A stretch of 49,132 nucleotides of DNA from Bacteroidales bacterium (lineage in GTDB: Bacteria > Bacteroidota > Bacteroidia > Bacteroidales > VadinHA17), in assembly GCA_031396165.1 (NCBI GenBank), contig JANNKF010000170.1, positions 1 through 49,132 on the forward strand, given 5' to 3'. The number at the start of each line of letters is the position of its first letter. Positions within the stretch are counted from its first letter, which is position 1. Under the pieces are notes generated by a model that ran no database searches, was not told the origin of the DNA, and saw only the letters and a list, made by a program, of their open reading frames with translations. The position numbers and the translations under genes are program-made. This document shows positions 1 through 49,132 of the stretch, piece after piece.

Positions 1-262
1 ATTTCGGTGCTATGCACCTTCAGATTTTCTATAATCCCTGCTTTTCTATAAATATTACGGTGCTCTGCACCTTCGGGCTTTTTATATTCACATTCATTCT
101 ACAAATATTGTGGTGCTCTACACCTTCATTTTTATCACGCCTCTGTGCCATATATTAGAATATCAGGCACCAGTCAGCCGGAAAGCGGTAGAGCCACGAA
201 ATATTTGTAGATTAATAGTTCAGGAATAATTACAAAGAGGTGCAGAGCACCGGAATATAATT
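1..262. repeat. Cluster of five copies of a ~25-30 bp hairpin repeat unit (family F1: TCTA[C/T]AAATATT-N2-3-GGTGC-NNN-GCACC-TT)
   Basis: Units read directly: 1-20 (forward, cut by window edge, GGTGC-TAT-GCACC); 43-73 (forward, TTTCTATAAATATTACGGTGCTCTGCACCTT); 97-126 (forward, TTCTACAAATATTGTGGTGCTCTACACCTT); 187-212 (reverse, degenerate, ends ...CGAAATATTTGTAGAT); 238-262 (reverse, AGGTGCAGAGCACCGGAATATAATT). The same unit recurs at 3218-3349 and 21457-21718. Confidence 0.8.
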
Positions 263-300
263 TTCGGAAATTATTGGAAACACCACCTATTAAATATTAT

Positions 301-459
301 ATGACTATCGGCAATCATGAATAAGATATAGCAAAATGCTTGAAAATCAATTTATTTACCCCAGCCCCAAGGGGAGTAAATTGATTTTCTTCGCTCCCCA
401 TGGGGTCTGGGTAAACGAAGAAAATCAATGTATCTTTATGCATGATTGCCGATACTCAT
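301..459. mobile_element. MITE-like non-autonomous element (family F2), 159 bp, with terminal inverted repeats and target-site duplication
   Basis: TIR-L 301-319 ATGACTATCGGCAATCATG and TIR-R 441-459 CATGATTGCCGATACTCAT are 18/19 complementary. A perfect direct repeat TAAATATTAT abuts both ends (291-300 and 460-469). The interior is hairpin-rich with no credible ORF. A diverged second copy lies at 28901-29057. Confidence 0.75.
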
Positions 460-538
460 TAAATATTATTATGATAATCCAAAGTATTTATTCACTGCTA
501 TTTGCTTATTTTAGTCAAAATTTATAACACTTCAATAT

Positions 539-3085
539 ATGAAAAAACAACTCTTACTGTCAATTTTAACGACTGTGCTAACTCTCTGCTTCTGTGGAGC
601 CTTGGTGGCACAGGATTCACCACGCACACACGAATCATTCAACCAGGGTTGGAAATTCGTTAAGTATTTCAATGCTTCCGACGATGCAGAAATGTCAGAC
701 AAGGAACCTGCAAACCTTCAGCTTCCTTCTGTAAATGACAATAACTGGCGCACACTCGACCTTCCGCACGACTGGGCAATAGAAGGTCCTTTCAGCGATA
801 CGCTTGAGAATAATACCGGTCTTCTTCCTTGGAAAGGCATCGGATGGTACAGAAAACATTTTAATGTCAGTGAAAATGATAAAGGCAAGCGCATTTACGT
901 AAGTTTCGATGGTGCAATGGCGAATGCAAAAGTCTGGCTAAATGGAAAATATGTTGGAGAATGGCCATATGGCTATACAGCTTTTCAGCTTGACCTCACT
1001 CCTTATGTGATTGCTGGAAAAGAGAATATTATCGCTGTCATACTCGATACAAAAAACTGGGATTCAAGATGGTACCCGGGAGCCGGACTCTACCGTAACG
1101 TTTGGCTCACAAAAACCACACCTCTTCACCTGGCTTACAATGGTGTCTTCTGCTCTACACCTGAAATAAAGAAAGAGCGGGGAATGGTCAGTGTAAAAGC
1201 TGAAGTTGAAAATCATTTTAATGAAGTGGTTCCCGTTACTTTAAAAGCACAGATCTATAAGCTGAATGATAAATTTGAGATTACCGGCGCCCCTGTAGCT
1301 GAATCTGTTGTAGTTACAGCATCAATACCTGCCTTGAAGAACCACGATTTCAGATTTGATATTCCTGTTCCAAATCCTGTTTTGTGGGATGTCTATCAGC
1401 CTGAACTATACAGGGTTGCTGTTACAGTAATGCAGGGTACCACAGTAACTGACAAGTATGAAACCAATTTCGGTTTCAGAACAATAGTTTTTACACCACG
1501 TGATGGCATGCTTGTTAATGGTAAAAGAACCGAAATAAAAGGTGTTTGTAACCACCACGACCTTGGAGCACTCGGAGCTGCTTTCAACACACGTGCTGCT
1601 GAGCGTCAGCTTGAAATTCTTAAGGAGATGGGATGTAATGCCATAAGAACAAGTCACAACCCTCCTGCCCCGGAGCTTGTGGACCTGTGCGACAAGATGG
1701 GTTTCCTCATCCAGGTGGAAGCATTCGACACGTGGAGGATCGGCAAGAAAAGAAAAGACTACAATCTTCAGTTCAATGCCTGGCATCTGGAAGATGTAGC
1801 AGCAATGGTACGCCAGCACCGGAATAATCCATCGGTATTCATGTGGAGTATCGGAAACGAGGTACCTGACCAGAGAAATCCATACCTTTCGTCGGCCCTC
1901 AACACAATAGTAAAATCTGAAGATAATACTCGTCCGGTAACCGCAGGATGCAACGATGCGAATGCCGGAACAAACGGTTTCCAAAAAACGCTGGATGTGT
2001 TTGGAATCAACTATCACTTAGGCGATTACCAGAGGTTTTACGATCTTCCTGATAATGCTGCAAGAGGAATGTATTCAAGCGAATCAGCTTCAACGGTTAG
2101 TTCCAGGGGTGAATATTATTTCCCTGTCGTTACCGGCGACCTCAATAACAATCTTCCCGGCAAAGGGAGATTCCAGGTAAGTTCTTATGATATGGCATAT
2201 CCGGGCTGGGCAAGTACACCCGATCAGCAGTTCACACTTCTCGATAAATTTCCTGCAACTTATGGTGAATTTGTATGGACCGGTTTCGATTACATTGGAG
2301 AACCCACACCATACGGAGGCGACCTTACGGGTGTTGCACCTTCATCGAGAAGATATGAGCAAACCAAAAAGATGCTCGATGATAACGGAGTAAAAGAGGT
2401 TCCATCGCGCAGCAGCTATTTCGGAATAATCGATCTGGCAGGATTCAAAAAAGACCGCTTTTATATTTATCAGGCTAAGTGGAGATCTGAACTGCCTATG
2501 GCTCACATACTTCCTCACTGGAACTGGCCGGAAAGAAAAGGACAGGTTACACCGGTTCATGTTTATACCTCAGGTGATGAAGCTGAACTCTTCCTCAATG
2601 GAAAATCACTCGGCAGGAAGAAGAAAGCACAGTTTGAATACAGGTTGAAGTGGGATGATGTTGTTTACCAGCCCGGGGAATTAAAGGTTATTGCCTACAA
2701 AAACGGAGTCAAATGGGCCGAAGATATAATGAGAACTACTGAAAAAGCATCATTATTGTCACTGGCACCCGACAGACCGGCTGTTCGTCCCGATGGAAAT
2801 GACCTGATATTCATAACTGTACGTATTGAAGACAAAAATAAATTGCTTGTTCCCGGGACAAGCAACCTTGTAAACTTCGCAATTGAAGGTCCGGGTAAAA
2901 TCGTTGCAGTAGATAACGGCGATGCAACAAGTTACGAACCTTTCCAGGCATCAACAAGAAAAGCCTATAATGGGATGGCTCTTGTAATAGTCAAAGCCGA
3001 CAAGGGAGCAACCGGATCATTTACGGTAAAAGCAAGCTCAAAAGGATTGAAAGAAGCATCTGCAGTGATTAAGATAGCCAACTGA
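539..3085 (+). CDS. Glycoside hydrolase family 2 (beta-galactosidase/beta-glucuronidase-like), secreted
   Basis: 848-aa ORF with ATG start and signal peptide MKKQLLLSILTTVLTLCFCGALVAQ. GH2 TIM-barrel motifs CNHHDLGALGAA, IRTSHNPPAPELVDLCDKMGF, acid/base region WSIGNEV and FVWTGFDYIGEP. Confidence 0.9.
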   Translation: MKKQLLLSILTTVLTLCFCGALVAQDSPRTHESFNQGWKFVKYFNASDDAEMSDKEPANLQLPSVNDNNWRTLDLPHDWAIEGPFSDTLENNTGLLPWKGIGWYRKHFNVSENDKGKRIYVSFDGAMANAKVWLNGKYVGEWPYGYTAFQLDLTPYVIAGKENIIAVILDTKNWDSRWYPGAGLYRNVWLTKTTPLHLAYNGVFCSTPEIKKERGMVSVKAEVENHFNEVVPVTLKAQIYKLNDKFEITGAPVAESVVVTASIPALKNHDFRFDIPVPNPVLWDVYQPELYRVAVTVMQGTTVTDKYETNFGFRTIVFTPRDGMLVNGKRTEIKGVCNHHDLGALGAAFNTRAAERQLEILKEMGCNAIRTSHNPPAPELVDLCDKMGFLIQVEAFDTWRIGKKRKDYNLQFNAWHLEDVAAMVRQHRNNPSVFMWSIGNEVPDQRNPYLSSALNTIVKSEDNTRPVTAGCNDANAGTNGFQKTLDVFGINYHLGDYQRFYDLPDNAARGMYSSESASTVSSRGEYYFPVVTGDLNNNLPGKGRFQVSSYDMAYPGWASTPDQQFTLLDKFPATYGEFVWTGFDYIGEPTPYGGDLTGVAPSSRRYEQTKKMLDDNGVKEVPSRSSYFGIIDLAGFKKDRFYIYQAKWRSELPMAHILPHWNWPERKGQVTPVHVYTSGDEAELFLNGKSLGRKKKAQFEYRLKWDDVVYQPGELKVIAYKNGVKWAEDIMRTTEKASLLSLAPDRPAVRPDGNDLIFITVRIEDKNKLLVPGTSNLVNFAIEGPGKIVAVDNGDATSYEPFQASTRKAYNGMALVIVKADKGATGSFTVKASSKGLKEASAVIKIAN

Positions 3086-3127
3086 TCCCCAAAGTAATAC
3101 GCTGTTTTGGCATAAACTGATTGAGAT

Positions 3128-3173
3128 GGCAGGTACTTTGAATCTAAATTCATGTACCTGCCTTTGTTATTTT
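3128..3173 (+). terminator. Rho-independent terminator candidate downstream of the GH2 gene
   Basis: Stem GGCAGGTAC (3128-3136) pairs with GTACCTGCC (3154-3162), with a 17-nt loop, followed by TTTGTTATTTT (3163-3173). Confidence 0.6.
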
Positions 3174-3217
3174 CAAAAACTTGTTTGCTATTGAATTATA
3201 TTTCAATCATTTGATTT

Positions 3218-3349
3218 AATATTTCGGTGAGCTGCACCTTTGTCTTCCATGACAAACATTTATCTACAAATACCTGCCTGCCGGCAGGCAGGTATTTGTA
3301 GAAATGTTGTTGAAATATATAACAAAAAGGTGCAGAGCACCGAAATATT
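3218..3349. repeat. Composite palindrome: F1 unit (forward), perfect 38-bp palindrome, F1 unit (reverse)
   Basis: 3218-3241 AATATTTCGGTGAGCTGCACCTTT is the reverse complement (2 mismatches) of 3326-3349 AAAGGTGCAGAGCACCGAAATATT. The centre 3264-3301 CTACAAATACCTGCCTGCC|GGCAGGCAGGTATTTGTAG is a perfect palindrome, checked base by base. It lies between convergent genes, 10 nt past the stop of the minus-strand operon. Confidence 0.85.
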
Positions 3350-3358
3350 TAGTTCAGA

Positions 3359-4075
3359 TTAATCGAGATACCGGATCAGGTTTATTATTTCCTGAATATT
3401 TTTTATTCTGAATTTAGCGCTCTCACTGAAGAATTTCCTGATCTCTTTCTCTTTTTGAGGGAAAAACGGGGCTAAGCTTTTACGGGTAAATTTTCTGAAA
3501 CCAACAACTCCGGCATCCGGAAACACCACATAGTATACAGGCTCTTCTTTATACAGATCCTTAAGAATATAGCTTTTATGCATCGGAACCGTAACCTGTT
3601 TTTCGAAATAGAATGAGTGCAGGACATAAAGCGACATTTTACCACGGTATAATTCCTGTCCGAAGATCTCTATGGAATCGGAAAAATTATCCCTTTTTAC
3701 TTTCAATCGTCTGAAATAAACCGATGTATCTCCCTCAATATTAAGAAAATGAAAACGCAATACTGATTGTTTATCCAGTTTGATCGTTTTGTTTGAAGCA
3801 GGTTCAAGCCAGAATAGTTCATCAAGCAATCCATTATACCTGAGTTTCACATTTCTTACAAGTCGTCCGTCATTTAATTGTACCACTCCTACAAGCCATT
3901 CCCTGTTGAAATATGTTGTGATATCGGGCGATAAGGCTGGCGCAAAAAGTTCACCTGAGAGCAATGTCTCAATAGTAATACCTCTTTCATTCAGTGTATT
4001 AAATCCTGACTGACTGAATCCATTAATAGCGATTCCCCAGACAGATAAAAAAACTATAAGAATTTTTGTCCCCAT
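3359..4075 (-). CDS. Hypothetical secreted protein, last gene of the TonB-receptor operon
   Basis: 238-aa ORF with ATG start, only 3 nt downstream of the preceding same-strand gene. Signal peptide MGTKILIVFLSVWGIAINGFSQ. No family recognised. Confidence 0.7.
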   Translation of the reverse strand: MGTKILIVFLSVWGIAINGFSQSGFNTLNERGITIETLLSGELFAPALSPDITTYFNREWLVGVVQLNDGRLVRNVKLRYNGLLDELFWLEPASNKTIKLDKQSVLRFHFLNIEGDTSVYFRRLKVKRDNFSDSIEIFGQELYRGKMSLYVLHSFYFEKQVTVPMHKSYILKDLYKEEPVYYVVFPDAGVVGFRKFTRKSLAPFFPQKEKEIRKFFSESAKFRIKNIQEIINLIRYLD

Positions 4076-4078
4076 GAA

Positions 4079-5836
4079 TCACCTGGATTGAATTGTAACA
4101 ACTGCGGACCCGCTAACCGGAATCCCTTCTGCGGTAATGCCCTGAATACTAATCATATATCTGCCAGCCAAATCAGACGCGTAACATTCCACTGTTTTCT
4201 TTTCATTGTTACCAATCGTGAAATCGGGTTCCCACAACAATACCTGCCTGAGATCGGGATGATGTGGTGCTATGTTCCCTGATTTGAAAGGAACAGGGGT
4301 TGTGTATGGCTGGCTGAAAGGAGCCATATATCTTATTGCCGGGGTTTTAAACCGTACATTATTTATTTCATTTTTATTGCTTGAAACGTCAAGTATTCCG
4401 TTAAATGATAACGATCCGTAAAACCTGATTGCCGGCAATGGAACAATACATTTTAAATCTTTTGTGCCGAGCTTAATGATCTGGTTTACATCGTCTATCG
4501 GGACTCCATCGAGAAAAATTAAAGGTTCGTCCACTGATTCAGACTGATATTGCAGATTCGAAAAATCTGAAACATATCCGTCCTTCATCTTTCTGACTTT
4601 AAAAGATGGCAGAATCTCACGCGATATTTCAATAAAATCGGGAAGTTCTATATAATCCGCAGGTAAAACAGCATCGTAATTATTATAATACACCCGTGGT
4701 ATCGTATTTGAAGCCGGAAATACCTTTTGAGTGTCCAACAACACTTTTTTGTTATAAAATCTTTGAATCTGAGCAATCCGGCTGTTTCTTTTCAGAATCT
4801 CTTTAATTCCGGGAATAACATATTTTTCAGATGACTGGAATAATTGCGGAATGCTTGTTTTAGTGTCAATCACAATAGTTGCATCGCTCTTTTCCTTTAG
4901 CCTGATAATTAACTCTTTCCCTAAATAATAAGGGTTAAGAATAAATGAAAATGAACCGGTTGAGTCGGATGAAGTGTACTGCATATTTGCAATAGTGTCA
5001 ATTGCAGAAAGCAGTACTGTGAATTTATTAACAGCACCTGGTTCGCCACTGCCATGGCTTGACCGTGAACTACCCGGTTGCAGCCCGGAATAAATTTTAC
5101 CCTGCAAAACTGTTCCATTTGACTCCGGTAAATATTTGAATTGAACAGGATCATTATTTACCAGTTCTCCGCTTTCAAACTCCCTGGTAAAATAATCAGT
5201 TATCGATTGTCCTCTGTGAATCCCGGGGATAACTTCAGTTACGGAGATTGAAAGCCGGCTTAAGGAATTAGCAGGAAGATTTTTTGTCTCAATATAAAAT
5301 GAGATTTTTTCACGTGAATAATAAACCTGTTTATCGGATTGTATTAAAATATTATCAGCTATGACCGAGCTGACCACTTTTTCAGGTCCGCTGGCAGCAG
5401 CGACTTCTCCTGCATTCATTTCATCTAAAAATTTTAAATCCTCATCGAAACGGTTTGAAATCAGGATCTCTTTTCGGAAAATGGTCTCCTCCACGTTCCT
5501 CATAAGATTTGTGTAAGAGGAAATCTGGTAAAAACCCGATGACAAGGTATCCGGCAACAAAAAAGAGCCAAAAGATTTATTATTGTTCATTTCAAGCCTG
5601 AGATGCACTACAAGAGTATTTTTCCGGTCGCTCAGTAACAGGTAAGCATATCTGCTACCCGTCTCGTGACTTCCATTCAAATAAACAGAAAAGAACAGAT
5701 ACTCGCCGGCAGTATAAATATTTCTGTCGGTTTGAAGATAGATCCTCTCAGGATGTAACACCTCAATATTCTTTTGTGTACCCGCCGAACAAAGAATATT
5801 GCATAAAATAAGAGATATAAATAACAATGTTTTCAT
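4079..5836 (-). CDS. Hypothetical secreted protein (possible MG2-like beta-sandwich start and plug-like C-terminal segment)
   Basis: 585-aa ORF with ATG start, 9 nt after the upstream gene. Signal peptide MKTLLFISLILCNILCSAG. By eye only: DRNIYTAGEYLFFSVYL resembles alpha-2-macroglobulin MG2-type repeats, and EPLIFLDGVPIDDVNQII resembles a TonB-receptor plug motif. Confidence 0.6.
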   Translation of the reverse strand: MKTLLFISLILCNILCSAGTQKNIEVLHPERIYLQTDRNIYTAGEYLFFSVYLNGSHETGSRYAYLLLSDRKNTLVVHLRLEMNNNKSFGSFLLPDTLSSGFYQISSYTNLMRNVEETIFRKEILISNRFDEDLKFLDEMNAGEVAAASGPEKVVSSVIADNILIQSDKQVYYSREKISFYIETKNLPANSLSRLSISVTEVIPGIHRGQSITDYFTREFESGELVNNDPVQFKYLPESNGTVLQGKIYSGLQPGSSRSSHGSGEPGAVNKFTVLLSAIDTIANMQYTSSDSTGSFSFILNPYYLGKELIIRLKEKSDATIVIDTKTSIPQLFQSSEKYVIPGIKEILKRNSRIAQIQRFYNKKVLLDTQKVFPASNTIPRVYYNNYDAVLPADYIELPDFIEISREILPSFKVRKMKDGYVSDFSNLQYQSESVDEPLIFLDGVPIDDVNQIIKLGTKDLKCIVPLPAIRFYGSLSFNGILDVSSNKNEINNVRFKTPAIRYMAPFSQPYTTPVPFKSGNIAPHHPDLRQVLLWEPDFTIGNNEKKTVECYASDLAGRYMISIQGITAEGIPVSGSAVVTIQSR

Positions 5837-5845
5837 ATTTCAGTA

Positions 5846-6976
5846 TTACGGGACCCAGAATGGGGGGACTTTATCGATCATACAACCATTGCGACTCACC
5901 GGGAGTTTATACGGTATTTTTGTAATCGGGTACTGATCACGTGCATTTCTGAACCCTACCAAATATGCAGTACGACTCACAGCCGACGCTTCAAAAAAAC
6001 CAAAAACTTTCAGGGTGCTGTCCGATATGCATCTTAAATTTCCCTGGAGTTGTGAAGCGATAGGATCGAACAATTTACCCTCCGACCTGAGAAGCACATC
6101 AATTTTCTTATAGTACTCGTAGCTTTGAGAATTGAGTGTATACTGATTCAGATACAGGATCCGATGCGCCACGGTATAGGATTGCCGGTTTGCTGTTGCG
6201 ACCGATGTAAAAGATTGATCCGGCTTTTTTTTACCCAGCCCGTAAACAATGCCGTTTACATTTGTATGTTCGTTCAGAAAGTAAATTTCATGCCTTGTAA
6301 CTGATGTGGAATTTGAGGAATAATCCCTGTTTACAATATTTACACCGGAGCTTGAATTATCTGTCTGCCAGCAGTAAAAGGAGTACAACGGTGGATCGAT
6401 CATTTCTGGCGGGATATACAGGGCATAAAAATATTGTTCAACCAGGTCCGAAGTAAACCTGAAATGTGGAAGCGTATCATCGTGGCCTCTGATATCAGCC
6501 ATAATATTTGCTCCACGGACGGTAACCACTCTCTGATTGAATCTGCTTATTGATTCCTGATAGTCAACCTCAGCATAAATACTGTCGGGATAAAACCTGA
6601 TCTCTACCCGTTGTGGTTCTGATTCAAAAATCTCACCATCGGATGTCTCTATCCTGAGTTTATATGTCCTGCCCGGAATACCACTGAATTTCAAAGAATC
6701 AGAATAATAACTGCCACTTTTTCGTTCTCTGAATAAGTATGTATTATTCAGATCATCGGTTACAGAAACATTTGCCGATGTGACACGTAGCTTCTGGCTC
6801 TTTGAATCAAACGGCAGGGCATAACCAAGATTGACAACATAAGAAGCCAGTTCATTCGTCACCATCCCTTCAACAACCAGTATTCTATCATTTGCTTCAA
6901 TACCAGGACTATATGGTTTATAGCAGGAAGCCAGCATACAGAAAAAAAGCAATATCGTTCTAATTACCAGTTTCAT
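5846..6976 (-). CDS. DUF4249-like lipoprotein, partner of the upstream TonB-dependent receptor
   Basis: 376-aa ORF whose start lies 1 nt after the receptor stop. Lipobox-type signal MKLVIRTILLFFCMLASC. Its size, lipoprotein nature and position directly after a CarboxypepD_reg-type receptor are typical of DUF4249. The family call is from context and memory. Confidence 0.55.
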   Translation of the reverse strand: MKLVIRTILLFFCMLASCYKPYSPGIEANDRILVVEGMVTNELASYVVNLGYALPFDSKSQKLRVTSANVSVTDDLNNTYLFRERKSGSYYSDSLKFSGIPGRTYKLRIETSDGEIFESEPQRVEIRFYPDSIYAEVDYQESISRFNQRVVTVRGANIMADIRGHDDTLPHFRFTSDLVEQYFYALYIPPEMIDPPLYSFYCWQTDNSSSGVNIVNRDYSSNSTSVTRHEIYFLNEHTNVNGIVYGLGKKKPDQSFTSVATANRQSYTVAHRILYLNQYTLNSQSYEYYKKIDVLLRSEGKLFDPIASQLQGNLRCISDSTLKVFGFFEASAVSRTAYLVGFRNARDQYPITKIPYKLPVSRNGCMIDKVPPFWVP

Positions 6977-6977
6977 C

Positions 6978-9683
6978 TCAGAAAGAAAAATTATAGGTTA
7001 AACTAGGAAAAGGGATCCCGATTATATATAACATATAGGTATCGTACTGTCTGTATTCAGTTGAAACCATATGTTCTTCTTTTTTATAAAAAGCTGAATA
7101 TGCATTCTTCCTGCCATAGAGATTCACAATGGAAAGAGTCCAACTGCCTTTATATGATTTCTTTATCTTTAAATTCTTATCGTATGTTATTGAAACGTCG
7201 AGCCTGTGATAATCGGGAAGCCTGTATTTATTGCGGTCGGAATAATGTATTAGCTGGTATCCCTGAAAGGTGTACTTATATTCAGGAAGTGTAACCGGGC
7301 GTCCGGTACAATAGGTGAAAGTGCCTCCAAAACGCCAGCGTCTCGATAGATGGTAATTAAAATTTACGATCAGATTATCAGGCCTGTCAAAATCCGATGG
7401 GAAAAACTGATTATTGTTAATTTTTTCAATGTCGAAAATCCCCGCTGTTTTCTGCAAAGAACGCGAATATGTATAACTCAGCCAGCCTGTAAGCTTACCC
7501 GAGTTAATCCTTACAAAAAGTTCCACCCCATAGTTATTGCCGCTTACGCTCAATAAGTCTGCCTCCGGATATGGGTTAAGCAGGATTTTTGCCCCGTTTT
7601 TATAGTCTGTTGCATTTTGCAGCTTTTTGTAGTAAATCTCAATTGATGTTTCAACAATATTATTCTTAAAATTCCTGAAGTATCCTAATGCCAGGTGATC
7701 GCTTCTGAGGGGTCTCAGGTTTGGGGAACTAAGCTTCCATACATCGGATGGGGTCATAACTGCCGTGTTTGAAACCAGGTTAATATACTGATGGATCCTG
7801 TTATAGCTGAATTTAAGGGAGCTTTTATCTGAAATGGAGTATCTCACTGAGAATCTCGGTTCAAGGCCGGAATAAGTACCTATTACTTTATTCCTGCCAT
7901 ACTGAATGGAATCTGTAATTGATCCGCGGCTTTTTGGCAGATCCGGATCAAAAAAGTAAACCTTATTTGGCCCCAGATAAGAATAGTGTGAATACCTCAA
8001 TCCCATATCAATCATTAGTTTTTCACCAATATTGATAATATCTGATATATAGAGAGCGTTTTCGAGGGCTTTCTCCTGTTGAATAGTGACCTGTTCAATA
8101 ACCGATTCACTTTTTAGAGGCTCAATTTCTCCCGGCTTGATGGAATATAAAATACTGTTTAATCCAAAATCAACAGAATGATTTTCAAGGGGGAACCATG
8201 AGAAGCTCATTTTAAGGTTTTTATAGGTCAGTAAGGAATTTATTTTATATGCTTCCCCCGCTCTTGATGAATCTGATTCTGTCAGTGCAAATTTATAATT
8301 GCTCATGCCCGCGCTCATATTCAGCCAGAGGTTTTCACTGAAAAAATGTTTCCATTTTACTGAAGCCAGCAGGTTGCCATATTTATAGTCGGAATTTTTA
8401 GTGAAGCTGAATCTGTCGTTGCTCAGATAGGCAAAAACGCTCAACTTATTAACGGGACTGTGATCGTATGACAAAAGGAAATTTGCATCATAAAAATGTG
8501 CTGAACTGTTTTTCAGATCAATGTCGGGCATCTGGTGCAGCAGCCAGTTAGAATAAGAACTTCTGACGCTTGCAAGCAGTGTCAGTTTTTCACTTTTTAA
8601 TGGCGTTTCAATATATAAACGGCTGTCGATCAATCCTATACCACCCTTAACTGTTGTAATATCTTTATTTTCAGCGCCAAATTTTATGTCCATAACCGAC
8701 GATGCACGTTCTCCGTATCTTGCAGGAATACCGGCTTTAAATAAAGTGACCTCAGAAATACCATCTGCATTTACCACAGAAGTCATTCCAAAAAGATGAG
8801 ATGAATTGAATAAAGGCACATCTTCAAGAAGTATCAGATTCTGATCTGCTCTTCCGCCACGGACATTAAAACCGGTTCCAAACTCACCAACAGTCTGAAC
8901 TCCGGGCACCAGGGTAATACTCTTAATAATATCTGTAACTCCCATTGAAACAGGAAGTTCCTTAATCGATTTTGAATCGAGTTTTACATAACTCATCTGT
9001 GTCCCGGAAACATTCTTGTCGGGACGCTCTGCAGAAATCACAACCTCTCCAAGTTTAATCGCCTTCTCATACAACTCAAGATTCAGGGACCCGTCGTTAA
9101 CCAGTCTTATTTTCTGAGTAATCTCATCATAACCAATATAGCTTAGTCTCACTGTATAGTCGCCAACCGGCGCTTTGATCCGGTAGTTTCCTTTATTATC
9201 CGTCATCACTCCGAGCATTAACCTGTCGATAAAAACTGATGCCCCGGGTAAAGGATCTCCGTTCATCCCATCAACAATCGTTCCCTGAATTGTTGCTTTT
9301 GTAACCTTCCCGAAATCATCGGGATTACCTATAACTATTTCATCCGGGTTCCGCGGCTCCGCAGCGGGTTTCAGTTCCGGTTTAAGAGGAACAAAAATAT
9401 ATAAAACAGAATCGATTGTAAAAATGGAATAATCTGTTTCTGATTTTATTCTTTCGAGTGTTTCAATAAAAGGCCGACTGAGAATAGAGGAGTTAAATCT
9501 TCGCATTTCAAACCATTCCGGTTTGAAAAAGAACCGGACTCCGTATCGTGTTTCAAGCTGACTGGTTACCTGTTCAAATGTCAGGTACGTGACTTCCCTG
9601 AGAGCTTGTGATTCTGCGGATCGTAAAACCGAAAATAGTATAAATACTGTGAAGAGTATTTTAATTTTTACTCTCTTGAACAT
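6978..9683 (-). CDS. TonB-dependent receptor with carboxypeptidase-regulatory-like domain and STN-like N-terminus
   Basis: The track ORF starts at a TTG (9692). The first ATG (9683) gives MFKRVKIKILFTVFILFSVLRSAESQ, a signal peptide. Motifs: GTIVDGMNGDPLPGASVFI...GNYRIKAPVGDYTVRLSYIGY (CarboxypepD_reg), plug region NLILLEDVPLFN, and a long beta-barrel ending in LTYNFSF. Confidence 0.9.
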   Translation of the reverse strand: MFKRVKIKILFTVFILFSVLRSAESQALREVTYLTFEQVTSQLETRYGVRFFFKPEWFEMRRFNSSILSRPFIETLERIKSETDYSIFTIDSVLYIFVPLKPELKPAAEPRNPDEIVIGNPDDFGKVTKATIQGTIVDGMNGDPLPGASVFIDRLMLGVMTDNKGNYRIKAPVGDYTVRLSYIGYDEITQKIRLVNDGSLNLELYEKAIKLGEVVISAERPDKNVSGTQMSYVKLDSKSIKELPVSMGVTDIIKSITLVPGVQTVGEFGTGFNVRGGRADQNLILLEDVPLFNSSHLFGMTSVVNADGISEVTLFKAGIPARYGERASSVMDIKFGAENKDITTVKGGIGLIDSRLYIETPLKSEKLTLLASVRSSYSNWLLHQMPDIDLKNSSAHFYDANFLLSYDHSPVNKLSVFAYLSNDRFSFTKNSDYKYGNLLASVKWKHFFSENLWLNMSAGMSNYKFALTESDSSRAGEAYKINSLLTYKNLKMSFSWFPLENHSVDFGLNSILYSIKPGEIEPLKSESVIEQVTIQQEKALENALYISDIINIGEKLMIDMGLRYSHYSYLGPNKVYFFDPDLPKSRGSITDSIQYGRNKVIGTYSGLEPRFSVRYSISDKSSLKFSYNRIHQYINLVSNTAVMTPSDVWKLSSPNLRPLRSDHLALGYFRNFKNNIVETSIEIYYKKLQNATDYKNGAKILLNPYPEADLLSVSGNNYGVELFVRINSGKLTGWLSYTYSRSLQKTAGIFDIEKINNNQFFPSDFDRPDNLIVNFNYHLSRRWRFGGTFTYCTGRPVTLPEYKYTFQGYQLIHYSDRNKYRLPDYHRLDVSITYDKNLKIKKSYKGSWTLSIVNLYGRKNAYSAFYKKEEHMVSTEYRQYDTYMLYIIGIPFPSLTYNFSF

Positions 9684-9768
9684 TTCAACCAATAATAATT
9701 CACCTTAAAGGTAAAAAATTATTATTAAAAGTATTCAGAGAAAGCGGCAGGATGAAAATTCAGAATAA

Positions 9769-10251
9769 TTATCCTATCCTCTTAGTATAGAACAGTTTAT
9801 CATCCCCCATCTTATAGAAATCTTTTAGTCTCGCTTCAAGATCAAAATTTGTTTTGATATAGAAGGCCCTTGTCGGTTCATAATGAGGAAGCCCCGATGT
9901 TTCGGCAATCAGGATTTTACAGCCCATATTCCTGGCCTGGATCTCAGTTTCATCCATAAGCTTTTTACCAATTCCTTTTCCACGGAAATCATTATGAGTG
10001 GCAATCCAGTAGAGATCAAAACTGGTATCTGACATTAAAATTGATCCGAAACATGAATAGGCAACAGTAACGCCGTCAACCTCTGCAAAAACAAAATAGT
10101 ACCCGGAGGATTCACCCTGCTCAAGACGCTCCACAACAAGATCCACAGCAATCTCAACCTCAGAGTCGTAGAAAAATTTTGTCGATTCGATAATATCTCT
10201 TACGCTTTTAACATCACGCTGATTGGGAGTTGTTCTGAATTTCAGGTCCAT
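9769..10251 (-). CDS. GNAT family N-acetyltransferase
   Basis: 160-aa ORF with ATG start and acetyl-CoA binding motif A: FRGKGIGKKLMDETE. Confidence 0.8.
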   Translation of the reverse strand: MDLKFRTTPNQRDVKSVRDIIESTKFFYDSEVEIAVDLVVERLEQGESSGYYFVFAEVDGVTVAYSCFGSILMSDTSFDLYWIATHNDFRGKGIGKKLMDETEIQARNMGCKILIAETSGLPHYEPTRAFYIKTNFDLEARLKDFYKMGDDKLFYTKRIG

Positions 10252-10385
10252 TTTTTACGGGTCTAAAGTTATAGTGTTATATTATTAACAGGATGCAAAG
10301 ATTGTAAAAAATATTTGATTTTGCCCCTTGTACTGAGCGAATCAGAAGCGTGCTCCCTTCTCCCTGCTCCTTTTCACCACCGATA

Positions 10386-10404
10386 CCACGGATTAACACG
10401 GAAC
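10386..10404. repeat. Short inverted relative of repeat family F3 (CCGTG words with GGTTAA-like core)
   Basis: ACCACGGATTAACACGGAAC is the reverse complement of a condensed version of the 41-bp unit at 11910-11950 (TCCGTGTTA plus ATCCGTGGT). Confidence 0.5.
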
Positions 10405-10520
10405 TCTTTTTACCGCTAAATGCTGCCGATATGTCGTCGCTCTGCGGCTGAAAACCAGATCTCTATCATGATGACTCTCATAGTCTCTTCATCACTTCGT
10501 CTCTTCGTCTTCTTATCTCC

Positions 10521-10576
10521 CATTCTCCCATTCTCACATTCTCCCATTCTCACATTCTCACATTCTCACATTCTCC
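10521..10576. repeat. Tandem octanucleotide repeat (CATTCTCM)x7 inside a ~140-nt polypyrimidine-rich tract
   Basis: Read directly: CATTCTCC CATTCTCA CATTCTCC CATTCTCA CATTCTCA CATTCTCA CATTCTCC. The surrounding 10470-10610 contains almost no G on the plus strand. It lies between the divergent GNAT and beta-propeller genes. Confidence 0.9.
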
Positions 10577-10764
10577 CCTTCACATTCCGCCTTTCCTCCA
10601 TACTACCTGCAATAATATTTGCATTATTCATTCTTATTAACTAATTTTATAGGTGTATACATATTCATCGTTAACCAATTATCATTAACACGAGCTGCCT
10701 TTTGTTTTATATAATTGAATATCAAAATAATATGATGTAATTACTAATCAAATAAATAACCGAA

Positions 10765-11907
10765 ATGAAAACTTCAAAATCAGCAGGAAGGCGACTTGTC
10801 ATTTTTTCAGGACTAATTGCTATTGTAATGTTCATAAGTATCCAGGCTGCAAAAGATACGAAGGCCCGTATTATTAAAATAAATGGGAATGATGTTGTTG
10901 TATGTCCGGTTAACGAAATCAGCGATACAATTTATGTCCCGTTGAGTGAACTGGTTGAGTCGCTCGAAATAGTTAATCTTGAGACAATTACCCCGGCCCT
11001 TATCGAAAATGCATGGTTTACAGATATATCAGATAAATTTATTTGTATTAAAACGCATGGCGCTTTTCCAGCCAAACTTTTTGACCGGAAGGGTAAATTT
11101 ATCTGCGATCTTGGCAAAATCGGCAGGGGGCCGGGGGAATATAGCCAGCTATATGGAATACAGATTGATAACAAGAATGACCTTATATACCTTTCACCAT
11201 TTGCAACCACAAGAAGGATACTTGTTTATGATTCAAAAGGTATTCAGAAGAAGGCGATTCCTCTGGCATTTACGCAGCGTAAATTTAAAGCATTTGTCTC
11301 TGACAAATCGGTTGTCACAGTGCTTTCGATGCCATTCAAAGGCGACTCAACCATATGTTTTCAGCAGACAATTGACGGAAAACTTATTAAGAAAATAGCG
11401 CCAGCTCCTCATATGATCAATAGCAGTTTTGATGGCGAAGTATTTGTTAATCACAGCACTTCTGATTTTGATTTCTATAATACTGCCATTGACACTCTCT
11501 ATCATTACAATACTGTTAAAAATAAACTTGAAGCTAAATTCACATGCGATTTTGGCAGCGAAAAAAAGCCAATATCAGTTCTCCGTGAAGCGCCACTGTT
11601 CTACTACACCGGAGTAAGATCAAAGGAAGGAAAGTGGAACAATCTGCTGGTCAACAAAAAAACCCTTATTTCAAAATACTTCAAAATAAAGAACGATCTG
11701 TTCGGAGGGATAATCGCTTCTCCGGTATTCAATAACGGTTATTTTATTAATAATATTCCGGCAATTTCTCTTAAGAACCAGATAAAATCGGCTCTTAAGA
11801 ATAATAAGATGCCTGAACCGATGCGACAGAAACTGACAGAAATGGATAACAGTCTTAAAATTGATGATAATAATGTGATACTTTTCGGTAAACTGAAACA
11901 AAAGTAA
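10765..11907 (+). CDS. 6-bladed beta-propeller protein (BF3164-like family), membrane-anchored or secreted
   Basis: 380-aa ORF with ATG start and N-terminal hydrophobic segment RRLVIFSGLIAIVMFISIQA. Family signature GKIGRGPGEYSQLYGIQID, recognised from memory of Bacteroides 6-bladed beta-propeller lipoproteins. Confidence 0.6.
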   Translation: MKTSKSAGRRLVIFSGLIAIVMFISIQAAKDTKARIIKINGNDVVVCPVNEISDTIYVPLSELVESLEIVNLETITPALIENAWFTDISDKFICIKTHGAFPAKLFDRKGKFICDLGKIGRGPGEYSQLYGIQIDNKNDLIYLSPFATTRRILVYDSKGIQKKAIPLAFTQRKFKAFVSDKSVVTVLSMPFKGDSTICFQQTIDGKLIKKIAPAPHMINSSFDGEVFVNHSTSDFDFYNTAIDTLYHYNTVKNKLEAKFTCDFGSEKKPISVLREAPLFYYTGVRSKEGKWNNLLVNKKTLISKYFKIKNDLFGGIIASPVFNNGYFINNIPAISLKNQIKSALKNNKMPEPMRQKLTEMDNSLKIDDNNVILFGKLKQK

Positions 11908-11909
11908 AG

Positions 11910-12084
11910 TCCGTGTTACCTCGTGTTTATCCGTGGTTAATTCTTCTTTCCCCTGCCCATGAACCCTGCATAACCGCTTCTTTACCACGGAGTCACACGA
12001 TTTTTTCCGGAGTTTCACGGATTTTATACTCAGTGTTTCTTCCTCCGTGTTACCCCGTGTTCATCCGTGGTTAATTCTTCTTTC
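11910..12084. repeat. Repeat family F3 array: two 41-bp direct repeats with inverted partial copies between them
   Basis: 11910-11950 TCCGTGTTACCTCGTGTTTATCCGTGGTTAATTCTTCTTTC and 12044-12084 TCCGTGTTACCCCGTGTTCATCCGTGGTTAATTCTTCTTTC match 39/41. Between them, ACCACGGAGTCACACGA and CCGGAGTTTCACGGATT are inverted relatives. Confidence 0.85.
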
Positions 12085-12177
12085 TTTCAATGCCGTAAAG
12101 CCTCAAATTTCCTGCCTGAGGCACCCCGCCACTTGCCCGACCTTTTCATATTTAGAATCAGTATAAATAAGGAAGGT

Positions 12178-12186
12178 GGGGGGGGG
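12178..12186. repeat. Homopolymeric G9 tract upstream of a lipoprotein gene
   Basis: GGAAGGT followed by nine G then TAAA, counted across the line break at 12180/12181. It lies 114 nt upstream of the ATG at 12300. Confidence 0.9.
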
Positions 12187-12228
12187 TAAAATGCTTTGTT
12201 AAACTGATTGAATTTAATCTAAACTTTC

Positions 12229-12236
12229 TAACTTTG
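12229..12236 (+). promoter_or_regulatory. Candidate Bacteroidota -7 promoter box (TAnnTTTG)
   Basis: TAACTTTG lies 64 nt upstream of the ATG at 12300. A TTTG at 12195-12198 is too far away to be a canonical -33 element. Confidence 0.3.
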
Positions 12237-12299
12237 GTATAGTATCAAAAACATGAAATAGGAAGGATCAATTATTTATAAACCGAAAAAAATTTAATA

Positions 12300-13535
12300 A
12301 TGAAAAAAAATATATTTCTTCTCATATTCCCACTTATTTCATGCACAAACAGCGAAAAACCAATTTCAGAAAAAATTGATTTCCCCATAACCGTTAATTT
12401 AAATTTATCGGACGCTATTGAAGATTCATTGAATCTGTCAGAAATTGCTGACATTGTTGAATATATTCCATTAAAGACAACTGACAGTTCCTTAATGGAT
12501 TATTTTTGGGACTTTGCAATTACCAAAGACTACTTCTTTATTAAAAATGAATTAAGCGTACTAACATATGATAAATATGGCAATTATGTAAATAACCTTT
12601 TTAAAGTTGGCATTGGTCCTGGAGAGGCAAACGCATATTGCTTAACAGTTGATGAAGATGGTGAACGGGTGTTTATTTTTGACGGCAAAATTAGTAATGT
12701 AAAAATTTACGATTTTAAGGGAACATATATCAACACTATTAAAAAGCCTATTAGGGCACCTGAAAATTGGGGATATTCAATTGGCTTTTTTAACAACAAC
12801 TTACTTGTTCAAACAACACAGAGACCACTTGTGAAGTATCTCTACTCATGTTTTGATTTATCAAACGATTCAATTCGAATACTATGTCAAAATTATAGAA
12901 GCTATAACAAGTCCCAGGAAGGAAAAATTCCTTATGTTCCATATGACTACCATTATCAAATAACAGATTCCACAATCTTATATAAAGAAAGCTACAATGA
13001 TACAATATTTGCAGTTGATAAAAAGTTTAACCAGACTCCACGATATATAATTAACTTAGGTAGTCGAAAATTGGATTGGGATACCTGGAGAGAGTGTGCA
13101 TTCAACTTAGCAGGAGGCCCCCCAAATGGGTACAAGGTTCAATCATTTGTTGAAACTGAATCTTTCTTGTTTTTGGTTTTACAATCATTCAAAGAACCTC
13201 AAATATTTGCTGTATTCAACAAGATTACAAATTCAACCCGTATTTTTAAAAATAATGATCGGGATCCTTCTAACAAACAGGTGTTTTTGAAAAATAATCT
13301 GGATAATATTATCCCATTTCCTCCTATGAATAAAAGTGGGTATCTTTTTTATTATGAGGGTTGTTTATATAGTGTCATTGAAGCAAAAGACTTTATGGAA
13401 GCTTACCTATCAGCTACAGAAAAGACAAAAAAAAGTTCAAAGTATCTAAAATCCATGGAATCTGCATTCAGTTCAATTGATGAATTCAGTAATCCAATTA
13501 TTATGAAAGTATATCTTAAATATTTAATTAAATGA
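12300..13535 (+). CDS. 6-bladed beta-propeller lipoprotein (BF3164-like family)
   Basis: 411-aa ORF with ATG start and lipoprotein signal MKKNIFLLIFPLISC. Family signature KVGIGPGEANAYCLTVD. It is a paralogue-like neighbour of 10765-11907. Confidence 0.6.
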   Translation: MKKNIFLLIFPLISCTNSEKPISEKIDFPITVNLNLSDAIEDSLNLSEIADIVEYIPLKTTDSSLMDYFWDFAITKDYFFIKNELSVLTYDKYGNYVNNLFKVGIGPGEANAYCLTVDEDGERVFIFDGKISNVKIYDFKGTYINTIKKPIRAPENWGYSIGFFNNNLLVQTTQRPLVKYLYSCFDLSNDSIRILCQNYRSYNKSQEGKIPYVPYDYHYQITDSTILYKESYNDTIFAVDKKFNQTPRYIINLGSRKLDWDTWRECAFNLAGGPPNGYKVQSFVETESFLFLVLQSFKEPQIFAVFNKITNSTRIFKNNDRDPSNKQVFLKNNLDNIIPFPPMNKSGYLFYYEGCLYSVIEAKDFMEAYLSATEKTKKSSKYLKSMESAFSSIDEFSNPIIMKVYLKYLIK

Positions 13536-13829
13536 TATAATTTAAGAATTGAATTACTTCCCGCTAATAGTAATGTAATTCAATCTATACGAATTAAACC
13601 CAATTTAATTAATCCATATTTGCTTGTCTATCAAATTTCAGACACTCTCTTGATGTTTGTTAAGTAATATTTAAAAATACACTTGCTTCAGGCTCCCAAT
13701 CATAAGAGTATAGTTTTAAATGGCATAACTGTCTCAACGAATATTTTAGTCGTAGTGGTTTCATTTTTCCGTTTTATTTTTTTATATTTATAACCATGTA
13801 ATACAAACCTCATTTAAGCTCCTGCAACA

Positions 13830-14885
13830 ATGAAAGTCAGATATCCGGTTATATTATTGCTGATCATAACGATTTCCTTTTCCTGCAAACCCAATGCCAC
13901 CGAAAATCTCGAAGAAATGGCCCGCCGAACTTCACGTCCAGAAGCGGTGCTGGTGAAAACGGTTAAACTCGAACCTTCAACATTTTACCATGAACTGATT
14001 AGCAACGGAAAAGCTTTCTCATCTGAAAAAGCTGTTATCCCTTTTAAGGTGAATGGAATAATTAAAGAGCTTCTTGTTCAGAATGGACAGAAAGTCAAAA
14101 CGGGTGATCTGATTGCTGTTATTGAGGATTTTGATTATAAGACAAAACTTATTCAGGCAAAACAGGGACTGGAGAAAGCTGAGATAAACTTCAAAGATGA
14201 TCTCCTTAGCAACTTCACTACTTCAGATACTACAAACCTGTCGGCTGCTAAAATCAAGATCTCCCGCATCCGCAGCGGTCTGAACGATGCTATTACCGCT
14301 CTTTCTATTGCTGAATATAATTACAATAATACCCGGATTTATGCTCCTCTGAACGGGGTTGTTGCCAACCTCGAAGCCAAACAATGGAACCCAAGTCTTA
14401 ATTATAAAAATCTCTGTACTGTTATTTTCGATGAGGTTATGGAGGTTGAGTTCCCTGTGATCGAATCTGAATATAGTTTTATTAATAAAGGAATGCAAGT
14501 CGGTATCGTGCCGTTTATAAATGACAGCACACTCATTTCAGGAAGGATTAAAGAGATTAACCCGCAGGTGGATGAAAACGGTATGGTTAAGGTAAAAGCT
14601 CAGTTTCAGAACAATGGCCGCCTCATCGATGGAATGAATGTGAAAATTGTTATCAGGAAGCCTGTCCCAAACCAGCTTGTAGTTCCCAAAGAGGCCCTTG
14701 TGATCCGGCAGGGAAAAGATGTGATCTTTGTACGTCAGGATTCTCTGGCCATCTGGAAATATGTTACTGTGGAGTTCGAGAACAGTACAAGCCTGTCGAT
14801 CAAAGAGGGACTTGCTGAAGGTGATCTTATAATAATAAGCGGGAATATAAACCTCGCTCACGAAACCACAGTAAGGGAACAATGA
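13830..14885 (+). CDS. Efflux RND transporter periplasmic adaptor subunit (membrane fusion protein)
   Basis: 351-aa ORF with lipoprotein signal ILLLIITISFSC. MFP-type motifs GQKVKTGDLIAVIED and IYAPLNGVVANLE. Its stop overlaps the next gene's start by 4 nt (ATGA at 14882-14885). Confidence 0.85.
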   Translation: MKVRYPVILLLIITISFSCKPNATENLEEMARRTSRPEAVLVKTVKLEPSTFYHELISNGKAFSSEKAVIPFKVNGIIKELLVQNGQKVKTGDLIAVIEDFDYKTKLIQAKQGLEKAEINFKDDLLSNFTTSDTTNLSAAKIKISRIRSGLNDAITALSIAEYNYNNTRIYAPLNGVVANLEAKQWNPSLNYKNLCTVIFDEVMEVEFPVIESEYSFINKGMQVGIVPFINDSTLISGRIKEINPQVDENGMVKVKAQFQNNGRLIDGMNVKIVIRKPVPNQLVVPKEALVIRQGKDVIFVRQDSLAIWKYVTVEFENSTSLSIKEGLAEGDLIIISGNINLAHETTVREQ

Positions 14886-17800
14886 AAGAGGAGTCTCCAC
14901 ACAGAGCCCTTTTCTCAACTTTTACGATCAACATCCTTTTTGTGATGCTGATCATAATTGGCGCTGCGGTTATCCCTTTACTATCACTTCAACTCAATCC
15001 CACCAGATATCTTCCCTCTCTTACCATCAGCTGGAACTGGCCCGAAACTCCTGTGCGTGTTGTGGAACAGGAGGTTACAACCGTTCTTGAAGGGGTGCTC
15101 TCAACGGTTACCGGTGTTAAAAAGATCTCCTCTTCCACAAACAATGCCTCAGGCAGAATAACAGTGGAGTTTGATAAAAACACCGACCTAAGGGCAAAAC
15201 GATTCGAGGTTGCATCTCTTCTGAGAGAATCGCGCAAAAGGCTTCCCGAAAGAGTGTCCTTCCCGGTTATCAGCATGAACATGCCATCGAACCAGTCGGG
15301 CTCATCAATACTTAGCTTCCAGGTAAACGGCAACGCCAGCACCTCATATATTTATACTATTGCCGAAGAGCAGATAAAACCTCTTATATCAGTAGTCGAA
15401 GGTGTTTACAGTGTTAATATTTATGGCGCCACTCCGCAGGAATGGGAGATCATGTACGATCAGGAAAAACTCTCCGCTATCGGGGTAAGTTCCTCTCTTA
15501 TAAGCAGTTCAATTAACAACTATCTGCTTGAGAGAGAGATAGGAGGTGCAACAGAAACCCTCGCCGGAGGTCTTACAAAACGTACTTACCTCACATTAAC
15601 AGGTAATCGTGAAGATAAATTCAAATGGGATGATATTCCTGTTGCCAGTGCTTCGGGTCGTATCATTCACCTCACCGATGTGGCAAAAATAAAACTGAAA
15701 GACCAGCAGCCTCAGAGCTTTTACCGGATAAACGGTCTTAATACTGTTAATATAACTGTTAGCGCCGGGAAAAACGTAAATAACATAAAAGTGGCGGATG
15801 CTGTAAAAACAGAGATTGAAAAGCTTAAAAAAGAACTGCCCCCCGGTTATACCATCAGGACTTCAAATGATAATACAACTTTTATCAAAGCCGAAATCTC
15901 AAAAAACATCTACCGTGCAATCCTCTCTGTGATTCTTCTTCTCCTGTTTGTTCTGCTGATAAGCCGCGAGTTCAAATATCTGCTAATCATAACGATAAGC
16001 CTTATCGCAAATATTTTTATTGCTTTCATCTTTTATTATCTCTTTAAGCTTGAGATCCATCTCTATTCTCTTGCTGGTATTACAGTCTCATTCGGGATTA
16101 TCATAAACAACACAATTGTGATGACCGACCATATCAGGTATCACAAAAACAGGAAGGTCGGGATTTCACTGCTTGCCGCAACATTTACAACAATTGGCGC
16201 ACTGATTGTCATCTTTTTCCTCGATGAAGCCTCCAAAGTAACTCTGTCGGATTTCGCTGCAGTGGTAATAATAAACCTTTCTGTTTCACTGGCTGTTGCA
16301 CTATTCTTTATTCCTGCACTTCTTGAAAAGATAAAACTTACGCCAAAATTCAATGCACTTATTATCAGACGGAAAAGAAGGGTTGTCCGGTTTTCAAAAT
16401 TCTATTTGAAATGTATCAGTTTCATAATCCGGTTCAGGGTTGCATTTATTATTGTTGCTGTTCTGATCTTCGGCTTGCCGGTCTTCTATCTCCCCGATTC
16501 ACTTCCGAAAGACCGCAAGTATAATCTGAAGGAGACTGAGCTGACAAAATTTCAGGTACTATATAATAAAACACTCGGTAATTCAAAATATGTTCAGAAT
16601 ATAAAACCGCTTGTAAATAAAGTTTTTGGAGGCACATTCAGACTCTTTGGTGAAAAGGTCAAAAACAACCGTTTTAATTATTATGGCAGTTCCGATGAGG
16701 TGCAAAGGACTAAACTTACGGTAAATATCGGTCTCAGCGAGGCGGGGCTCACAATTGATGATCTCAATACAACTTGTATCGGGCTCGAGAATATGATTGC
16801 GGCTTACACAGAAATTGAAATGTTTACCACCGGTATTTACGGCGCCGAAGATGCAACAATCAGCATTACCTTTAAACCTGAATTCGATTTTTCCATATTC
16901 CCTTTTATTCTGAAAGTCAGAATAGAAGATTACATGAACGGGATAGGCAGCTATCATGCATCCGTTTATGGGGTGGGAAAGGCATTCAGCAACCAGGTTT
17001 ACAACGATAACATCAGAACAACCTATTCTGTTATAATGAAGGGGTATAATTACGATGAGCTTTATGGTTATTCGGAAGCTCTCAGGGATAGATTGATTAT
17101 AAGTGGAAAAGGAAGAATAAAGGAAGTTTTTCTACTTGGTGGAACTACCGGAGGCTATTATATGGGAGGCGGAAACAAGAAATCATACAGGAACCGTCTT
17201 GAAATGGATAAGTATTACCTCACCGAAAGTAGCTCCGATGTTGCTCTTGCGTATAACGAAGCCAGAAGGTTTTCAAGAGGATCATCGCCCTTTCAGAGAG
17301 CCTATATTAATGGGGAACTTACTCCTGTATCAGTAAGATCACTTCAGTCGGATCAGTACGATTACTGGAGCTTTGTAAATGCTCCTCTCAAAACACATTC
17401 CGGATTATCGGTTAAGATGAAGGACTTCTCAACAATTACACGTGAAGTCACCGATAACACTATAAGCCGTGAGGATCAGCAATATGTGATTACTGTAGGA
17501 TATGATTTTATAGGCAACTATGAACTCGGAAAGATTATACTCGATCGCAACATAGATGAAACTTCCGGCATGCTTCCACTCGGTTACACTTCACAAAGTG
17601 GTTCATATAATTATTCATGGAACCAGAAATCTGCCAATTACTGGCTTATCTTCCTTGTTATCCTGATTATTTATTTCATCTGCTCAATTCTTCTGGAATC
17701 TTTCAAGCAACCATTTACAGTTATTAGCCTGATACCTTTTTCATTCATTGGAGTTTTTCTCACTTTTCATCTCTTTAAAATAACCCCTGACGAAGGCGTA

Positions 17801-18157
17801 TTCGCAGCGCTTATTTTGCTGTGCGGAATAGTTGTAAATGCAACACTCTACATACTCAATGACTTTAACAGCATCCGTAAACGAAAACCATTACTACCTG
17901 AAAGAGTGGCGTATCTCAAGGCTTTTAATGGCAAGATAATTCCGATCTTTCTCACAAAGCTCTCAACGATCATCGGACTTATTCCATTTCTTCTGACCGG
18001 GAAAGATGAAAGATTCTGGTTCGCGCTGGCGGCAGGTACTATCGGGGGACTGGTGTTCAGTATAATTGGATTATTTGTATATCAGCCGATAATGTTAAGA
18101 AGAGGCTCCAATACCACTGTGATAGTTTGCCCCCCAACCCCCCTAAAGGGGGGCTAA
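14882..18157 (+). CDS. Efflux RND transporter permease paralogue 1 (divergent; repeat-encoded C-terminal tail)
   Basis: 1091-aa ORF with 12-TM AcrB-like layout: TM1 FTINILFVMLIIIGAAVIPLL, two large loops, and the TM4 region SLAGITVSFGIIINNTIVMTDHI. The last ~12 aa (VCPPTPLKGG) are encoded by the C6-TAAA-G6 hairpin repeat at 18125-18157. Confidence 0.9.
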   Translation: MKEESPHRALFSTFTINILFVMLIIIGAAVIPLLSLQLNPTRYLPSLTISWNWPETPVRVVEQEVTTVLEGVLSTVTGVKKISSSTNNASGRITVEFDKNTDLRAKRFEVASLLRESRKRLPERVSFPVISMNMPSNQSGSSILSFQVNGNASTSYIYTIAEEQIKPLISVVEGVYSVNIYGATPQEWEIMYDQEKLSAIGVSSSLISSSINNYLLEREIGGATETLAGGLTKRTYLTLTGNREDKFKWDDIPVASASGRIIHLTDVAKIKLKDQQPQSFYRINGLNTVNITVSAGKNVNNIKVADAVKTEIEKLKKELPPGYTIRTSNDNTTFIKAEISKNIYRAILSVILLLLFVLLISREFKYLLIITISLIANIFIAFIFYYLFKLEIHLYSLAGITVSFGIIINNTIVMTDHIRYHKNRKVGISLLAATFTTIGALIVIFFLDEASKVTLSDFAAVVIINLSVSLAVALFFIPALLEKIKLTPKFNALIIRRKRRVVRFSKFYLKCISFIIRFRVAFIIVAVLIFGLPVFYLPDSLPKDRKYNLKETELTKFQVLYNKTLGNSKYVQNIKPLVNKVFGGTFRLFGEKVKNNRFNYYGSSDEVQRTKLTVNIGLSEAGLTIDDLNTTCIGLENMIAAYTEIEMFTTGIYGAEDATISITFKPEFDFSIFPFILKVRIEDYMNGIGSYHASVYGVGKAFSNQVYNDNIRTTYSVIMKGYNYDELYGYSEALRDRLIISGKGRIKEVFLLGGTTGGYYMGGGNKKSYRNRLEMDKYYLTESSSDVALAYNEARRFSRGSSPFQRAYINGELTPVSVRSLQSDQYDYWSFVNAPLKTHSGLSVKMKDFSTITREVTDNTISREDQQYVITVGYDFIGNYELGKIILDRNIDETSGMLPLGYTSQSGSYNYSWNQKSANYWLIFLVILIIYFICSILLESFKQPFTVISLIPFSFIGVFLTFHLFKITPDEGVFAALILLCGIVVNATLYILNDFNSIRKRKPLLPERVAYLKAFNGKIIPIFLTKLSTIIGLIPFLLTGKDERFWFALAAGTIGGLVFSIIGLFVYQPIMLRRGSNTTVIVCPPTPLKGG

Positions 18158-18296
18158 AGCACAGATATGAAGAGAATTATAGGATGTGTTAAGGGAAAAA
18201 GAAGAAGTTAAAAACAGAGATGAATTATACCCCCTTTAGGGGGAAGGTGGCAAAAGCAAGGAGTGAACGAAGAATTTAGGGGGAAGGGGGCAAAAA
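18125..18296. repeat. Repeat family F5: one inverted and two direct copies of TTTAGGGGGAAGGKGGCAAAA with CnTAAAGn/CnTTTAGn hairpins
   Basis: 18125-18147 GTTTGCCCCCCAACCCCCCTAAA is the inverted copy. 18235-18256 TTTAGGGGGAAGGTGGCAAAAG and 18275-18296 TTTAGGGGGAAGGGGGCAAAAA are direct copies. Hairpins are C6-TAAA-G6 (18138-18153) and C5-TTTA-G5 (18230-18243). The element overlaps the 3' end of RND permease 1 and fills the gap to permease 2. Confidence 0.85.
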
Positions 18297-18398
18297 CCGG
18301 GAAGGGAGCAAAAACTAGGAATGAAGCAAACGCATGCAGGAAAAGGGAAGTTCGCTTAGTTTGATATGATAAAAGAAGATAATTGATATTAACTATTT

Positions 18399-21300
18399 AT
18401 GGTAAAATTCCTCATAACCCGCCCCGTCGCCGTCATCATGACCTTTCTCGCCCTGATAATGCTCGGAATTGTCGCCTCCGGCAGACTGCCGGTATCGCTG
18501 ATGCCCGATATCGACATCCCTGAAATAACTATTGCCGTTTCCCGTCCCGATGTGAGTGCCAGGGAGCTTGAGAACAGCGTTGTAAGCATACTGCGAAGAA
18601 ACCTACTTCAGGTACCTGGTCTGGATAACATCGAATCCGAATCCCGCAATGGAAGTGCGCTTATCAGATTATCATTCAAATATGGTAACGACATCAACCT
18701 GGCTTTCATGGAGGTCAACGAGAAAGTAGATGGCGCCATGAATAACCTTCCACGCGATCTTGAACGTCCGAGGATAATTAAAGCAAGCGCCACCGATATC
18801 CCGGTCTTTATGCTGAATATTTCTCTTCTGGATAAACAGGCCGGTGATGAGAAATTTATTGAATTAAGTGAGTTTTCTGAAACGGTTATTAAGAAAAGGA
18901 TTGAACAGCTCCCGGAAGTCGGAATGGCAGATATAACCGGACAAATCAAAAGAGAGATCTATATCACCCCCGACAAGAAAAAAATGATGAGTCTGGGGAT
19001 AACAGATGATGACTTAACCCGGGCTGTAAATCTGAACAACATAAACATCGGAAGCATCCTTGTAAAAGACGGAAAATACCTCTATAACCTTGAATTCAGC
19101 TCATACCTTAAAGAGCTGAATGATGTAAAGGAGATTTATATCAAAACCGGCAACCGCCTTTTGCAGTTAAAAGACCTTGCAGAGATTGGAATCAGACAGG
19201 AACGCCCCAGAGGTTTATACTATTCAAACGGTAACAGGGCAATATCTCTGGCTATTATCAAGGAATCTACGGCAAAGATGGCCTCTCTCGAGTTGAAGAT
19301 GGAAGAGATCATCGATATATTCCGTAAGGATTACCCCCGGATGCATTTTGAGATCTCACAGGACCAGACAAGGCTACTCGATTATTCAATCTCCAACCTC
19401 AAACAAAATCTTCTTGCCGGAGGGATCCTTGCTTTCTTCCTGATGTTCTTCTTCCTTAAAGATGCAAAATCACCTCTTATAATCGGATTAAGCATCCCCG
19501 CAACACTTGTTATAAGCCTGTTGTTTTTCTATGTCGTTGGACTATCAATAAATATTATATCACTCGCCGGACTCATCCTCGGAATAGGGATGATGATCGA
19601 TAATTCAATTGTGGTAATTGAGAATATTACGCAATGGATCGACAGAGGTTTGTCTCTTGTAGATGCCTGTATTAAAGGCACCAACGAGATAATTACACCA
19701 CTCATCTCTTCAGTTCTCACGACCTGTGCGGTTTTTATCCCCCTTATCTTTCTGAGTGGAATCTCCGGAGCTCTCTTTTATGATCAGGCAATAGCAATTG
19801 TGATTGGTCAGGGTGTTTCGCTGCTGGTTGGTATAACTCTTCTGCCTACAATTTACTATCTCCTTTACAGAAACGGAAAAGAAGGTGCATTTACAAGACT
19901 TATTAAAAAAATCAGTCTTAAAAGGCTGGAAGAGAGTTATGAAGGTGGTATGAACTTCTTCTTCAGGTTCAGAAAAACCATGCTCACTTCATTTCTTGCC
20001 ATAATACTCATAATGTTGTGGTTATTCATCACAATGGAGAAAGGAAAATTCCCTGCTGTTCGTCAGGATGAACTCGTGGTGTCGGTCGACTGGAATGAGA
20101 ATATTGATGTAAATGAGAATCTTAAAAGGATCATCGGCATGCTCAATTACAGTAATGACCTTGCTCTTCAGACAAATGCATTTATCGGGGAACAACAGTT
20201 CCTTTTTAACCGCGATTATGATCAGTCGTACACACAGGCAATGGTTTATATAAAAGCAAAAGGTTATGATCTGAAGGATGTAATAGAAAAAAACTCTTAT
20301 GAATTTATAAATAAGAATTACCCCGGAGCATTAATTAATATTACGGCACAGCAGAATATTTTTGAGAAGATCTTTTCTGCAACTGAATCCCCGCTTGTAG
20401 CAGAGGTAAGCCTTATGAAAGAAAAAGAAGTGCCTCCCGTTGATAAAATGATGAGTATTGTATCCACACTTCAGAAAAACTACCCCGATGCGGGAATTTC
20501 ATCCCCTCCTCTGGAAGATAAGATACTCCTCAGGCTCGATCCCGATCGATTGCTTCTGTACGATGTGGAACCGATAAGTGTTTATAATACACTTAAAACT
20601 TCATTGAACCAGAATAATATCGGGGAGTTGAGGGCATCCTATGAGCTGCTTCCCATTGTCTTGTCTGATAAAGAAAAGCAGATAAACGAAATTGTTTCCT
20701 CAGGCTTCATTAGAAATAAAACCGGAACAGAAATTCCTGTTAATGAACTGGTTAAGGTTCAACGTATCCATGATTACAAAACGATTAAAGGAGGCATGCA
20801 CAGTGAATATGTTCCGGTAAATATGAATGTCAGCACCAATAAACCTGAAGTCTTAACTACAAATATAAGAGACCTGCTTACTACCGATCCGAACATTGAT
20901 GTTAAGTTCAGCGGTTCGCTGATTACCGGACAGAAGCTTTTCAGGGAACTGGCCATTATCCTTGTGGTAGCCCTGCTCCTGCTATATTTTATCCTGGCAG
21001 CGCAGTTTGAATCGCTCACTCAGCCACTTATAGTACTTCTTGAAATACCTATAGATATTGCAGGCGCACTGCTTCTTGTAAAACTCTGGGGAGGAACAAT
21101 TAACCTGATGACAATGATCGGATTAATAGTAATGTCGGGGGTTATTATAAACGATTCAATATTAAAAGTTGATACAATAAACAATCTGAGGCGGGAGGGT
21201 ATGGCGCTTAAAGAAGCCATTTATACAGCCGGTTCGCGACGTCTGAAACCGATACTTATGGTTGCGATGGCATCGCTGGTATCCACAATACCGTTGCTTT

Positions 21301-21440
21301 TCAGCTCCGGTATGGGGTCTGAACTTCAGAGACCAATGGCCCTGGCATTGATTGGGGGAATGTCGCTCGGAACGCTAGTGAGCCTGTTCTTTATTCCTCT
21401 GGCCTATTGGTTTATCTATAGAAAAAGTGAACGAAATTAA
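18399..21440 (+). CDS. Efflux RND transporter permease paralogue 2
   Basis: 1013-aa ORF with ATG start and canonical N-terminus MVKFLITRPVAVIMTFLALIMLG. TM4 motif GIGMMIDNSIVVIENI retains one Asp. C-terminal half includes LLLYFILAAQFESLTQPLIVLLEIP. Confidence 0.9.
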   Translation: MVKFLITRPVAVIMTFLALIMLGIVASGRLPVSLMPDIDIPEITIAVSRPDVSARELENSVVSILRRNLLQVPGLDNIESESRNGSALIRLSFKYGNDINLAFMEVNEKVDGAMNNLPRDLERPRIIKASATDIPVFMLNISLLDKQAGDEKFIELSEFSETVIKKRIEQLPEVGMADITGQIKREIYITPDKKKMMSLGITDDDLTRAVNLNNINIGSILVKDGKYLYNLEFSSYLKELNDVKEIYIKTGNRLLQLKDLAEIGIRQERPRGLYYSNGNRAISLAIIKESTAKMASLELKMEEIIDIFRKDYPRMHFEISQDQTRLLDYSISNLKQNLLAGGILAFFLMFFFLKDAKSPLIIGLSIPATLVISLLFFYVVGLSINIISLAGLILGIGMMIDNSIVVIENITQWIDRGLSLVDACIKGTNEIITPLISSVLTTCAVFIPLIFLSGISGALFYDQAIAIVIGQGVSLLVGITLLPTIYYLLYRNGKEGAFTRLIKKISLKRLEESYEGGMNFFFRFRKTMLTSFLAIILIMLWLFITMEKGKFPAVRQDELVVSVDWNENIDVNENLKRIIGMLNYSNDLALQTNAFIGEQQFLFNRDYDQSYTQAMVYIKAKGYDLKDVIEKNSYEFINKNYPGALINITAQQNIFEKIFSATESPLVAEVSLMKEKEVPPVDKMMSIVSTLQKNYPDAGISSPPLEDKILLRLDPDRLLLYDVEPISVYNTLKTSLNQNNIGELRASYELLPIVLSDKEKQINEIVSSGFIRNKTGTEIPVNELVKVQRIHDYKTIKGGMHSEYVPVNMNVSTNKPEVLTTNIRDLLTTDPNIDVKFSGSLITGQKLFRELAIILVVALLLLYFILAAQFESLTQPLIVLLEIPIDIAGALLLVKLWGGTINLMTMIGLIVMSGVIINDSILKVDTINNLRREGMALKEAIYTAGSRRLKPILMVAMASLVSTIPLLFSSGMGSELQRPMALALIGGMSLGTLVSLFFIPLAYWFIYRKSERN

Positions 21441-21456
21441 TTTTTGATAAAGGAAA

Positions 21457-21718
21457 TAATATTCCGGTGCGCTGCACCTTATGTTATCAAACCCAATTTC
21501 ATTTCTACAAATATTTCGCAGCTCTGCTGCTCTTTATAACGATAAGATCACAGCCCATAATGTTTTCAATTATCGCAATCCTGCAAATATTCGCAGCCCT
21601 AAGGCCCTATATAAAGATAAGATTGCATCACAAAAAGTTTTCAGGTGCAGAGCACCGATAATATTTATAGCATCGGATCACCAGCGGGATTTCAAGGTGC
21701 AGAGCACCGAAATTATGG
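21457..21718. repeat. Cluster of five family F1 hairpin units (3 forward, 2 reverse)
   Basis: Forward units: 21457-21480 (GGTGC-GCT-GCACC), 21503-21532 (TTTCTACAAATATTTCGCAGC-TCT-GCTGC) and 21580-21609 (CCTGCAAATATTCGCAGCCCTAAGGCCCTA, degenerate). Reverse units: 21643-21670 (AGGTGCAGAGCACCGATAATATTTATAG) and 21694-21718 (AAGGTGCAGAGCACCGAAATTATGG). Confidence 0.8.
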
Positions 21719-21841
21719 TATGCAAGGTTAATATTTGCAGATCTCTGTGTATCTCTGTATTACCTCCGGATGCCGGAAACACCGTTAAAGCAATGAGATA
21801 CGAATAAACACGCTTCTGACATACTGAACATCTTAAATGAT

Positions 21842-21868
21842 AAAGAGACATCGGTGGATGTCTCTTTT
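21842..21868. terminator. Bidirectional terminator-like hairpin between convergent transcription units
   Basis: AAAGAGACATC (21842-21852), loop GGTG, GATGTCTCTTT (21857-21867). This is a perfect 11-bp stem with A/T-rich flanks on both sides. Confidence 0.55.
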
Positions 21869-21926
21869 CAGTTAAATTAAACCTAAAACCAGTATAGCCG
21901 GGCGGCCTTTGATTGATCGTTTCGAT

Positions 21927-22406
21927 CTACATAGCAGCAAGTGATTCTCCTTTTATCAGGAGAGGAAAATATGCTGCAATAAGCTGAGTACTTTCAATTT
22001 CGCTGCTCTTTCCGGGAACAATAAGCTTCTGACGGAAATACTGTCCTCTGTCAAGAGCTTCATCAGAATTCGAAAATCCTGCAATATCCAATGACTTGTC
22101 AAGTTTCTGGATTCCGAAATATTCTTCGGTGCAAACATATTGAACTGATAATTTTTCAGAAAGAACAAAATAGTTTTTGCAATTCTTGTCTTTCTTTACA
22201 GCTACAGTGACTTTAAGTGGTGAATTCTGATAACTTATAACAAAAGTCTTTAGTTCTTCACCATTTACGGTAAGGGGCTGATCGGCAACTTCAATTTTGT
22301 AGTCACCCACTGTGGTGTGGGTTTTTCCGGAGGCAACAATTTCTTTTGAAAATGATGCAGTACTTAATGCTAACATTAGTAAACCTGCGATTAACACTTT
22401 TTTCAT
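21927..22406 (-). CDS. Hypothetical secreted protein
   Basis: 159-aa ORF with ATG start and signal peptide MKKVLIAGLLMLALSTASFS. No family recognised. Confidence 0.65.
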   Translation of the reverse strand: MKKVLIAGLLMLALSTASFSKEIVASGKTHTTVGDYKIEVADQPLTVNGEELKTFVISYQNSPLKVTVAVKKDKNCKNYFVLSEKLSVQYVCTEEYFGIQKLDKSLDIAGFSNSDEALDRGQYFRQKLIVPGKSSEIESTQLIAAYFPLLIKGESLAAM

Positions 22407-22682
22407 GGCTTTGAAAATTTACATTTCGATAATCTCAAATCATACTTTTTTACAGTTTCTTCTATTTATGCTTTCTTCATTTACATGAAGCATTGGGTTC
22501 AAATTACATGTCAAAATTACACTATAGTATAATGCAGGAAAAGGATAACTCAACGGATAGCAGTTATGATCAAACGGATGGTAAAAAATGGGTAATATCC
22601 TGTAATTAGGAGATACTTAAAATCGTGTCAGGCGACTAATGAAGTGTTTCGTGCGTCGTGTGCCGTGAGTCAGCTCACCCAA

Positions 22683-23111
22683 TTATAAATAATCTTTTAC
22701 CTTTTTCCAGTACTCAATTGTCTTTTCTCCCGAACCATTCCAGCTCTTTGCAATCTTTTCAAAGTTGTATGGTCCCAGCTCAATGGCATAGTATAAAAAA
22801 ACCTTTTCAGCGGTTTCATACTGATACATGTCAGCCAGAATAAAACTACTCCCGGTTCTTTCATTGTAGTCATTGATTCTGATGGGGCGAATCTGAAAAA
22901 AGCCTACAGCCTCCTCTTCCGGGTTATATGCCAGAGTATCAAATTTCGTCTCTACCATACCTATTGCCTTGATCAGCTTTCTGAATGGCTCATCTGCCGG
23001 AGAGGTAAATATGACTAGAGAATTGCTGCAGGGAGCAAAAACCTTTAACGCTGCTGTTAATAATATAACAACAGTAATCGTCTTTTTATAGAATAAGTGC
23101 ATAGAAATCAT
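22683..23111 (-). CDS. Small lytic transglycosylase (SLT-domain)-like protein
   Basis: 142-aa ORF with an N-terminal hydrophobic segment. GMVETKFDTLAYNPEEEAVGFFQIRP resembles the SLT catalytic-Glu block followed by the G-[LF]-x-Q-I block. Recognised by eye. Confidence 0.5.
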   Translation of the reverse strand: MISMHLFYKKTITVVILLTAALKVFAPCSNSLVIFTSPADEPFRKLIKAIGMVETKFDTLAYNPEEEAVGFFQIRPIRINDYNERTGSSFILADMYQYETAEKVFLYYAIELGPYNFEKIAKSWNGSGEKTIEYWKKVKDYL

Positions 23112-23271
23112 AGGTTAGTAAATGTGGATAAGATGCATGATTTATAAGCCTCGTGATTGGAGGCTGATATCAGCTTCAGAATATGGAAGCGAGGTCCAGA
23201 TATAGGTAATATCAAATCAATCATTACCATAGTAACGATTGAATGTAAAAATTGTTTAAAATGATTCTAAA

Positions 23272-23727
23272 TTAGTCTTTGAATAATTTAACATTCAGGG
23301 CGGTAGCACCTTTGGGGCCTTTTCCTATTTCGAATGTAACTACATTATTCTCTTTGATTTTTTCCTGGAGGTTGTTTGCATGAACAAAAACACTCTGTTT
23401 GTTCTCCATATCCCTTATAAATCCAAATCCTTTTGAGTCATTAAAGAAAGTAACAATACCTTTTCTTATATAATCGGGTTTATCGGAAGGATCGCCTTTA
23501 GTGTTTCCAAGTTCTATACTGCTTGGGTCGATAATTATTTTTTTAGTGGGATCCGGAGGAGTGGATGTGATCATGCCATTTTCATCAACATAGGCTATCA
23601 TGTCGTCGAAGCTGCTTTTCTTGCCAGTCTCTTTTCTGATAAGTCGCTTCTTTTCTTTTTCTTTTCTCTTTTTATCTTTTTTATTCTTAACCTCTTTTTT
23701 GTTGAATGTCTCCTGCGATCTTCCCAT
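23272..23727 (-). CDS. Cold-shock domain protein with Lys/Glu-rich N-terminal extension
   Basis: 151-aa ORF. The C-terminal CSD carries the RNP-1-like motif GIVTFFNDSKGFGFIRD and VFVHANNL. The N-terminus is KKEVKNKKDKKRKEKEKKR. Confidence 0.9.
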   Translation of the reverse strand: MGRSQETFNKKEVKNKKDKKRKEKEKKRLIRKETGKKSSFDDMIAYVDENGMITSTPPDPTKKIIIDPSSIELGNTKGDPSDKPDYIRKGIVTFFNDSKGFGFIRDMENKQSVFVHANNLQEKIKENNVVTFEIGKGPKGATALNVKLFKD

Positions 23728-23777
23728 AAATTGAAATTGGTTTCGTTAATTTATTATCCGGTTTGGATTTTGTCGGA

Positions 23778-23785
23778 CAAAGGTA
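23778..23785 (-). promoter_or_regulatory. Candidate Bacteroidota -7 promoter box (TAnnTTTG) for the cold-shock gene
   Basis: The plus strand reads CAAAGGTA, which is TACCTTTG on the minus strand. It lies 51 nt upstream of the ATG at 23727. Confidence 0.35.
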
Positions 23786-23892
23786 CAGATAAAATTCCGG
23801 TAATACTATTTTGTTATTTTATACCTGTATCTTATTTTGCATGAGTTAAATTGATAAAATATCATAAATTGCCTTACTAATAATTTTGTTTT

Positions 23893-24861
23893 ATGAATTA
23901 CCTGGCCCTACTTCTTTTAATAACTCTTACCGGATGCAATGCAAATGCCCAAAATTCGGGAAATCCTGTCATGCAAGGATGGTATGCCGATCCTGAAGCT
24001 GTAATATTGAATTATAAATACTGGATATTCCCAACATATTCTGCCCCATATGAAAAACAGGTTTTTCTTGATGCTTTCTCTTCGGAAGATCTTATTAGCT
24101 GGCAGAAACATGTAAATATAATTGACACAGCAGATATAAAATGGGCAAAAAAGGCGATTTGGGCTCCCTCTGTTATTGAAAATGATGGGAGGTTTTTCCT
24201 TTTTTTCGGAGCTAACGATATTCAGTCTGACAATGAAAAAGGAGGTATTGGAGTGGCCGTATCTGATTCTCCCGGAGGACCTTACAAGGACTTCCTGGGC
24301 AAACCTCTGATCGACAGATTCTTTAACGGTGCCCAGCCTATTGATCAATTTGCCTTCAGAGATTCGGATGGAAAATATTATCTTATTTATGGTGGCTGGA
24401 GACACTGTAACATTGTTAAACTAAAAGACGACTTTTCGGGTCTGGAGCCAACTAATGGTTCACTTTTTCATGAGATTACACCTGAAGGATACGTTGAGGG
24501 GCCATTCATGTTCATCAGAAACGGGAAATACTACTTTATGTGGTCGGAAGGTGGCTGGACCGGACCAGATTATAGCGTAGCGTATGCAATTTCAGATTCA
24601 CCATACGGACCATTTAAAAGAGTTGGAAAAATTCTGAAACAGGATCCTGCAATCGCCACCGGAGCCGGTCATCATTCAGTTATAAATATACCGGGGACAG
24701 ATATTTATTACATTGTTTATCACCGGCGTCCGCTTAACCAGACGGACAGGAATGCAAGGATTGTCTGTATCGACAAAATGGAATTCGATTCCGAAGGGTT
24801 CATTTTACCTGTGATAATCACAAATTCCGGTGTTGCCCGGCAAAAGTTAAAAAACAAATAA
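23893..24861 (+). CDS. Glycoside hydrolase family 43 (beta-xylosidase/alpha-L-arabinofuranosidase-like), secreted
   Basis: 322-aa ORF with a signal peptide. GH43 blocks NPVMQGWYADPEAVI, IWAPSVIENDGRFFLFF and VEGPFMFIRNGKYYFMWSEGG. Confidence 0.9.
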   Translation: MNYLALLLLITLTGCNANAQNSGNPVMQGWYADPEAVILNYKYWIFPTYSAPYEKQVFLDAFSSEDLISWQKHVNIIDTADIKWAKKAIWAPSVIENDGRFFLFFGANDIQSDNEKGGIGVAVSDSPGGPYKDFLGKPLIDRFFNGAQPIDQFAFRDSDGKYYLIYGGWRHCNIVKLKDDFSGLEPTNGSLFHEITPEGYVEGPFMFIRNGKYYFMWSEGGWTGPDYSVAYAISDSPYGPFKRVGKILKQDPAIATGAGHHSVINIPGTDIYYIVYHRRPLNQTDRNARIVCIDKMEFDSEGFILPVIITNSGVARQKLKNK

Positions 24862-24941
24862 CCTGAATGTATAAAATAAAAAAATGGTCAGTATCACTTG
24901 CAGATACTGACCATTTCTTTGAATTTCAATTTCTCATTGCA

Positions 24942-25532
24942 TTATTTTGCAGGAGCAGGTGTTGCAACCGGCTTTATCTGTTTCGATTTAATAAACTTTT
25001 TCTGTTCTTCTGTAAGCAATTTAAGAACAGCTTCCTTATGAGAATCCCTCAGAACCTGCATTTTAGCAGCCGTCTCTTCCCTTAGTTTTTTCATCTCTTC
25101 CTGTTGCTTAAGACGCAGATCTGCAATATCTTTCTTCTGTTTCTCAGTAACGTTTGGAAGACTTTCGTTAATCAGTCTCTCCGGCTGCATCGGACCCATT
25201 GGTCTCATATCCCTCATGGGACGCATCCCGTTGCCATTCATTGACATATGTCCCATTCCACCTCTCATACCTGATCCATTGCCCCGACCCATGCTTCTTC
25301 CCATTCCCATACCCGGACCCATATTCAACATCATATTCTGATGCATCTTTCTCATCATTACAGAATCAGGTCCACTGCCTTTCTGCATCATGCCAGAACC
25401 GGGACCCATTTTCATCCTGTTCATCCTGGTTGAATCCATATTACCTCTCATTCCGCGCTGTGCAACAAGAGTTACACCCGATAATAACAGGATCATTAAT
25501 ATAAGTCCTGTTAATTTTACTGTTGTTTTCAT
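24942..25532 (-). CDS. Periplasmic Met/Gly-rich protein with LTxxQ-type (Spy/CpxP-like) C-terminal repeats
   Basis: 196-aa ORF with signal peptide MKTTVKLTGLILMILLLSGVTLVAQ. A ~90-aa Met/Gly-rich tract includes MGPGMGMGRSMGRGNGSGMRGGMGHMSMNGNGMRPMRDMRPMGPM. This is followed by VTEKQKKDI and LLTEEQKKFI motifs. Confidence 0.55.
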   Translation of the reverse strand: MKTTVKLTGLILMILLLSGVTLVAQRGMRGNMDSTRMNRMKMGPGSGMMQKGSGPDSVMMRKMHQNMMLNMGPGMGMGRSMGRGNGSGMRGGMGHMSMNGNGMRPMRDMRPMGPMQPERLINESLPNVTEKQKKDIADLRLKQQEEMKKLREETAAKMQVLRDSHKEAVLKLLTEEQKKFIKSKQIKPVATPAPAK

Positions 25533-25679
25533 GATTATCGTTTTAATTTATTTCGTTTTTACTCAGGCTGGAATGAAGTTGTGCACCTTTCTAATCCGTC
25601 TGTTTAACCAATAGACAATCATGTGCCGGAAAATATTCAATTAATAGAAGACATTAACACAGGATTAACAGAGTCAAAT

Positions 25680-25707
25680 AAAAAAGGCCCCTTCCGGAGC
25701 CTTTTTG
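25680..25707 (-). terminator. Terminator-like hairpin downstream of 25734-26249
   Basis: AAAAAGGC (25681-25688) pairs with GCCTTTTT (25699-25706) around a 10-nt loop. The A-tract and T-tract flanks give a bidirectional look. Confidence 0.5.
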
Positions 25708-25733
25708 AAGAACAATTTTTATAGCTTCAATAC

Positions 25734-26249
25734 TTATTTTTTATCATATACTCTTTTGGTTGTAGTTTCAGCACCATCCTGATTTGGTCTGGTTGATGTA
25801 ACTGTAAGAGTTTTTGCATCAGTAAGAGTCCAAACTTCAGTTGTTTTGATTGTCCTTTCACCAAATGTACTTGAAGTAACAATTGTAAGAGCTTTGCCGT
25901 CAGCTGACCATGTAGCTGTTGATTTGCTTTCGCCTCTCTGTGTTGTGTTCACAGTTTCTTTACCGTCAAGAGTGTACTTTGTGGTAGTAGTTGTTGCAGT
26001 ACCATCCTGTCCGGTTCTTGTTCTTGTAACACTAAGAAGGTTTGCTTCCTGAGTAGCTGTAAAGTCGCCGCCACCCATTCTGCCACCGCCGCCACCCTGA
26101 CCACCTGCAGGAGCCGGAGTACTTTTTTCTACATTGGTAACCCAGCTGCCTGCGAAGTTGGTTTTGCCAGCCTGTGCATTAATCATTACAGGCGCAATAA
26201 GTGCCAGAACGATTGTCATTGATAAAAATCTCATAAAACTTTTTTTCAT
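25734..26249 (-). CDS. Hypothetical secreted protein with Gly-run and Thr-rich beta-strand repeats
   Basis: The track ORF begins at a TTG (26288). The ATG at 26249 gives MKKSFMRFLSMTIVLALIAPVMINAQA, a signal peptide. It contains GGQGGGGGRMGGGD and alternating T-rich strands. No family recognised. Confidence 0.65.
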   Translation of the reverse strand: MKKSFMRFLSMTIVLALIAPVMINAQAGKTNFAGSWVTNVEKSTPAPAGGQGGGGGRMGGGDFTATQEANLLSVTRTRTGQDGTATTTTTKYTLDGKETVNTTQRGESKSTATWSADGKALTIVTSSTFGERTIKTTEVWTLTDAKTLTVTSTRPNQDGAETTTKRVYDKK

Positions 26250-26438
26250 ATTAAAGGAATTTAAGTGAGTTGATTTTGTATTAGACAACTAATCTAAGTT
26301 AATTATTCCGGATATTTCAAAAAAAATACGGTATATGCTTCACAACATATAATTCTTATCTTGAAAGGGAGTGCGTAGATTGAATAAAATTTTTAATGAG
26401 TATAGGGAATCGCCAATAAGTTTTCAGCAGCTACAGGT

Positions 26439-26606
26439 AGATCCTTCACTGTCGCTCAGGATGACAGGGCGTGGTGGGGGTACATAAGGGAAAGAAGTGC
26501 CGGTTCGATGAAAATCTTAAGTAGGGGATTTAATTTTTACGAACCGGCACTTCTTTCCCCGTAATGACCCCAATTATCTGTCATCCTGAGCGGTAGCGAA
26601 GGATCT
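26439..26606. repeat. 168-bp long palindromic element (family F6)
   Basis: Outer arms 26439-26467 AGATCCTTCACTGTCGCTCAGGATGACAG and 26578-26606 CTGTCATCCTGAGCGGTAGCGAAGGATCT are about 25/29 complementary. Inner arms 26488-26507 GGGAAAGAAGTGCCGGTTCG and 26540-26559 CGAACCGGCACTTCTTTCCC are a perfect 20 bp. Confidence 0.85.
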
Positions 26607-26729
26607 CCAAGGCTTAGCAGGAAATTCATGTATTTCCCGGAGTTCAAAAATGTTGGGTTGAGACATATTTATATAAGTTTCCCGATACTCTAATATTTTT
26701 AATTAACTTTTGCGTTTAAATATGGTACT

Positions 26730-28892
26730 ATGGACAGGAGAAAATTTATAAAGACCAGCACTGTTGCAGCAGGAGCATATGTAATAATTGAACCATCAAT
26801 GTTTTCCGGAATTGTGAATCCTGAAGAGGAAACATGGTTCAGTAAACCAATGAGATGGGCACAACTAACACTTGTTGAAAACGATCCGGGAAAATTTGAT
26901 CCTGACTTCTGGCTCAATTATTTTAAGAAAATTCATGCCGATGGAACAACTCTCAGCGCCGGTGGCATAGTAGCATATTACCCGACAAATATCCCTCTGC
27001 ACCACAGAAGTAACTGGCTCGGTACAAGTGATCCTTTCGGATACCTGGTAGAAGGAAGCAGAAAATTGAATATGTCAATAATTGCGAGGACTGATCCCCA
27101 TGCTGTTCGTCAGGATGTTTTTGATGCCCATCCCGACTGGATTTCAGTTACAGCTGAGGGCGAAAAAAGACGACACTGGGCGAATAAAGAACTGTGGGTA
27201 ACCTGTGCCTTTGGTCCATATAATTTTGAGTTTATGAGTCTGGTGCATAAAGAGATAATGCAACGTTATCTGCCAGATGGAATCTTTTCTAACAGGTGGG
27301 CTGGTCATGGCATTTGTTACTGTGAACATTGCACCAAAAATTTCAAAGTCTTTTCAGGTCTTGATCTGCCGAAAAGCAGTGCCCGTTCTGACAAATCGTA
27401 TCAGAAATACATGGAATGGAGCACAAACCGGTTAAAAGAGCTTTGGCTCCTGTGGGATGACATTATAAGGAAAGAGAAGCCCACATCGAGGTTTATTCCA
27501 AATGGATTTCCTGATAAAGTAATAACCGGCCAATTGTCTGATATAGTTTTCACTGACCATCAGGCAAGGAGCGGAAATACATTGCCATGGTCGAACGGAA
27601 AGGGGGCCAAGGAGTTACGTGCTTCAATAGGGATGAAACCCCTTGGAGGGATTTTCAGTGTCGGCGTGGAGGAACAATATAGGTGGAAGGATTCCGTGCA
27701 GACTGAAGCAGAAATCAGGATCTGGGTGGCTGAAGGCACTGCAAACGGGATGCGTCCATGGTTCACAAAGTTTTCAGGAGTTTTGTACGATAAACGGTGG
27801 CTCGATATTGTCGATAAAATCTACCAGGTACATTACAGATGTGAGAGTTATCTGAGAAATATAGTGCCGATGGCTCGTGTAGGAATGGTATTTACAGAAC
27901 AAAACCGTAATTACGGAAGCGAATCGTGGCAACAGAGAAGCGGTGACCATGGTTCAGGAATGTATCATGCACTCATTGAGGCACGTATGCCATTTGAAAT
28001 GGTAAATGACCGCCTTCTCGATGATGAACATCTTAAACAGTTCAGCCTGCTGATTCTTCCGAATATTGCAACTCTTTCGAAGGAGCAGAACGACCAGATA
28101 AGAAAATTTGTCGCAGCCGGAGGGAATATTCTGGCAACTTTTGAAACATCCCTTTACGATGAAGAAGGCAGAAAAAGGGTCGATTTCGGACTTGCCGACA
28201 TATTCGGGGTTTCTTATGATAATGGTATTGAAGGACCACTCCAAAACAGCTATCTAAGGTTAAAGGAAGAGAAACCAGGTGGTAAATTTCATCCGGTTTT
28301 GAAAGATCTTGAAGATGCGTACAGGATAATCAATACGGTCAATAAAGTTAAGGTAATTCACCGGACCTCTTTCCCCGAGCCGGTAACCGTTATTCCATCA
28401 TATCCCGACCTCCCGATGGAAGATGTTTATCCCCGGGTACCGGAAACGGATGACCGTGGCCTCTTTCTCAGGGATACAGGAAATAGCCGGATTGCCTATT
28501 TCCCCGGAGATATTGACAGGACCTTCTGGCAGATAATGAGCAATGATCATGGGAAACTGCTCCGGAACACAATCAGATGGGCACTAAATGAAGAGCCACG
28601 TATCGAGGTAAAAGGACCAGGTGTACTTGATGTCACTTTATGGAGACAAAAGAATTCAATGACAGCCCATCTTGTGAACTTAACTAACCCGATGATGATG
28701 AAGGGACCATTCAGGGAATTGATTCCTGTTAATGCAGAAGTAAGTATTACTATTCCTCAGGGCACCAAAGCCACTGCTGTCCGCCTTCTTGTCAGCGATG
28801 TTAACCCTTCTTTCGAATTAAAAGAAAACAGGATTATACTAAATGTACCACAGATTTTTGACCATGAGATAATTGGAATAGATTTGGGATAA
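26730..28892 (+). CDS. Tat-signal putative glycosidase (GHL6-like TIM barrel plus GH42-type trimerisation/GATase1-like domain)
   Basis: 720-aa ORF with twin-arginine motif MDRRKFIKTSTVAAGAYV. The middle segment FSLLILPNIATLSKEQNDQIRKFVAAGGNILATFETSLYDEEG resembles the GH42 middle domain. The N-terminal family assignment is from memory only. Confidence 0.45.
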   Translation: MDRRKFIKTSTVAAGAYVIIEPSMFSGIVNPEEETWFSKPMRWAQLTLVENDPGKFDPDFWLNYFKKIHADGTTLSAGGIVAYYPTNIPLHHRSNWLGTSDPFGYLVEGSRKLNMSIIARTDPHAVRQDVFDAHPDWISVTAEGEKRRHWANKELWVTCAFGPYNFEFMSLVHKEIMQRYLPDGIFSNRWAGHGICYCEHCTKNFKVFSGLDLPKSSARSDKSYQKYMEWSTNRLKELWLLWDDIIRKEKPTSRFIPNGFPDKVITGQLSDIVFTDHQARSGNTLPWSNGKGAKELRASIGMKPLGGIFSVGVEEQYRWKDSVQTEAEIRIWVAEGTANGMRPWFTKFSGVLYDKRWLDIVDKIYQVHYRCESYLRNIVPMARVGMVFTEQNRNYGSESWQQRSGDHGSGMYHALIEARMPFEMVNDRLLDDEHLKQFSLLILPNIATLSKEQNDQIRKFVAAGGNILATFETSLYDEEGRKRVDFGLADIFGVSYDNGIEGPLQNSYLRLKEEKPGGKFHPVLKDLEDAYRIINTVNKVKVIHRTSFPEPVTVIPSYPDLPMEDVYPRVPETDDRGLFLRDTGNSRIAYFPGDIDRTFWQIMSNDHGKLLRNTIRWALNEEPRIEVKGPGVLDVTLWRQKNSMTAHLVNLTNPMMMKGPFRELIPVNAEVSITIPQGTKATAVRLLVSDVNPSFELKENRIILNVPQIFDHEIIGIDLG

Positions 28893-28900
28893 AATCAAAA

Positions 28901-29057
28901 AAGGCTATCGACAATTATTAATATTAATACTATTGGGCTTGAAAATCAATTATTTGCCCCGGCCCTAAAGGGAGTAATTGATTTTCTTCGCACCCTTTAG
29001 GGTAAGGGGCTAACGAAGAAAATCAATAGGGCTTTATGCTTAATTTGTAAACTTCTT
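28901..29057. mobile_element. Second, diverged copy of the F2 MITE-like element
   Basis: The core 28937-29039 aligns by eye with 338-441 at roughly 85 percent identity. Left-end homology (GGCTATCGACAATTATTA vs GACTATCGGCAATCATGA) is retained. The right TIR is degenerate and no TSD is visible. It has the same orientation as copy 1 and ends 26 nt before the ATG at 29083. Confidence 0.65.
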
Positions 29058-29082
29058 TACTTATGAACGAAACAAATATATT

Positions 29083-30372
29083 ATGGCAACTACCAGACGA
29101 AAATTCATTACAACATCCATTGCAGGAGGCTTGGCTGCAACGCTGCCCGGTAAAGCATTTATCCCGGATTCTCCATTTCATATAACCGATGAGGTAAGAG
29201 GGAAATATTCAAAACTCGATGAAATACTAAAGAAACCGGTATTCAAAAAGGAGTTTTTTTCAACTCCGGTGATAATTGATACCCTTGAACTGCTGCGATA
29301 TAAAAACAGCTTCATCTGCAGGGTCAGATCAAAAGACGGTGCCGAGGGGATCTCAGTCGGCCATAGTGGTCAGTTGAGAACCCTCTACCCCGTTTTCACA
29401 AATCTGCTTCAGCCATTTTTCATTAATAAGGATGCACGCGACCTGGATCTGTTGATTGAAAAGGTATATATCTATCAGCTCAACTTCAGGCTATCGGGAA
29501 TGGCTCTCGGGGTGCCGCTTGCCACAATCGAATTTGCAATACTGGACATGATGGGACGAATAGCGAAGAAAACCATCGGACAGCTGATCGGTGATATAAA
29601 TAATCCAAATGTTGCTGTTTACCAGGCAACCGAATACCGTGAAAAACCTGTTGCAGAATCTATGGAACTGATAAAGAGGGATGTAGCAGAATATAATGCC
29701 AAAGCTCTGAAAATCAAAGTTGGCGGACTAATGTTCGGTACTGCCGATATTAATGCAGTTGGTCCGGCTGGCAGGACAGAAACGATCATTCCACTGGTCA
29801 GGAAAACTTTCGGAGATGATATGGTTCTTTATGGCGACTCAAACGGATTCTATTCAGTACCGGAAGCAATCAGAGTAGGAAAAATACTTGAAGAGTATAA
29901 ATTTCAGTTTTTTGAAGAACCTGTAATGTTCGACTGGTACGAAGAAACAAAACAGGTTGCCGATGCACTTTCAATACCTGTTGCCGGGGGAGAACAGGAG
30001 TATAGTCTTCATGGATTCCGGTGGCTGATCGCCAATGATGGTGTGCAGATAGTACAGCCCGATTATTTCTATTTTGGAGGTATGATACGCGCAATGAGGG
30101 TTGCCATGATGGCAAACGCTTTTGGGAAAAAATGTACTCCGCATATGACGGGTGGTGATCTGGGATTTCTGTATATGATTCAATTAGTATCAGCATTACC
30201 AAATGCTTTACCTTACCATGAATTTAAAGGATTTAAAACTGATATTATTTATGAATGTAAAACTTCACCCCTGAAAAGCGAAAATGGCGTGGTAAAGGTG
30301 CCAACAGGTCCGGGTTCAGGTGTGGAAATTGACCCGGAATTTATAAGGAAATTCCAGACTGTTCAGGGATGA
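29083..30372 (+). CDS. Enolase-superfamily enzyme, mandelate-racemase subgroup (acid-sugar dehydratase-like), with Tat signal peptide
   Basis: 429-aa ORF with Tat motif MATTRRKFITTSIAGGLAATLPGKAF. Catalytic and metal-ligand pattern: KxK (ALKIKVGG), Asp (YGDSNG), Glu (FFEEP), Glu (GGEQE), and an Asp...His pair (IVQPDYF, CTPHMTGG). Confidence 0.8.
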   Translation: MATTRRKFITTSIAGGLAATLPGKAFIPDSPFHITDEVRGKYSKLDEILKKPVFKKEFFSTPVIIDTLELLRYKNSFICRVRSKDGAEGISVGHSGQLRTLYPVFTNLLQPFFINKDARDLDLLIEKVYIYQLNFRLSGMALGVPLATIEFAILDMMGRIAKKTIGQLIGDINNPNVAVYQATEYREKPVAESMELIKRDVAEYNAKALKIKVGGLMFGTADINAVGPAGRTETIIPLVRKTFGDDMVLYGDSNGFYSVPEAIRVGKILEEYKFQFFEEPVMFDWYEETKQVADALSIPVAGGEQEYSLHGFRWLIANDGVQIVQPDYFYFGGMIRAMRVAMMANAFGKKCTPHMTGGDLGFLYMIQLVSALPNALPYHEFKGFKTDIIYECKTSPLKSENGVVKVPTGPGSGVEIDPEFIRKFQTVQG

Positions 30373-30427
30373 CAGAAAGTTTTAATTAAATTGCAGCACT
30401 AAAGATTCAATAATTCATTTTACATAT

Positions 30428-31348
30428 ATGATTACTCTGGGAATTCAAAGTGCCATTCTGGGCGATCTCTCTTTTGACGAGCTCATAGATTTTGCATCTG
30501 ATAACGGATTCTCCTGTGTCGAAATGATGTGCTGGCCAAAGGGACAGGCTAACAGGAAATATGCAGGTGTAACTCATATTGATGTTGGCACACTTGATGA
30601 TAATGAGATCAGCAGGATCAATAATAAGCTTAAAGATAGAAATGTATATATCTCAGGACTAGGCTATTATCCCAATCCGCTTGATCCTGACAAAGAGAAA
30701 TCAGATTTCTATATCGCTCATATTAAAAAAGTTATCGATGCTGCAGCCAGGCTTAATATTGGTATAATGAATACTTTTATTGGTGCCGATTCATCAAAAC
30801 ATGACGATGAGAACTTTGATAAATTCAGGCAGATCTGGCCACCCATTATCAGGTATGCAGAGGAGAAAAATGTTAAAATAGGAATTGAAAACTGTCCTAT
30901 GTTTTTTACAAGGGATGAATGGCCTTCGGGGAACAACCTGGCACACTCACCTGCATTATGGAGGAGAATGTTTGAAGCAATTCCATCCAAAAACTTCGGA
31001 TTGAATTATGATCCCTCCCACCTAATATGGCAGATGATGGATTATGTAAAGCCAATTTTCGAATTCAGGGAAAGGATTTTCCATGTGCACATAAAGGATG
31101 CCAGGGTTCTGTGGGAAAGAATAAATGAAGTTGGAATACTGACAACTCCGCTTAATTACCATACTCCAAAACTCCCCGGATTGGGAGATATTAACTGGGG
31201 AAAATTCTTTTCAGCACTTTACGAGGTCGGTTTTAACGGCAGTGCCTGTATAGAGGTTGAAGATAAATCCTTTGAAGGATCGCTTGAAAACAGAAAAACA
31301 GCACTCCTTCAAAGCAGAAACTACCTTCGTCAGTTTATAACCAAATAA
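30428..31348 (+). CDS. Sugar phosphate isomerase/epimerase (xylose-isomerase-like TIM barrel), no signal peptide
   Basis: 306-aa ORF. Family-typical blocks GFSCVEMMCWP, KIGIENCPM, GLNYDPSHLIWQ, HVHIKD and ACIEVED. Confidence 0.8.
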   Translation: MITLGIQSAILGDLSFDELIDFASDNGFSCVEMMCWPKGQANRKYAGVTHIDVGTLDDNEISRINNKLKDRNVYISGLGYYPNPLDPDKEKSDFYIAHIKKVIDAAARLNIGIMNTFIGADSSKHDDENFDKFRQIWPPIIRYAEEKNVKIGIENCPMFFTRDEWPSGNNLAHSPALWRRMFEAIPSKNFGLNYDPSHLIWQMMDYVKPIFEFRERIFHVHIKDARVLWERINEVGILTTPLNYHTPKLPGLGDINWGKFFSALYEVGFNGSACIEVEDKSFEGSLENRKTALLQSRNYLRQFITK

Positions 31349-31383
31349 ATCAATAACCTTACAACACAATAACTAAATAACCA

Positions 31384-31983
31384 ATGAAAAAAACAATCCT
31401 TGCACTATCAGTAATTTTGATTTTTTCCAATTTCTCAGCACCACAGAAAAAAGAATCTCTTTTCAACGGAAAAGACCTAACCGGATGGAAGATCTACGGC
31501 ACAGAAAAATGGTACGTTGAAAATGGTCTTCTTGTTTGCGAAAGTGGTCCAGATAAGAAATACGGTTACCTGGCAACTGAGAAATTCTACAAAAACTTCG
31601 ACATTACAGTTGAATTTCTTCAGGAAGCCAACGGGAACAGCGGTCTCTTTTTCCGTTCAACAATTGAGGGAACAAAAATTGCAGGCTGGCAGTGTGAGGT
31701 GGCTCCGCAGGGAAATGACACAGGTGGTATTTATGAATCTTACGGAAGAGGCTGGCTCAAACAGATTGAAGAAGAAAAAGAGAATATTCTTAAACCTGAA
31801 GAATGGAATAAACTGCGTCTCCGGGTCGAAGGCGACAGAGTGCAGACCTGGCTTAATGGGCAGCCAATGGTTGATTTTGCAGATGAAAAAATCGGTAAAG
31901 CAAACGGTTCAATTGCTCTCCAGATCCACGATGGAGGAGGTATTAAAGTCAAATGGCGCAATCTAATTATTCAGGAGCTTTAG
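31384..31983 (+). CDS. DUF1080 (3-keto-disaccharide hydrolase-like, concanavalin-type) secreted protein
   Basis: 199-aa ORF with a Sec signal peptide. Typical DUF1080 blocks LFNGKDLTGWKIYG, WYVENGLLVC, NFDITVEF, NSGLFFRS and GSIALQIHDGGGIKVKWRNL. Confidence 0.85.
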   Translation: MKKTILALSVILIFSNFSAPQKKESLFNGKDLTGWKIYGTEKWYVENGLLVCESGPDKKYGYLATEKFYKNFDITVEFLQEANGNSGLFFRSTIEGTKIAGWQCEVAPQGNDTGGIYESYGRGWLKQIEEEKENILKPEEWNKLRLRVEGDRVQTWLNGQPMVDFADEKIGKANGSIALQIHDGGGIKVKWRNLIIQEL

Positions 31984-31987
31984 AAAG

Positions 31988-33655
31988 ATGGTTCACCCCG
32001 GACTTGATAAGAAACTGGCGGGAGTTATCCGATATCTCAGGAAGAACAATTTCCTCAGCATAATTCTTCCTGTTGTTATAGGTGTACTGGCTATTATCTG
32101 GTTTCTGATCAGGGTAATACCAAAACCTTCAAGGGCATCATACCCATGCATGAAACTGGCCTATCCGCTGATGTCCGGACTTGTAATTTGGTTATTGGGA
32201 ATAACCGGTATCTACACTTCATTCAAACTAATAGTAAAGTACATTTCAGTCAGGAAATATATTTTTGCATCAATATCAGTTTTGTCTCTTCTCATTTTTG
32301 GTATCATTCATATTACTCTGCAGACCGGATCTGTAGCAGCAAGTCCGGAGTACAAGGATCCTGTCCATATTGCCAATGAGCCTTTTGGTGAAGCAACCGG
32401 AATAGTTCCCGGTCGGGTTATCTGGAACTGGAACCCGGAGGCAACAAATGAGAATTGTACAAATAATATGAATATCGCCGATGGCTATTTTCTGGATAAG
32501 AATAATAATCAGGATGTTATAGATAAAATGCTATCGGATGTCATGAACTCTGTTTCGGACAGAAAGAATATCAAAGAATCATGGAATGCCCTCTTCACAC
32601 ACTTCAATAGTAAGAAAGGAAGAGGTGAAACCGGATATAAAAATGATCAGACAATTTTTATAAAAGTTAATTACGGTTGTGCCAACTGGAACACTAAACC
32701 CGATCTGACAAGAAAAGACGGATCAAAAGGATATGCTGAAACTTCGCCACAGCTGATTTTGTCTCTGCTCAGGCAGCTGGTGAATACTGCAGGTGTTCCC
32801 CAGGAGAGGATTTTTGTTGCCGACCCTATGGCTCACATTTATTCAGATGTTTTTGATATACTCCACAACGAATTTCCCGATGTAAAATATGGGGATAAGG
32901 CAAGTACTTCAACAGCAATCGGCCGTACTCTGCTTACTCCTGAGAAGACGCCTGCACTGATTTATTCCGATAAAGGTACTGTCCTGACAAAACCATCCGA
33001 TTGTCTTTATTCTGAAATGCAGAATGCTGATTATCTTATAAATATATCTGCCCTGAAGGCACATGGATGTGCGGGTGTTACATTCACAGCCAAGAACCAT
33101 TTTGGTTCAATAGCGAGCAATACTGCTTCACATCTGCATGCTGCACTTGTCGGGTCAAGGAACGACCAGCCTTACAGGGTTGATTACGGTATGTACAGGA
33201 TACAGGTTGACCTTATGAGCAGTAAATACCTGGGAGGCAATACATTATTATATATTGTTGACGGATTATGGGGTGGAACAGAGGCTACTGAAACCCCAGT
33301 AAAATGGCAGATGCCACCATTTAATAATGACTGGCCAAGTTCGCTTTTTGCTTCACTCGACCCCGTAGCCCTCGAATCGGTCTGCTTCGATTTTTTAAGG
33401 TATGAAACAAAAATCGGTCTCCCTCAATGGAAAAACAGGGCAAACATGGCTCAGGGTGTGGATGATTATCTTCACCAGGCAGCTTCAAAGGAAAACTGGC
33501 CAAAAGATATTACTTATGATCCTGATAACAGTGGAAAACCAATCAGCAGTCTCGGCATTCATGAACACTGGAACAATCCGGTGGAGAAAAACTATTCCAG
33601 AAATCTTGGTAAATCTACAGGTATTGAGTTAGTTAAGATTTCTGCTGTTAAGTAG
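31988..33655 (+). CDS. DUF362 domain protein with N-terminal multi-TM anchor
   Basis: 555-aa ORF. It starts 4 nt after the DUF1080 stop. The first ~115 aa contain 3-4 hydrophobic helices. The block INISALKAHGCAGVTFTAKNHFGS matches the DUF362 signature as I remember it. Confidence 0.65.
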   Translation: MVHPGLDKKLAGVIRYLRKNNFLSIILPVVIGVLAIIWFLIRVIPKPSRASYPCMKLAYPLMSGLVIWLLGITGIYTSFKLIVKYISVRKYIFASISVLSLLIFGIIHITLQTGSVAASPEYKDPVHIANEPFGEATGIVPGRVIWNWNPEATNENCTNNMNIADGYFLDKNNNQDVIDKMLSDVMNSVSDRKNIKESWNALFTHFNSKKGRGETGYKNDQTIFIKVNYGCANWNTKPDLTRKDGSKGYAETSPQLILSLLRQLVNTAGVPQERIFVADPMAHIYSDVFDILHNEFPDVKYGDKASTSTAIGRTLLTPEKTPALIYSDKGTVLTKPSDCLYSEMQNADYLINISALKAHGCAGVTFTAKNHFGSIASNTASHLHAALVGSRNDQPYRVDYGMYRIQVDLMSSKYLGGNTLLYIVDGLWGGTEATETPVKWQMPPFNNDWPSSLFASLDPVALESVCFDFLRYETKIGLPQWKNRANMAQGVDDYLHQAASKENWPKDITYDPDNSGKPISSLGIHEHWNNPVEKNYSRNLGKSTGIELVKISAVK

Positions 33656-33663
33656 TTCCTGAT

Positions 33664-34626
33664 TTATTTCGTCAAAGTGTAAAACTCATATCTTATTGTC
33701 CACTCGGTAACTTCACCCGGTTCAGCTTTTATTTTGATATATGGTTCAGGACAAAGTGTCGTTGCACAGTTCCAGTAATTTAGTTTCTGAAATGGTCTGT
33801 CGCATCTTATCCTTACACCTGCACCTGTTTTTCGGTTTTCAATTCTGATATCATAATCCTTTGGATCAGGTCCAAACCCTTTCATCTCACCGCAAAATAC
33901 TGTTTCTCCGTCTTTTACAGTCCGGAGGAACTGAATACTATTGTCTTTAATTTCAGCCAGCTCTCCGATACCCTGACCGGTGCCTGTAATATTGAATGGG
34001 AACTTAATTATAAAATCAGGACCAATCGGCTGATTATCAATAACAAAGAAATTATGATCATAAGCACTTGTTTCAATCGTTTTTGTTCCTGTGTTTTTAA
34101 GTGTATGATGAAGTACAAGTTCGGGCTTATCTTTTGTAAGACTGACTGTTTTCTCATAGTGATATGAGTAGATTTTATCGTTGAGATCATGAATAAATAA
34201 TACCTGGTCTGATTGTTTTTTCACACTCCATGTACCGGCATTTACCACAGGATAAAGTCTGCTGAAAGTGTATGGCTTATCATCAGGTTTTGTGAGTACA
34301 CCCACTCCTATCTTGATGAAATTCTCTCCTGGCTTTGTTTCCGGATAGTCCAGTGCAACGAACTCTTCAACCGGACCCATGATAACATCATGTATTTCAG
34401 GACTATATTTTGCGAACCACTGTCCAAAATAACTGTGTCCTTTATATTCAAGTACAGGCATATTGCCTGACCAGTCGAACCGGGTACCCCTGTAATATCC
34501 TTTCTTTGCATCGGGAAGATAAAATTTTGCATTTATTATACCATTTGTAATCTCTGCCTGTGGAATCTTCATAAACGGTAATGCGCTGATTGTCAGTCCG
34601 GATAAAAAATAATATAGTCTTTTCAT
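33664..34626 (-). CDS. Secreted galactose-mutarotase-like (aldose 1-epimerase superfamily) protein, tentative
   Basis: The track ORF starts at a TTG (34674). The ATG at 34626 gives MKRLYYFLSGLTISALPFM, a signal peptide. LKNTGTKTIETSAYDHNFF and NYWNCATTLCPEPY resemble mutarotase-fold blocks. Recognised by eye. Confidence 0.4.
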   Translation of the reverse strand: MKRLYYFLSGLTISALPFMKIPQAEITNGIINAKFYLPDAKKGYYRGTRFDWSGNMPVLEYKGHSYFGQWFAKYSPEIHDVIMGPVEEFVALDYPETKPGENFIKIGVGVLTKPDDKPYTFSRLYPVVNAGTWSVKKQSDQVLFIHDLNDKIYSYHYEKTVSLTKDKPELVLHHTLKNTGTKTIETSAYDHNFFVIDNQPIGPDFIIKFPFNITGTGQGIGELAEIKDNSIQFLRTVKDGETVFCGEMKGFGPDPKDYDIRIENRKTGAGVRIRCDRPFQKLNYWNCATTLCPEPYIKIKAEPGEVTEWTIRYEFYTLTK

Positions 34627-34670
34627 ACCTTTTAATTTTACTGTTAATATATTAACACAAGAATATTTTG

Positions 34671-35822
34671 TCAACCGTTCTTTGCCACTGCTTCAATTAG
34701 TCCTCTTATGTAACCTGCTGCATACAGGCTCCCAAGTGCACTGTAGCCCGGGCTTTGGTTACTGTCTCCAGCCATTGTCGGCACATGATCGGGACGTAAT
34801 GGACCCTGAAAACCTGTTTCAATATAAGCTTTCATGGCAGCATACATATCTATCTGGCCTTCATCATGAAAGGTCTCTTCAAAATTCATTTTCCCTCCCC
34901 TCACATTTCTGAAATGTACAAAATGAATCAGTTGCTTATTGCCAAATTCCCTGACAAGTGTTGGAATATCTTCACCCATAAGTGAAAAATTTCCCTGGCA
35001 CATTGTAATCCCGTTATTAGGACTGGGGTATATAGCAGCCATTCTTCTGAAAGCATCAGCTGTTGTCATAATTCTTGATATGCCCCTGATGCTCTCGACC
35101 TGGGGATCATCGGGATGCATCGCAAGTTTTATTCCGGCCTTTTCTGCTTCAGGAACAACAGCCTTCAGGAAGTATTCAAGGTTTTTCCAGAGACTCTCTT
35201 TGGATACATCCCCATATTTTGTAAGGGTGTTATCCTTAATATCCTCATAATCAAATGCTGTAACAAGCGCTCCTCCCCTTCCCGGACGATCAGTTGTGGT
35301 ACGTGCCCAGCTGATAACCGGCATCCAGTTATAACAGATTGTATCTATACCAGCCTTTGAGAGATTCTTCATCAGGGTTATGAAGTTTGAGATCTCCTGA
35401 TCCCTTCCTTCAAGGCCAAGCTTAGTTTTTTCACCAAGTGATGGCGGACCCTCAATCACTTCAAGTTTTAATCCTGCTTTTTCCCAGACATTTTTTACAG
35501 CAGAAACTGCCTCAAGATCCCATGAATTAACATTCTGCAGACCTGCCATCCGCGGATTTATTCCACCAACTGCGCCAAGCACATTTAGCTGCTTGCCGAA
35601 CTCAGCCTTTCTCTTTTCAGCTTCCAACCCTCCGAAATAAGCGAAACACATTTTAATCCCTGCGTCGGGAATATACTCTTTTGATTTAACCTTTTTCTTC
35701 GGTAGCATATCATGTAAAACAGAATCACCTGTCAGTCCTGAAACCGATGAATTCATTCCGATAACCGACAGAGCAGCCAGTGCTGTTCCTTTTTTGAGAA
35801 AATCCCTTCTATTATTCTTCAT
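34671..35822 (-). CDS. UxuA-family mannonate dehydratase homologue with Tat signal peptide
   Basis: 383-aa ORF with Tat motif MKNNRRDFLKKGTALAALSV. UxuA blocks align by eye with E. coli UxuA: CYNWMPVISWARTT, FLKAVVPEAEKAGIKLAMHPDDP, ITMCQG, HFVHFRNV, DMY, LRPDH and SPGYSALG. Confidence 0.8.
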   Translation of the reverse strand: MKNNRRDFLKKGTALAALSVIGMNSSVSGLTGDSVLHDMLPKKKVKSKEYIPDAGIKMCFAYFGGLEAEKRKAEFGKQLNVLGAVGGINPRMAGLQNVNSWDLEAVSAVKNVWEKAGLKLEVIEGPPSLGEKTKLGLEGRDQEISNFITLMKNLSKAGIDTICYNWMPVISWARTTTDRPGRGGALVTAFDYEDIKDNTLTKYGDVSKESLWKNLEYFLKAVVPEAEKAGIKLAMHPDDPQVESIRGISRIMTTADAFRRMAAIYPSPNNGITMCQGNFSLMGEDIPTLVREFGNKQLIHFVHFRNVRGGKMNFEETFHDEGQIDMYAAMKAYIETGFQGPLRPDHVPTMAGDSNQSPGYSALGSLYAAGYIRGLIEAVAKNG

Positions 35823-35840
35823 CTTATATAGTTCTGATTA

Positions 35841-37202
35841 TCAAGGTTTAATTATTGTTCCATCACTCGATCTCACCTGCCAGTTCGAACGTGTGTTTAT
35901 CGGATATTTTGCTGCTTCCTTTTCATTTATATCAACTCCAAGTCCGGGCACCTCATTTACCGACATATAACCTTTATTCATTGTAGGGCAACCTGAAAAA
36001 ACCGATTGAAGCTTTTCTGAGAAACTAACCGATTCCTGAATCCCAAAATTCCAGACCGCCAGGTCCATATGGCAATTCGCAGCATGGCCCACAGGAGATA
36101 CATCACCCGGTCCGTGCCATGCAGTTCGTATGTTGAACCACTCACCCAAACGAGCTATTTTCATAGCAGGTGTTATTCCACCAATCTGCGAAACATGAAC
36201 CCGAATATAATCGAACCACTGGTTTACCATAGGCATTTTGAACTCATTAACATTATTGAAAAGTTCACCCATTGCAATTGGCACAGATGTGGTAGCCCGA
36301 AGCTGTTTGAACCACTCCATGTTCTCGGGAGAAAACGGATCTTCAATAAAGAAAGGATTATATTCCTCCACCCTTTTTATAAGATTAATTGCATCTATCG
36401 GTTGAACCCGTTCATGAATATCATGAAGCAGTTCAACTTCCTCACCACATGCTTTACGTACTGCTTCGAACATTTTCGGGACCGAATTAAGATAAGCTCT
36501 CTGATCCATGAAATTATCGGTTGCACCACCAAAGCCCACCTCTTTAAAGTCAGGCTTGGATCCCAAAGTTCCAACCCCGCCATAACCACCAAGCTGGATC
36601 CGGATATGCCTGAATCCCTGTTCCATAAAGCGCTTTACGGATTGGACTACCTCTTCATTTGTCCGGCCGCTGGCATGAGTATAGCATGGAACAGCAAACC
36701 TGGCTTTTCCTCCAAGCAACTGAGGTACAGGCATTCCGGCGCGTTTGCCTTTGATATCCCATAAAGCCTGATCTACACCACTTAGCGCATTATTCAAAAC
36801 CGGACCATTCCTCCAGTAAGAACTGACATAAGCCCCCTGCCACATATCTTCAATATTATCAACATCTTTGCCTGTGCAAAAATCATTCAGGTAACTATTA
36901 ATTGCAGTTATAACGACCTCAGCACGCTGGGTAAAGGTAGCACATCCCAATCCATATAACCCCGGTTCGGTTGTTTCAACTTTAACAACAATAAGGTTTG
37001 ATCCAGCAGGAGCAGTGGCTATTGCTTTCACGCTTTTTATTTTAACGGGAGCCATCCCGCTTGCGTAAGAGGGCTTTACATAATTTTCAGCCCTGGCAAA
37101 TGGCGCACCGAATAGTCCCAACAGTCCGGCAGTTGAACCGGCAGCCAGAAGTTTCATTGCATCGCGGCGGCTGGTTATTGGTTTAGATTCAGAATTTTTC
37201 AT
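35841..37202 (-). CDS. Enolase-superfamily ManD-subgroup (D-mannonate/D-gluconate dehydratase-like) protein with Tat signal peptide
   Basis: 453-aa ORF with Tat motif ITSRRDAMKLLAAGSTAGLLGLFGAPFARA. ManD-type blocks VKVETTEPGLYGLGCATFTQR, SSYWRNGPVLNNALSGVDQALWDIKGK, LLHDIHERV, FFIEDP and AMGELF. Confidence 0.8.
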   Translation of the reverse strand: MKNSESKPITSRRDAMKLLAAGSTAGLLGLFGAPFARAENYVKPSYASGMAPVKIKSVKAIATAPAGSNLIVVKVETTEPGLYGLGCATFTQRAEVVITAINSYLNDFCTGKDVDNIEDMWQGAYVSSYWRNGPVLNNALSGVDQALWDIKGKRAGMPVPQLLGGKARFAVPCYTHASGRTNEEVVQSVKRFMEQGFRHIRIQLGGYGGVGTLGSKPDFKEVGFGGATDNFMDQRAYLNSVPKMFEAVRKACGEEVELLHDIHERVQPIDAINLIKRVEEYNPFFIEDPFSPENMEWFKQLRATTSVPIAMGELFNNVNEFKMPMVNQWFDYIRVHVSQIGGITPAMKIARLGEWFNIRTAWHGPGDVSPVGHAANCHMDLAVWNFGIQESVSFSEKLQSVFSGCPTMNKGYMSVNEVPGLGVDINEKEAAKYPINTRSNWQVRSSDGTIIKP

Positions 37203-37275
37203 CTTTTGTTTTTTAGAATGAATAAAATTACAATAAAACCATCAAAAATTCATCAACATTGGCGTTTAGAATGAA

Positions 37276-37434
37276 TTATTCATAAACTTAGTTAAGATGC
37301 TCTATTCCTTTGTGTTCCTTTGTGCTGTACTTTGTGTTCCTTCGTGGTAAAAAAAAGCTTAACCACAAACCTGCATGCCGGTAGGCAGGGGCGCACTAAG
37401 GATTACACAAAGGATCACAAAGGTTTATGAATAA
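37276..37434. repeat. 159-bp palindromic element (family F4: CCTTTGTG / CACAAAGG words) in a divergent promoter region
   Basis: Termini TTATTCATAAAC (37276-37287) and GTTTATGAATAA (37423-37434) form a perfect 12-bp inverted repeat. The left half has CCTTTGTG x2, ACTTTGTG and CCTTCGTGG. The right half has CACAAAGG x2. The centre has TTAACCACAAA plus hairpin CCTGCATGCCGGTAGGCAGG (37370-37389). Confidence 0.8.
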
Positions 37435-37493
37435 AGCAGGTTAGATCTGTTAAATAGATAAAATTAAATATGTCATTTCTCCTCACAATTACG

Positions 37494-37501
37494 TAAATTT
37501 G
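37494..37501 (+). promoter_or_regulatory. Candidate Bacteroidota -7 promoter box (TAnnTTTG)
   Basis: TAAATTTG lies 34 nt upstream of the ATG at 37535. Confidence 0.35.
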
Positions 37502-37534
37502 GATAGTTCGTTCTGATCATAATACTTAAATATC

Positions 37535-38407
37535 ATGAAAAAACTATCAAGAAGAGAATTTCTGGGCAAAAGTGCACTTGGGATCGGATCGGTTGTTCTG
37601 GCATCCCGTCTCCCTGTTGAGGCATATGGTTCTGAACCTCCGAAACCCGTTAAAATGCCGCTGGGATTTCAGGTCTGGACTGTAAAGGATAAGCTGATTA
37701 AAGATTTTCCGGGAACATTAAAAGAGATTGCGGGTTTAGGATATAAATCCGTTGAGATGTGTTCTCCTCCCGGATATGAGAGTTCTGGGTTTGGACCACT
37801 GATGAAGCTGACAGCCAAAGAGATGAAGAAGATAATTAACGATGCCGGACTCTCTTTTGACAGCACTCATTATGGAATGTCGGAACTGAGAAAGCAGCTC
37901 GATGAACGGATTGCGTTTGCCGGAGAATCGGGTCAGAAACAGATGATACTCTCCAGTTTCGGATTACCAAAAACGGCAACTATGAGCGATTGGATGAAAG
38001 CTGCTGATGAGCTTAATACAATTGGAATGAAAACAAAACAATCGGGAATTCAGATTGGCTTTCACAACCACCATGCCGAATTTGAAAAAATAGATGGTAC
38101 ACTCATTTATGATGAATTGCTCAAACAGTTTGATCCTGACTATGTTAAGATGCAATTCCAGGTTGCAGTTATCAGCATCGGATATAAAGCTTCGGACTAT
38201 TTTACAAAATACCCGGGCAGATTCATCTCCGCACATCTTGCTGACTGGTCACCAACTGAAAAGAAAAATGTAACCCTCGGAAAGGGAATTGTTGATTGGA
38301 AAGAATTTTTCGCCGCGATCGATAAAGGTGGTGTTAAGAACATCTTTGTCGAAATGGATATAGAAACTTTTAAAGATAGTGCAACATTCATTAACTCCGG
38401 TCTTTAG
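37535..38407 (+). CDS. Sugar phosphate isomerase/epimerase (xylose-isomerase-like TIM barrel) with Tat signal peptide
   Basis: 290-aa ORF with Tat motif MKKLSRREFLGKSALGIGSVVLA. TIM-barrel blocks GYKSVEMCSP, IGFHNHHAEF and IFVEMD. Confidence 0.8.
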   Translation: MKKLSRREFLGKSALGIGSVVLASRLPVEAYGSEPPKPVKMPLGFQVWTVKDKLIKDFPGTLKEIAGLGYKSVEMCSPPGYESSGFGPLMKLTAKEMKKIINDAGLSFDSTHYGMSELRKQLDERIAFAGESGQKQMILSSFGLPKTATMSDWMKAADELNTIGMKTKQSGIQIGFHNHHAEFEKIDGTLIYDELLKQFDPDYVKMQFQVAVISIGYKASDYFTKYPGRFISAHLADWSPTEKKNVTLGKGIVDWKEFFAAIDKGGVKNIFVEMDIETFKDSATFINSGL

Positions 38408-38439
38408 GCCGGAGATAACCTAATCAAAATACTTTAAAA

Positions 38440-39948
38440 ATGGCACGTTCAAAACAAATTAATCGTCGTGAATTTCTGGGATCAGCCGCAGCTGCTTCCC
38501 TCGCTATTACAATTGTTCCCCGTCAGGTTCTTGGTGGTAAGGGTTATATAGCCCCAAGTGATAAAGTAACTCTTGGATACATAGGATGCGGAACACAGGG
38601 TTTGAGAGAGATGGCATCTCTCATTGCAAATCCGGCATTGCAGATCGTTGCCGTATGCGACCCTAACAAATTCACCACCGATTATGTGGACTGGTCAGCC
38701 AATGATGTCAGGAATGGTATCAGAAAGGCATTAGGCGATAATACCTGGGGTGAAGCAATAAAAGGTATTCCCGGCGGAAGGGACATCGGTCAGGAATTTG
38801 TCCAGAAATACTATGGAAAAGCCAAAGATTCAGGCACATACAAAGGATGTGCATCTTATGAGGATTTCAGGGAATTGCTTGAAAAAGAAAAAGACCTGAA
38901 TGCTATAAAAATCATGACTCCTGATCATTTGCATGGAACTGTTGCAATTGCATCCCTTAAAAAAGGGAAACATGTGGTAACTCATAAACCAATTGCCAAC
39001 AGGATGCATGAAGCAAAACTTCTGATCGATACTGCTAAGAAAACCGGTCTGAGCACACATCTTCTTGCCTGGAGTAACAGACCTGATTATCTGATCATCA
39101 AAAAGTGGATTGACGAAGGAAAAATCGGAAAACTAAAAGAGATTCATAACTGGTCCAACAGACCTGTGTGGCCACAGTGGCAGGCAAATCCGGTTGAAAC
39201 TGTTCCGGTACCAAAAAACTTTAACTGGGATCTCTGGCTTGGACCTGTTCCTGACCGTCCTTATCATCCTAATTACACACATGCAGTGTTCCGTGGGTGG
39301 TATGACTTTGGCGCAGGAAGTATTGCAGATATGGGGCATTACAGCCTTTTCCCGTTATTTCTTGCGCTCGGAATAAATAAACCGGCAATCAGCGCCGAAT
39401 CATATGCCACAACAACATGTGCCCTGCAAAACAATGTATCCGTAGGGGTTAAAAATGATGTGGCTTTTCCTTTATCCTGCATGGTAAGATTTAAGTTTGA
39501 AGCACAGCCAACACTTCCTGCTTTCGACCTGTATTGGTACGATGGAGGTATGAGACCATTCCCCACACCGGATCTGGAAGCTGTAGGGAAAACATTTGAA
39601 AGGGAAGGAATGATGTTTGTGGGTGAAAAAGGAAGAATAGTAGCCGGATTCAGAGGAGAGAAACCTGTGCTTTATGCAAATGGAACAACTGCGGTGGGAG
39701 AACCGGTAACTGCAGCAAGTCTCGCACAGGATAGTAACGATGTATGGATCAACTCATTCAGGAACAATACCCAGTCCCCGGGTAGTTTTCTATATGCCGG
39801 ACCGGTAACTGAAACCATACTTTTGGGTGGAGTAGCATTGAGGGCAGGTAAAAAGGTTGAATATGACACAGTTAATATGAAAATCAGCAATCTGCCGGAT
39901 GCGAACAAGTACCTCGTAAGGGAGTATCGTAAGGGTTGGGAACTTTAG
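38440..39948 (+). CDS. Gfo/Idh/MocA-family NAD(P)-dependent oxidoreductase with Tat signal peptide
   Basis: 502-aa ORF with Tat motif SKQINRREFLGSAAAASLAITIV. Rossmann start LGYIGCGTQGLREM. Also IMTPDHLHGTVAIASLKKGKHVVTHKP. Confidence 0.85.
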   Translation: MARSKQINRREFLGSAAAASLAITIVPRQVLGGKGYIAPSDKVTLGYIGCGTQGLREMASLIANPALQIVAVCDPNKFTTDYVDWSANDVRNGIRKALGDNTWGEAIKGIPGGRDIGQEFVQKYYGKAKDSGTYKGCASYEDFRELLEKEKDLNAIKIMTPDHLHGTVAIASLKKGKHVVTHKPIANRMHEAKLLIDTAKKTGLSTHLLAWSNRPDYLIIKKWIDEGKIGKLKEIHNWSNRPVWPQWQANPVETVPVPKNFNWDLWLGPVPDRPYHPNYTHAVFRGWYDFGAGSIADMGHYSLFPLFLALGINKPAISAESYATTTCALQNNVSVGVKNDVAFPLSCMVRFKFEAQPTLPAFDLYWYDGGMRPFPTPDLEAVGKTFEREGMMFVGEKGRIVAGFRGEKPVLYANGTTAVGEPVTAASLAQDSNDVWINSFRNNTQSPGSFLYAGPVTETILLGGVALRAGKKVEYDTVNMKISNLPDANKYLVREYRKGWEL

Positions 39949-40084
39949 GTGATTTAATGCTCGTTATCAGTCAATAAGGAGGTTATGATTTAGTAATAGT
40001 GAACAGAATCATTGATTTCTGACTTTTTTTTCTGATATTGCAGCATCGAATAATGTAGATAAAATATAACCAAACAATTAAATT

Positions 40085-40588
40085 ATGATCAGACGTATTT
40101 TTTCATTAGTAATGATTGCTGCGATTTTTACATCATGCGGCAATACCGGTAAGAAGGAAGTTTCCGCAACAGCTGAAGGAACAGAAAATGCTGTTAAAGT
40201 GGAATTTGCATCTCTTGTTGAAAACCCCGACAATTTCGTAGGGAAAAATATTGTAGTTTCTGGCAAAGTTGTACATGTATGCACCGTAAGTGGCAAAAAA
40301 TTATTTATTGTTGGTGAAAATCCTGATGTCAGGCTATTTATTGCAGCCGGAGAAAATATGCCAAAATTTCCTTTGGAACTTCTTGGAAGCGAAGTTACAG
40401 TTGAAGGTACTATTACAAAAGCAGGAGGAGCACCCGCAATGGCAGCCGGTGAAAACCATGCAATGCAAGTTGCGGAAGCCAAGGCTGCACCTATGGCTGC
40501 AGACACCTGCGAAACAGAGACAGCTCTTGCAAAACAATCTTCACTTGCCAACATTATCATGGACTACAAAAGCCATACTGTAAAATAG
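40085..40588 (+). CDS. Hypothetical lipoprotein (Ala-rich C-terminal half)
   Basis: 167-aa ORF with lipoprotein signal MIRRIFSLVMIAAIFTSC. An antisense 160-aa ORF (40078-40560) exists, but it has no signal or start context and is explained by GCN-rich codons. Confidence 0.6.
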   Translation: MIRRIFSLVMIAAIFTSCGNTGKKEVSATAEGTENAVKVEFASLVENPDNFVGKNIVVSGKVVHVCTVSGKKLFIVGENPDVRLFIAAGENMPKFPLELLGSEVTVEGTITKAGGAPAMAAGENHAMQVAEAKAAPMAADTCETETALAKQSSLANIIMDYKSHTVK

Positions 40589-40611
40589 AAAATATTAAAA
40601 TTTGAAATTAT

Positions 40612-40667
40612 GTAGGGACATGCCATTGCATGTCCCTTATTTTAGACATGCCGTGGCATGTCCCTAC
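40612..40667. repeat. REP-like GTAG-plus-hairpin palindrome (family F7); first hairpin plus T-tract may terminate the upstream gene
   Basis: GTAGGGACATGCC (40612-40624) is complementary to GGCATGTCCCTAC (40655-40667). The internal hairpin GGGACATGC-CATT-GCATGTCCC (40615-40636) is followed by TTATTTT (40637-40643). Confidence 0.75.
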
Positions 40668-40683
40668 ATTTAATAATACCCGA

Positions 40684-41235
40684 ATGAATCTCTCTAAAAT
40701 GAACCGGATCACACATCGTGATATAGGGTATCTTATTGCCGGACTAACAATTATTTATGCTATCTCCGGTATTGCACTCAACCATAAAAACAACTGGAAT
40801 CCAAATTACATCTTTGTTATCAGGACATTTAAGACAGAGGTTCCTGTTGCGAGAGAAACGTTTAATGATGAAGTTGCAAAAAGCATTCTCAGAAGCATAG
40901 GTGCTGATCAGGAATATAAGACATTTCATTTCCCGTCAGGAAACAAAGTTACAATGTTTGTCGATGGCGGCTTTGTACAGCTAAACACGGTTACAGGCGA
41001 AGGAGCAGTAGAAATAATCAGTAAAAGACCGTTATTTTACCAGATCAATTTTCTCCATTATAACCCTGGCAAATGGTGGAAATATTTCAGTGATATCTTT
41101 TGCCTGGCACTCATAATGGTTACAATAACCGGACTTTTTATAATTAAGGGCAAAAACGGTATAACTAAAAGGGGAGCGATCCTGACAATAATCGGAATCC
41201 TTCTCCCCTTAATTTTTCTGTTAATTTATAAATAA
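40684..41235 (+). CDS. PepSY-associated TM-helix-like membrane protein, tentative
   Basis: The track ORF (from 40630) starts inside the F7 palindrome. The ATG at 40684 gives MNLSKMNRITHRDIGYLIAGLTIIYAISGIALNH, which is the H-R-x-x-G plus TM pattern of PepSY_TM proteins. A second TM lies near the C-terminus. Confidence 0.4.
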   Translation: MNLSKMNRITHRDIGYLIAGLTIIYAISGIALNHKNNWNPNYIFVIRTFKTEVPVARETFNDEVAKSILRSIGADQEYKTFHFPSGNKVTMFVDGGFVQLNTVTGEGAVEIISKRPLFYQINFLHYNPGKWWKYFSDIFCLALIMVTITGLFIIKGKNGITKRGAILTIIGILLPLIFLLIYK

Positions 41236-41308
41236 GGCTTTAGGCGTCGGGCATCAGGCATCAGGTAAAAAGTCAGATACCTATTGCCTGTTGCCTGTTT
41301 CCTGTAAC

Positions 41309-43462
41309 CTATATCTTTTTCAGCGCCTCCAGCACTCTTGCAGGTGTCATCGGCATCCTGTAAAGTCTTGCTCCGGTAGCATCATAAATTGCATTGGCAA
41401 TTACAGCGCCGATAACAACTATAGCAGGTTCGCCTCCGCCCTGGGGAGCCTTGTCTTTCCTGTCAAGAATTACAGTGTCTATTTTAGGAAGCCAGGAGAA
41501 TTTCGGAATATTATAAGTATCAAATCCTCTGTCGATAATTTTACCTCCTTCAAAGAAAAGTTCTTCTGCAAAAGTATATCCCAGCCCCATCATTATACAT
41601 CCTTCCATCTGAATGGTGGCTCCTTCAGGATTAACACACAAACCCATATCCTGTGCACAGGCAATTCTTAAAACAGTCACCTTACCGGTAGCTCTGTCTA
41701 CCTTTACCTCAGCCATATGAGCCACCCATGTTCCGGCATCGGTACCGACTGCCACTCCGATGCCCCGTCTGCTTGGAGACTTAGCGGCAACATAACCGAA
41801 TTTTTCAGCTACCGCTTTAAGGCAGCCGATCATCTTTTCGTCTTTAAGGTTTTTCAGACGGAATTCAAGAGGATCAATTCCCGCTGCAGAAGCCATAATA
41901 TCAATCTGAACCTCACGTGCAAAAGTATTTGTATTTGCATTAGGTCCACGCCATGGTCCGGTACTGAACGGATGAACCGGAGGTGCCTCCCTGTTGCGGC
42001 TATAGTCGGTTGTCTTTGCGTTCGGAACATCATAGAGTGTTTCGGAACCTCTTGTGCCGGCAAAATATACATGATAATCCCAGAGTTTTATCATTCCCTC
42101 TTTATCAATTCCCGACTTAATTTTTATTACTGCTGCAGAATGAAAATTATCATAGAAAAACTCCTCATCACGCGTCCATAAAACCATAACCGGTTTACCG
42201 GCAAGTTTAGCCAGCTTTGCAGCCTCAATGCCCTGCTGATAAGCACTCTTTCCACCGAAACCACCACCCACAAACGGGACTATCACCCTTACCTTATCGA
42301 GAGTCAATCCAAGTTCCCTTGAAAGTGCATCCTGTAATGGATAAGGTGTCTGGGTTGCGGCCCAAACAGTCATTTTGCCATTTTCCAATTGCGCAAGAGC
42401 AGTATGGGTTTCCATCGGGGCATGTGCCAGATACGGATCGTGAAATTCCGATTCAAAAATCTTTTCGGATTGCTGACGTCCAATCTCGAGATCTCCCTTT
42501 GTTCTGCCTACATTGGCCCTTGAATCAACCTTAAGCATCCATTCAAAAATTGTTTTATCGTTAACAGGCATCTCATTGAATGAGTATTCTGCTTTTATTT
42601 TAGAGAGAGATGTGCCGGCTTTTTCCCAGCTTTCATGCAAAACAGCTACCAGATCTCCCTGGCGAATAATTTTTACGCCCGGATCCTTTTCTGCCTCAGA
42701 ATAATTTACCGTAGTAAGTTTTGCACCATGCGACGGTGGCCTGAGTATTCTTGCATAGACCATACCCGGAAGTTTCATGTCGCCGGTATATTTTGCAGCT
42801 CCCGTAACTTTCAGATTAGCATCGCTGTGAATGTAAGATTTGCCTACATACGTGAATTTAGTATAATCCTCCGGAGTTGGTTTTACATCAAGGAATTTTT
42901 CAATTCTCTTACCCTTGGCCAGTTGACCATAACTCGCTGAATTTTTAGAATTCTTTGTATCGGTTATAATCCCTTCTTTTACTTCAAGTTGTGTTGCAGG
43001 AACTCCCAGCTGCACAGATGCGAGATCCAGAAGCACGCCTCTGGCTTCCGCTGCTGCTGCCCTCATTGCAGGACCAAAGCCCCTTGTAGTCATTGATCCC
43101 CAGGTACCTCCGTCCCATGGACAAAGATCCGTATCACCCATAACCATCTTAATTTTTTCAAGAGGAACATTCAACTCATCTGCCATCATCTGTGGCAGGG
43201 AGGTAATGATGCCCTGTCCCATTTCAATTTTTCCTGTAAAACAGGTTACCATGCCATCCCCGGCAATCGACAGAAATGCATTATAGTCTTTGGGCAGGCT
43301 TCGTGCCTGATCTCCCGGAAGTCCCAGTAAATCTATCGCACCCCAAGGCCGGAAAAAGATTATTATACCGCTCCCGAGAATTTTGAAAAAGTCACGTCTT
43401 GGTATTCCACTGCGCCCTGTGGATGCAGATTTATCAATATTTGCCATTGCTTCTTTTTTCAT
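41309..43462 (-). CDS. Xanthine-dehydrogenase-family molybdopterin-binding large subunit (IorB/aldehyde-oxidoreductase-like) with Tat signal
   Basis: 717-aa ORF with Tat motif GIPRRDFFKILGSGIIIFF. Typical blocks GKIEMGQGIITSLPQMMADEL, VPFVGGGFGGKS and GGGEPAIVVIGAVIANAIYDATG. Confidence 0.85.
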   Translation of the reverse strand: MKKEAMANIDKSASTGRSGIPRRDFFKILGSGIIIFFRPWGAIDLLGLPGDQARSLPKDYNAFLSIAGDGMVTCFTGKIEMGQGIITSLPQMMADELNVPLEKIKMVMGDTDLCPWDGGTWGSMTTRGFGPAMRAAAAEARGVLLDLASVQLGVPATQLEVKEGIITDTKNSKNSASYGQLAKGKRIEKFLDVKPTPEDYTKFTYVGKSYIHSDANLKVTGAAKYTGDMKLPGMVYARILRPPSHGAKLTTVNYSEAEKDPGVKIIRQGDLVAVLHESWEKAGTSLSKIKAEYSFNEMPVNDKTIFEWMLKVDSRANVGRTKGDLEIGRQQSEKIFESEFHDPYLAHAPMETHTALAQLENGKMTVWAATQTPYPLQDALSRELGLTLDKVRVIVPFVGGGFGGKSAYQQGIEAAKLAKLAGKPVMVLWTRDEEFFYDNFHSAAVIKIKSGIDKEGMIKLWDYHVYFAGTRGSETLYDVPNAKTTDYSRNREAPPVHPFSTGPWRGPNANTNTFAREVQIDIMASAAGIDPLEFRLKNLKDEKMIGCLKAVAEKFGYVAAKSPSRRGIGVAVGTDAGTWVAHMAEVKVDRATGKVTVLRIACAQDMGLCVNPEGATIQMEGCIMMGLGYTFAEELFFEGGKIIDRGFDTYNIPKFSWLPKIDTVILDRKDKAPQGGGEPAIVVIGAVIANAIYDATGARLYRMPMTPARVLEALKKI

Positions 43463-43464
43463 GC

Positions 43465-43941
43465 TTATTTCCCTCCTTTCATTTCAGTGGAAGCCGTCTT
43501 AACAGCCTCAACGATCCTTACATGAGCGCCACAACGGCATAAATTATCTTCCATTCCTTCCTTTATCTGCCCTGTAGTCGGAGAAGGATTTTTAAGTAAC
43601 AAACCAGTTGCATTCATGATCATCCCGGGTGTACAGAAACCGCACTGCAGCGCATCATGCTCAACGAATGCTTTCTGAACAGGGTGTAACTTTCCATTGA
43701 CGGAAAGACCTTCTATTGTAACCACTTTTTTACCGGCAACTTCCCCAACGGGGATCTGGCAGGATCTTACAGCTTCATTGTCTATTAATACAGTACATGA
43801 ACCACAGAATCCCATTCCGCAGCCATACTTGGTTCCTGTAAGCCCGAAATGATCACGCAGCACCCACAAGAGTGTCTGTGCAGGATCGAGCAGGGCTTCA
43901 GTTTTTTTTCCATTTAACTGAAAAGCAATCTTCTGTTCCAT
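43465..43941 (-). CDS. (2Fe-2S)-binding small subunit of the molybdenum hydroxylase
   Basis: 158-aa ORF. Two cluster motifs: GCGMGFCGSCTV and CGFCTPGMIM...CRCGAH. It lies 2 nt upstream of the large-subunit gene. Confidence 0.9.
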   Translation of the reverse strand: MEQKIAFQLNGKKTEALLDPAQTLLWVLRDHFGLTGTKYGCGMGFCGSCTVLIDNEAVRSCQIPVGEVAGKKVVTIEGLSVNGKLHPVQKAFVEHDALQCGFCTPGMIMNATGLLLKNPSPTTGQIKEGMEDNLCRCGAHVRIVEAVKTASTEMKGGK

Positions 43942-43943
43942 AA

Positions 43944-44537
43944 TTACATTTTTTGATTAATTTCCTTTAAATATTCTTCATAAGTATCAAAGTCCCTGAG
44001 TATTTCCTGATCCTCCGTCTCAACCTCCAGAACGTCGTCAGGGAAGAGTTGTGCCAATGATCTCAGGCCTTCATTATCGTTAAGATCCTTAATTTTGTAA
44101 AAGTACTTTCTTCCTATCATCAGCGGGTGTCCGCGCTTTTTATTATTAACCGGTATAACAATCTCTTTTTCAGATGAATTAAATGCTTCTATTACTGTGT
44201 TTGTTACTCCGGAAGTTATAAATGGCTGATCGCCCTGAAAAACCAAAACAGCATTGCAATTCACGGGTATATTTATAATTCCGCATTTCACTGATGAAAG
44301 CATTCCAAGTTTGTAATTATCATTATAACAGAGTATTACATTCGATTTTATAATCAATTCCGTAATCTTCTCCTTCTCTGCCCCCAAAACTACCAATGTA
44401 TTATCGATATTCGATCCGGTAACATTTTCAATAACCCTCTCCAGCATACTCTTTCCGTTAAAGTTAAGAAGCATTTTCGGAAATCCCATTCTTTTTGATT
44501 CCCCTGCTGCAAGTATTATCGCCCAGATCTCTCCCAT
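43944..44537 (-). CDS. Nucleotidyltransferase, MocA-like molybdenum cofactor cytidylyltransferase
   Basis: 197-aa ORF with N-terminal AIILAAGESKRMGFPKMLL motif. Context is between XdhC and the hydroxylase subunits. Confidence 0.7.
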   Translation of the reverse strand: MGEIWAIILAAGESKRMGFPKMLLNFNGKSMLERVIENVTGSNIDNTLVVLGAEKEKITELIIKSNVILCYNDNYKLGMLSSVKCGIINIPVNCNAVLVFQGDQPFITSGVTNTVIEAFNSSEKEIVIPVNNKKRGHPLMIGRKYFYKIKDLNDNEGLRSLAQLFPDDVLEVETEDQEILRDFDTYEEYLKEINQKM

Positions 44538-44550
44538 TCTTAAATTCTAT

Positions 44551-45696
44551 TTACTCCCGATTTCGGATTTCGGATTGCGGATTGCGGATTTGCTGAGCCT
44601 GTCGAAGCACCGACTTCGGTCTTCCGTCTTCCGACTTCCTGCTATTCTTCACCATTACCAGCTGGGCAGCAATACTAACTGCAATCTCCTCTACTGTTTG
44701 CGATTTTATCTCAATGCCAACAGGCGCATAAATTGTATTCCACTGGGAATCAGTCGCCCATCCATTGTCGATAAATTGTTTTCGCATTTCTGCAATCTTC
44801 TTTCTGCTGCCGATCATACCTGTATATGCCAAACCGGCACCTATGCATGGTTTTAATGCTGCGGCATCATCTTTATGTCCGCGAGTAACTATTACAACAT
44901 AAGTATCATCGCTTTTTTCAATACTAAGCATCGCTTCCCCGATATTACCGACAATTATATGGCTGGCATCAGGTAAATTATAACTGTTAGCATATTCCGG
45001 ACGGTCATCTATCACTGTTACTTCAAAGCCCAGCATAATTCCCAGATGAGAAAGTGATCTTCCGATGTGGCCTGCTCCGGCAATTATCAGTCTGGGTAAG
45101 GGAAGAACCGGCTCAAGATAAAATATTGAAGCAGGTTTCTCACCGGTTAAAGACAATTTCAATTCTCTGTAATCTGAAGGGTCAGCTTTTGTAATAATTG
45201 AATTTACTTCCGGTTCTATCTTCTCCATAAACTCAACCGGTATTTCCGGTTTATTATGACTGTCCATCCAGTACCGGTTTATAAGTACATTATCTTCTGT
45301 AAAATTGGTTACCATAGTTATAAGTACACCGGGTATTCTTTTCGAGAGAGATCTTTTCACCTTTTCAAAAACGGAGTAATAATTCAGGAGATTCGAATCA
45401 ATCAATATTCGTATCTGGCCACCGCAAATTGCCTGATCAACATCGGTAATATTATTTGCAAGATTGAAATCTATATGATATGATTTTTTCGATATTATTG
45501 ATTCGCTGACCAGTTTCTGAACTGAGCCCTCAACAATTCCTCCTCCTACCGTACCAGCTATCAGACCCTCTTCGCTGAATAACGCCGAGCTCCCCGGTTT
45601 CTGAGGTGTGGATCCCTCAGCTGAAGTTACTGTAGCAAGTACCAGTGGTGAATTACCGGATTGATTTTCAAGAATCTGAAGGTAAATATTTTTCAT
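44551..45696 (-). CDS. XdhC/CoxI-family molybdenum-hydroxylase maturation factor (repeat-encoded C-terminal tail)
   Basis: 381-aa ORF. N-terminal block LATVTSAEGSTPQKPGSSALF...GTVGGGIVEG. Rossmann block RLIIAGAGHIGRSLSHLGIMLGFEVTVIDDRPEY. The last ~30 aa (SRKSEDGRPKSVLRQAQQIRNPQSEIRNRE) are encoded by heptamer repeats at 44556-44641. Confidence 0.8.
   Translation of the reverse strand: MKNIYLQILENQSGNSPLVLATVTSAEGSTPQKPGSSALFSEEGLIAGTVGGGIVEGSVQKLVSESIISKKSYHIDFNLANNITDVDQAICGGQIRILIDSNLLNYYSVFEKVKRSLSKRIPGVLITMVTNFTEDNVLINRYWMDSHNKPEIPVEFMEKIEPEVNSIITKADPSDYRELKLSLTGEKPASIFYLEPVLPLPRLIIAGAGHIGRSLSHLGIMLGFEVTVIDDRPEYANSYNLPDASHIIVGNIGEAMLSIEKSDDTYVVIVTRGHKDDAAALKPCIGAGLAYTGMIGSRKKIAEMRKQFIDNGWATDSQWNTIYAPVGIEIKSQTVEEIAVSIAAQLVMVKNSRKSEDGRPKSVLRQAQQIRNPQSEIRNRE
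44556..44641. repeat. Two opposed heptanucleotide tandem arrays (family F8) inside the 3' end of the XdhC ORF
   Basis: 44556-44590: CCCGATT TCGGATT TCGGATT GCGGATT GCGGATT. 44614-44641: CTTCGGT CTTCCGT CTTCCGA CTTCCTG, whose reverse complement is the TCGGAAG type. Confidence 0.85.
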
Positions 45697-45745
45697 TCAG
45701 CCGGGATATTTCTATATTAGGTTTCTACCAGAAAGGGTCTTTTAA

Positions 45746-45753
45746 CAAATATA
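45746..45753 (-). promoter_or_regulatory. Candidate Bacteroidota -7 promoter box (TAnnTTTG) for the XdhC operon
   Basis: The plus strand reads CAAATATA, which is TATATTTG on the minus strand. It lies 50 nt upstream of the ATG at 45696. Confidence 0.35.
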
Positions 45754-45801
45754 GGAGAAATTGATTTATTATCTCTAATTTTATGCATTATACAATACTA
45801 T

Positions 45802-45907
45802 TTAACCGCAAAGCACACAAAGTATTAGCAAAGCACGCAAAGGCATATAGCTGTATTAATTTTCTTTGCGATCTTTGCATTCTAAGCTTAGCGTCCTTTG
45901 CGGTTAA
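45802..45907. repeat. 106-bp palindromic element bounded by TTAACCGCAAAG / CTTTGCGGTTAA (family F4 relative)
   Basis: TTAACCGCAAAG (45802-45813) and CTTTGCGGTTAA (45896-45907) form a perfect 12-bp inverted repeat. The left half is rich in CAAAG words (GCAAAGC, CACAAAG, GCAAAG, CGCAAAGG). The right half is rich in CTTTG words (CTTTGCG, CTTTGC, CCTTTGCGG). Confidence 0.85.
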
Positions 45908-45958
45908 TGGATTTAGTTTTTAAATAACCAATTTAAAAGAAATTATATTAATTGAATC

Positions 45959-47551
45959 ATGAAATCAATAATTTCCAAAATCTCATTGTTTGCCTCTATA
46001 ATTATTATACTGATTACCTGCAAATCGCCTGTAAACAACCAGGTTCAGGAAGAACCGGATACCGACTGGATAGAGGAGCTAACAATTGTTCAGCTTCAGG
46101 ATGGTTATAAGAATAGTAAATATACTGTTACAGAGATAGTTAACATCTATATCGACCGGATAATAGAAATAGATAAAAACGGACCGGGGCTTAATTCAAT
46201 AATAGAAATAAATCCGGATGCCCTTCAGATTGCACAGGAACTTGATGCAGAACTGGCAGCCGGTAAAAGCAGAGGTCCAATGCATGGCGTCCCTGTAATA
46301 TTAAAAGACAATATTGATACCCACGATAAAATGCCAACTACTGCCGGAGCCACAGTGCTGAGAAACTCATTCCCTTCTGCCGACAGTTTTGTGGCTAAAA
46401 AACTACGTGAAGCCGGCGCGGTAATTATCGGAAAATCAAATCTGAGCGAATGGGCAAATTTCCGTGCAATGATGTCGTCGAGTGGATGGAGCGGTGTTGG
46501 CGGACAAACGAAGAACCCTTATGTTCTCGATCGGAATCCCTGTGGTTCGAGCTCCGGATCAGGTGTTGCAGTTGCTGCAAACCTCTGCATGGTGGCTATC
46601 GGAACTGAAACTAACGGTTCAATTGTTTGCCCTTCAAATAATAATGGAATAGTTGGAATAAAACCGACTGTCGGACTGATAAGCCGGTCAGGGATAATTC
46701 CGATAAGCTTTACTCAGGATACACCAGGTCCGATGGGAAGAACAGTTGAAGATGCGGCAATTGCACTGGGTGCCCTGACAGGTGTCGATACTTCTGATTC
46801 CAAAACAGTTGCATCAGAGGGAAAATCACACACTGACTATACAAAATTTCTAAAGAAAGATGGACTTTCCGGAAAACGAATAGGTCTTCTTAAAAAATCG
46901 ATGGGCTTTTCAGATAAGGTGGATATACTTATGAATGAAACAGTTGCATTTTTACGGGCAAACGGCGCTGAGGTTATAGAGATTGAATTCCCGAAAGGGG
47001 AAAATTATGAAGATGCCTCTTTTGAAGTCATGCTTTTTGAATTTAAAGATGGCTTGAATAAATACTTTGCCGGACTGGGAGATAAGGCTCCTGTAAAAAG
47101 CCTCAATGAACTGATCGAGTTTAATAAATCTGACAGTATCGAACTGAAGTTTTTTGATCAGAAATTGCTTGAACTCGCAGAAAAGAAAGGGCCGGTTGAA
47201 GCACCTGAATACAAGAAGGCTCTGGCGCTCATGTTAAGAGCAACGCGCGAAAATGGAATAGATAAAGTTATGAATGCTAATAAACTGGATGCAATTTTAG
47301 CACCAACCGGCTCCCCGGCATGGAAAACAGATCTCCTTCTTGGTGATCATTTTACAGGTGGCAGCTCTTCACTCGCAGCAATATCAGGCTATCCTGCAAT
47401 TACAGTTCCTATGGGTTTTGTAGATGATCTGCCGGTTGGAGTTACTTTTTTCGGTAAGGCATGGAATGAACCGCTTCTGCTCGAAATAGCATACAGCTAC
47501 GAACAGGGAACCCGGCACAGAAGAGCGCCAAAGTATATTGTTTCAGACTGA
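45959..47551 (+). CDS. Amidase-signature family amidase, lipoprotein/secreted
   Basis: 530-aa ORF with signal MKSIISKISLFASIIIILITC. AS-family blocks GVPVILKDNIDT and NPCGSSSGSGVAVAAN. Confidence 0.9.
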   Translation: MKSIISKISLFASIIIILITCKSPVNNQVQEEPDTDWIEELTIVQLQDGYKNSKYTVTEIVNIYIDRIIEIDKNGPGLNSIIEINPDALQIAQELDAELAAGKSRGPMHGVPVILKDNIDTHDKMPTTAGATVLRNSFPSADSFVAKKLREAGAVIIGKSNLSEWANFRAMMSSSGWSGVGGQTKNPYVLDRNPCGSSSGSGVAVAANLCMVAIGTETNGSIVCPSNNNGIVGIKPTVGLISRSGIIPISFTQDTPGPMGRTVEDAAIALGALTGVDTSDSKTVASEGKSHTDYTKFLKKDGLSGKRIGLLKKSMGFSDKVDILMNETVAFLRANGAEVIEIEFPKGENYEDASFEVMLFEFKDGLNKYFAGLGDKAPVKSLNELIEFNKSDSIELKFFDQKLLELAEKKGPVEAPEYKKALALMLRATRENGIDKVMNANKLDAILAPTGSPAWKTDLLLGDHFTGGSSSLAAISGYPAITVPMGFVDDLPVGVTFFGKAWNEPLLLEIAYSYEQGTRHRRAPKYIVSD

Positions 47552-47610
47552 TCAGCTATACGCTGTGAAAATACGGGCTGTTTCGCAAAGTAATCGTGAG
47601 CAGCCTTTTC

Positions 47611-47796
47611 TTATTTAGTTTCTTCTTTTGTTTCAGTGCTTTTCTTTTCAGGCTCATCTTCAACACGTGATGCCTTCTTGAATTCTTTCATACCCTGTCC
47701 GATCCCTTTCATTAGTTCAGGTATCTTACGTCCGCCAAAAAGAAGTACCACAACAAGCAAAATCAGAATGATCTCAGTAGCTCCAAAATTTCCCAT
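47611..47796 (-). CDS. tatA: Twin-arginine translocase subunit TatA/TatE
   Basis: 61-aa [45 protein letters not shown] is the canonical TatA TM helix, FGG hinge and amphipathic helix. Confidence 0.9.
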
Positions 47797-47819
47797 CTTC
47801 TTAAAATTAGGTTAATGGT

Positions 47820-47827
47820 CAAAGTTA
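47820..47827 (-). promoter_or_regulatory. Candidate Bacteroidota -7 promoter box (TAnnTTTG) for tatA
   Basis: The plus strand reads CAAAGTTA, which is TAACTTTG on the minus strand. It lies 24 nt upstream of the ATG at 47796. Confidence 0.35.
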
Positions 47828-47968
47828 AGTATAGTATCAGTTATAACCAAACCAAAAAGGTTAATACAAACTGTTAAAAAATCCTAAAACTGACATCTGC
47901 CATATTTGTTGCCTGAATAAATACTACCTTTAATCCTGGAATCACAAATTTGCGTGAAACTCAATCCT

Positions 47969-49090
47969 ATGAAGAAAATTTTTATTTTATTACTGATTAT
48001 CTGTTTTTTATCAGACATTTCTGTTTCCGCTCAAAAGCAAAAACCTATCGACTCTAAGGCAACAAAGGAGACAGCAAACCTCTATAAAAATCTTGGCAAG
48101 CTATCAAAAGACCACACTCTCTTTGGTCATCAGCATGCCACTGAATATGGACATGGATGGTCAGGCGAAGCAGGCCGATCTGATGTGAAATCGGTAACAG
48201 GTTCCCATCCCGGAGTAATAGGAATAGATATCAACGGAATTACCGGAGCAAATCCGGAAAGAGTGAAGAAAGGTAAAGAAGATTTAAAGAAAGTAGTCGA
48301 AGATGCTTATAACCGTGGTATTGTAATTACTGCAGCATGGCATTTCTCAAACCCTGTTTCAAAAGGAGGATTCAACTGGGTCGACACATTGTCATTACCT
48401 GCTGTTAAGTATATTATACCGGGCGGAGAAGCACACGAAAAATACAAGGAGATACTTAATGGAATTGGCGAATGGGCAAACAGCATAAAAGGTTCCGACG
48501 GAAAGAGTGTCCCGGTAATCTTCAGGCCTTATCATGAATTCGACGGTGGATGGTTCTGGTGGGGCAAACCGCACTGCACCAGGGAGGAATTTATTTCACT
48601 CTGGCAATTTACTGTCTCTTATTTACGCGATGAACTTGGTGTTCACAACTTTCTATACTGCTTCTCACCCGATAACAGGTTCAATTCTGAAGAAGAGTAC
48701 CTTGAAAGATATCCCGGAGACGAATGGGTAGATATGGTTGGCATGGATAACTATGGAGATATGGGTCGCGACAGATATGATATACCCACAGCTGCCAAAA
48801 AACTTAAAATTGTATCAGATTATGCCGTTAAAGCAGGGAAACTGGCTGCCTTCACTGAAACCGGTCTGGAATCAATCCCGAATCCAGTATGGTGGACAGA
48901 AACTCTTCTTAAAACAATGAGATACAGCGATATGCATTTAAGTTATGTTCTTGTGTGGCGCAATGACACCCGCAGTCCAACTCACTTTTACGCCCCTTTC
49001 CCCGGACAGATAAGCGTACCCGATTTTATGAAGTTTTATAATGATCCTTATACTTTATTTGAAAAGGACCTGAAAAATATTTATAAGTAA
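47969..49090 (+). CDS. Glycoside hydrolase family 26 (beta-mannanase-like), secreted
   Basis: The track ORF starts at a GTG (47954). The ATG at 47969 gives MKKIFILLLIICFLSDISVSA, a signal peptide. GH26 blocks LFGHQHATEYGHGW, RPYHEFDGGWFWWG (acid/base Glu) and AFTETG (nucleophile Glu). Confidence 0.85.
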   Translation: MKKIFILLLIICFLSDISVSAQKQKPIDSKATKETANLYKNLGKLSKDHTLFGHQHATEYGHGWSGEAGRSDVKSVTGSHPGVIGIDINGITGANPERVKKGKEDLKKVVEDAYNRGIVITAAWHFSNPVSKGGFNWVDTLSLPAVKYIIPGGEAHEKYKEILNGIGEWANSIKGSDGKSVPVIFRPYHEFDGGWFWWGKPHCTREEFISLWQFTVSYLRDELGVHNFLYCFSPDNRFNSEEEYLERYPGDEWVDMVGMDNYGDMGRDRYDIPTAAKKLKIVSDYAVKAGKLAAFTETGLESIPNPVWWTETLLKTMRYSDMHLSYVLVWRNDTRSPTHFYAPFPGQISVPDFMKFYNDPYTLFEKDLKNIYK

Positions 49091-49132
49091 GGCAGCAATT
49101 CCAAAAACAGCCTATGTTCCTGTTTATTAATT

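Follow-up and report, generated by a model that had tools for sequence, protein, structure and literature searches.

Members of the IS1595 family of ISs carry a zinc finger and are usually flanked by 8-bp target-site duplications (TSDs) (PMC8101967). ISApl4 makes A/T-rich 8-bp repeats (PMC12561309), and an IS1595-type MITE of 165 bp with 8-bp direct repeats has been recorded (PMC3852290, Table 4). Here, we analyzed a 49,132-nt stretch of DNA (the window, in whose coordinates positions are given), which is contig C90 of a MAG (G000; 4.24 Mb, 478 contigs, 96% complete, 40% GC) from an uncultured Bacteroidales genus. Positions 300 to 460 very probably constitute a MITE derived from, and mobilized in trans by, an IS1595-family IS, a reading that comes from sequence comparison. 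Since a 1-kb IS1595-family IS in sister species has the same ends, the MITE would be ordinary mobile DNA.

A short element with inverted ends precedes a GH2 gene

The 10-mer TAAATATTAT can be read at both 291-300 and 460-469, and the inverted repeats that lie between these sites, 301-319 (ATGACTATCGGCAATCATG) and 441-459, are complementary at 18 of 19 positions. A search of the 49-kb window for the 19-mer terminal inverted repeat (TIR) with up to 3 mismatches returned only two sites, where shuffled sequences lead one to expect 0.06 and none of 100 shuffles gave two. The features of the locus, with the element boundaries that are derived below, are as follows.

292-299: left target-site duplication copy, 8 bp, AAATATTA, identical to 461-468
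300-460: MITE, 161 nt with the terminal T at each end, non-coding, predicted rod fold
300-319, plus strand: left TIR, TATGACTATCGGCAATCATG, "ATGACT" type, matches IS ends
338-434, plus strand: hairpin core with the layout A-B-A'-B'-A'', from repeats and from pairing over 35 copies
441-460, minus strand: right TIR, reverse complement AATGAGTATCGGCAATCATG, "ATGAGT" type
461-468: right target-site duplication copy, 8 bp, AAATATTA
539-3085, plus strand: GH2-family glycoside hydrolase gene, 848 aa (open reading frame and Pfam), context outside the element
28901-29057, plus strand: old diverged family copy with a type II core, 77% identical to 301-459

At 161 nt and without a transposase gene, the element falls within the size range of MITEs (about 50 to 1000 bp), and all members of the family have the same TIR. 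Both terminal bases of the window copy are T, where complementary ends would have a T and an A. The open frames inside it encode only 22 to 63 aa, none of them credible, and one of these frames exits the element. It is predicted to fold into a long rod, both as RNA (-66.8 kcal/mol, z = -10.1) and as DNA (z = -7.7). From its end, 79 nt separate it from the ATG at position 539, which opens the gene for the 848-aa GH2-domain protein; Pfam assigned Glyco_hydro_2_N, Glyco_hydro_2, Glyco_hydro_2_C, and DUF4982 to an identical protein. When the diverged copy at 28901-29057 was aligned with type II copies that keep their TIRs, its left TIR proved degenerate and its right TIR eroded, and no duplication was visible around it.

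The preliminary description had read this locus as a non-autonomous 159-bp element with TIRs complementary at 18 of 19 positions and an identical 10-mer on both sides, lying 80 nt upstream of the GH2 gene, and had noted the diverged copy without a visible TSD. The sequence agrees with its account of the inverted repeats, of the 10-mers, of the missing coding capacity, and of the diverged copy. The TIR-bounded form and the upstream position were likewise right, whereas the length becomes 161 bp once the terminal bases are counted.

Two further repeat arrangements were seen in the window. Positions 1-262 hold an array of 53-nt units with GGTGC-NNN-GCACC hairpins, three in forward and two in reverse orientation, which looks REP/BIME-like; the genome contains 41 occurrences of the hairpin word, which was found near neither of the two Y1_Tnp genes of the host MAG. 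At 26396-26470, a solo TIR-like end (ATGAGTATAGGGAATCG, 3 mismatches) is followed by other cargo that contains ...GATCC...GCTCAGGATGAC. The same arrangement recurs with better TIRs on six other contigs of the MAG (C128, C268, C301, C392, C187, and C388) and is another sub-family using the same IS1595-type end.

The family is multi-copy and dispersed

A blastn search detected about 15 copies of the 159-nt form in the host MAG, three of which are cut by contig ends. The copies on contigs C230, C8, C59, and C51 are 98 to 99% identical to the window copy, and the remaining ones are 79 to 94% identical. Five of the host copies are 98 to 100% identical, which points to a recent burst in this organism. 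A 17-nt TIR core with at most one mismatch was found at least 37 times in the MAG (19 forward, 18 reverse), and paired TIRs span 78 to 344 nt; shells with the same TIRs therefore hold different interiors. Contigs C51, C59, C363, C230, C424, C408, C310, and others start or end inside family copies. Since so many contigs end in this way, the repeat directly causes assembly breaks, and the copy numbers are lower bounds.

Both in the host MAG and among 37 elements from other species, each copy lies in different A/T-rich DNA and has its own flanking repeat. At least 9 of 10 flanking positions matched in 9 of 20 host elements, compared with 1% of mismatched-partner controls, and at least 8 of 10 matched in 28 of 37 elements from other species, compared with 4% of controls. 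According to the preliminary description, other copies that lacked TSDs or had different termini would have spoken against a MITE; the many copies found share the same termini, each with a flanking duplication of its own. A 457-nt TIR-bounded element in another genome (L053, G016:C199:335-791) stands between two perfect copies of a flanking repeat, TTTATTTTAT. Both of its strands contain open frames of 153 aa, which probably result from the repetition of hairpin modules inside it.

In a first sample of 24 other species of the genus, 17 had the element or its core, as did none of 16 other families sampled. Of 39 species of the genus searched for the TIR, 19 carry it, and six other genera of the family gave single matches. 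A GTDB-wide scan for the exact TIR returned at least 112 stretches. Its matches outside the Bacteroidales are most likely due to chance, as we estimate that a few hundred chance matches are to be expected in 596 Gb. The record titles of the matching contigs name uncultured Bacteroidales MAGs from fen, peat, soil, lake, or sediment samples, and a plasmid collection yielded no match.

The target-site duplication is 8 bp

A single perfect 10-mer at each side suggests a 10-bp duplication, which is what the preliminary description had reported. We therefore turn to the family as a whole, for which the 10 nt to the left and the 10 nt to the right of 44 TIR-bounded elements, chosen on inner positions only, were aligned. 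Flank positions 2 to 9 matched in a proportion of 0.89 to 0.98, far from the 0.49 expected by chance, whereas positions 1 and 10 matched at 0.43 and 0.57, respectively. Since only the inner positions depart from chance, the duplication is 8 bp long, and the 10-bp claim does not survive the per-position count. The duplications differ in sequence from copy to copy and are 95% A/T in a genome of 40% GC, and insertion takes place in runs of about 12 A/T bases; given this composition, the outer bases match by accident half the time. In the window copy, which lies in an all-A/T context, both outer bases of the 10-mer happen to match.

The autonomous relatives described below read TATGA... at both ends, and their 8-bp repeats abut those ends exactly. 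Bases 300 and 460 accordingly belong to the element. Together with the 8-bp register, this places the element at 300-460 and makes the duplication AAATATTA (292-299 = 461-468).

This result bears on a reading in which the MITE belongs to a family that makes 10-bp duplications (IS4/IS231-type or ISAs1-type) or is mobilized by a resident ISL3 element, which we regard as extremely unlikely. The flanks of the window copy and of a second host copy (G000:C211) do match at 10 of 10 positions, and an ISL3 copy with an 8-bp duplication resides on contig C422 of the same MAG. Against the 10-bp families, flank positions 1 and 10 are at chance over the 44 elements, and the DDE_Tnp_1 ISs of the host MAG (ISNCY, IS1182, and IS701) and 30 more from the genus, 33 loci altogether, have unrelated TIRs; the IS4 and ISAs1 types were rejected on these two grounds. 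As for ISL3, its TIRs read GGTTCTTCG..., its duplications include GC-containing 8-mers such as AGGGTCAC, and it is present in only 7 of 81 genomes. An ISL3-derived MITE would be expected to start with GG(C/T)TCTTCG, and the ISL3 TIR of the genus, GGTTCTTCGTCA.ATTTGGGG, has no similarity to the MITE ends, so that this candidate was rejected as well. No IS256-type transposase was found in the host MAG.

The resident ISL3-family IS itself (L273, G000:C422:522-2336) measures 1,815 bp and has a transposase frame of 552 aa and TIRs of 24 nt (GGTTCTTCGTCACATTTGGGGAAG); it is flanked by a perfect 8-bp duplication, GTGATATT. The additional hairpin modules of long MITE variants have a stem (GGTTCTTCG/CGAAGAACC) identical to the first 9 nt of this IS, which may be due to chance.

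These analyses carry a lesson of method, namely, that one perfect flanking repeat in A/T-only DNA overstates the length of a duplication. A search among families with 10-bp TSDs (IS4 and ISAs1) would have been misdirected; the family-wide per-position count alone gave 8 bp and led to the right transposase family.

An IS1595-family IS of the same genus has the same ends

Since the 8-bp footprint pointed to the IS1595 family, we searched the genus for IS1595 transposases with PF12762. In other species of the genus, this search recovered ISs of about 1,005 to 1,010 bp (terminal bases included), whose ends read TATGA(C/G)T(A/G)TCGGNAAT; the core common to MITE and IS is TATGA(C/G)T(A/G)TCGG. The single gene of the IS encodes a transposase of 316 to 324 aa, and one frame of 320 to 324 aa takes up nearly all of the element. 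The transposase scored 195 bits on NCBIfam NF033547 (IS1595), for which the cut-off is 75, and has an N-terminal Zn_ribbon_IS1595 domain (PF12760) and a DDE_Tnp_IS1595 domain (PF12762). The preliminary description had proposed a search for an IS with the same TIR, which would reveal the mobilizing family, and such a transposase-encoding IS is present in the genus.

Eleven IS copies in nine species have these termini, and nine of the 11 are flanked by perfect 8/8 duplications; the duplications are mostly A/T-rich and stand in the same register as those of the MITE. The MITE and IS ends agree at 17 of the first 20 nt and at 24 of the first 30 nt, and they have in common a C/G asymmetry at TIR position 5. 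In most IS copies, the "ATGAGT" end lies upstream of the transposase gene and the "ATGACT" end downstream. The single TIR mismatch of the window copy (C versus G, position 5) thus appears to be inherited from the IS. The sampled IS copies differ from the TIR of the window MITE by 2 to 3 of 17 to 20 nt, and the true parent IS is not among them.

A match to the transposase at E ≤ 1e-30 was obtained in 20 of the 212 genomes of the genus, about 15 of which have this lineage. Intact frames are present in G221, G173, G301, G295 (two copies), and G010 (two copies); the others are broken. Of the 221 genera of the order that were sampled, 20 contain related ISs (47 to 71% identity). Those with findable inverted repeats have TATGA.T.TC termini, and the three whose flanks were checked have flush 8-bp duplications.

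No IS1595 DDE domain and no relative of the transposase was found in the host MAG (96% complete, 478 contigs), so that the driver of the recent burst would lie outside the assembled genome. A search of the same MAG for the TIR with up to 4 mismatches returned nothing beyond short non-coding elements and solo TIRs next to ordinary genes. No transposase-encoding IS emerged from searches of 5 and then 150 genomes with at most one mismatch, and no parent IS was present in the regions inward of 33 unpaired TIRs. These TIR searches missed the parent because its TIRs differ by 2 to 3 nt. On contig C370 of the host MAG (3251-3685), we observed an open reading frame of 145 aa with an IS1595-type zinc-ribbon N terminus (27 to 30% identical to the N terminus of the IS transposase) and no DDE domain, which may be either a remnant or a stand-alone DNA-binding protein.

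Empty sites show precise insertion of a sibling copy

A sibling of the window copy that is 98% identical to it (G000:C8:20650-20808) lies between two conserved minus-strand genes. In five species (G010, G006, G206, G184, and G007), the same two genes are 18 nt apart, and removal of the element and one duplication from the host contig leaves exactly 18 nt between them. The target is present as a single copy at each of these five empty sites, so that the filled and empty states correspond precisely. For a 221-nt variant (L073), compared with G000:C397, the duplicated word is likewise single at the empty site, in an alignment whose overall identity is only 67%.

For the window copy, orthologues of the GH2 gene in other species lack the element upstream, in intergenic DNA too diverged for a base-precise comparison. 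Its predicted empty site, ...CACCTATT-AAATATTA-TTATGATAATCC..., is the identical string under the 8-bp and 10-bp models. A search of a metagenome collection gave no match to this string and also none to the unique right flank, and so was uninformative. The sole other assembly with an identical GH2 protein starts inside the right arm of the MITE, and the filled site is present on a Logan contig from run SRR20217201.

The preliminary description had called the element a MITE and had proposed a check for empty sites; the copies, the precise empty sites of the sibling copy in five species, and the TIR-sharing IS all agree with that reading.

A hairpin core occurs inside and outside the shell

The element is a composite of an 81-nt shell and a 78-nt hairpin core. 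Within the core, GAAAATCAAT stands at 342-351 and at 420-429, its complement stands at 380-389, and the GC-rich arms are at 355-376 and 394-415. Elements of 81 nt consist of the two shell arms joined at a single GAAAATCAAT (G000:C349 and C275; five in other MAGs), and in the 159-nt form, two direct copies of that motif enclose a further 78 nt. Either the core was inserted into the shell, or the direct repeats recombined with loss of the core to give the short form. Longer variants (213 to 344 nt) have extra hairpin modules between GATTTT and CTTCG of the core, and a comparison of orthologous loci revealed one such module insertion in G010.

Copies of the core that lack both TIRs and duplications were found at no fewer than 8 intergenic positions of the host MAG, and many copies are present in G018, a genome without a TIR match. 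Over 35 distinct copies, three overlapping and mutually exclusive helices are paired at 97%, 90%, and 99%, and the AT-rich GAAAATCAAT motifs are nearly invariant. In three species (G000, G219, and G010), the same gene is preceded by a core-only copy at a distance of 4 nt from its ATG (G000:C154:10378-10469 [L018, L261], G219:C138, and G010:C46; gene N terminus MKKVLIL), and it is absent from that position in eight other species. The core copy there lies downstream of a conserved promoter-like CTTGCT box. The G000 and G219 copies of this core share 87% identity, compared with 73% in the adjacent coding DNA and about 55% in the flank upstream. Of 22 copies, 15 lie in the sense direction before a gene start, according to crude calls of open reading frames.

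Such observations could mean that the 78-nt core is a selectively kept module, a leader-RNA switch or a protein-binding site, with the MITE shell as its carrier. This idea is compatible with the MITE reading and, in our view, unlikely to be correct. If it were, the window copy would influence expression of the GH2 gene that follows it, and the MITE family would be a delivery vehicle for regulatory elements. In its favor are the TIR-free copies in the host MAG and in G018, the shared site before one gene in three species with its excess of identity over coding DNA, the maintained pairing of the helices, the near invariance of the motifs, and the orientation of the copies. Several points weaken it, however. 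The compensatory changes are few and come mostly from one type I/type II split; the GC-rich arms of the G219 copy have decayed without compensation; the orientation bias is weak and derives from crude calls; and multi-copy repeats can stay alike by gene conversion without any function. Rfam yielded no match at the gathering score anywhere in the window, with chance-level hits only in 1-700 (E ≥ 0.24). The position and conservation of the core are thus suggestive of function, but gene conversion among repeats would explain them equally well.

The core-only copies, which have no flanking duplication, also bear on a reading as a REP/BIME-like palindromic repeat that is spread through single-stranded DNA by an HUH enzyme (Y1, RAYT, or IS200-like). 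The abundance of Y1_Tnp genes, which occur in 72 of 81 genomes of the genus and twice in the host MAG, fits this reading, which we nevertheless judge very unlikely. The TIR-bounded elements have variable 8-bp duplications, which HUH enzymes do not make, their termini are those of the IS1595 IS, and none of 32 Y1 loci adjoins the MITE or the core. An HUH enzyme could at most account for the core-only copies, and the RAYT-dependent REP/BIME class was rejected on the basis of the duplications and of the 32 Y1 loci.

At a separate locus of the host MAG (G000:C354:1574-1915 [L230]), a Y1_Tnp gene has CCCCTGGT...ACCAGGGG hairpins on both sides, and a very similar hairpin module lies inside TIR-bounded shells of another species (G177, loci L054 to L059). 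REP-like units may become cargo of MITEs.

Discussion

If the element is an IS1595-derived MITE, its mobilization can be pictured from that family. The transposase would bind the two TIRs of roughly 20 nt, cut the element out, and join it to a target cut with an 8-bp stagger, and repair of the gaps would then produce the 8-bp duplication, here AAATATTA. Because the targets are A/T runs of about 12 bases, the element would land in intergenic DNA. The MITE would retain only about 30 to 50 nt of each IS end, and its middle would be the 78-nt hairpin module that also exists on its own. This account gives a name and a mechanism to one of many intergenic repeat families in an uncultured wetland and soil Bacteroidales genus, and it defines the termini (TATGA.T.TCGG) and the footprint that characterize an IS1595 clade with members across the order.

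How does this family compare with those already described? The BOX elements of Streptococcus pneumoniae and the Correia elements of Neisseria are short and intergenic, with inverted ends and strong predicted folding, as is the element studied here. BOX, moreover, is made of end modules with a variable number of internal modules, much like the 81-, 159-, and 213- to 344-nt variants of the present family. In contrast, both are unrelated to it in sequence, and their duplications differ (TA for Correia). To our knowledge, no partner transposase has been established for BOX, whereas a partner family is identified for this MITE.

Within the Bacteroidales, BrickBuilt and other MITEs of Porphyromonas gingivalis are likewise intergenic and present in 10 to 20 copies per genome (PMC4596501). 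They are also modular, with a leader and a tail whose TIRs enclose a variable repeated interior, and their TIRs are shared with resident ISs (PMC4596501). The P. gingivalis MITEs, however, have TIRs of the IS5 family (GAGACC...) and short, irregular duplications of 2 to 9 bp, and their interior is a 23-nt tandem minisatellite (PMC4596501), whereas the present family has IS1595-type ends, regular 8-bp duplications, and inverted hairpin modules. REP/BIME sequences and their RAYT enzymes (PMC3733652) offer a further likeness, in that short GC-rich palindromes lie in AT-rich intergenic DNA and Y1 genes are abundant in the genus; in contrast to them, the TIR-bounded element makes target duplications, and no Y1 gene adjoins it.

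The closest likeness is to the ISs and MITEs of the IS1595 family, such as the 165-bp MITE paired with ISHwa6 in Haloquadratum walsbyi (PMC3852290) and ISApl4 (PMC12561309), with which the present family has in common an A/T-rich duplication of 8 bp. As in that family, its TIRs, about 20 nt long, recur on an IS whose single gene encodes a transposase with a Zn-ribbon and a DDE_Tnp_IS1595 domain, and the copies are numerous, small, and non-coding. The termini set it apart: ISApl4 ends in GGGGCTGTACTAGA (PMC12561309) and the related Merlin elements of eukaryotes have conserved 5'-GG ends (PMC12561309, PMC8101967), whereas the ends here read TATGA(C/G)T(A/G)TCGG. It also differs from the known IS1595 MITEs in its host, which belongs to an uncultured genus of Bacteroidales sampled from fen, peat, soil, and sediment, and in its interior, a hairpin module that also exists outside the shell rather than IS-derived filler. 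The present MITEs, with their hairpin cargo, form a new family of a known kind.

Follow-up and report, generated by a model that had tools for sequence, protein, structure and literature searches.

Predicted extracytoplasmic sugar-processing modules, with Tat-signal sugar-acid dehydratases, in a Bacteroidales gene island

Do sugar-acid dehydratases of families known from the cytoplasm act outside it in Bacteroidales? The question is raised by an island of ten genes in a window of 49,132 nucleotides (the whole stretch of DNA that was analyzed), in which UxuA-like, ManD-like, and MR-type proteins begin with twin-arginine (RR) motifs. If exported, these enzymes suggest that part of sugar-acid breakdown occurs outside the cytoplasm.

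Organization of the island

The ten ORFs at positions 26730 to 39948 form three strand blocks, as described in the initial annotation, whose coordinates and family assignments were confirmed by ORF positions and by Pfam, NCBIfam, and PDB matches (Table 1). The genes, their families, their N-terminal signals with the conservation of these signals, and their neighborhoods were observed directly. Genes g8 and g7 lie head to tail on the same strand, 18 nt apart. Gene g6 overlaps g7 by 4 nt when read from the TTG start of the longest ORF (34674) and is separated from it by 44 nt when read from the ATG start of the public gene call (34626; 320 aa). The divergent g8/g9 spacer, for which an Rfam search gave no match, is likely the promoter region of both blocks; a TAAATTTG motif precedes the g9 ATG by approximately 40 bp. 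Domain and family annotation likewise bore out the reported absence of a transporter, KDG kinase or aldolase, regulator, and SusC/SusD pair from the island. No lactonase, transporter, kinase, aldolase, or Tat genes were found within the 49-kb contig window, which represents part of the genome.

TABLE 1 Features of the island and the adjacent block (window positions)
Feature	Position	Strand	Description
Block 1	26730-33655	+	g1-g5
g1	26730..28892	+	Tat-signal (DRRKFIK) GHL6/GH42-like TIM-barrel protein
g2	29083..30372	+	MR-subgroup enolase-superfamily acid-sugar dehydratase candidate, borderline RR signal (TRRKFIT)
g3	30428..31348	+	Xylose-isomerase-like TIM barrel without signal peptide
g4	31384..31983	+	Sec-signal DUF1080/3-keto-disaccharide hydrolase-family protein
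g5	31988..33655	+	Membrane-anchored DUF362 protein (PF04015, 55.7 bits)
Block 2	37202-33664	-	g8-g7-g6
g6	33664..34626	-	Sec-signal protein, matches galactose-mutarotase-like fold; last in block
g7	34671..35822	-	Tat-signal (NRRDFLK) UxuA-like dehydratase
g8	35841..37202	-	Tat-signal (SRRDAMK, ARA cleavage motif) ManD-subgroup enolase-superfamily dehydratase
g8/g9 spacer	37203..37534	.	Divergent intergenic region, 332 bp
Block 3	37535-39948	+	g9-g10
g9	37535..38407	+	Tat-signal (SRREFLG) TIM barrel; AL1/BT1 3-keto-glycoside lyase homolog
g10	38440..39948	+	Tat-signal (NRREFLG) Gfo/Idh/MocA oxidoreductase (GFO_IDH_MocA); AL3/BT3 glycoside 3-dehydrogenase homolog
Mo-hydroxylase block	41309..45696	-	Tat-signal Mo-hydroxylase large subunit, 2Fe-2S subunit, MobA-like, XdhC; outside the range initially annotated

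Twin-arginine signals

All six RR strings were found exactly as initially quoted, at g1, g2, g7, g8, g9, and g10. When the first 45 residues were searched with TIGR01409 (cutoff, 16.7 bits), five of the six exceeded the cutoff (g1, 21.1; g7, 22.4; g8, 19.1; g9, 22.7; and g10, 17.8 bits), with g2 falling below it (13.8 bits). The h-regions of the RR proteins were weakly hydrophobic (1.1 to 2.0), whereas Sec/TM-type N termini of the same window ranged from 2.2 to 2.75. An N-terminal RR was present in 2 of the 24 other window genes, one of the strongly hydrophobic Sec/TM type and one with a lipoprotein signal.

Among 83 orthologous UxuA loci, which span Bacteroidales, Cytophagales, Chitinophagales, and Sphingobacteriales, 82 retained the motif; its conservation was ~0.99 across 80 UxuA orthologs from several Bacteroidota orders. 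Along the g7 orthologs, conservation was 0.72 in the signal, 0.20 in a hypervariable linker, and 0.79 in the mature part. ManD homologs (451 to 454 aa) all carried RR[DE][AT][LMI]K ahead of an h-region, and the RR was also present in five of six g1 homologs in related loci and in three of three g2 orthologs. The NCBI annotation of this contig gives g7, g8, and g10 the starts used here. These patterns indicate that the RR signals are under selection, which makes export the best reading for six of the ten island proteins. The dehydratases g7, g8, and g2 thus look exported. The proposal of a Tat-exported set is favored for these six, but g3 carries no signal and the g2 score is below the cutoff.

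Homologs of a periplasmic 3-keto-glycoside pathway

Judging from their family and structural matches, g10, g9, and g4 are homologs of a published periplasmic oxidation-elimination-hydration pathway for glycosides, BT2156-2159/AL1-4 (Liu et al. 2021, PMC8121099; Nasseri et al. 2024, bioRxiv 10.1101/2024.03.25.586180), and g3 probably is one also. Periplasmic carbohydrate oxidation has therefore already been described. The resemblance to the BT2156-BT2160 (Bacteroides thetaiotaomicron) and AL1-AL5 (Alistipes) clusters includes a Tat-signal Gfo/Idh/MocA oxidoreductase (g10; PDB matches 8TDF, 1e-53, and 8TDH, 4e-53), a xylose-isomerase-like TIM-barrel lyase homolog (g9; AP_endonuc_2, 53 bits; 8TCD, 3e-22; 8TCS, 1e-21; 8TCT, 3e-19), a DUF1080 protein with a signal (g4), and one signal-less member (AL4/BT4 there, g3 in the island). 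The g4 family (PF06439, 136 bits), once DUF1080, is currently named 3-keto-disaccharide hydrolase.

The clusters also differ. The g10 score was far under the cutoff of the BT_2158_fam equivalog NF058561 (277 versus 750 bits); searched by itself, the g10 N terminus matched the start of the model. Gene g4, with PDB matches to 4JQT (6e-25) and to 8TDA and 8RR2 (~2e-4), is only a distant relative of BT2157. The island lacks a second oxidoreductase and a SusR or DUF6377 regulator, and the published clusters lack the UxuA, enolase-superfamily, DUF362, and GHL6 genes, all present here. Matches of g3 were to AP_endonuc_2 (153 bits), 2ZDS (1.5e-14), and the 2-hydroxy-3-keto-glucal hydratase 8RO4 (8.5e-6). 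No signal was detected at its N terminus (MITLGIQS) in the ORF or with TIGR01409, and the g2-g3 gap of only 55 bp leaves no room for one; g3 may be either cytoplasmic or exported by a partner.

Putative dehydratases with intact catalytic motifs

Catalytic motifs were intact in g7, g8, and g2. Gene g7 matched PF03786 (302 bits) and NF003027 (261 bits, above the cutoff of 191), scored 188 against 199.55 for TIGR00695, matched 3BAN (1e-57), and retained the HPDDP, C.G, H.RN, and RPDH motifs. Gene g8 aligned from residue 47 over its whole mature length to 3T6C, 4IHC, and 3TW9 (~1e-138), with D261, H263, E287, and E313 present, and scored 397 against a cutoff of 550 for NF043051. Since g7 and g8 fall under the UxuA and ManD equivalog cutoffs, their substrates are uncertain. 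In g2, MR_MLE_C (174 bits) and MR_MLE_N were matched, no NCBIfam equivalog was reached, and the KxK, D, E, E, D, H motifs were present (3U4F, 8e-48; 5OLC, 2e-33).

The dehydratases share their folds, metal ligands, and catalytic motifs with cytoplasmic UxuA (3BAN and 4EAC), ManD (3T6C, 3TW9, and 2QJJ), and the De Ley-Doudoroff enzyme DgoD. Unlike these, the RR-bearing versions have N-terminal extensions of 45 to 55 residues with conserved twin-arginine signals; the island proteins also score below equivalog cutoffs and occur without UxaC, UxuB, KdgK, and KdgA. Our literature search found no paper describing Tat-exported UxuA, ManD, or MR dehydratases, in agreement with the initial annotation.

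The remaining block 2 member, g6, gave no family match in Pfam and NCBIfam searches. Its AF2 model (pLDDT, 82) matched 3Q1N, 3DCD, and 3NRE in Foldseek (5e-11 to 9e-11; TM, 0.53 to 0.57), consistent with a galactose-mutarotase-like fold.

Gene neighborhoods and proposed functions

Full ten-gene synteny was confined to close Bacteroidales relatives (at least 75% identity), and Tat-UxuA has different partners in other orders, so the ten genes do not form one conserved system. The recurring dehydratase neighbors are extracytoplasmic: g6-type mutarotase-fold proteins, Sec-signal RraA-like proteins, PQQ or Tat-Gfo oxidoreductases, and SusC/SusD. A Spirosoma locus (L084) contains genes for LacI, Tat-MR, SusC, SusD, Tat-ManD, Tat-DgoD (446 bits; equivalog cutoff, 311), a g6-like protein, a PQQ-cytochrome c dehydrogenase, DgoK, DgoA, and MFS; signals are absent only from the kinase DgoK, the aldolase DgoA, and LacI, and this Tat-signal DgoD ortholog still adjoins DgoK and DgoA. 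Locus L088 comprises SusC, SusD, g6-like, PQQ, and Tat-ManD genes; in L084, L085, L088, and L089, the g6-like gene is adjacent to, or one gene from, Tat-ManD. Transporters with a kinase and aldolase had been expected to speak against extracytoplasmic dehydration if routine in orthologous clusters. Related clusters of other Bacteroidota do include SusC/SusD, SBF, or MFS transporters, with DgoK and DgoA together in 2 of 91 loci. Such gene content is the exception and complements periplasmic dehydration rather than refuting it.

We consider it somewhat better than an even chance that the island comprises extracytoplasmic sugar-processing modules, a keto-glycoside route plus Tat-exported sugar-acid dehydratases, and not a single ten-step pathway; actual export, substrates, step order, and the link between the modules are what we infer here. 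The first module (g9, g10, g4, and perhaps g3) would be a variant of the established 3-keto-glycoside route, in which the Tat-exported Gfo/Idh/MocA enzyme, holding NAD(P) tightly, would oxidize a glycoside at C3, the metal-dependent TIM-barrel lyase would eliminate the aglycone, and the DUF1080 protein or a TIM-barrel hydratase would rehydrate the product. The second module (the g8-g7-g6 operon, g2, and probably g5) would supply ManD-, UxuA-, and MR-type dehydratases. Their folding and Mg/Mn loading would take place in the cytoplasm; after Tat translocation, they would convert aldonic or uronic acids by dehydration to 2-keto-3-deoxy acids in the periplasm. The acid substrates of this module may be made in the periplasm by the Tat-Gfo and/or the adjoining Tat Mo-enzyme, and in aerobic relatives by a PQQ-cytochrome c dehydrogenase. 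The mutarotase-fold protein may supply the right anomer, and the keto-deoxy acid would be taken up into the cell, where a kinase and aldolase with genes elsewhere would complete its breakdown. A point against this reading is that g10 is closest to C3-oxidizing glycoside dehydrogenases, which make no sugar acid.

An unlikely alternative is an integrated pathway in which the UxuA- and ManD-like proteins serve the keto-glycoside route instead of free sugar acids, for example as lyases or hydratases on oxidized uronide or aldonate-ended oligosaccharides, with glycosidic bonds cut by beta-elimination after oxidation or dehydration. The divergent arrangement of g8 and g9 fits this alternative, as do locus L089, where Tat-ManD, g6-like, and AL1-like Tat-TIM genes form a minimal trio, and the match of g7 to AP_endonuc_2, the TIM-barrel family of AL1 lyases (34.5 bits; cutoff, 31.1). 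A glucuronide-specific variant of the keto pathway has been reported, and several related SusC/SusD clusters lack a glycoside hydrolase, their enzymes being limited to enolases and RraA-like proteins. However, the match of g8 to the free-gluconate/mannonate dehydratase group spans the entire mature protein, the Tat-DgoD ortholog beside DgoK and DgoA implies a monomeric galactonate route, and the PQQ partners in aerobic relatives are glucose/quinate-type dehydrogenases, not glycoside 3-dehydrogenases.

It is rather improbable that the island is a loose collection of independent periplasmic and cytoplasmic enzymes in one lineage's neighborhood, with no common substrate and only the Bacteroidota habit of exporting many TIM-barrel and Rossmann enzymes by Tat in common. 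Besides the narrow synteny, the reshuffling of modules between loci, the many Cytophagales genomes in which Tat-UxuA stands alone among unrelated genes, and the lack of a regulator in the island would favor such co-location. Against it, g8, g7, and g6 follow one another on one strand (gaps of 18 and at most 44 nt), and pairs recur across orders: of the 15 UxuA-centered loci with a g6-type gene, 10 have Tat-ManD no more than 10 kb from it, DUF362 (g5 type) accompanies Tat-ManD in 10 of 13 loci, and all 11 loci with an SBF (PanS-like keto-acid) transporter carry the Sec-signal RraA-like protein, which occurs in 27 loci. The dehydratase is retained as the oxidoreductase type varies: 15 loci have PQQ, 12 have Tat-Gfo, and none has both.

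That the RR N termini are uncleaved, cytoplasm-facing tethers or miscalled starts of cytoplasmic dehydratases is very unlikely: g7 shows no obvious AxA site, its linker is long and variable, and g2 scores low, but the RR and h-region are conserved where the linker is not, independent gene calls agree, g8 has its ARA site, neighbors carry Sec signals, and the g10 N terminus is common to BT2158-family proteins, predicted in the literature to be Tat substrates.

Comparison with known routes

Periplasmic sugar oxidation is known from the PQQ glucose dehydrogenase routes of Pseudomonas and Gluconobacter, and glucose-fructose oxidoreductase of Zymomonas is Tat exported and NADP loaded. To our knowledge, known periplasmic routes end at gluconate or ketogluconate, with import and then dehydration inside the cell. 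The modules proposed here would share extracytoplasmic sugar oxidation and Tat export of a cofactor-loaded enzyme with these routes, and PQQ-cytochrome c dehydrogenases occur as neighbors in 15 related loci, whereas in island-type loci the dehydration step itself appears exported.

The archaeal nonphosphorylative Entner-Doudoroff pathway combines an enolase-superfamily gluconate dehydratase, KDG aldolase, and Mo-dependent glyceraldehyde dehydrogenase. By predicted reaction type, related clusters resemble it in having a dehydratase, an RraA-like pyruvate-aldolase fold (type-B loci), and a Mo-hydroxylase. The archaeal pathway, in contrast, is cytoplasmic, and the RraA-like protein (27 loci) and Mo-enzyme (12 loci) never occurred together in the sampled loci. 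The Mo-hydroxylase beside the island carries an N-terminal RR, and its block, a possible extension of the island, matched MoCoBD_1/2, Fer2_2, NTP_transf_3, and XdhC in Pfam; the best NCBIfam matches (glyceraldehyde dehydrogenase subunits, PaoC, and XdhA) were all below cutoff. Synteny between the Mo-enzyme and the island extends to 12 loci, and Tat-Gfo is present in 10 of these.

Gene g1 matched PF14871 (GHL6; 51 bits) and PF08532 (Glyco_hydro_42M; 26.5 bits) and, weakly, GH151 fucosidase and GH42 galactosidases in the PDB, making it a candidate periplasmic glycosidase. Gene g5 has hydrophobic segments at residues 23-41, 54-72, and 86-104 and shares an invariant WFLxRVIPKPxRAxYPC motif with 11 homologs.

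Gene layout and family assignments

The analyzed sequence is one complete public contig (49,132 bp) of a Bacteroidales-type metagenome genome. All ten open reading frames that the initial annotation had placed in the island (here g1 to g10) were found where it had put them, in three strand blocks (see the table). Its family calls were borne out by Pfam and NCBIfam profile searches: GHL6 and GH42M (g1), MR_MLE (g2), AP_endonuc_2 (g3 and g9), PF06439 (g4; the old DUF1080, currently named 3-keto-disaccharide hydrolase), DUF362 (g5), UxuA (g7), ManD-like (g8), and Gfo/Idh/MocA (g10). The remaining protein, g6, had no Pfam or NCBIfam match, and its "mutarotase-like" label holds at the level of the fold. 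An AlphaFold model generated with 39 homologues as input (pLDDT, 82) had galactose-mutarotase-like proteins as its first structure matches (E value, 5e-11; TM score, 0.53 to 0.57), and the top 30 Foldseek matches were all mutarotase-like proteins.

The g8 and g7 genes are 18 nt apart. With the TTG start of its longest open reading frame (34674), g6 overlaps g7 by 4 nt; with the ATG start chosen in the public gene call (34626; 320 aa), there is a 44-nt gap. The g5 protein contains three hydrophobic segments. It had no PDB sequence match, and its single-sequence model (pLDDT, 34) was useless for structure assignment. Just past its first membrane segment, residues 38 to 54 form an invariant motif (WFLxRVIPKPxRAxYPC) common to 11 homologues with just 45 to 63% overall identity; at one related locus (L002), the motif region is a separate 156-aa open reading frame.

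Scanning the entire window for Rfam families and tRNAs gave no matches. Scans for sigma-70 promoters (31 found versus 35 expected) and terminators (10 found versus 12 expected) performed at chance level. The divergent spacer between g8 and g9 contains a sequence, TAAATTTG, that resembles the Bacteroidetes -7 promoter element and precedes the g9 start by approximately 40 bp.

Coordinates of the island and of other features in the window
Feature	Position	Strand	Content
Island	26730-39948		g1 to g10
Block 1	26730-33655	+	g1-g2-g3-g4-g5
g5	31988-33655	+	DUF362 protein
Block 2	37202-33664	-	g8-g7-g6
-7-like element	37486-37500		TAAATTTG
Block 3	37535-39948	+	g9-g10
Mo-hydroxylase cluster	41309-45696	-	Adjoins the island
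Secreted protein	24942-25532	-	196 aa
Beta-propeller pair	10765-13535		DUF5128/DUF4934
RND cluster	14882-21440		HlyD-type adaptor, AcrB-family transporters

Twin-arginine signals of the island proteins

Six of the ten proteins (g1, g2, g7, g8, g9, and g10) carry twin-arginine (RR) motifs at positions 3 to 12: DRRKFIK, TRRKFIT, NRRDFLK, SRRDAMK, SRREFLG, and NRREFLG. All six are S/T-R-R-x-F-L-K-like, as in Tat signals, and lie within approximately the first 35 residues. The initial tally of six RR signals, two Sec signals, and one membrane anchor was right about the RR motifs, and it silently omitted g3, which has no signal peptide and no space for one. When the first 45 residues were scored with TIGR01409 (cutoff, 16.7 bits), g1 (21.1 bits), g7 (22.4 bits), g8 (19.1 bits), g9 (22.7 bits), and g10 (17.8 bits) passed, and g2 fell below the cutoff (13.8 bits). 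The h-regions that follow the RR pairs of the six proteins are moderately hydrophobic (mean Kyte-Doolittle value, 1.08 to 1.99, versus 2.16 to 2.75 for two other RR N-termini in the window, one with a transmembrane-like segment and one with a lipoprotein signal). None of the six contains a 19-residue segment with a value of at least 1.6.

Conservation of the N-termini was evaluated among relatives. A scan of one genome per species yielded 261 close relatives of g7, of which 80 loci were retained, from Bacteroidales, Prolixibacteraceae, Rikenellaceae, Sphingobacteriales, Cytophagales, and Chitinophagaceae. Of 83 UxuA orthologous loci, 82 had an RR pair followed by a hydrophobic stretch. Column conservation in g7 was 0.72 for residues 1 to 22 (approximately 0.99 for the RR pair), 0.20 for the linker (residues 23 to 52), and 0.79 for the mature enzyme, a pattern that a functional targeting signal with a spacer behind it would be expected to give. 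All ManD-like homologues are approximately 452 aa long and keep an S/T-RR-[DE]-[AT]-[LMI]-K motif and an h-region, usually with an A-x-A site, and alignments of g8 with its PDB relatives start only at residue 47. Internal start codons were rejected, because the RR region shows protein-level conservation and the NCBI gene calls for the same contig give identical full-length products for g7, g8, and g10. No tat genes were found on the 49-kb contig. Judged from these sequence features, export is the best reading of the RR N-termini and a highly probable one.

Predicted exported dehydratases

The g7 protein matched the UxuA family (PF03786) at 302 bits and passed the subfamily model NF003027 (261 bits; cutoff, 191 bits), and it stayed below the equivalog model TIGR00695 (188.2 bits; cutoff, 199.55 bits). 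Its HPDDP (236), TMCQG cysteine (273), HFRNV (303), and RPDH (343) motifs align with 3BAN and 1TZ9 and presumably represent the UxuA metal-binding and catalytic residues. The UxuA of the hexuronate pathway is cytoplasmic, whereas g7 has an RR signal. In a library of 1.8 billion proteins, the nearest 50%-cluster representatives of g7 were short proteins of a UxuA-like type and not canonical UxuA. RR motifs were present in 16 of the 91 full-length representatives, some of them from Acidobacteriota; the neighborhood of a Tat-UxuA-like gene from Terriglobia (Acidobacteriota) was uninformative.

The closest structures to g8 were 3T6C, 4IHC, and 3TW9 (approximately 1e-138 over the entire mature length), which are ManD-subgroup dehydratases that act on D-gluconate/D-mannonate with low efficiency. 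Both MR_MLE domains (N and C) were detected with Pfam, and D261, H263, E287, and E313 occur at the expected spacing; they correspond to D210, H212, E236, and E262 of NaManD (offset, 51). The scores of g8 were below the NCBIfam cutoffs for the ManD equivalog (397 versus 550) and the D-galactonate dehydratase family (389 versus 430). The g2 protein belongs to the MR subgroup, contains KxK and His-Asp motifs, and reached no NCBIfam equivalog. The g7, g8, and g2 proteins all look catalytically competent.

A module related to the 3-keto-glycoside pathway

In the periplasmic pathway described for Bacteroides thetaiotaomicron (BT2156 to BT2159) and Alistipes (AL1 to AL4), glycosides are oxidized at C3 by a Gfo-type enzyme that has a Tat signal and binds NAD tightly, the aglycone is eliminated by a TIM-barrel enzyme, and the product is then hydrated by a DUF1080 protein (PMC8121099; bioRxiv 10.1101/2024.03.25.586180). 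Most components of the published systems have signal peptides, and one is cytosolic (PMC8121099; bioRxiv 10.1101/2024.03.25.586180). The role of DUF1080 has been widened to other bacteria by Price et al. (PMC9007349).

Four island genes (g3 only probably) are related by homology to this system, a relationship that the initial annotation had missed. The g10 protein is homologous to the glycoside 3-dehydrogenases AL3/BT3 (8TDF and 8TDH, 1e-53). Its best NCBIfam model was NF058561 (BT_2158_fam; 277 bits versus a cutoff of 750), the start of which also matches the g10 N-terminus. The g9 protein resembles the 3-keto-glycoside lyases AL1/BT1 (8TCD, 8TCS, and 8TCT, 3e-22 to 3e-19), g4 is of the same DUF1080 family as BT2157 (PF06439, 136 bits; Sec-type N-terminus), and g3 matches the 2-hydroxy-3-keto-glucal hydratase weakly (8RO4, 8.5e-6). 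Neither a second (cytosolic) oxidoreductase nor a SusR- or DUF6377-type regulator was found within 23.9 to 47.5 kb. By sequence, this part of the island is a divergent relative of the known pathway; g10 is well under the equivalog cutoff, and no regulator or second oxidoreductase accompanies it.

Related loci in other Bacteroidota

Full synteny with the window was found only in relatives of at least 75% identity and includes the neighboring Tat-signal Mo-hydroxylase. Around Tat-UxuA, two architectures recur across orders. Type A, that of the window, occurs in Bacteroidales-type genomes and combines g6-like, Tat-ManD, DUF362, Tat-Gfo, TIM-barrel, DUF1080, and Mo-enzyme genes. Type B occurs in Prolixibacteraceae, Sphingobacteriales, Chitinophagaceae, and some Cytophagales; its partners are a Sec-signal RraA-like protein (27 loci), a PQQ-cytochrome c dehydrogenase (15 loci), an SBF/PanS-like transporter (11 loci), a second Tat-enolase clade (11 loci), MFS (7 loci), and SusC and SusD (13 and 12 loci). 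No locus was shared between PQQ (15 loci) and Tat-Gfo (12 loci) or between RraA-like (27 loci) and Mo-enzyme genes (12 loci). Retention of the dehydratase alongside an exchangeable periplasmic oxidoreductase suggests that the dehydratase acts downstream of periplasmic oxidation. Because SusC/SusD genes are present in related loci, their lack in the island does not signify a non-PUL function.

The RraA-like proteins (approximately 310 aa; pyruvate-aldolase/oxaloacetate-decarboxylase fold) are the commonest Tat-UxuA neighbors (L002, L009, L030, L036, L087, L090, and approximately 20 other loci). All 11 loci with the SBF/PanS-like keto-acid transporter also have the RraA-like gene, a pairing that hints at a periplasmic aldol-cleavage step.

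Loci centered on Tat-ManD (L087 to L090) agree with dehydration downstream of periplasmic oxidation. L088 comprises FecR, SusC, SusD, g6-like, PQQ, and Tat-ManD genes, and L089 comprises only Tat-ManD, g6-like, and AL1-like Tat-TIM genes. L087 and L090 combine SusC, SusD, and RraA-like genes with two or three enolase-superfamily genes; RR motifs are present on all three in L090, and for the one paralogue examined in L087, the called start falls past the RR position. The most revealing locus, L084 from Spirosoma sordidisoli (2749 to 18908), encodes in order LacI, Tat-MR, SusC, SusD, Tat-ManD, Tat-DgoD, a g6-like protein, PQQ-cytochrome c dehydrogenase, DgoK, DgoA, and MFS. Its Tat-DgoD scored 446 bits (galactonate dehydratase equivalog cutoff, 311 bits), and only the regulator, kinase, and aldolase are signal-less. 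The simplest reading of this gene set is that galactose oxidation and galactonate dehydration would be periplasmic, with the keto-deoxy acid entering via MFS and being finished inside. L084 and also L038 are PUL-like loci with three Tat-signal enolase-superfamily paralogues (one a DgoD equivalog), a g6-like protein, a PQQ-cytochrome c dehydrogenase, cytoplasmic DgoK and DgoA, and an MFS transporter but without a glycoside hydrolase.

No UxaC, UxuB, KdgK, or KdgA gene neighbors g7 in the window or its relatives in 91 related loci. The initial annotation had regarded routine association with inner-membrane sugar-acid transporters and KDG kinase/aldolase as evidence against its proposal. The association is not routine: DgoK and DgoA occur together in just 2 of the 91 loci, where they complement periplasmic dehydration.

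The cluster adjoining the island encodes the large subunit of a molybdenum hydroxylase, which carries a Tat signal (IPRRDFFK), together with XdhC, a 2Fe-2S subunit, and a MobA-like protein. Synteny between this cluster and the island extends to 12 related loci, and the cluster never accompanies an RraA-like gene. Its best NCBIfam matches (glyceraldehyde dehydrogenase, PaoC, and XdhA) were all under the cutoff. The enzyme may be an aldehyde- or aldose-oxidizing partner of the island.

Proposed pathway and alternatives

We propose that periplasmic oligosaccharides or glycosides would be cut by g1 (GHL6-type) and the keto-glycoside module (g10, g9, and g4). After equilibration by g6, free aldoses would be oxidized to aldonic acids, either by Tat-Gfo, if it acts at C1, or by the neighboring Tat-signal Mo-hydroxylase, if that enzyme works as an aldehyde oxidase. 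From these acids, g8, g7, and g2 would generate 2-keto-3-deoxy acids by dehydration, and the products would be imported. Tat export suits enzymes that have to fold, oligomerize, and load Mn/Mg before leaving the cytoplasm.

This mechanism has weak points. By its homology, g10 looks like a C3-oxidizing rather than a C1-oxidizing enzyme, and no lactonase, transporter, kinase, or aldolase for the route was found on the contig. These points, and the unassigned DUF362 protein, led us to keep three rival readings. The dehydratases might take part in the keto-glycoside route itself, with acidic or oxidized glycosides as substrates, which we consider rather unlikely. The modules might be no more than loosely co-located, which we consider improbable. 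That the N-termini are not export signals, despite the low score of g2, is very doubtful given their conservation.

Returning to periplasmic dehydration, we tentatively suggest that Bacteroidota and some Acidobacteriota might run an upper oxidative pathway of the Entner-Doudoroff/De Ley-Doudoroff type in the periplasm. Anomer equilibration would be followed by oxidation to aldonic acids and dehydration by Tat-exported UxuA, ManD, DgoD, or MR enzymes; in some lineages, aldol cleavage by the secreted RraA-like protein would then leave only small keto-acids to be imported. In a bolder variant, dehydration of aldonate- or uronate-ended oligosaccharides would break glycosidic bonds by beta-elimination, which, if true, would be a second nonhydrolytic route of glycan cleavage beside the 3-keto pathway.

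Relation to previous work and implications

Both the oxidation of sugars in the periplasm and the 3-keto pathway have been described before. Pathway reconstruction and automatic annotation place UxuA- and enolase-superfamily-type sugar-acid dehydratases in the cytoplasm. A literature search for Tat-exported or periplasmic UxuA, ManD, and gluconate or galactonate dehydratases found nothing relevant. In line with the initial statement that such logic is not described for these families, we found no paper on exported UxuA, ManD, DgoD, or MR dehydratases, or on their recurrent mutarotase-fold, RraA-like, and PQQ/Gfo partners in SusC/SusD loci. Proteomics of a Maribacter PUL reported coexpression of a Gfo-type GH109 and a "mannonate dehydratase," with no comment on location (PMC11036162).

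We regard the finding of putatively exported dehydratases as real and widespread, and it can be tested in cultured strains; their chemistry is inferred. If thousands of Bacteroidota homologues are exported, metabolic models of soil and sediment Bacteroidota place steps in the wrong compartment and miss the transport of keto-deoxy acids, and a candidate function emerges for several SusC/SusD loci without glycoside hydrolases. Such export would also clearly exemplify the use of Tat to deliver Mg/Mn-dependent, nonredox TIM-barrel enzymes. Cultured carriers (Spirosoma, Larkinella, and Mucilaginibacter) make the idea directly testable.

Other features of the window

In the secreted 196-aa protein, a long low-complexity region is rich in Met, Gly, and Arg, and the C terminus bears an LTEEQKKF-type motif. 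The protein had no Pfam match; it may be Spy/CpxP-like or bind metal in the periplasm. The two paralogous DUF5128/DUF4934 six-bladed beta-propeller genes occupy the stretch of lowest GC content in the window (0.32, versus approximately 0.40 elsewhere). In the RND cluster, one HlyD-type adaptor gene is followed by two consecutive AcrB-family transporter genes (1,091 and 1,013 aa), and the ACR_tran profile match of the first is confined to its N-terminal half.

Follow-up and report, generated by a model that had tools for sequence, protein, structure and literature searches.

A Bacteroidales operon encoding two dehydratases with predicted Tat export and a secreted mutarotase-fold protein

Why should two unrelated, normally cytoplasmic dehydratases carry export signals and be encoded beside a secreted mutarotase-fold protein? 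The question was raised by a 49,132-nt contig of a Bacteroidales bacterium (the window). The combination points to an undescribed extracytoplasmic step of sugar breakdown, and literature searches turned up no report of a ManD or UxuA enzyme that is exported. In our study, the reading favoured, at slightly better than even, was that the operon encodes two Tat-exported, metal-dependent acid-sugar dehydratases and a Sec-exported mutarotase-fold protein, as parts of a route in which sugars would be oxidised to aldonates and dehydrated in the periplasm before the products are imported.

The operon and its export signals

The operon was found to contain the following genes and predicted signal peptides:

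35841..37202, minus strand: homologue of the ManD-subgroup dehydratases of the enolase superfamily, 453 aa, starting with a twin-arginine (RR) leader
37089..37202, minus strand: predicted Tat signal peptide, MKNSESKPITSRRDAMKLLAAGSTAGLLGLFGAPFARA, at residues 1-38 of the ManD-like protein; the next residue is E
34671..35822, minus strand: UxuA-family mannonate-dehydratase homologue (xylose-isomerase-like TIM barrel), 383 aa, with an N-terminal RR leader
35736..35822, minus strand: predicted Tat signal peptide, MKNNRRDFLKKGTALAALSVIGMNSSVSG, at the start of the UxuA-like protein; the site of cleavage is uncertain
33664..34626 (from ATG), minus strand: mutarotase-fold secreted protein, aldose-1-epimerase-like, 320 aa
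34555..34626, minus strand: predicted Sec-type signal peptide, MKRLYYFLSGLTISALPFMKIPQA, at the start of the mutarotase-fold protein, in which basic residues at the N-terminus precede a hydrophobic segment

The sequence-only reading had described a minus-strand operon, and all three open reading frames were found where it had located them, with intergenic gaps of 18 nt (ManD-like/UxuA-like) and 44 nt (UxuA-like/mutarotase-fold) read directly from the sequence. The motifs that it had quoted were also all present (LLHDIHERV, FFIEDP, AMGELF, HPDDP, HFVHFRNV, RPDH, SRRDAMK...FARA, and NRRDFLK). An alternative TTG start at 34674, upstream of the mutarotase-fold ATG, was used neither by the orthologues nor by the NCBI gene call (P0121). 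Terminator-like sites inside the three-gene unit showed no excess over the shuffle expectation. The ManD-like, UxuA-like, and mutarotase-fold genes are one operon.

The leader of the ManD-like protein contained the SRRDAMK motif, an uncharged h-region of 19 residues, and an A-R-A site (read by eye), and had no match to TIGR01409 at E<=0.01. The UxuA-like leader matched TIGR01409 (TAT_signal_seq) with 17.8 bits, above the cut-off of 16.7. The MKNNRR[DE]F leader was conserved in 13 of the 13 UxuA-like orthologues read. The UxuA-like leader had no clear A-x-A cleavage site; therefore the UxuA-like protein may remain membrane-tethered. The RR pair followed by an h-region was present in 83 of the 84 ManD-like copies of the 80 closest loci and in 9 of the 12 UxuA-like copies of related loci. 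RR leaders were kept in orthologues at 75-92% identity from the Bacteroidales, Cytophagales, Sphingobacteriales, and Chitinophagales. The pN/pS of the ManD-like leader was 0.35, compared with 0.11 in the core, with the synonymous sites of the leader near saturation; the leader is under purifying selection. The RR signal peptides claimed for both dehydratases, whose absence from orthologues had been named as the finding that would speak against them, were thus found to be conserved.

One explanation takes the RR leaders as start-codon artefacts or as non-functional, which would make the two proteins standard cytoplasmic enzymes of hexuronate catabolism, a ManD and a UxuA. It could draw on an internal methionine (M50) of the ManD-like protein, directly ahead of the conserved core, and on the TIGR01409 threshold that the ManD-like leader did not reach. 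However, M50 was unconserved, being leucine in most orthologues, whereas 13 orthologues shared both the ATG start and the gene length of 1362 nt. In the cytoplasmic neighbour families (kinase, aldolase, and LacI) the RR pair with an h-region was found in 0/39 proteins, as was the Sec-like pattern, and no uxuB, uxaC, or kduI-type hexuronate genes were present among the ORFs annotated in the analysis. The RR leader in 83/84 copies and its purifying selection therefore exclude a wrong start codon for the ManD-like gene, and the explanation as a whole is extremely improbable.

No tat genes were seen within the 49-kb contig. Seven RR-led proteins were found within about 17 kb of the window, which implies that the Tat pathway is in use. 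From these sequences we infer Tat export of both dehydratases, which would fold in the cytoplasm and then leave via Tat; the mutarotase-fold protein would leave via Sec. MncA is reportedly exported by Tat so that its manganese is loaded in the cytoplasm.

Families and active sites of the two dehydratases

The UxuA-like protein matched PF03786 (E 5.2e-90, 302 bits against a cut-off of 23.7), with an AP_endonuc_2 co-match in Pfam. It passed the cut-off of the NCBIfam mannonate-dehydratase subfamily PRK03906 (261 bits against 191), and narrowly missed that of the TIGR00695 equivalog (188.2 bits against 199.55). Its PDB matches were 3BAN, 1TZ9, and 4EAC. The residues H236, D238, D239, C275, H303, R305, H319, D325, R343, D345, H346, and Y360 were invariant with E. 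coli UxuA. They include the residues of the motifs HPDDP, TMC, H-x-R, and RPDH, to which we presume metal-site and catalytic roles; the protein also aligned to S. suis UxuA. The alignment thus agreed with the earlier claim of intact UxuA residues in HPDDP, HFVHFRNV, and RPDH. The substrate of this predicted dehydratase is most plausibly D-mannonate.

The ManD-like protein contained the two-domain MR/MLE architecture, with an N-terminal capping domain (MR_MLE_N, PF02746, E 5.4e-18) and a C-terminal barrel domain (MR_MLE_C, PF13378, E 2.8e-46) in Pfam. The ManD equivalog NF043051 (397.2 bits, cut-off 550) and the subfamily PRK15072 (389.2 bits, cut-off 430) were both below threshold, and were nonetheless its two top-scoring NCBIfam models. 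The best PDB matches were 3T6C, 4IHC, and 3TW9 (E about 1e-138), 3T6C being 54% identical across 407 residues; we take these three to belong to a low-efficiency, gluconate-type cluster that is catalytically poor. In a rough NJ tree the protein fell in a separate Bacteroidota clade. R201, D261, H263, E287, E313, H363, and E390 were conserved in comparison with E. coli RspA and the cluster representatives, where D261, E287, E313, and H263 aligned with RspA and with 20 of the 21 representatives. By mapping to the NaManD numbering, D261, E287, and E313 are presumably the Mg2+ ligands and His263 of the D-x-H motif the general acid. Arg201 was kept in the family, but the tyrosine column of RspA (Arg-Tyr dyad of the 150-180s loop, the presumed general base) contained leucine; the loop tyrosine of the family is Tyr207 in GGYGG, outside the canonical column, as in 3T6C.

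The pairing of a ManD with a UxuA family, as first read, held by Pfam and motifs. The ManD-like protein falls below the NCBIfam ManD cut-offs and its relatives are presumably of the gluconate type; therefore the two enzymes need not catalyse one and the same reaction. The substrate of the ManD-like protein is most plausibly D-gluconate and/or D-mannonate.

Both dehydratases retain intact catalytic residues. In the ManD-like protein the metal ligands and acid/base candidates of the claimed D-I-H, FFIEDP, and AMGELF motifs were aligned and all were kept. Loss of metal ligands or the general base had been proposed as decisive against the claim; all metal ligands and acid/base candidates were retained in both dehydratases and in all close orthologues. 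This conservation makes it very improbable that either protein, or both, is a pseudoenzyme without catalytic function, such as a sugar-acid binding protein, even though the D-x-H motif was lost (LMYETSTQ instead) in a related RR-led cluster (P0364) and many members of the ManD subgroup reportedly had no detectable activity in a published screen.

The mutarotase-fold protein and the gene neighbourhood

The mutarotase-fold protein had no Pfam or NCBIfam match at E<=0.01, including PF01263, and no match in PDB sequence searches; a profile search of the PDB sequences found no mutarotase. In its AlphaFold2 model (pLDDT 80, pTM 0.81) residues 1-20 were helical with low confidence. The top 28 Foldseek matches of the model were all mutarotase-like (E 2.6e-11 to 5e-7, TM 0.42-0.57; aldose-1-epimerase or GalM-like), the best being 3NRE (YphB, E 2.6e-11), with identities of 10-14%. 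The model thus confirmed a galactose-mutarotase fold; the claim of a mutarotase stood at the level of the fold, by which alone it is assigned, and was undetectable by sequence. The claimed signal was matched by a signal-like N-terminus. The family (at least 7,700 members) contained 7727 homologues, every one of them a 'hypothetical protein' or unnamed. H65, H80, D81, H192, E264, D277, and E295 were invariant in the family and D258 nearly so. With hhalign, at a probability of only 2.5%, LKNTG..YDHNFF was paired with VTNQG..GWHPYF of YphB, placing H192 opposite the histidine of H-P-Y-F. The candidates for the catalytic His and Glu and the substrate-positioning His and Asp, listed by conservation, were H192 (YDHNFF), E295 (CPEPY), H65, H80, D277, and D258.

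Convergent neighbours of the operon spanned 29083..33655 (Pfam matches, N-termini read) and a divergently transcribed pair outside the operon spanned 37535..39948 (Pfam and NCBIfam matches, including TAT_signal):

29083-30372, plus strand: second RR-led enolase-superfamily protein
30428-31348, plus strand: signal-less xylose-isomerase-like (XI) TIM barrel
31384-31983, plus strand: secreted DUF1080 '3-keto-disaccharide hydrolase'
31988-33655, plus strand: membrane-anchored DUF362 protein
37535-38407, plus strand: RR-led XI-like TIM barrel
38440-39948, plus strand: RR-led Gfo/Idh/MocA oxidoreductase

The best PDB matches of the oxidoreductase were 8TDF and 8TDH (1e-53) and its top NCBIfam model was the BT_2158 glycoside 3-dehydrogenase family (277 bits, under the cut-off of 750). 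In sequence it resembles glycoside 3-dehydrogenases and is unlike C1 dehydrogenases. The window contained no PQQ dehydrogenase, no kinase or aldolase, and no obvious 2-keto-3-deoxy-acid transporter.

Neighbourhoods were counted over the 80 closest loci. UxuA-like genes were near only 10 of them, whereas the mutarotase-fold gene was the general partner of the ManD-like gene (40/80). The adjacency of ManD and UxuA, noted earlier as unusual, is thus real but limited to one Bacteroidales lineage; in close relatives the ManD-like or the UxuA-like gene occurred alone in the same slot. Other frequent neighbours were SusC/D (25/80), an MFS transporter, additional enolases with RR leaders, PQQ-cytochrome c dehydrogenases with a signal, and a signal-less 2-keto-3-deoxy-sugar-acid kinase and aldolase. 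The Spirosoma locus L001 showed the order LacI, enolase, SusC, SusD, ManD-like, enolase, mutarotase-fold, PQQ-cytochrome c dehydrogenase, kinase, aldolase, and MFS. RR leaders were present in two Spirosoma-type enolases (19/19 and 20/24, respectively) and in the Gfo/Idh/MocA oxidoreductase (8/8), which adjoined the cassette in 8/80 loci. The Sec-like signal was found in the PQQ dehydrogenase (20/23) and DUF1080 (7/7), and a crude Sec-like pattern in 27 of the 40 mutarotase-fold family members. No signal was found in the DGOK-family kinase (0/13), the KDPG-type aldolase (0/11), or LacI (0/15).

These neighbours bear on a second explanation, in which the exported proteins were recruited to the surrounding periplasmic toolkit for oxidative, non-hydrolytic glycan cleavage through 3-keto-glycosides. 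The substrates would be keto-sugars or glycals and not free aldonates, and the UxuA-like TIM barrel, for example, could catalyse an elimination or an isomerisation in the manner of the Tat-exported XI-TIM proteins encoded nearby. The cassette of the window lineage always lay between the RR-led Gfo/Idh/MocA and XI-TIM pair, with the 3-dehydrogenase-like matches of its oxidoreductase, and the DUF1080 and XI-TIM pair (L007, L009, L010, L011, L014, and L015). In the Sphingobacteriales an RR-led XI-TIM gene followed the ManD-like and mutarotase-fold genes, replacing the UxuA-like gene, which in the window lineage sits between the two; UxuA itself belongs to the same TIM-barrel superfamily, as the AP_endonuc_2 co-match indicates. 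We nevertheless consider this explanation unlikely, if worth weighing. The catalytic sets of acid-sugar dehydratases were complete in both proteins, the UxuA-like protein passed the mannonate-dehydratase subfamily cut-off, and in the Cytophagales the ManD-like gene was linked to the 2-keto-3-deoxy-acid kinase and aldolase and to PQQ dehydrogenases, without genes of the 3-keto pathway.

Proposed pathway and comparison with known systems

In the favoured reading of periplasmic aldonate dehydration, sugars would enter the periplasm through SusC/D or be freed there by glycosidases, and the mutarotase-fold protein would hold them in the anomer required by a dehydrogenase. A periplasmic dehydrogenase would then oxidise C1, from sugar to lactone to aldonate; it may be the PQQ-cytochrome c enzyme in the Cytophagales relatives, and the candidates in this window are the RR-led Gfo/Idh/MocA enzyme and an RR-led molybdo-oxidoreductase. 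Both dehydratases would convert the periplasmic aldonates to 2-keto-3-deoxy-aldonates, which a transporter would take in for phosphorylation and aldol cleavage in the cytoplasm. The enzyme activities, the substrates, and the order of these steps are inferred. The earlier idea of a reducing sugar or lactone in the periplasm gained independent support from the related loci, where the ManD-like gene occurred with the mutarotase-fold gene, the signal-bearing PQQ-cytochrome c dehydrogenase, and SusC/D, with the signal-less kinase and aldolase downstream.

The SusC/D linkage, the predicted periplasmic location where oligosaccharides are processed, and the co-localisation of other elimination-type periplasmic enzymes are circumstantial points for a further explanation. 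The substrates of the dehydratases would be C1-oxidised oligosaccharides imported through SusC/D, such as LPMO or dehydrogenase products, which would be dehydrated at their aldonate end; a 2-keto-3-deoxy end would be formed and the 4-O-linked glycan lost by beta-elimination, a non-hydrolytic cleavage. However, the known active sites of ManD and UxuA, as solved structures show, enclose monosaccharide acids, and the linkage to kinase, aldolase, and MFS suits monomeric 2-keto-3-deoxy-hexonates, which makes action on oligosaccharides improbable.

The nearest known relatives of the ManD-like protein are in the ManD-subgroup cluster of 3T6C (Pantoea), 4IHC (Dickeya), and 3TW9 (Salmonella). It shares with 3T6C the two-domain MR/MLE architecture, D-x-H, the Glu-Glu Mg ligands, Arg201, and the short G-x-Y-G-G loop tyrosine, but some 13 residues of the loop insertions in 3T6C are missing from it, and it contains a 38-residue twin-arginine leader that is absent from the solved structures and from E. 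coli RspA. The UxuA-like protein shares the TIM barrel and the motif residues with the UxuA family (E. coli 4EAC, S. suis 3BAN, and E. faecalis 1TZ9). Unlike known UxuA, it contains an RR leader and a linker that is variable and about 25 residues long. The enterobacterial insert of roughly 60 aa that is present in E. coli UxuA is missing, and the gene does not lie in a uxu or kdu hexuronate operon. The third protein shares the beta-supersandwich fold of the galactose mutarotase superfamily (E. coli YphB 3NRE and L. lactis GalM 1L7K), with H192 and E295 as candidates for the catalytic His and Glu, respectively; it differs from known mutarotases in being secreted and in forming its own large unannotated family, with no PF01263 membership by sequence.

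In Pseudomonas, Acinetobacter, and Gluconobacter, sugars are directly oxidised to aldonates by a periplasmic PQQ glucose dehydrogenase, which in Acinetobacter is accompanied by a periplasmic mutarotase. The GFOR of Zymomonas is a Tat-exported sugar oxidoreductase, and a UxuA-type dehydratase takes part in the oxidative mannose catabolism of Thermoplasma. The proposed pathway would share with the PQQ and GFOR routes the extracytoplasmic formation of aldonates and the use of Tat for cofactor-loaded sugar enzymes. In those routes the aldonate or keto-aldonate is imported and dehydrated in the cytoplasm, whereas the dehydratases of this operon are predicted to be periplasmic.

The three-gene cassette and its protein families

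The genes of the cassette were found in the following order:

35841-37202, minus strand, ManD-like dehydratase (gene 1), 453 aa
34671-35822, minus strand, UxuA-like dehydratase (gene 2), 383 aa
33664-34626, minus strand, mutarotase-fold protein (gene 3), 320 aa counted from the ATG

The ORF listing and a direct reading of the sequence placed the three genes and bore out the three-gene minus-strand operon of the sequence-only reading, with intergenic gaps of exactly 18 nt and then 44 nt; all the motifs quoted in that reading were found. A start of gene 3 at TTG 34674 was rejected as an over-extension, since the orthologues and the NCBI call (P0121) were both 320 aa. The window, an NCBI contig of 49,132 bp, had a GC content of ~40%, the promoter and terminator scan found none above the shuffle expectation, and an Rfam search of the whole window gave no matches. 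An imperfect palindromic element of ~160 bp (37276-37434) was present in the intergenic region between the ManD-like gene and a divergent xylose-isomerase-like TIM barrel (XI-TIM) gene. It contained perfect 12-nt terminal inverted repeats (TTATTCATAAAC and GTTTATGAATAA) and three copies of CTTTGTG(T/A)TCCTT(T/C)GTG, making 30-nt arms; the motif was absent from the rest of the window and had no Rfam match. Two candidate identities are an array of regulatory operators and a mobile or REP-like element of small size.

Gene 1 encoded an enolase-superfamily protein (PF02746 and PF13378). Its best NCBIfam models were ManD (397 bits) and PRK15072, 'D-galactonate dehydratase family' (389 bits), and it was under both curated cut-offs (550 and 430, respectively). 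The closest solved structures were 3T6C, 4IHC, and 3TW9 (E ~1e-138, 464–467 bits), with 54% identity to 3T6C, whereas the canonical ManD and RspA structures reached only ~285–325 bits. In the published survey of the ManD subgroup, 3TW9, 3T6C, and 4IHC reportedly make up the cluster that has low efficiency and prefers gluconate. The Arg201, Asp261, His263, Glu287, Glu313, His363, and Glu390 residues were conserved in the alignment with E. coli RspA and the 50%-identity cluster representatives. The loop tyrosine was found outside the RspA column, in a shorter G-G-Y-G-G loop common to 3T6C.

Gene 2 belonged to the UxuA family (PF03786, 5.2e-90); it passed the NCBIfam model PRK03906 (261 bits, cut-off 191) and fell short of TIGR00695 (188 bits, cut-off 199.55). 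It shared 34% identity with E. coli UxuA, and the residues of the HPDDP, TMC, H-x-R, and RPDH motifs were all invariant between the two. E. coli UxuA contained an enterobacterial insert of ~60 residues, whereas gene 2 was devoid of it. The alignments confirmed the metal ligands and acid/base candidates of both dehydratases, whose catalytic residues had looked intact by eye, and a pseudoenzyme reading of the two window proteins was rejected on these grounds. Database auto-annotations of proteins of these families were 'mannonate dehydratase', 'starvation-sensing protein RspA', and 'enolase C-terminal domain-like protein'.

Pfam, NCBIfam, and the PDB sequences, the last queried both by phmmer and with a profile, gave no match for the product of gene 3, and every one of the 7,727 matches in its family was unnamed or a 'hypothetical protein'. 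Its AlphaFold2 model was based on 33 homologues (pLDDT 80, pTM 0.81), and the top matches of this model in a Foldseek search of the PDB were exclusively aldose-1-epimerase and galactose-mutarotase structures, the best being YphB (3NRE; E 2.6e-11; TM ~0.55, 10–14% identity). The probability in hhalign was 2.5% against E. coli YphB and 0.7% against GalM. The earlier description of this protein as mutarotase-like therefore held at the level of the fold but not of the sequence, where the protein fell outside PF01263 (aldose 1-epimerase) and phmmer, profile search, and hhalign were all fruitless; the fold search alone succeeded. The invariant histidine of YDHNFF in the gene 3 family aligned, in a statistically weak hhalign match, with the H-P-Y-F histidine of YphB, and the invariant glutamate of CPEPY is a candidate for the catalytic Glu. 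With this family, a further element without annotation joins the two dehydratases.

Predicted export leaders of the dehydratases

The N-terminus of the UxuA-like protein passed the TIGR01409 Tat model, and that of the ManD-like protein fell short of it. The leader of the latter contained SRRDAMK, followed by a 19-residue uncharged stretch and F-A-R-A, then E. The same twin-arginine (RR) leaders were present in all the orthologues read (13 for each protein, 76–92% identity), which were drawn from Prolixibacteraceae, Chryseolinea, Spirosoma, and Larkinella. Among the best 80 loci, an in-frame RR with an h-region was found ahead of 83/84 ManD-like and 9/12 UxuA-like genes, and ahead of none of the 39 control kinase, aldolase, and LacI genes. 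A mis-assigned start codon could produce such a leader as an artefact, and gene 1 contained an internal Met50 that could give a protein of cytoplasmic length. This Met50 was not conserved in the orthologues, while the ATG and the 1362-nt length of gene 1 were identical in all 91 pairs formed by the window and 13 orthologues. The pN/pS of the leader was 0.35 vs. 0.11 for the core, at a pS of ~0.7, where synonymous sites are near saturation. Taken together, the conservation of the leader, the controls, the pN/pS, and the non-conserved Met50 reject start-codon mis-assignment, and the RR leaders that the sequence-only reading had assigned to both dehydratases are real.

RR leaders were also found on further ManD-subgroup clusters at only 40–49% identity (P0362, P0364, P0369, P0373, and P0387), so predicted-exported ManD-type proteins are a broad phenomenon and no local oddity. 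A rough NJ tree placed one of these clusters, represented by P0364 (438 aa), as sister to the clade of the window protein. P0364 contained LMYETSTQ in place of LLHDIHER, so that both the Asp that serves as Mg ligand and the acid His of D-x-H were lost; this exported paralogue may be non-catalytic or re-purposed.

Genomic neighbourhood in the window and at related loci

The cassette was embedded in closely packed genes for carbohydrate enzymes predicted to be exported:

26730-28892, plus strand, GHL6/GH42M-like protein, 720 aa, RR leader MDRRKFIKTS
29083-30372, plus strand, second enolase-superfamily protein, RR leader MATTRRKFITTS
30428, XI-like TIM barrel, no N-terminal signal
31384, DUF1080 protein, Sec-like signal
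31988-33655, plus strand, DUF362 protein, N-terminal membrane anchor
37535, divergent XI-like TIM barrel, RR leader
38440, Gfo/Idh/MocA oxidoreductase, RR leader
41309-43941, minus strand, molybdo-oxidoreductase large subunit and 2Fe-2S subunit, RR on the large subunit
41309-45696, minus strand, whole molybdo-oxidoreductase cluster (the MoCoBD large subunit and 2Fe-2S small subunit of the preceding line, with a MobA-like protein and XdhC)

The GHL6/GH42M-like protein had no NCBIfam match, and a 74%-identical homologue was present near the cassette in locus L010. The second enolase was unrelated to the ManD subgroup (nearest PDB structures 3U4F, 3TCS, and 3T8Q); RR-led enolase paralogues were abundant at related loci (19/19 and 20/24). 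The DUF362 gene was convergent with the mutarotase-fold gene, ending 9 nt from the gene 3 stop. DUF362 homologues were present near the cassette in 7/80 loci, and in L002 (12522-15243) as a split pair of 156 and 728 aa. The Gfo/Idh/MocA enzyme had 8TDF and 8TDH as top structural relatives and the BT_2158 glycoside 3-dehydrogenase family as top NCBIfam match. The regions 37535-39948 and 30428-31983, on both sides of the cassette, resembled a periplasmic toolkit for glycan cleavage through 3-keto-glycosides, consisting of the RR-led Gfo/Idh/MocA enzyme, the RR-led XI-TIM, the secreted DUF1080 protein, and the signal-less XI-TIM. The RR leader of the MoCoBD large subunit was GIPRRDFFKILGSGIIIFF. 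The best NCBIfam similarities of the molybdo-oxidoreductase cluster, all under the cut-offs, included glyceraldehyde dehydrogenase and the periplasmic PaoABC-type aldehyde oxidoreductase. In L088 and L089, the cluster was in synteny with the UxuA-like locus. It may encode an oxidase of aldoses or aldehydes in the periplasm that either feeds the dehydratases or acts after them. GH43 and GH2 genes were found farther off in the window, and no 2-keto-3-deoxy acid transporter, kinase, or aldolase was seen among its annotated ORFs.

The genome scan for the ManD-like protein gave 490 relatives, of which the best 80 loci were analysed by tblastn; all 80 were from Bacteroidota (Bacteroidales, Cytophagales, Sphingobacteriales, and Chitinophagales). 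The most frequent neighbour at up to 10 kb from the ManD-like gene was the mutarotase-fold protein (40/80 loci), followed by another enolase-superfamily gene (28), SusC/D (25), a PQQ-cytochrome c dehydrogenase (23), LacI (15), RraA-like and MFS transporter genes (14 each), a DGOK-family kinase (13), a KDPG-type aldolase (11), and a UxuA-like gene (10). The window order Gfo(-), ManD, UxuA, GalM-like(+), DUF1080(-), XI-TIM(-), in which GalM-like denotes gene 3, recurred in five Bacteroidales MAGs (L007, L009, L011, L014, and L015). In the close relatives L005, L010, and L012, the ManD-like gene was directly followed by the GalM-like gene without a UxuA-like gene, and in L089 a UxuA-like gene alone occupied the same slot. 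This slot therefore holds a variable cassette, in which the two dehydratases are separable, and an obligate ManD–UxuA pair was rejected, both being within 10 kb in only 10/80 loci. Sphingobacteriales contained ManD-like, GalM-like, and RR-led XI-TIM genes in this order. The Spirosomaceae order was LacI, RR-enolase, SusC, SusD, ManD-like, RR-enolase, GalM-like, PQQ-cytochrome c dehydrogenase, kinase, aldolase, and MFS. In this locus, export signals were present on the enzymes that precede the MFS gene in gene order and absent from the kinase and aldolase. RraA-like genes (PF03737, aldolase/RraA family) alternated with RR-led enolases beside the ManD-like gene in L025, L038, L040, L042, L046, L064, L070, and L071 (Chryseolinea/Cytophagales) and in L002 (7517-8509), with Sec-like signals in 16/19. 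Speculatively, they would fit a periplasmic cleavage of 4-hydroxy-2-keto acids.

A putative periplasmic route and known sugar-oxidation systems

The simplest model consistent with the genes, leaders, fold, and neighbours would be a periplasmic oxidative route. The analysis shows the gene structure, families, residues, leaders and their conservation, fold, and neighbour pattern, whereas the export, activities, substrates, and flux are inferred. An aldose in the right anomer, aided by the mutarotase-fold protein, would be oxidised by a periplasmic dehydrogenase to the aldonolactone and then the aldonate. The Tat-exported, metal-loaded dehydratases would give the 2-keto-3-deoxy-aldonate, which would be imported into the cell and acted upon by a cytoplasmic kinase and aldolase. 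Judging by the nearest characterised relatives, the substrate would be D-gluconate and/or D-mannonate for the ManD-like protein and D-mannonate for the UxuA-like protein. Both would yield 2-keto-3-deoxy-gluconate, and they could then be complementary and not redundant. Tat export is sensible for enzymes that need folding, oligomerisation, and Mg2+ or Mn2+ loading before export. The main weakness of the model for the window is that the adjacent oxidoreductase resembles a C3 glycoside dehydrogenase and not a C1 dehydrogenase; in addition, genes for uptake, a kinase, or an aldolase were not seen nearby.

We consider rather unlikely a wider reading, a largely periplasmic, non-phosphorylative Entner–Doudoroff-like pathway in Bacteroidota in which only small keto-acids enter the cell. 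PQQ, molybdenum, or Gfo-type dehydrogenases would oxidise aldoses in the periplasm, and Tat-exported enolase-superfamily and UxuA-type dehydratases would then act there on the aldonates. In some lineages, secreted RraA-like aldolases, as found beside Tat enolases in the Chryseolinea loci, would cleave the products in the periplasm; in the extreme form, the dehydratases would act on oxidised oligosaccharide ends, cleaving glycans by elimination. Judging by the RR-led clusters at 40–49% identity, such a pathway would probably also be present in groups beyond Bacteroidota.

The exported dehydratases, as predicted by sequence inference only, appear widespread, conserved, and unexpected in their compartment. 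If confirmed, they would give a new reading of PUL-linked 'orphan' enolases, Gfo/Idh/MocA enzymes, XI-TIM barrels, and DUF1080 proteins, a physiological context for the ManD branch nearest to 3T6C/4IHC/3TW9, whose closest solved relatives are presumably poor catalysts of unclear role, and a testable role for the mutarotase-fold family, which has at least 7,700 members and no annotation. Carriers in culture are found in Spirosoma, Larkinella, Dyadobacter, Pedobacter, and Daejeonella, which makes the proposal directly testable.

The ManD and UxuA acid-sugar dehydratases are regarded as acting in the cytoplasm, in the catabolism of hexuronates and aldonates, and we know of none, nor of any other dehydratase of the enolase superfamily, that is Tat-targeted or periplasmic. 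Full-text literature searches gave no exported or periplasmic forms of these enzymes and no PUL-linked PQQ routes; in the single paper that matched fully, Tat is mentioned only for a GH28 enzyme. The protein families are known, whereas their systematic export appears to be undescribed. To our knowledge, the known periplasmic sugar-oxidation systems end at the aldonate or keto-aldonate, and dehydration is cytoplasmic. If both dehydratases have a Tat leader that is conserved and under selection, the committed dehydration step of an Entner–Doudoroff-type route would shift into the periplasm, and this would hold equally for several further paralogues of the enolase superfamily, across hundreds of Bacteroidota genomes from soil and sediment.

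Follow-up and report, generated by a model that had tools for sequence, protein, structure and literature searches.

Conserved pairing of a Tat-signal oxidoreductase with a TIM-barrel protein in Bacteroidales suggests a periplasmic 3-keto-glycoside cleavage module

The DNA that we analysed as the window comprises 49,132 nucleotides of contig JANNKF010000170.1 from a Bacteroidales bacterium and contains two neighbouring genes on the same strand, P0001 (P1; 290 aa) and P0002 (502 aa), with a spacing of 32 nt (Table 1). The coordinates given for this plus-strand two-gene operon in the initial annotation proved exact, and no terminator-like site was seen between the genes. A match to TAnnTTTG, which we take to be the consensus of the Bacteroidetes -7 promoter motif, lies ahead of P0001 and may be the promoter of the operon; motifs of this type are outside the coverage of the sigma-70 promoter scan. 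A 159-bp 'palindrome' in the divergent promoter was considered as a locus-specific regulatory site and dismissed, since the genome contains at least 20 dispersed copies of it that are 94–98% identical. With dN at 0.13–0.26 and dS saturated, purifying selection acts on both genes. The operon is devoid of a DUF1080 or hydratase gene, a SusC/D transporter and a regulator.

Table 1. Features of the gene pair and its surroundings, in positions of the window
Feature	Position	Strand	Basis
GHL6-like gene	26730..28892		Passes Tat model
Enolase superfamily gene	29083..30372		RR motif; 13.8 bits vs Tat cut-off of 16.7
Upstream second TIM barrel	30428..31348		AP_endonuc_2, E 1.5e-44
Upstream DUF1080 gene	31384..31983		3keto-disac_hyd, E 2.2e-39
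Divergent conserved neighbour	33664..34674		No Pfam or PDB sequence match
UxuA-like gene	34671..35822		Passes Tat model
ManD-like gene	35841..37202		Passes Tat model
-7 promoter motif match TAAATTTG	37494..37501	+	Read from sequence; 33 nt before first start codon
P0001, xylose-isomerase-like TIM barrel, candidate 3-keto-glycoside 1,2-lyase/hydratase	37535..38407	+	Pfam, PDB sequence matches, AF2, Foldseek
P0001 twin-arginine signal, residues 4–27, SRREFLG	37544..37615	+	TIGR01409
P0002, Gfo/Idh/MocA oxidoreductase, candidate glycoside 3-dehydrogenase	38440..39948	+	Pfam, NCBIfam, PDB, AF2, Foldseek
P0002 twin-arginine signal, residues 7–30, NRREFLG	38458..38529	+	TIGR01409
P0002 subfamily-specific insert, about 55 residues (78–132), Rossmann domain	38671..38835	+	Alignment of orthologs and own-genome paralogs

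P0001 belongs to the xylose-isomerase-like TIM barrels (Pfam AP_endonuc_2, E 5.4e-14), and its closest solved relatives are the 3-keto-beta-glucopyranoside-1,2-lyases AL1/BT1 (BT2156; 8TCD, 8TCS and 8TCT with sequence E-values of 1e-19 to 3e-22), which have the same length, share 27–28% identity with P0001 and are likewise encoded beside a 3-dehydrogenase. When the AF2 model (pLDDT 86.3, low for residues 1–33) was compared with known structures by Foldseek, the AL1/BT1 entries 8tct, 8tcd and 8tcr were among the top five matches (E 2e-17 to 9e-16, TM 0.71–0.78), with the uncharacterised sugar phosphate isomerase/epimerase 3obe in third place. The next relevant match was the O-glycoside beta-eliminase AtOGE of Agrobacterium tumefaciens (8BVK; Foldseek E 1e-13), which has the same fold at 22% identity. 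The roles and active sites of the AL/BT enzymes (Nasseri et al., bioRxiv 10.1101/2024.03.25.586180) and of AtOGE (PMC10628242) have been described. Of the AL1/BT1 residues, His103/107 (H112 in P0001), His178/182 (H177), His180/184 (H179), His237/240 (H234) and the catalytic Glu272/275 (E273) are kept in P0001; in AtOGE, the H-x-H pair of the metal ligand His132 and the catalytic His134 corresponds to H177 and H179, His189 to H234 and Glu233 to E273. These five residues of P0001 are invariant in 148 of 148 orthologs and, together with Q209, constitute a candidate active site.

Both His ligands of the metal in AL1/BT1 are retained (H177, H234), but the third ligand, Asp211/214, is replaced by Gln209, the adjacent Glu by Gln207 and the substrate-stacking Trp214/217 by Val212, each without exception in the 148 orthologs; Asp163 and Glu161 of AtOGE are Gln in P0001 as well. 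In contrast, Asp occupies the Gln209 position in 17 of the 18 TIM paralogs that the genome encodes and in 78 of 95 database representatives, and the closest own-genome paralogs of P0001 keep Trp at position 212. Because these three substitutions are fixed within the P0001 subfamily, the metal site and hence the chemistry may differ from that of the characterised lyases. With the metal-ligand Asp, the adjacent Glu and the substrate Trp all replaced, P0001 was not accepted as an equivalog of BT2156, and we regard it as a candidate 3-keto-glycoside 1,2-lyase/hydratase.

In P0002, a GFO_IDH_MocA Rossmann domain (PF01408, E 2.7e-15) is combined with a GFO_IDH_MocA_C2 domain (PF19051, E 4.7e-19). 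The closest solved relative is the Alistipes glucoside 3-dehydrogenase AL3 (8TDF/8TDH; phmmer E 1e-53, profile E 1e-139), which is also the top Foldseek match (E 8e-27, TM 0.63/0.69) of the AF2 model (pLDDT 76.8, with low confidence in the substrate-loop regions 243–254, 269–289 and 326–342). Like P0002, AL3/BT3 (BT2158) are Tat-exported Gfo/Idh/MocA proteins of about 500 aa with a long C-terminal domain and an adjoining lyase-family gene, and AL3 can be aligned over residues 134–502 at 24–33% identity. P0002 lacks a C-terminal insertion of about 38 aa present in AL3, whereas the 55-aa insert of P0002, which contains a conserved IPGGRD at 110–115 and is modelled as two helices (87–98 and 114–126), is skipped in alignments with 8tdf and occurs neither in AL3 nor in the BT_2158-family paralogs. 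The best NCBIfam model for P0002 is BT_2158_fam 'glycoside 3-dehydrogenase' (NF058561), with 276.9 bits (233 in the genome scan) versus an equivalog cut-off of 750 bits, which two other genes of the same genome exceed (877 and 863 bits). Among the 20 Tat-Gfo paralogs of the genome, P0002 forms a clade with two true BT_2158-family members (support 1.0).

The key residues of P0002 are the GxGxxG motif starting at G49 (G49-C-G-T-Q-G), D74, H182-K183-P184, R241, W244, D297, H300-Y301 and R405. The core shared with AL3 consists of the xKP lysine (K183), R241 (Arg192 of AL3), W244 (Trp195) and D297 (Asp248), all conserved in 80 of 80 orthologs and the last three also in every paralog of the P0002 clade. 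Three of six residues that contact the sugar or NAD in AL3 are changed: the NAD-mediating Gln161 to His182 and His252, which contacts the 3-OH, to Tyr301 (next to His300), both in 80 of 80 orthologs, and Tyr349, which contacts the 2-OH, to Arg405 (78 of 80). The own-genome paralogs of the BT_2158 clade keep His at the AL3 252 position, and where the BT_2158 family has QMGNQG, P0002 has HLLAWS. As the score is far under the cut-off and the pocket residues differ, equivalence to BT2158 was rejected. We regard P0002 as a candidate glycoside 3-dehydrogenase that would hold its NAD tightly; for BT2158, Tat export and a presumably bound NAD(P) have been described (Liu et al., PMC8121099).

Export of both proteins by the Tat system had been predicted from the letters of the DNA, and this prediction is supported by TIGR01409 scores of 22.7 bits for P0001 and 17.8 bits for P0002 (curated cut-off 16.7), by the motif S/N-R-R-E-F-L-G at both N-termini and by the presence of tatC in the same genome (C3:5171-5872). 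The RR pair is kept in 118 of 119 database P1 orthologs and in 79 of 79 oxidoreductase orthologs taken from loci; R6 and R7 are invariant among the 148 orthologs of P0001, as are R9 and R10 of P0002 in alignment A1. The signal stretch of P0002 also matches positions 1–37 of BT_2158_fam, while P1 differs from AL1, which has a Sec signal.

Conservation of the two genes as neighbours in related genomes had been proposed as a check, and a TIM-barrel partner is indeed retained: of 80 species-level Bacteroidales loci, 61 have a Tat TIM barrel on the same strand no more than 300 nt from the oxidoreductase ortholog, as do 52 of the 65 loci with both flanks complete, which is far beyond chance. The partner is of the P1 type in 30 of the 80 loci and of an unrelated second type (T2) in 31; in 12 loci whose flanks are complete, an adjacent TIM barrel is lacking. 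This census used all TIM and DUF1080 paralogs and the second TIM type as queries; P0001 as the only query gave 24 of 69. For each of seven more distant orthologs (40–75% identity), a TIM-barrel or DUF1080 gene, representing the two known lyase/hydratase families, is the direct neighbour or is found at a distance of about 2 kb at most.

Other genes of the neighbourhood are less firmly associated with the pair. The second TIM barrel and the DUF1080 gene reported 6 kb upstream in the initial annotation are both real, but their linkage is loose, as they occur within 7 kb of the oxidoreductase in 8 of 80 loci. The ManD- and UxuA-like dehydratase genes are transcribed divergently from the pair, and homologs were found near it in 10 and 8 of 80 loci, respectively, with ManD being absent in the same-genus genome. 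A tight link of the pair with either the ManD/UxuA operon or the upstream TIM/DUF1080/DUF362 block is not supported (co-occurrence in 7–10 of 80 loci). A Mo-hydroxylase operon is present within 7 kb in 40 of 80 related loci. The pair cannot be considered unique in its genome, which has about 20 Tat-Gfo paralogs and at least 11 DUF1080 genes, besides 19 AP_endonuc_2 genes of which 12 or more show RR motifs.

What is observed for the pair is the homology and fold of the proteins, their export signals and conserved residues, and the operon structure and retained adjacency of the genes. We consider it fairly likely that P0001 and P0002 belong to a single operon encoding a module for non-hydrolytic cleavage of glycosides in the periplasm, which oxidises C3 and then eliminates. 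This oxidation-elimination reading had been put forward in the initial annotation and is strengthened by the finding that, by sequence, profile and predicted fold, both proteins have their nearest solved relatives among the enzymes of this pathway. BT2158 and BT2156 alone are active in vitro (PMC13515148). For P0001 and P0002, the individual chemical steps, their regiochemistry and the substrate are all inferred. P0002 would fold in the cytoplasm with NAD, held by G49xGxxG and D74, and P0001 would fold there as well, probably with a divalent metal, before the Tat system exports both in the folded state. In the periplasm, P0002 could act on a glycoside or oligosaccharide and oxidise its non-reducing-end sugar at the 3-OH, yielding a 3-keto-glycoside, with K183, D297 and Y301 as putative catalytic set and the sugar held by R241 and W244. 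The 3-keto group would then bind at the metal site of P0001 (H177 and H234, with Q209/E273), H-2 might be removed via E273 by analogy to BT1 or via H179 by analogy to AtOGE, and expulsion of the aglycone would leave a 2-hydroxy-3-keto-glycal. Either P0001 itself or one of the many DUF1080/TIM paralogs of the genome may hydrate the glycal, and the resulting 3-keto sugar could be reduced by the NADH form of P0002, which would regenerate NAD+ without a free cofactor pool. Given the differences at several contact residues, the pair probably acts on another substrate than the AL/BT enzymes.

Both proteins are divergent relatives of the enzymes of a known route published in 2023–2024, and the pair is a further member and no new kind of system. 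Modules of Gfo and TIM proteins without DUF1080 are functional in the glucuronide-cleaving P2B11 cluster (8TDI), which has two Gfo oxidoreductases and two TIM 'isomerases', thus four genes as compared with two here; its specificity has moved to 6-anionic sugars and glucuronides, the sequence similarity being modest, 8TDI matches P0002 weakly (profile E 4e-12) and the cluster is Gram-positive and presumably without Tat export. In the operon of AtOGE, which we take to be cytoplasmic or Sec-independent, the oxidation step is catalysed by GlycDH, a FAD-dependent enzyme, and not by one of the Gfo type. The earlier comparison with DgpA and the heterodimeric eliminase DgpB/C (PMC10628242) stands with respect to the logic that this system shares with LGDH/LgdB, namely 3-oxidation by a Gfo-family enzyme followed by Mn-dependent elimination in a TIM barrel. 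It does not extend beyond analogy for DgpB/C. No match of this type to P0001 was obtained in PDB sequence and profile searches, and DgpA (E 1e-9) and LGDH (E 5e-14) are distant matches of P0002. Both systems are cytoplasmic. Zymomonas GFOR is a Tat-exported Gfo protein with a non-dissociable nicotinamide cofactor and ping-pong redox-neutral turnover, and presumably uses Tyr instead of His at the Asp+4 catalytic position, like P0002; however, it acts at C1 of free glucose, needs no lyase partner and matches P0002 weakly (E 1e-6).

Affiliation of the oxidoreductase with a non-glycoside family, named at the outset as evidence against the proposed route, was looked for and not seen. Assignments of P0002 to GH109, DgpA, levoglucosan dehydrogenase, the inositol enzyme IolG or GFOR were rejected because these matches are at least 40 orders of magnitude weaker and all curated cut-offs are missed. 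It is very improbable that P0002 works on its own as a GH109/GH4-type NAD-dependent glycosidase, with oxidation, elimination, hydration and reduction in one active site, leaving the TIM barrel with an unrelated or merely downstream role. GH109 enzymes are likewise Tat-exported Gfo/Idh/MocA proteins of Bacteroidota and their structures are among the matches of P0002, but only as distant ones (6T2B with E 1.8e-4 compared with 1e-53 for AL3; 2IXA with Foldseek E 6e-16 at rank 23). The full-length PF19051 match of the genome is a different paralog (C34), which we guess to be its GH109-like protein, and the strong conservation of lyase-family genes next to the oxidoreductase speaks for elimination being left to a partner. 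Hardly more probable is an action on pseudo-glycosides, cyclitols or anhydro-sugars, by an IolG/IolE-like inosose route or a levoglucosan-dehydrogenase/LgdB-like route moved to the periplasm. Levoglucosan dehydrogenase (6A3F, E 5e-14) is the second-best solved match of P0002, LevoglcsnDh and IolG are weak NCBIfam matches, P0001 weakly matches IolE (3CNY, profile E 9e-12; TIGR04379, E 4e-6) and the pseudo-glycoside acarbose is cleaved by the AL/BT enzymes (bioRxiv 10.1101/2024.03.25.586180). Yet these matches concern mainly the Rossmann part, are at least 40 orders of magnitude weaker than those to AL3/AL1 and miss all curated cut-offs by a wide margin (IolG TIGR04380, 48.3 versus 355 bits; IolE TIGR04379, 26.7 versus 290 bits). 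P0001 and P0002 are Tat-exported, whereas the established pathways for inositol and levoglucosan run in the cytoplasm.

Somewhat less remote, although still unlikely, is a role of the pair without glycosidic bond cleavage in a wider periplasmic island for oxidation and dehydration of sugars or sugar acids, in which P0002 would oxidise or reduce a free sugar, sugar acid or keto-sugar and P1 would convert the product as isomerase, epimerase or dehydratase, together with the Tat ManD-/UxuA-like dehydratases and the Tat molybdenum hydroxylase nearby. Isomerases, epimerases and dehydratases occur within the xylose-isomerase-like fold, the Asp to Gln exchange in P1 suggests a chemistry other than that of AL1/BT1, and Arg405, standing where AL3 has its 2-OH-binding Tyr, might accommodate an anionic group. 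The ManD-, UxuA- and GHL6-like neighbours pass the Tat model and the enolase superfamily gene has an RR motif; the Mo-hydroxylase operon is frequent nearby, whereas ManD and UxuA homologs are rare and the former is missing in the same-genus genome. The partners kept at all levels of divergence are instead the TIM and DUF1080 genes of lyase families, and glycoside-specific enzymes are the best structural relatives by a wide margin.

Within the 3-keto-glycoside route, P1 and P0002 might represent a distinct sub-type, a possibility that we put forward tentatively, with a different substrate class (e.g. C2-modified or anionic sugars), a differently metallated or metal-independent elimination/hydration, and P1 and T2 as naturally interchangeable lyase modules. 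The features behind this idea are the Gln for the metal Asp and the loss of Glu and Trp in P1, and Tyr301, His182, Arg405 and the helical insert in P0002. The P1 subfamily makes it possible to ask how far elimination depends on the Asp metal ligand, and the defined active-site substitutions, with a lyase partner swapped between two unrelated TIM types, offer targets for new substrate specificities.

Only recently has the oxidise-eliminate-hydrate-reduce route been recognised as an alternative to classical glycosidases. Diversity of this route beyond the human gut is almost uncharted, and here a well-conserved subfamily of both core enzymes is carried by freshwater, fen and sediment Bacteroidales. 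A class-level sample of 150 genomes yielded no ortholog at E 1e-100 or better and an order-level sample of 200 genomes yielded seven, so the subfamily is patchy within Bacteroidales. In the 200-genome sample, P1 orthologs were found exclusively in genomes with the oxidoreductase (3 of 3), and near-orthologs in metagenomes number in the thousands.

Both open reading frames were found exactly where the initial annotation had placed them, on the plus strand with a gap of 32 nt, and encode a xylose-isomerase-like TIM-barrel protein (P0001, or P1) and a Gfo/Idh/MocA oxidoreductase (P0002). No terminator-like site was seen in this gap, and a hairpin followed by a T-run lies 3' of the next small lipoprotein gene. 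At 33 nt ahead of the first ATG of the pair, TAAATTTG matches the established Bacteroidetes -7 promoter motif and is a candidate promoter element. An RREFLG motif is present at both N-termini, and both proteins exceed the curated cut-off of 16.7 bits for the Tat-signal model TIGR01409 (P0001 22.7 bits, P0002 17.8 bits). Essentially all orthologs of both proteins retain the RR pair and the same genome contains tatC, in line with the predicted export of both proteins via Tat. The logic of combining Tat export with a bound cofactor was put forward previously (PMC8121099). The intergenic region that separates the pair from the ManD-like operon contains a dispersed repeat of approximately 170 bp, of which other contigs of this genome carry at least 20 further copies (94–98% identity). 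The repeat looks like a MITE/REP-like element and not like a locus-specific regulatory palindrome.

Coordinates of the gene pair, neighbouring features of the window and related loci (L numbers, loci of related species; G000, the window's own genome with its contigs C)
Feature	Position	Strand	Remarks
P0001, 290 aa	37535-38407	+	Pfam AP_endonuc_2 (xylose-isomerase-like TIM barrel), E 5e-14
P0002, 502 aa	38440-39948	+	Pfam Gfo/Idh/MocA Rossmann domain E 3e-15, C2 domain E 5e-19
GHL6-like protein	26730-28892	+	RR motif, TIGR01409 21.1 bits, above cut-off
Enolase-superfamily protein	29083-30372	+	RR motif, TIGR01409 13.8 bits, below cut-off
Upstream TIM barrel	30428-31348	+	
DUF1080 protein, 199 aa	31384-31983		
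Secreted protein, ~321-336 aa	33664-34674	-	
UxuA-like protein	34671-35822	-	RR motif, TIGR01409 22.4 bits, above cut-off
ManD-like protein	35841-37202	-	RR motif, TIGR01409 19.1 bits, above cut-off
Dispersed repeat	37272-37445		
Lipoprotein gene	40085-40588		
Hairpin plus T-run	40614-40637		
PepSY-like gene	40630-41235		
Tat molybdenum-hydroxylase operon	41309-45696	-	MoCo subunit, 2Fe-2S subunit, cytidylyltransferase, XdhC
BT_2158-family gene	G000:C435:11262-13629		
BT_2158-family gene	G000:C428:14795-16285		
T2 TIM barrel, ~290 aa (example)	L021:3374-4249	+	
Truncated or split P1	L029:6369-6755		
Truncated or split P1	L055:6044-6896		
Subclade with metallopeptidase and ~680-aa protein (example)	L079:5248-6918 and 8731-10776		

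The initial reading of the pair as an oxidation-elimination (3-keto-glycoside) cleavage module is supported by its closest relatives, the pathway enzymes AL3 for P0002 and AL1/BT1 for P0001. The best NCBIfam model for P0002 was BT_2158_fam 'glycoside 3-dehydrogenase' (277 bits), and 8TDF/8TDH were its best matches among all PDB sequences (E 1e-53). P0001 matched 8TCD/8TCR, 8TCS and 8TCT (E 3e-22 to 3e-19), followed by 8BVK (3e-12). AlphaFold models, calculated from alignments of orthologs and own-genome paralogs, reached a pLDDT of 86.3 for P0001 and 76.8 for P0002. In Foldseek searches of the PDB, the '3-Keto-beta-glucopyranoside-1,2-Lyase' entries of BT1 and AL1 took ranks 1, 2, 4 and 5 for P0001 (E 2e-17 to 9e-16, TM 0.71–0.78); rank 3 went to the uncharacterised isomerase/epimerase 3OBE and rank 7 to the Agrobacterium O-glycoside beta-eliminase AtOGE (PMC10628242). 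For P0002, 'Glucoside-3-dehydrogenase AL3' ranked first (E 8e-27, TM 0.63/0.69); the E value of the next family was weaker by nine orders of magnitude. Assignment of P0002 as a BT_2158 equivalog was rejected, as its score is below the 750-bit cut-off. On this model, scores of 863 and 877 bits are reached by two genes located elsewhere in the genome, on contigs C435 and C428, respectively; the C435 gene has a DUF1080 gene just upstream on the same strand, as in the BT2157-BT2158 arrangement. Among the 20 Tat-Gfo paralogs of the genome, P0002 branches first in the clade that holds both of these genes (support 1.0).

AL3 residues could be mapped to P0002, as adding 29 to the 8TDF chain index gives the numbering published for AL3. 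Arg192, Trp195 and Asp248 of AL3 correspond to R241, W244 and D297, each present in 80/80 orthologs, whereas Gln161 is replaced by His182 and the 3-OH-contacting His252 by Tyr301, with His300 beside it (both 80/80), and the 2-OH-contacting Tyr349 by Arg405 (78/80). P0002 additionally contains a conserved ~55-residue insert with an IPGGRD motif (residues 78–132; two helices in the AlphaFold model), which AL3 and the BT_2158-type paralogs lack. In P0001, H112, H177, H179, H234 and E273 are invariant among 148 orthologs and equivalent to His103/107, His178/182, His180/184, His237/240 and Glu272/275 of AL1/BT1; the conserved site also matches His132, His134, His189 and Glu233 of AtOGE. The metal ligand Asp211/214 of AL1/BT1 (Asp163 in AtOGE), however, is Gln209 in P0001, the Glu preceding this Asp is Gln207 and the substrate-binding Trp is Val212, all three invariant in the orthologs. 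At the position of Gln209, 17/18 of the genome's TIM paralogs, the T2 type of TIM barrel described below and 78/95 full-length 50%-identity representatives have Asp. Gln occurs in 13 representatives, every one of which is among the closest relatives, and this places P1 in a small, distinct subfamily of Gln type. Because residues of the 2-OH/3-OH pocket and of the metal site are substituted, a specificity unlike that of the AL/BT enzymes is suggested.

In the pathway described by Nasseri et al. (bioRxiv 10.1101/2024.03.25.586180), the 3-OH of glycosides is oxidised by AL3/BT3 (BT2158), a dehydrogenase that is exported by Tat and binds NAD tightly. AL1/BT1 (BT2156) serves as a metal-dependent 3-keto-beta-glucoside 1,2-lyase that also acts slowly as a hydratase. 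Lyase activity on 3-keto-alpha-glucosides and glycal hydration are provided by the DUF1080 proteins AL2/BT2, and NAD is recycled by reduction of the 3-keto-glucose product. BT2158 and BT2156 alone are active in vitro (PMC13515148). For the present pair, the analysis establishes homology, fold, operon structure, export signals and a conserved gene adjacency. For its chemistry, regiochemistry and substrate, we infer an analogous route: P0002 would be loaded with NAD and P0001 probably with a metal in the cytoplasm before Tat export of both. In the periplasm, P0002 would oxidise C3 of a non-reducing-end sugar, and P0001 would bind the 3-keto group, abstract H-2 and eliminate the aglycone. The glycal could be hydrated by P0001 or any of the many DUF1080/TIM paralogs, and reduction of the 3-keto sugar by the NADH form of P0002 would close a redox-neutral cycle.

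Metagenomes are rich in orthologs of both proteins: database searches yielded at least 7200 clusters at E 1e-20 and at least 6863 at E 1e-10, many of them at 75–94% identity. A census with one genome per species comprised 80 loci with oxidoreductases 68–83% identical to P0002, all from Bacteroidales/Bacteroidia MAGs of fens, lakes, sediments and digesters; neighbours were counted on the same strand within 300 nt of the oxidoreductase gene. A P0001 ortholog was located upstream in 26 and downstream in 4 loci, T2, a Tat-signal AP_endonuc_2 TIM barrel without significant identity to P0001, directly downstream in 31 and a DUF1080 gene downstream in one. The remaining 18 had none of these partners; six of them end at a contig edge, and rescanning with HMMs revealed no overlooked TIM barrel. 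An adjacent TIM barrel was present in 52 of the 65 loci with both flanks complete, and neighbourhood of the oxidoreductase with a TIM barrel is retained among related genomes. Partner type agreed only partially with the oxidoreductase tree, and the active-site residues of the oxidoreductase were identical regardless of partner. No T2 ortholog was found in genomes with P1 and no P1 ortholog in one genome with T2; the window's genome lacks T2, its best match to T2 being 33% identical and located on contig C5 beside another Tat-Gfo gene. These patterns fit the 'interchangeable modules' of Nasseri et al. Seven more distant oxidoreductase orthologs (40–75% identity) came from 200 genomes sampled at the order level. 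Two of them have DUF1080 directly upstream; of the other five, one has P1 upstream, three have T2, two TIM barrels or a third TIM type, respectively, downstream, and one is accompanied by a divergent Gfo plus DUF1080 pair. In this sample, P1 orthologs were confined to oxidoreductase-bearing genomes (3/3, one unlinked). Other flanking genes, e.g. GH172, two-component systems or an M3-like peptidase, are variable, and the conserved unit is therefore the oxidoreductase plus a lyase-family gene. For both genes, dN was 0.13–0.26 with saturated dS. The P1 gene that precedes the oxidoreductase looks truncated or split into two frames in two species, which could be decay or an assembly error.

We conclude that the pair is probably an exported module that cleaves glycosides by oxidation at C3 and subsequent elimination. 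The neighbouring Tat-signal ManD-like and UxuA-like dehydratases raise the question whether it instead serves a wider periplasmic sugar-acid island; sugar-acid dehydratases are normally cytoplasmic, and exported homologs are unusual. However, these dehydratases accompany the pair in only 8–10 of the 80 loci, and we regard this as unlikely. The comparison of P0002 with the families proposed in the initial annotation gave far weaker matches for GH109, DgpA, GFOR and IolG than for AL3: the runner-up NCBIfam models were levoglucosan dehydrogenase (66 bits) and IolG (48 bits), the next PDB sequence was 6A3F (5e-14), and DgpA (~1e-9), GFOR (~1e-6) and GH109 (6T2B, 2e-4) scored lower still. A cyclitol or anhydro-sugar route appears quite improbable, and a function of P0002 as self-contained GH109-like glycosidase is hardly to be expected. 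For the C3 oxidation and elimination module, publications already cover the type of pathway, the combination of a Tat-Gfo protein with a TIM barrel and the interchangeability of modules; new here are only a conserved uncharacterised subfamily of each enzyme, the defined active-site changes and the alternating TIM partners.

The gene families concerned are greatly expanded in the window's genome (478 contigs): it has about 20 paralogs of the Gfo/Idh/MocA type, of which nearly all carry RR motifs, 19 AP_endonuc_2 TIM barrels, at least 12 of them with RR motifs, and at least 11 DUF1080 genes. The second TIM barrel and the DUF1080 protein noted upstream of the pair are both present. This TIM barrel lacks a signal peptide. 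Among solved structures it matches 2ZDS best (E 1.5e-14), and it shows a weak match to the 2-hydroxy-3-keto-glucal hydratase AtHYD (8RO4, E 8.5e-6); the adjacent DUF1080 protein is closest to 4JQT (E 6e-25), with BT2/AL2 (8TDA) at only 2.4e-4. Among the genes transcribed divergently from the pair, the one for the secreted protein without match to Pfam or PDB sequences is the most frequent neighbour (26/80 loci). In one subclade (L063, L075, L079, L085, L089), an M2/M3-like metallopeptidase gene precedes the oxidoreductase, and a conserved ~680-aa protein without Pfam match follows it, or follows T2 where present. A molybdenum-hydroxylase operon lies within 7 kb of the oxidoreductase in 40/80 related loci, which may reflect shared ancestry or a functional link, and the lipoprotein and PepSY-like genes are retained in 17/80.
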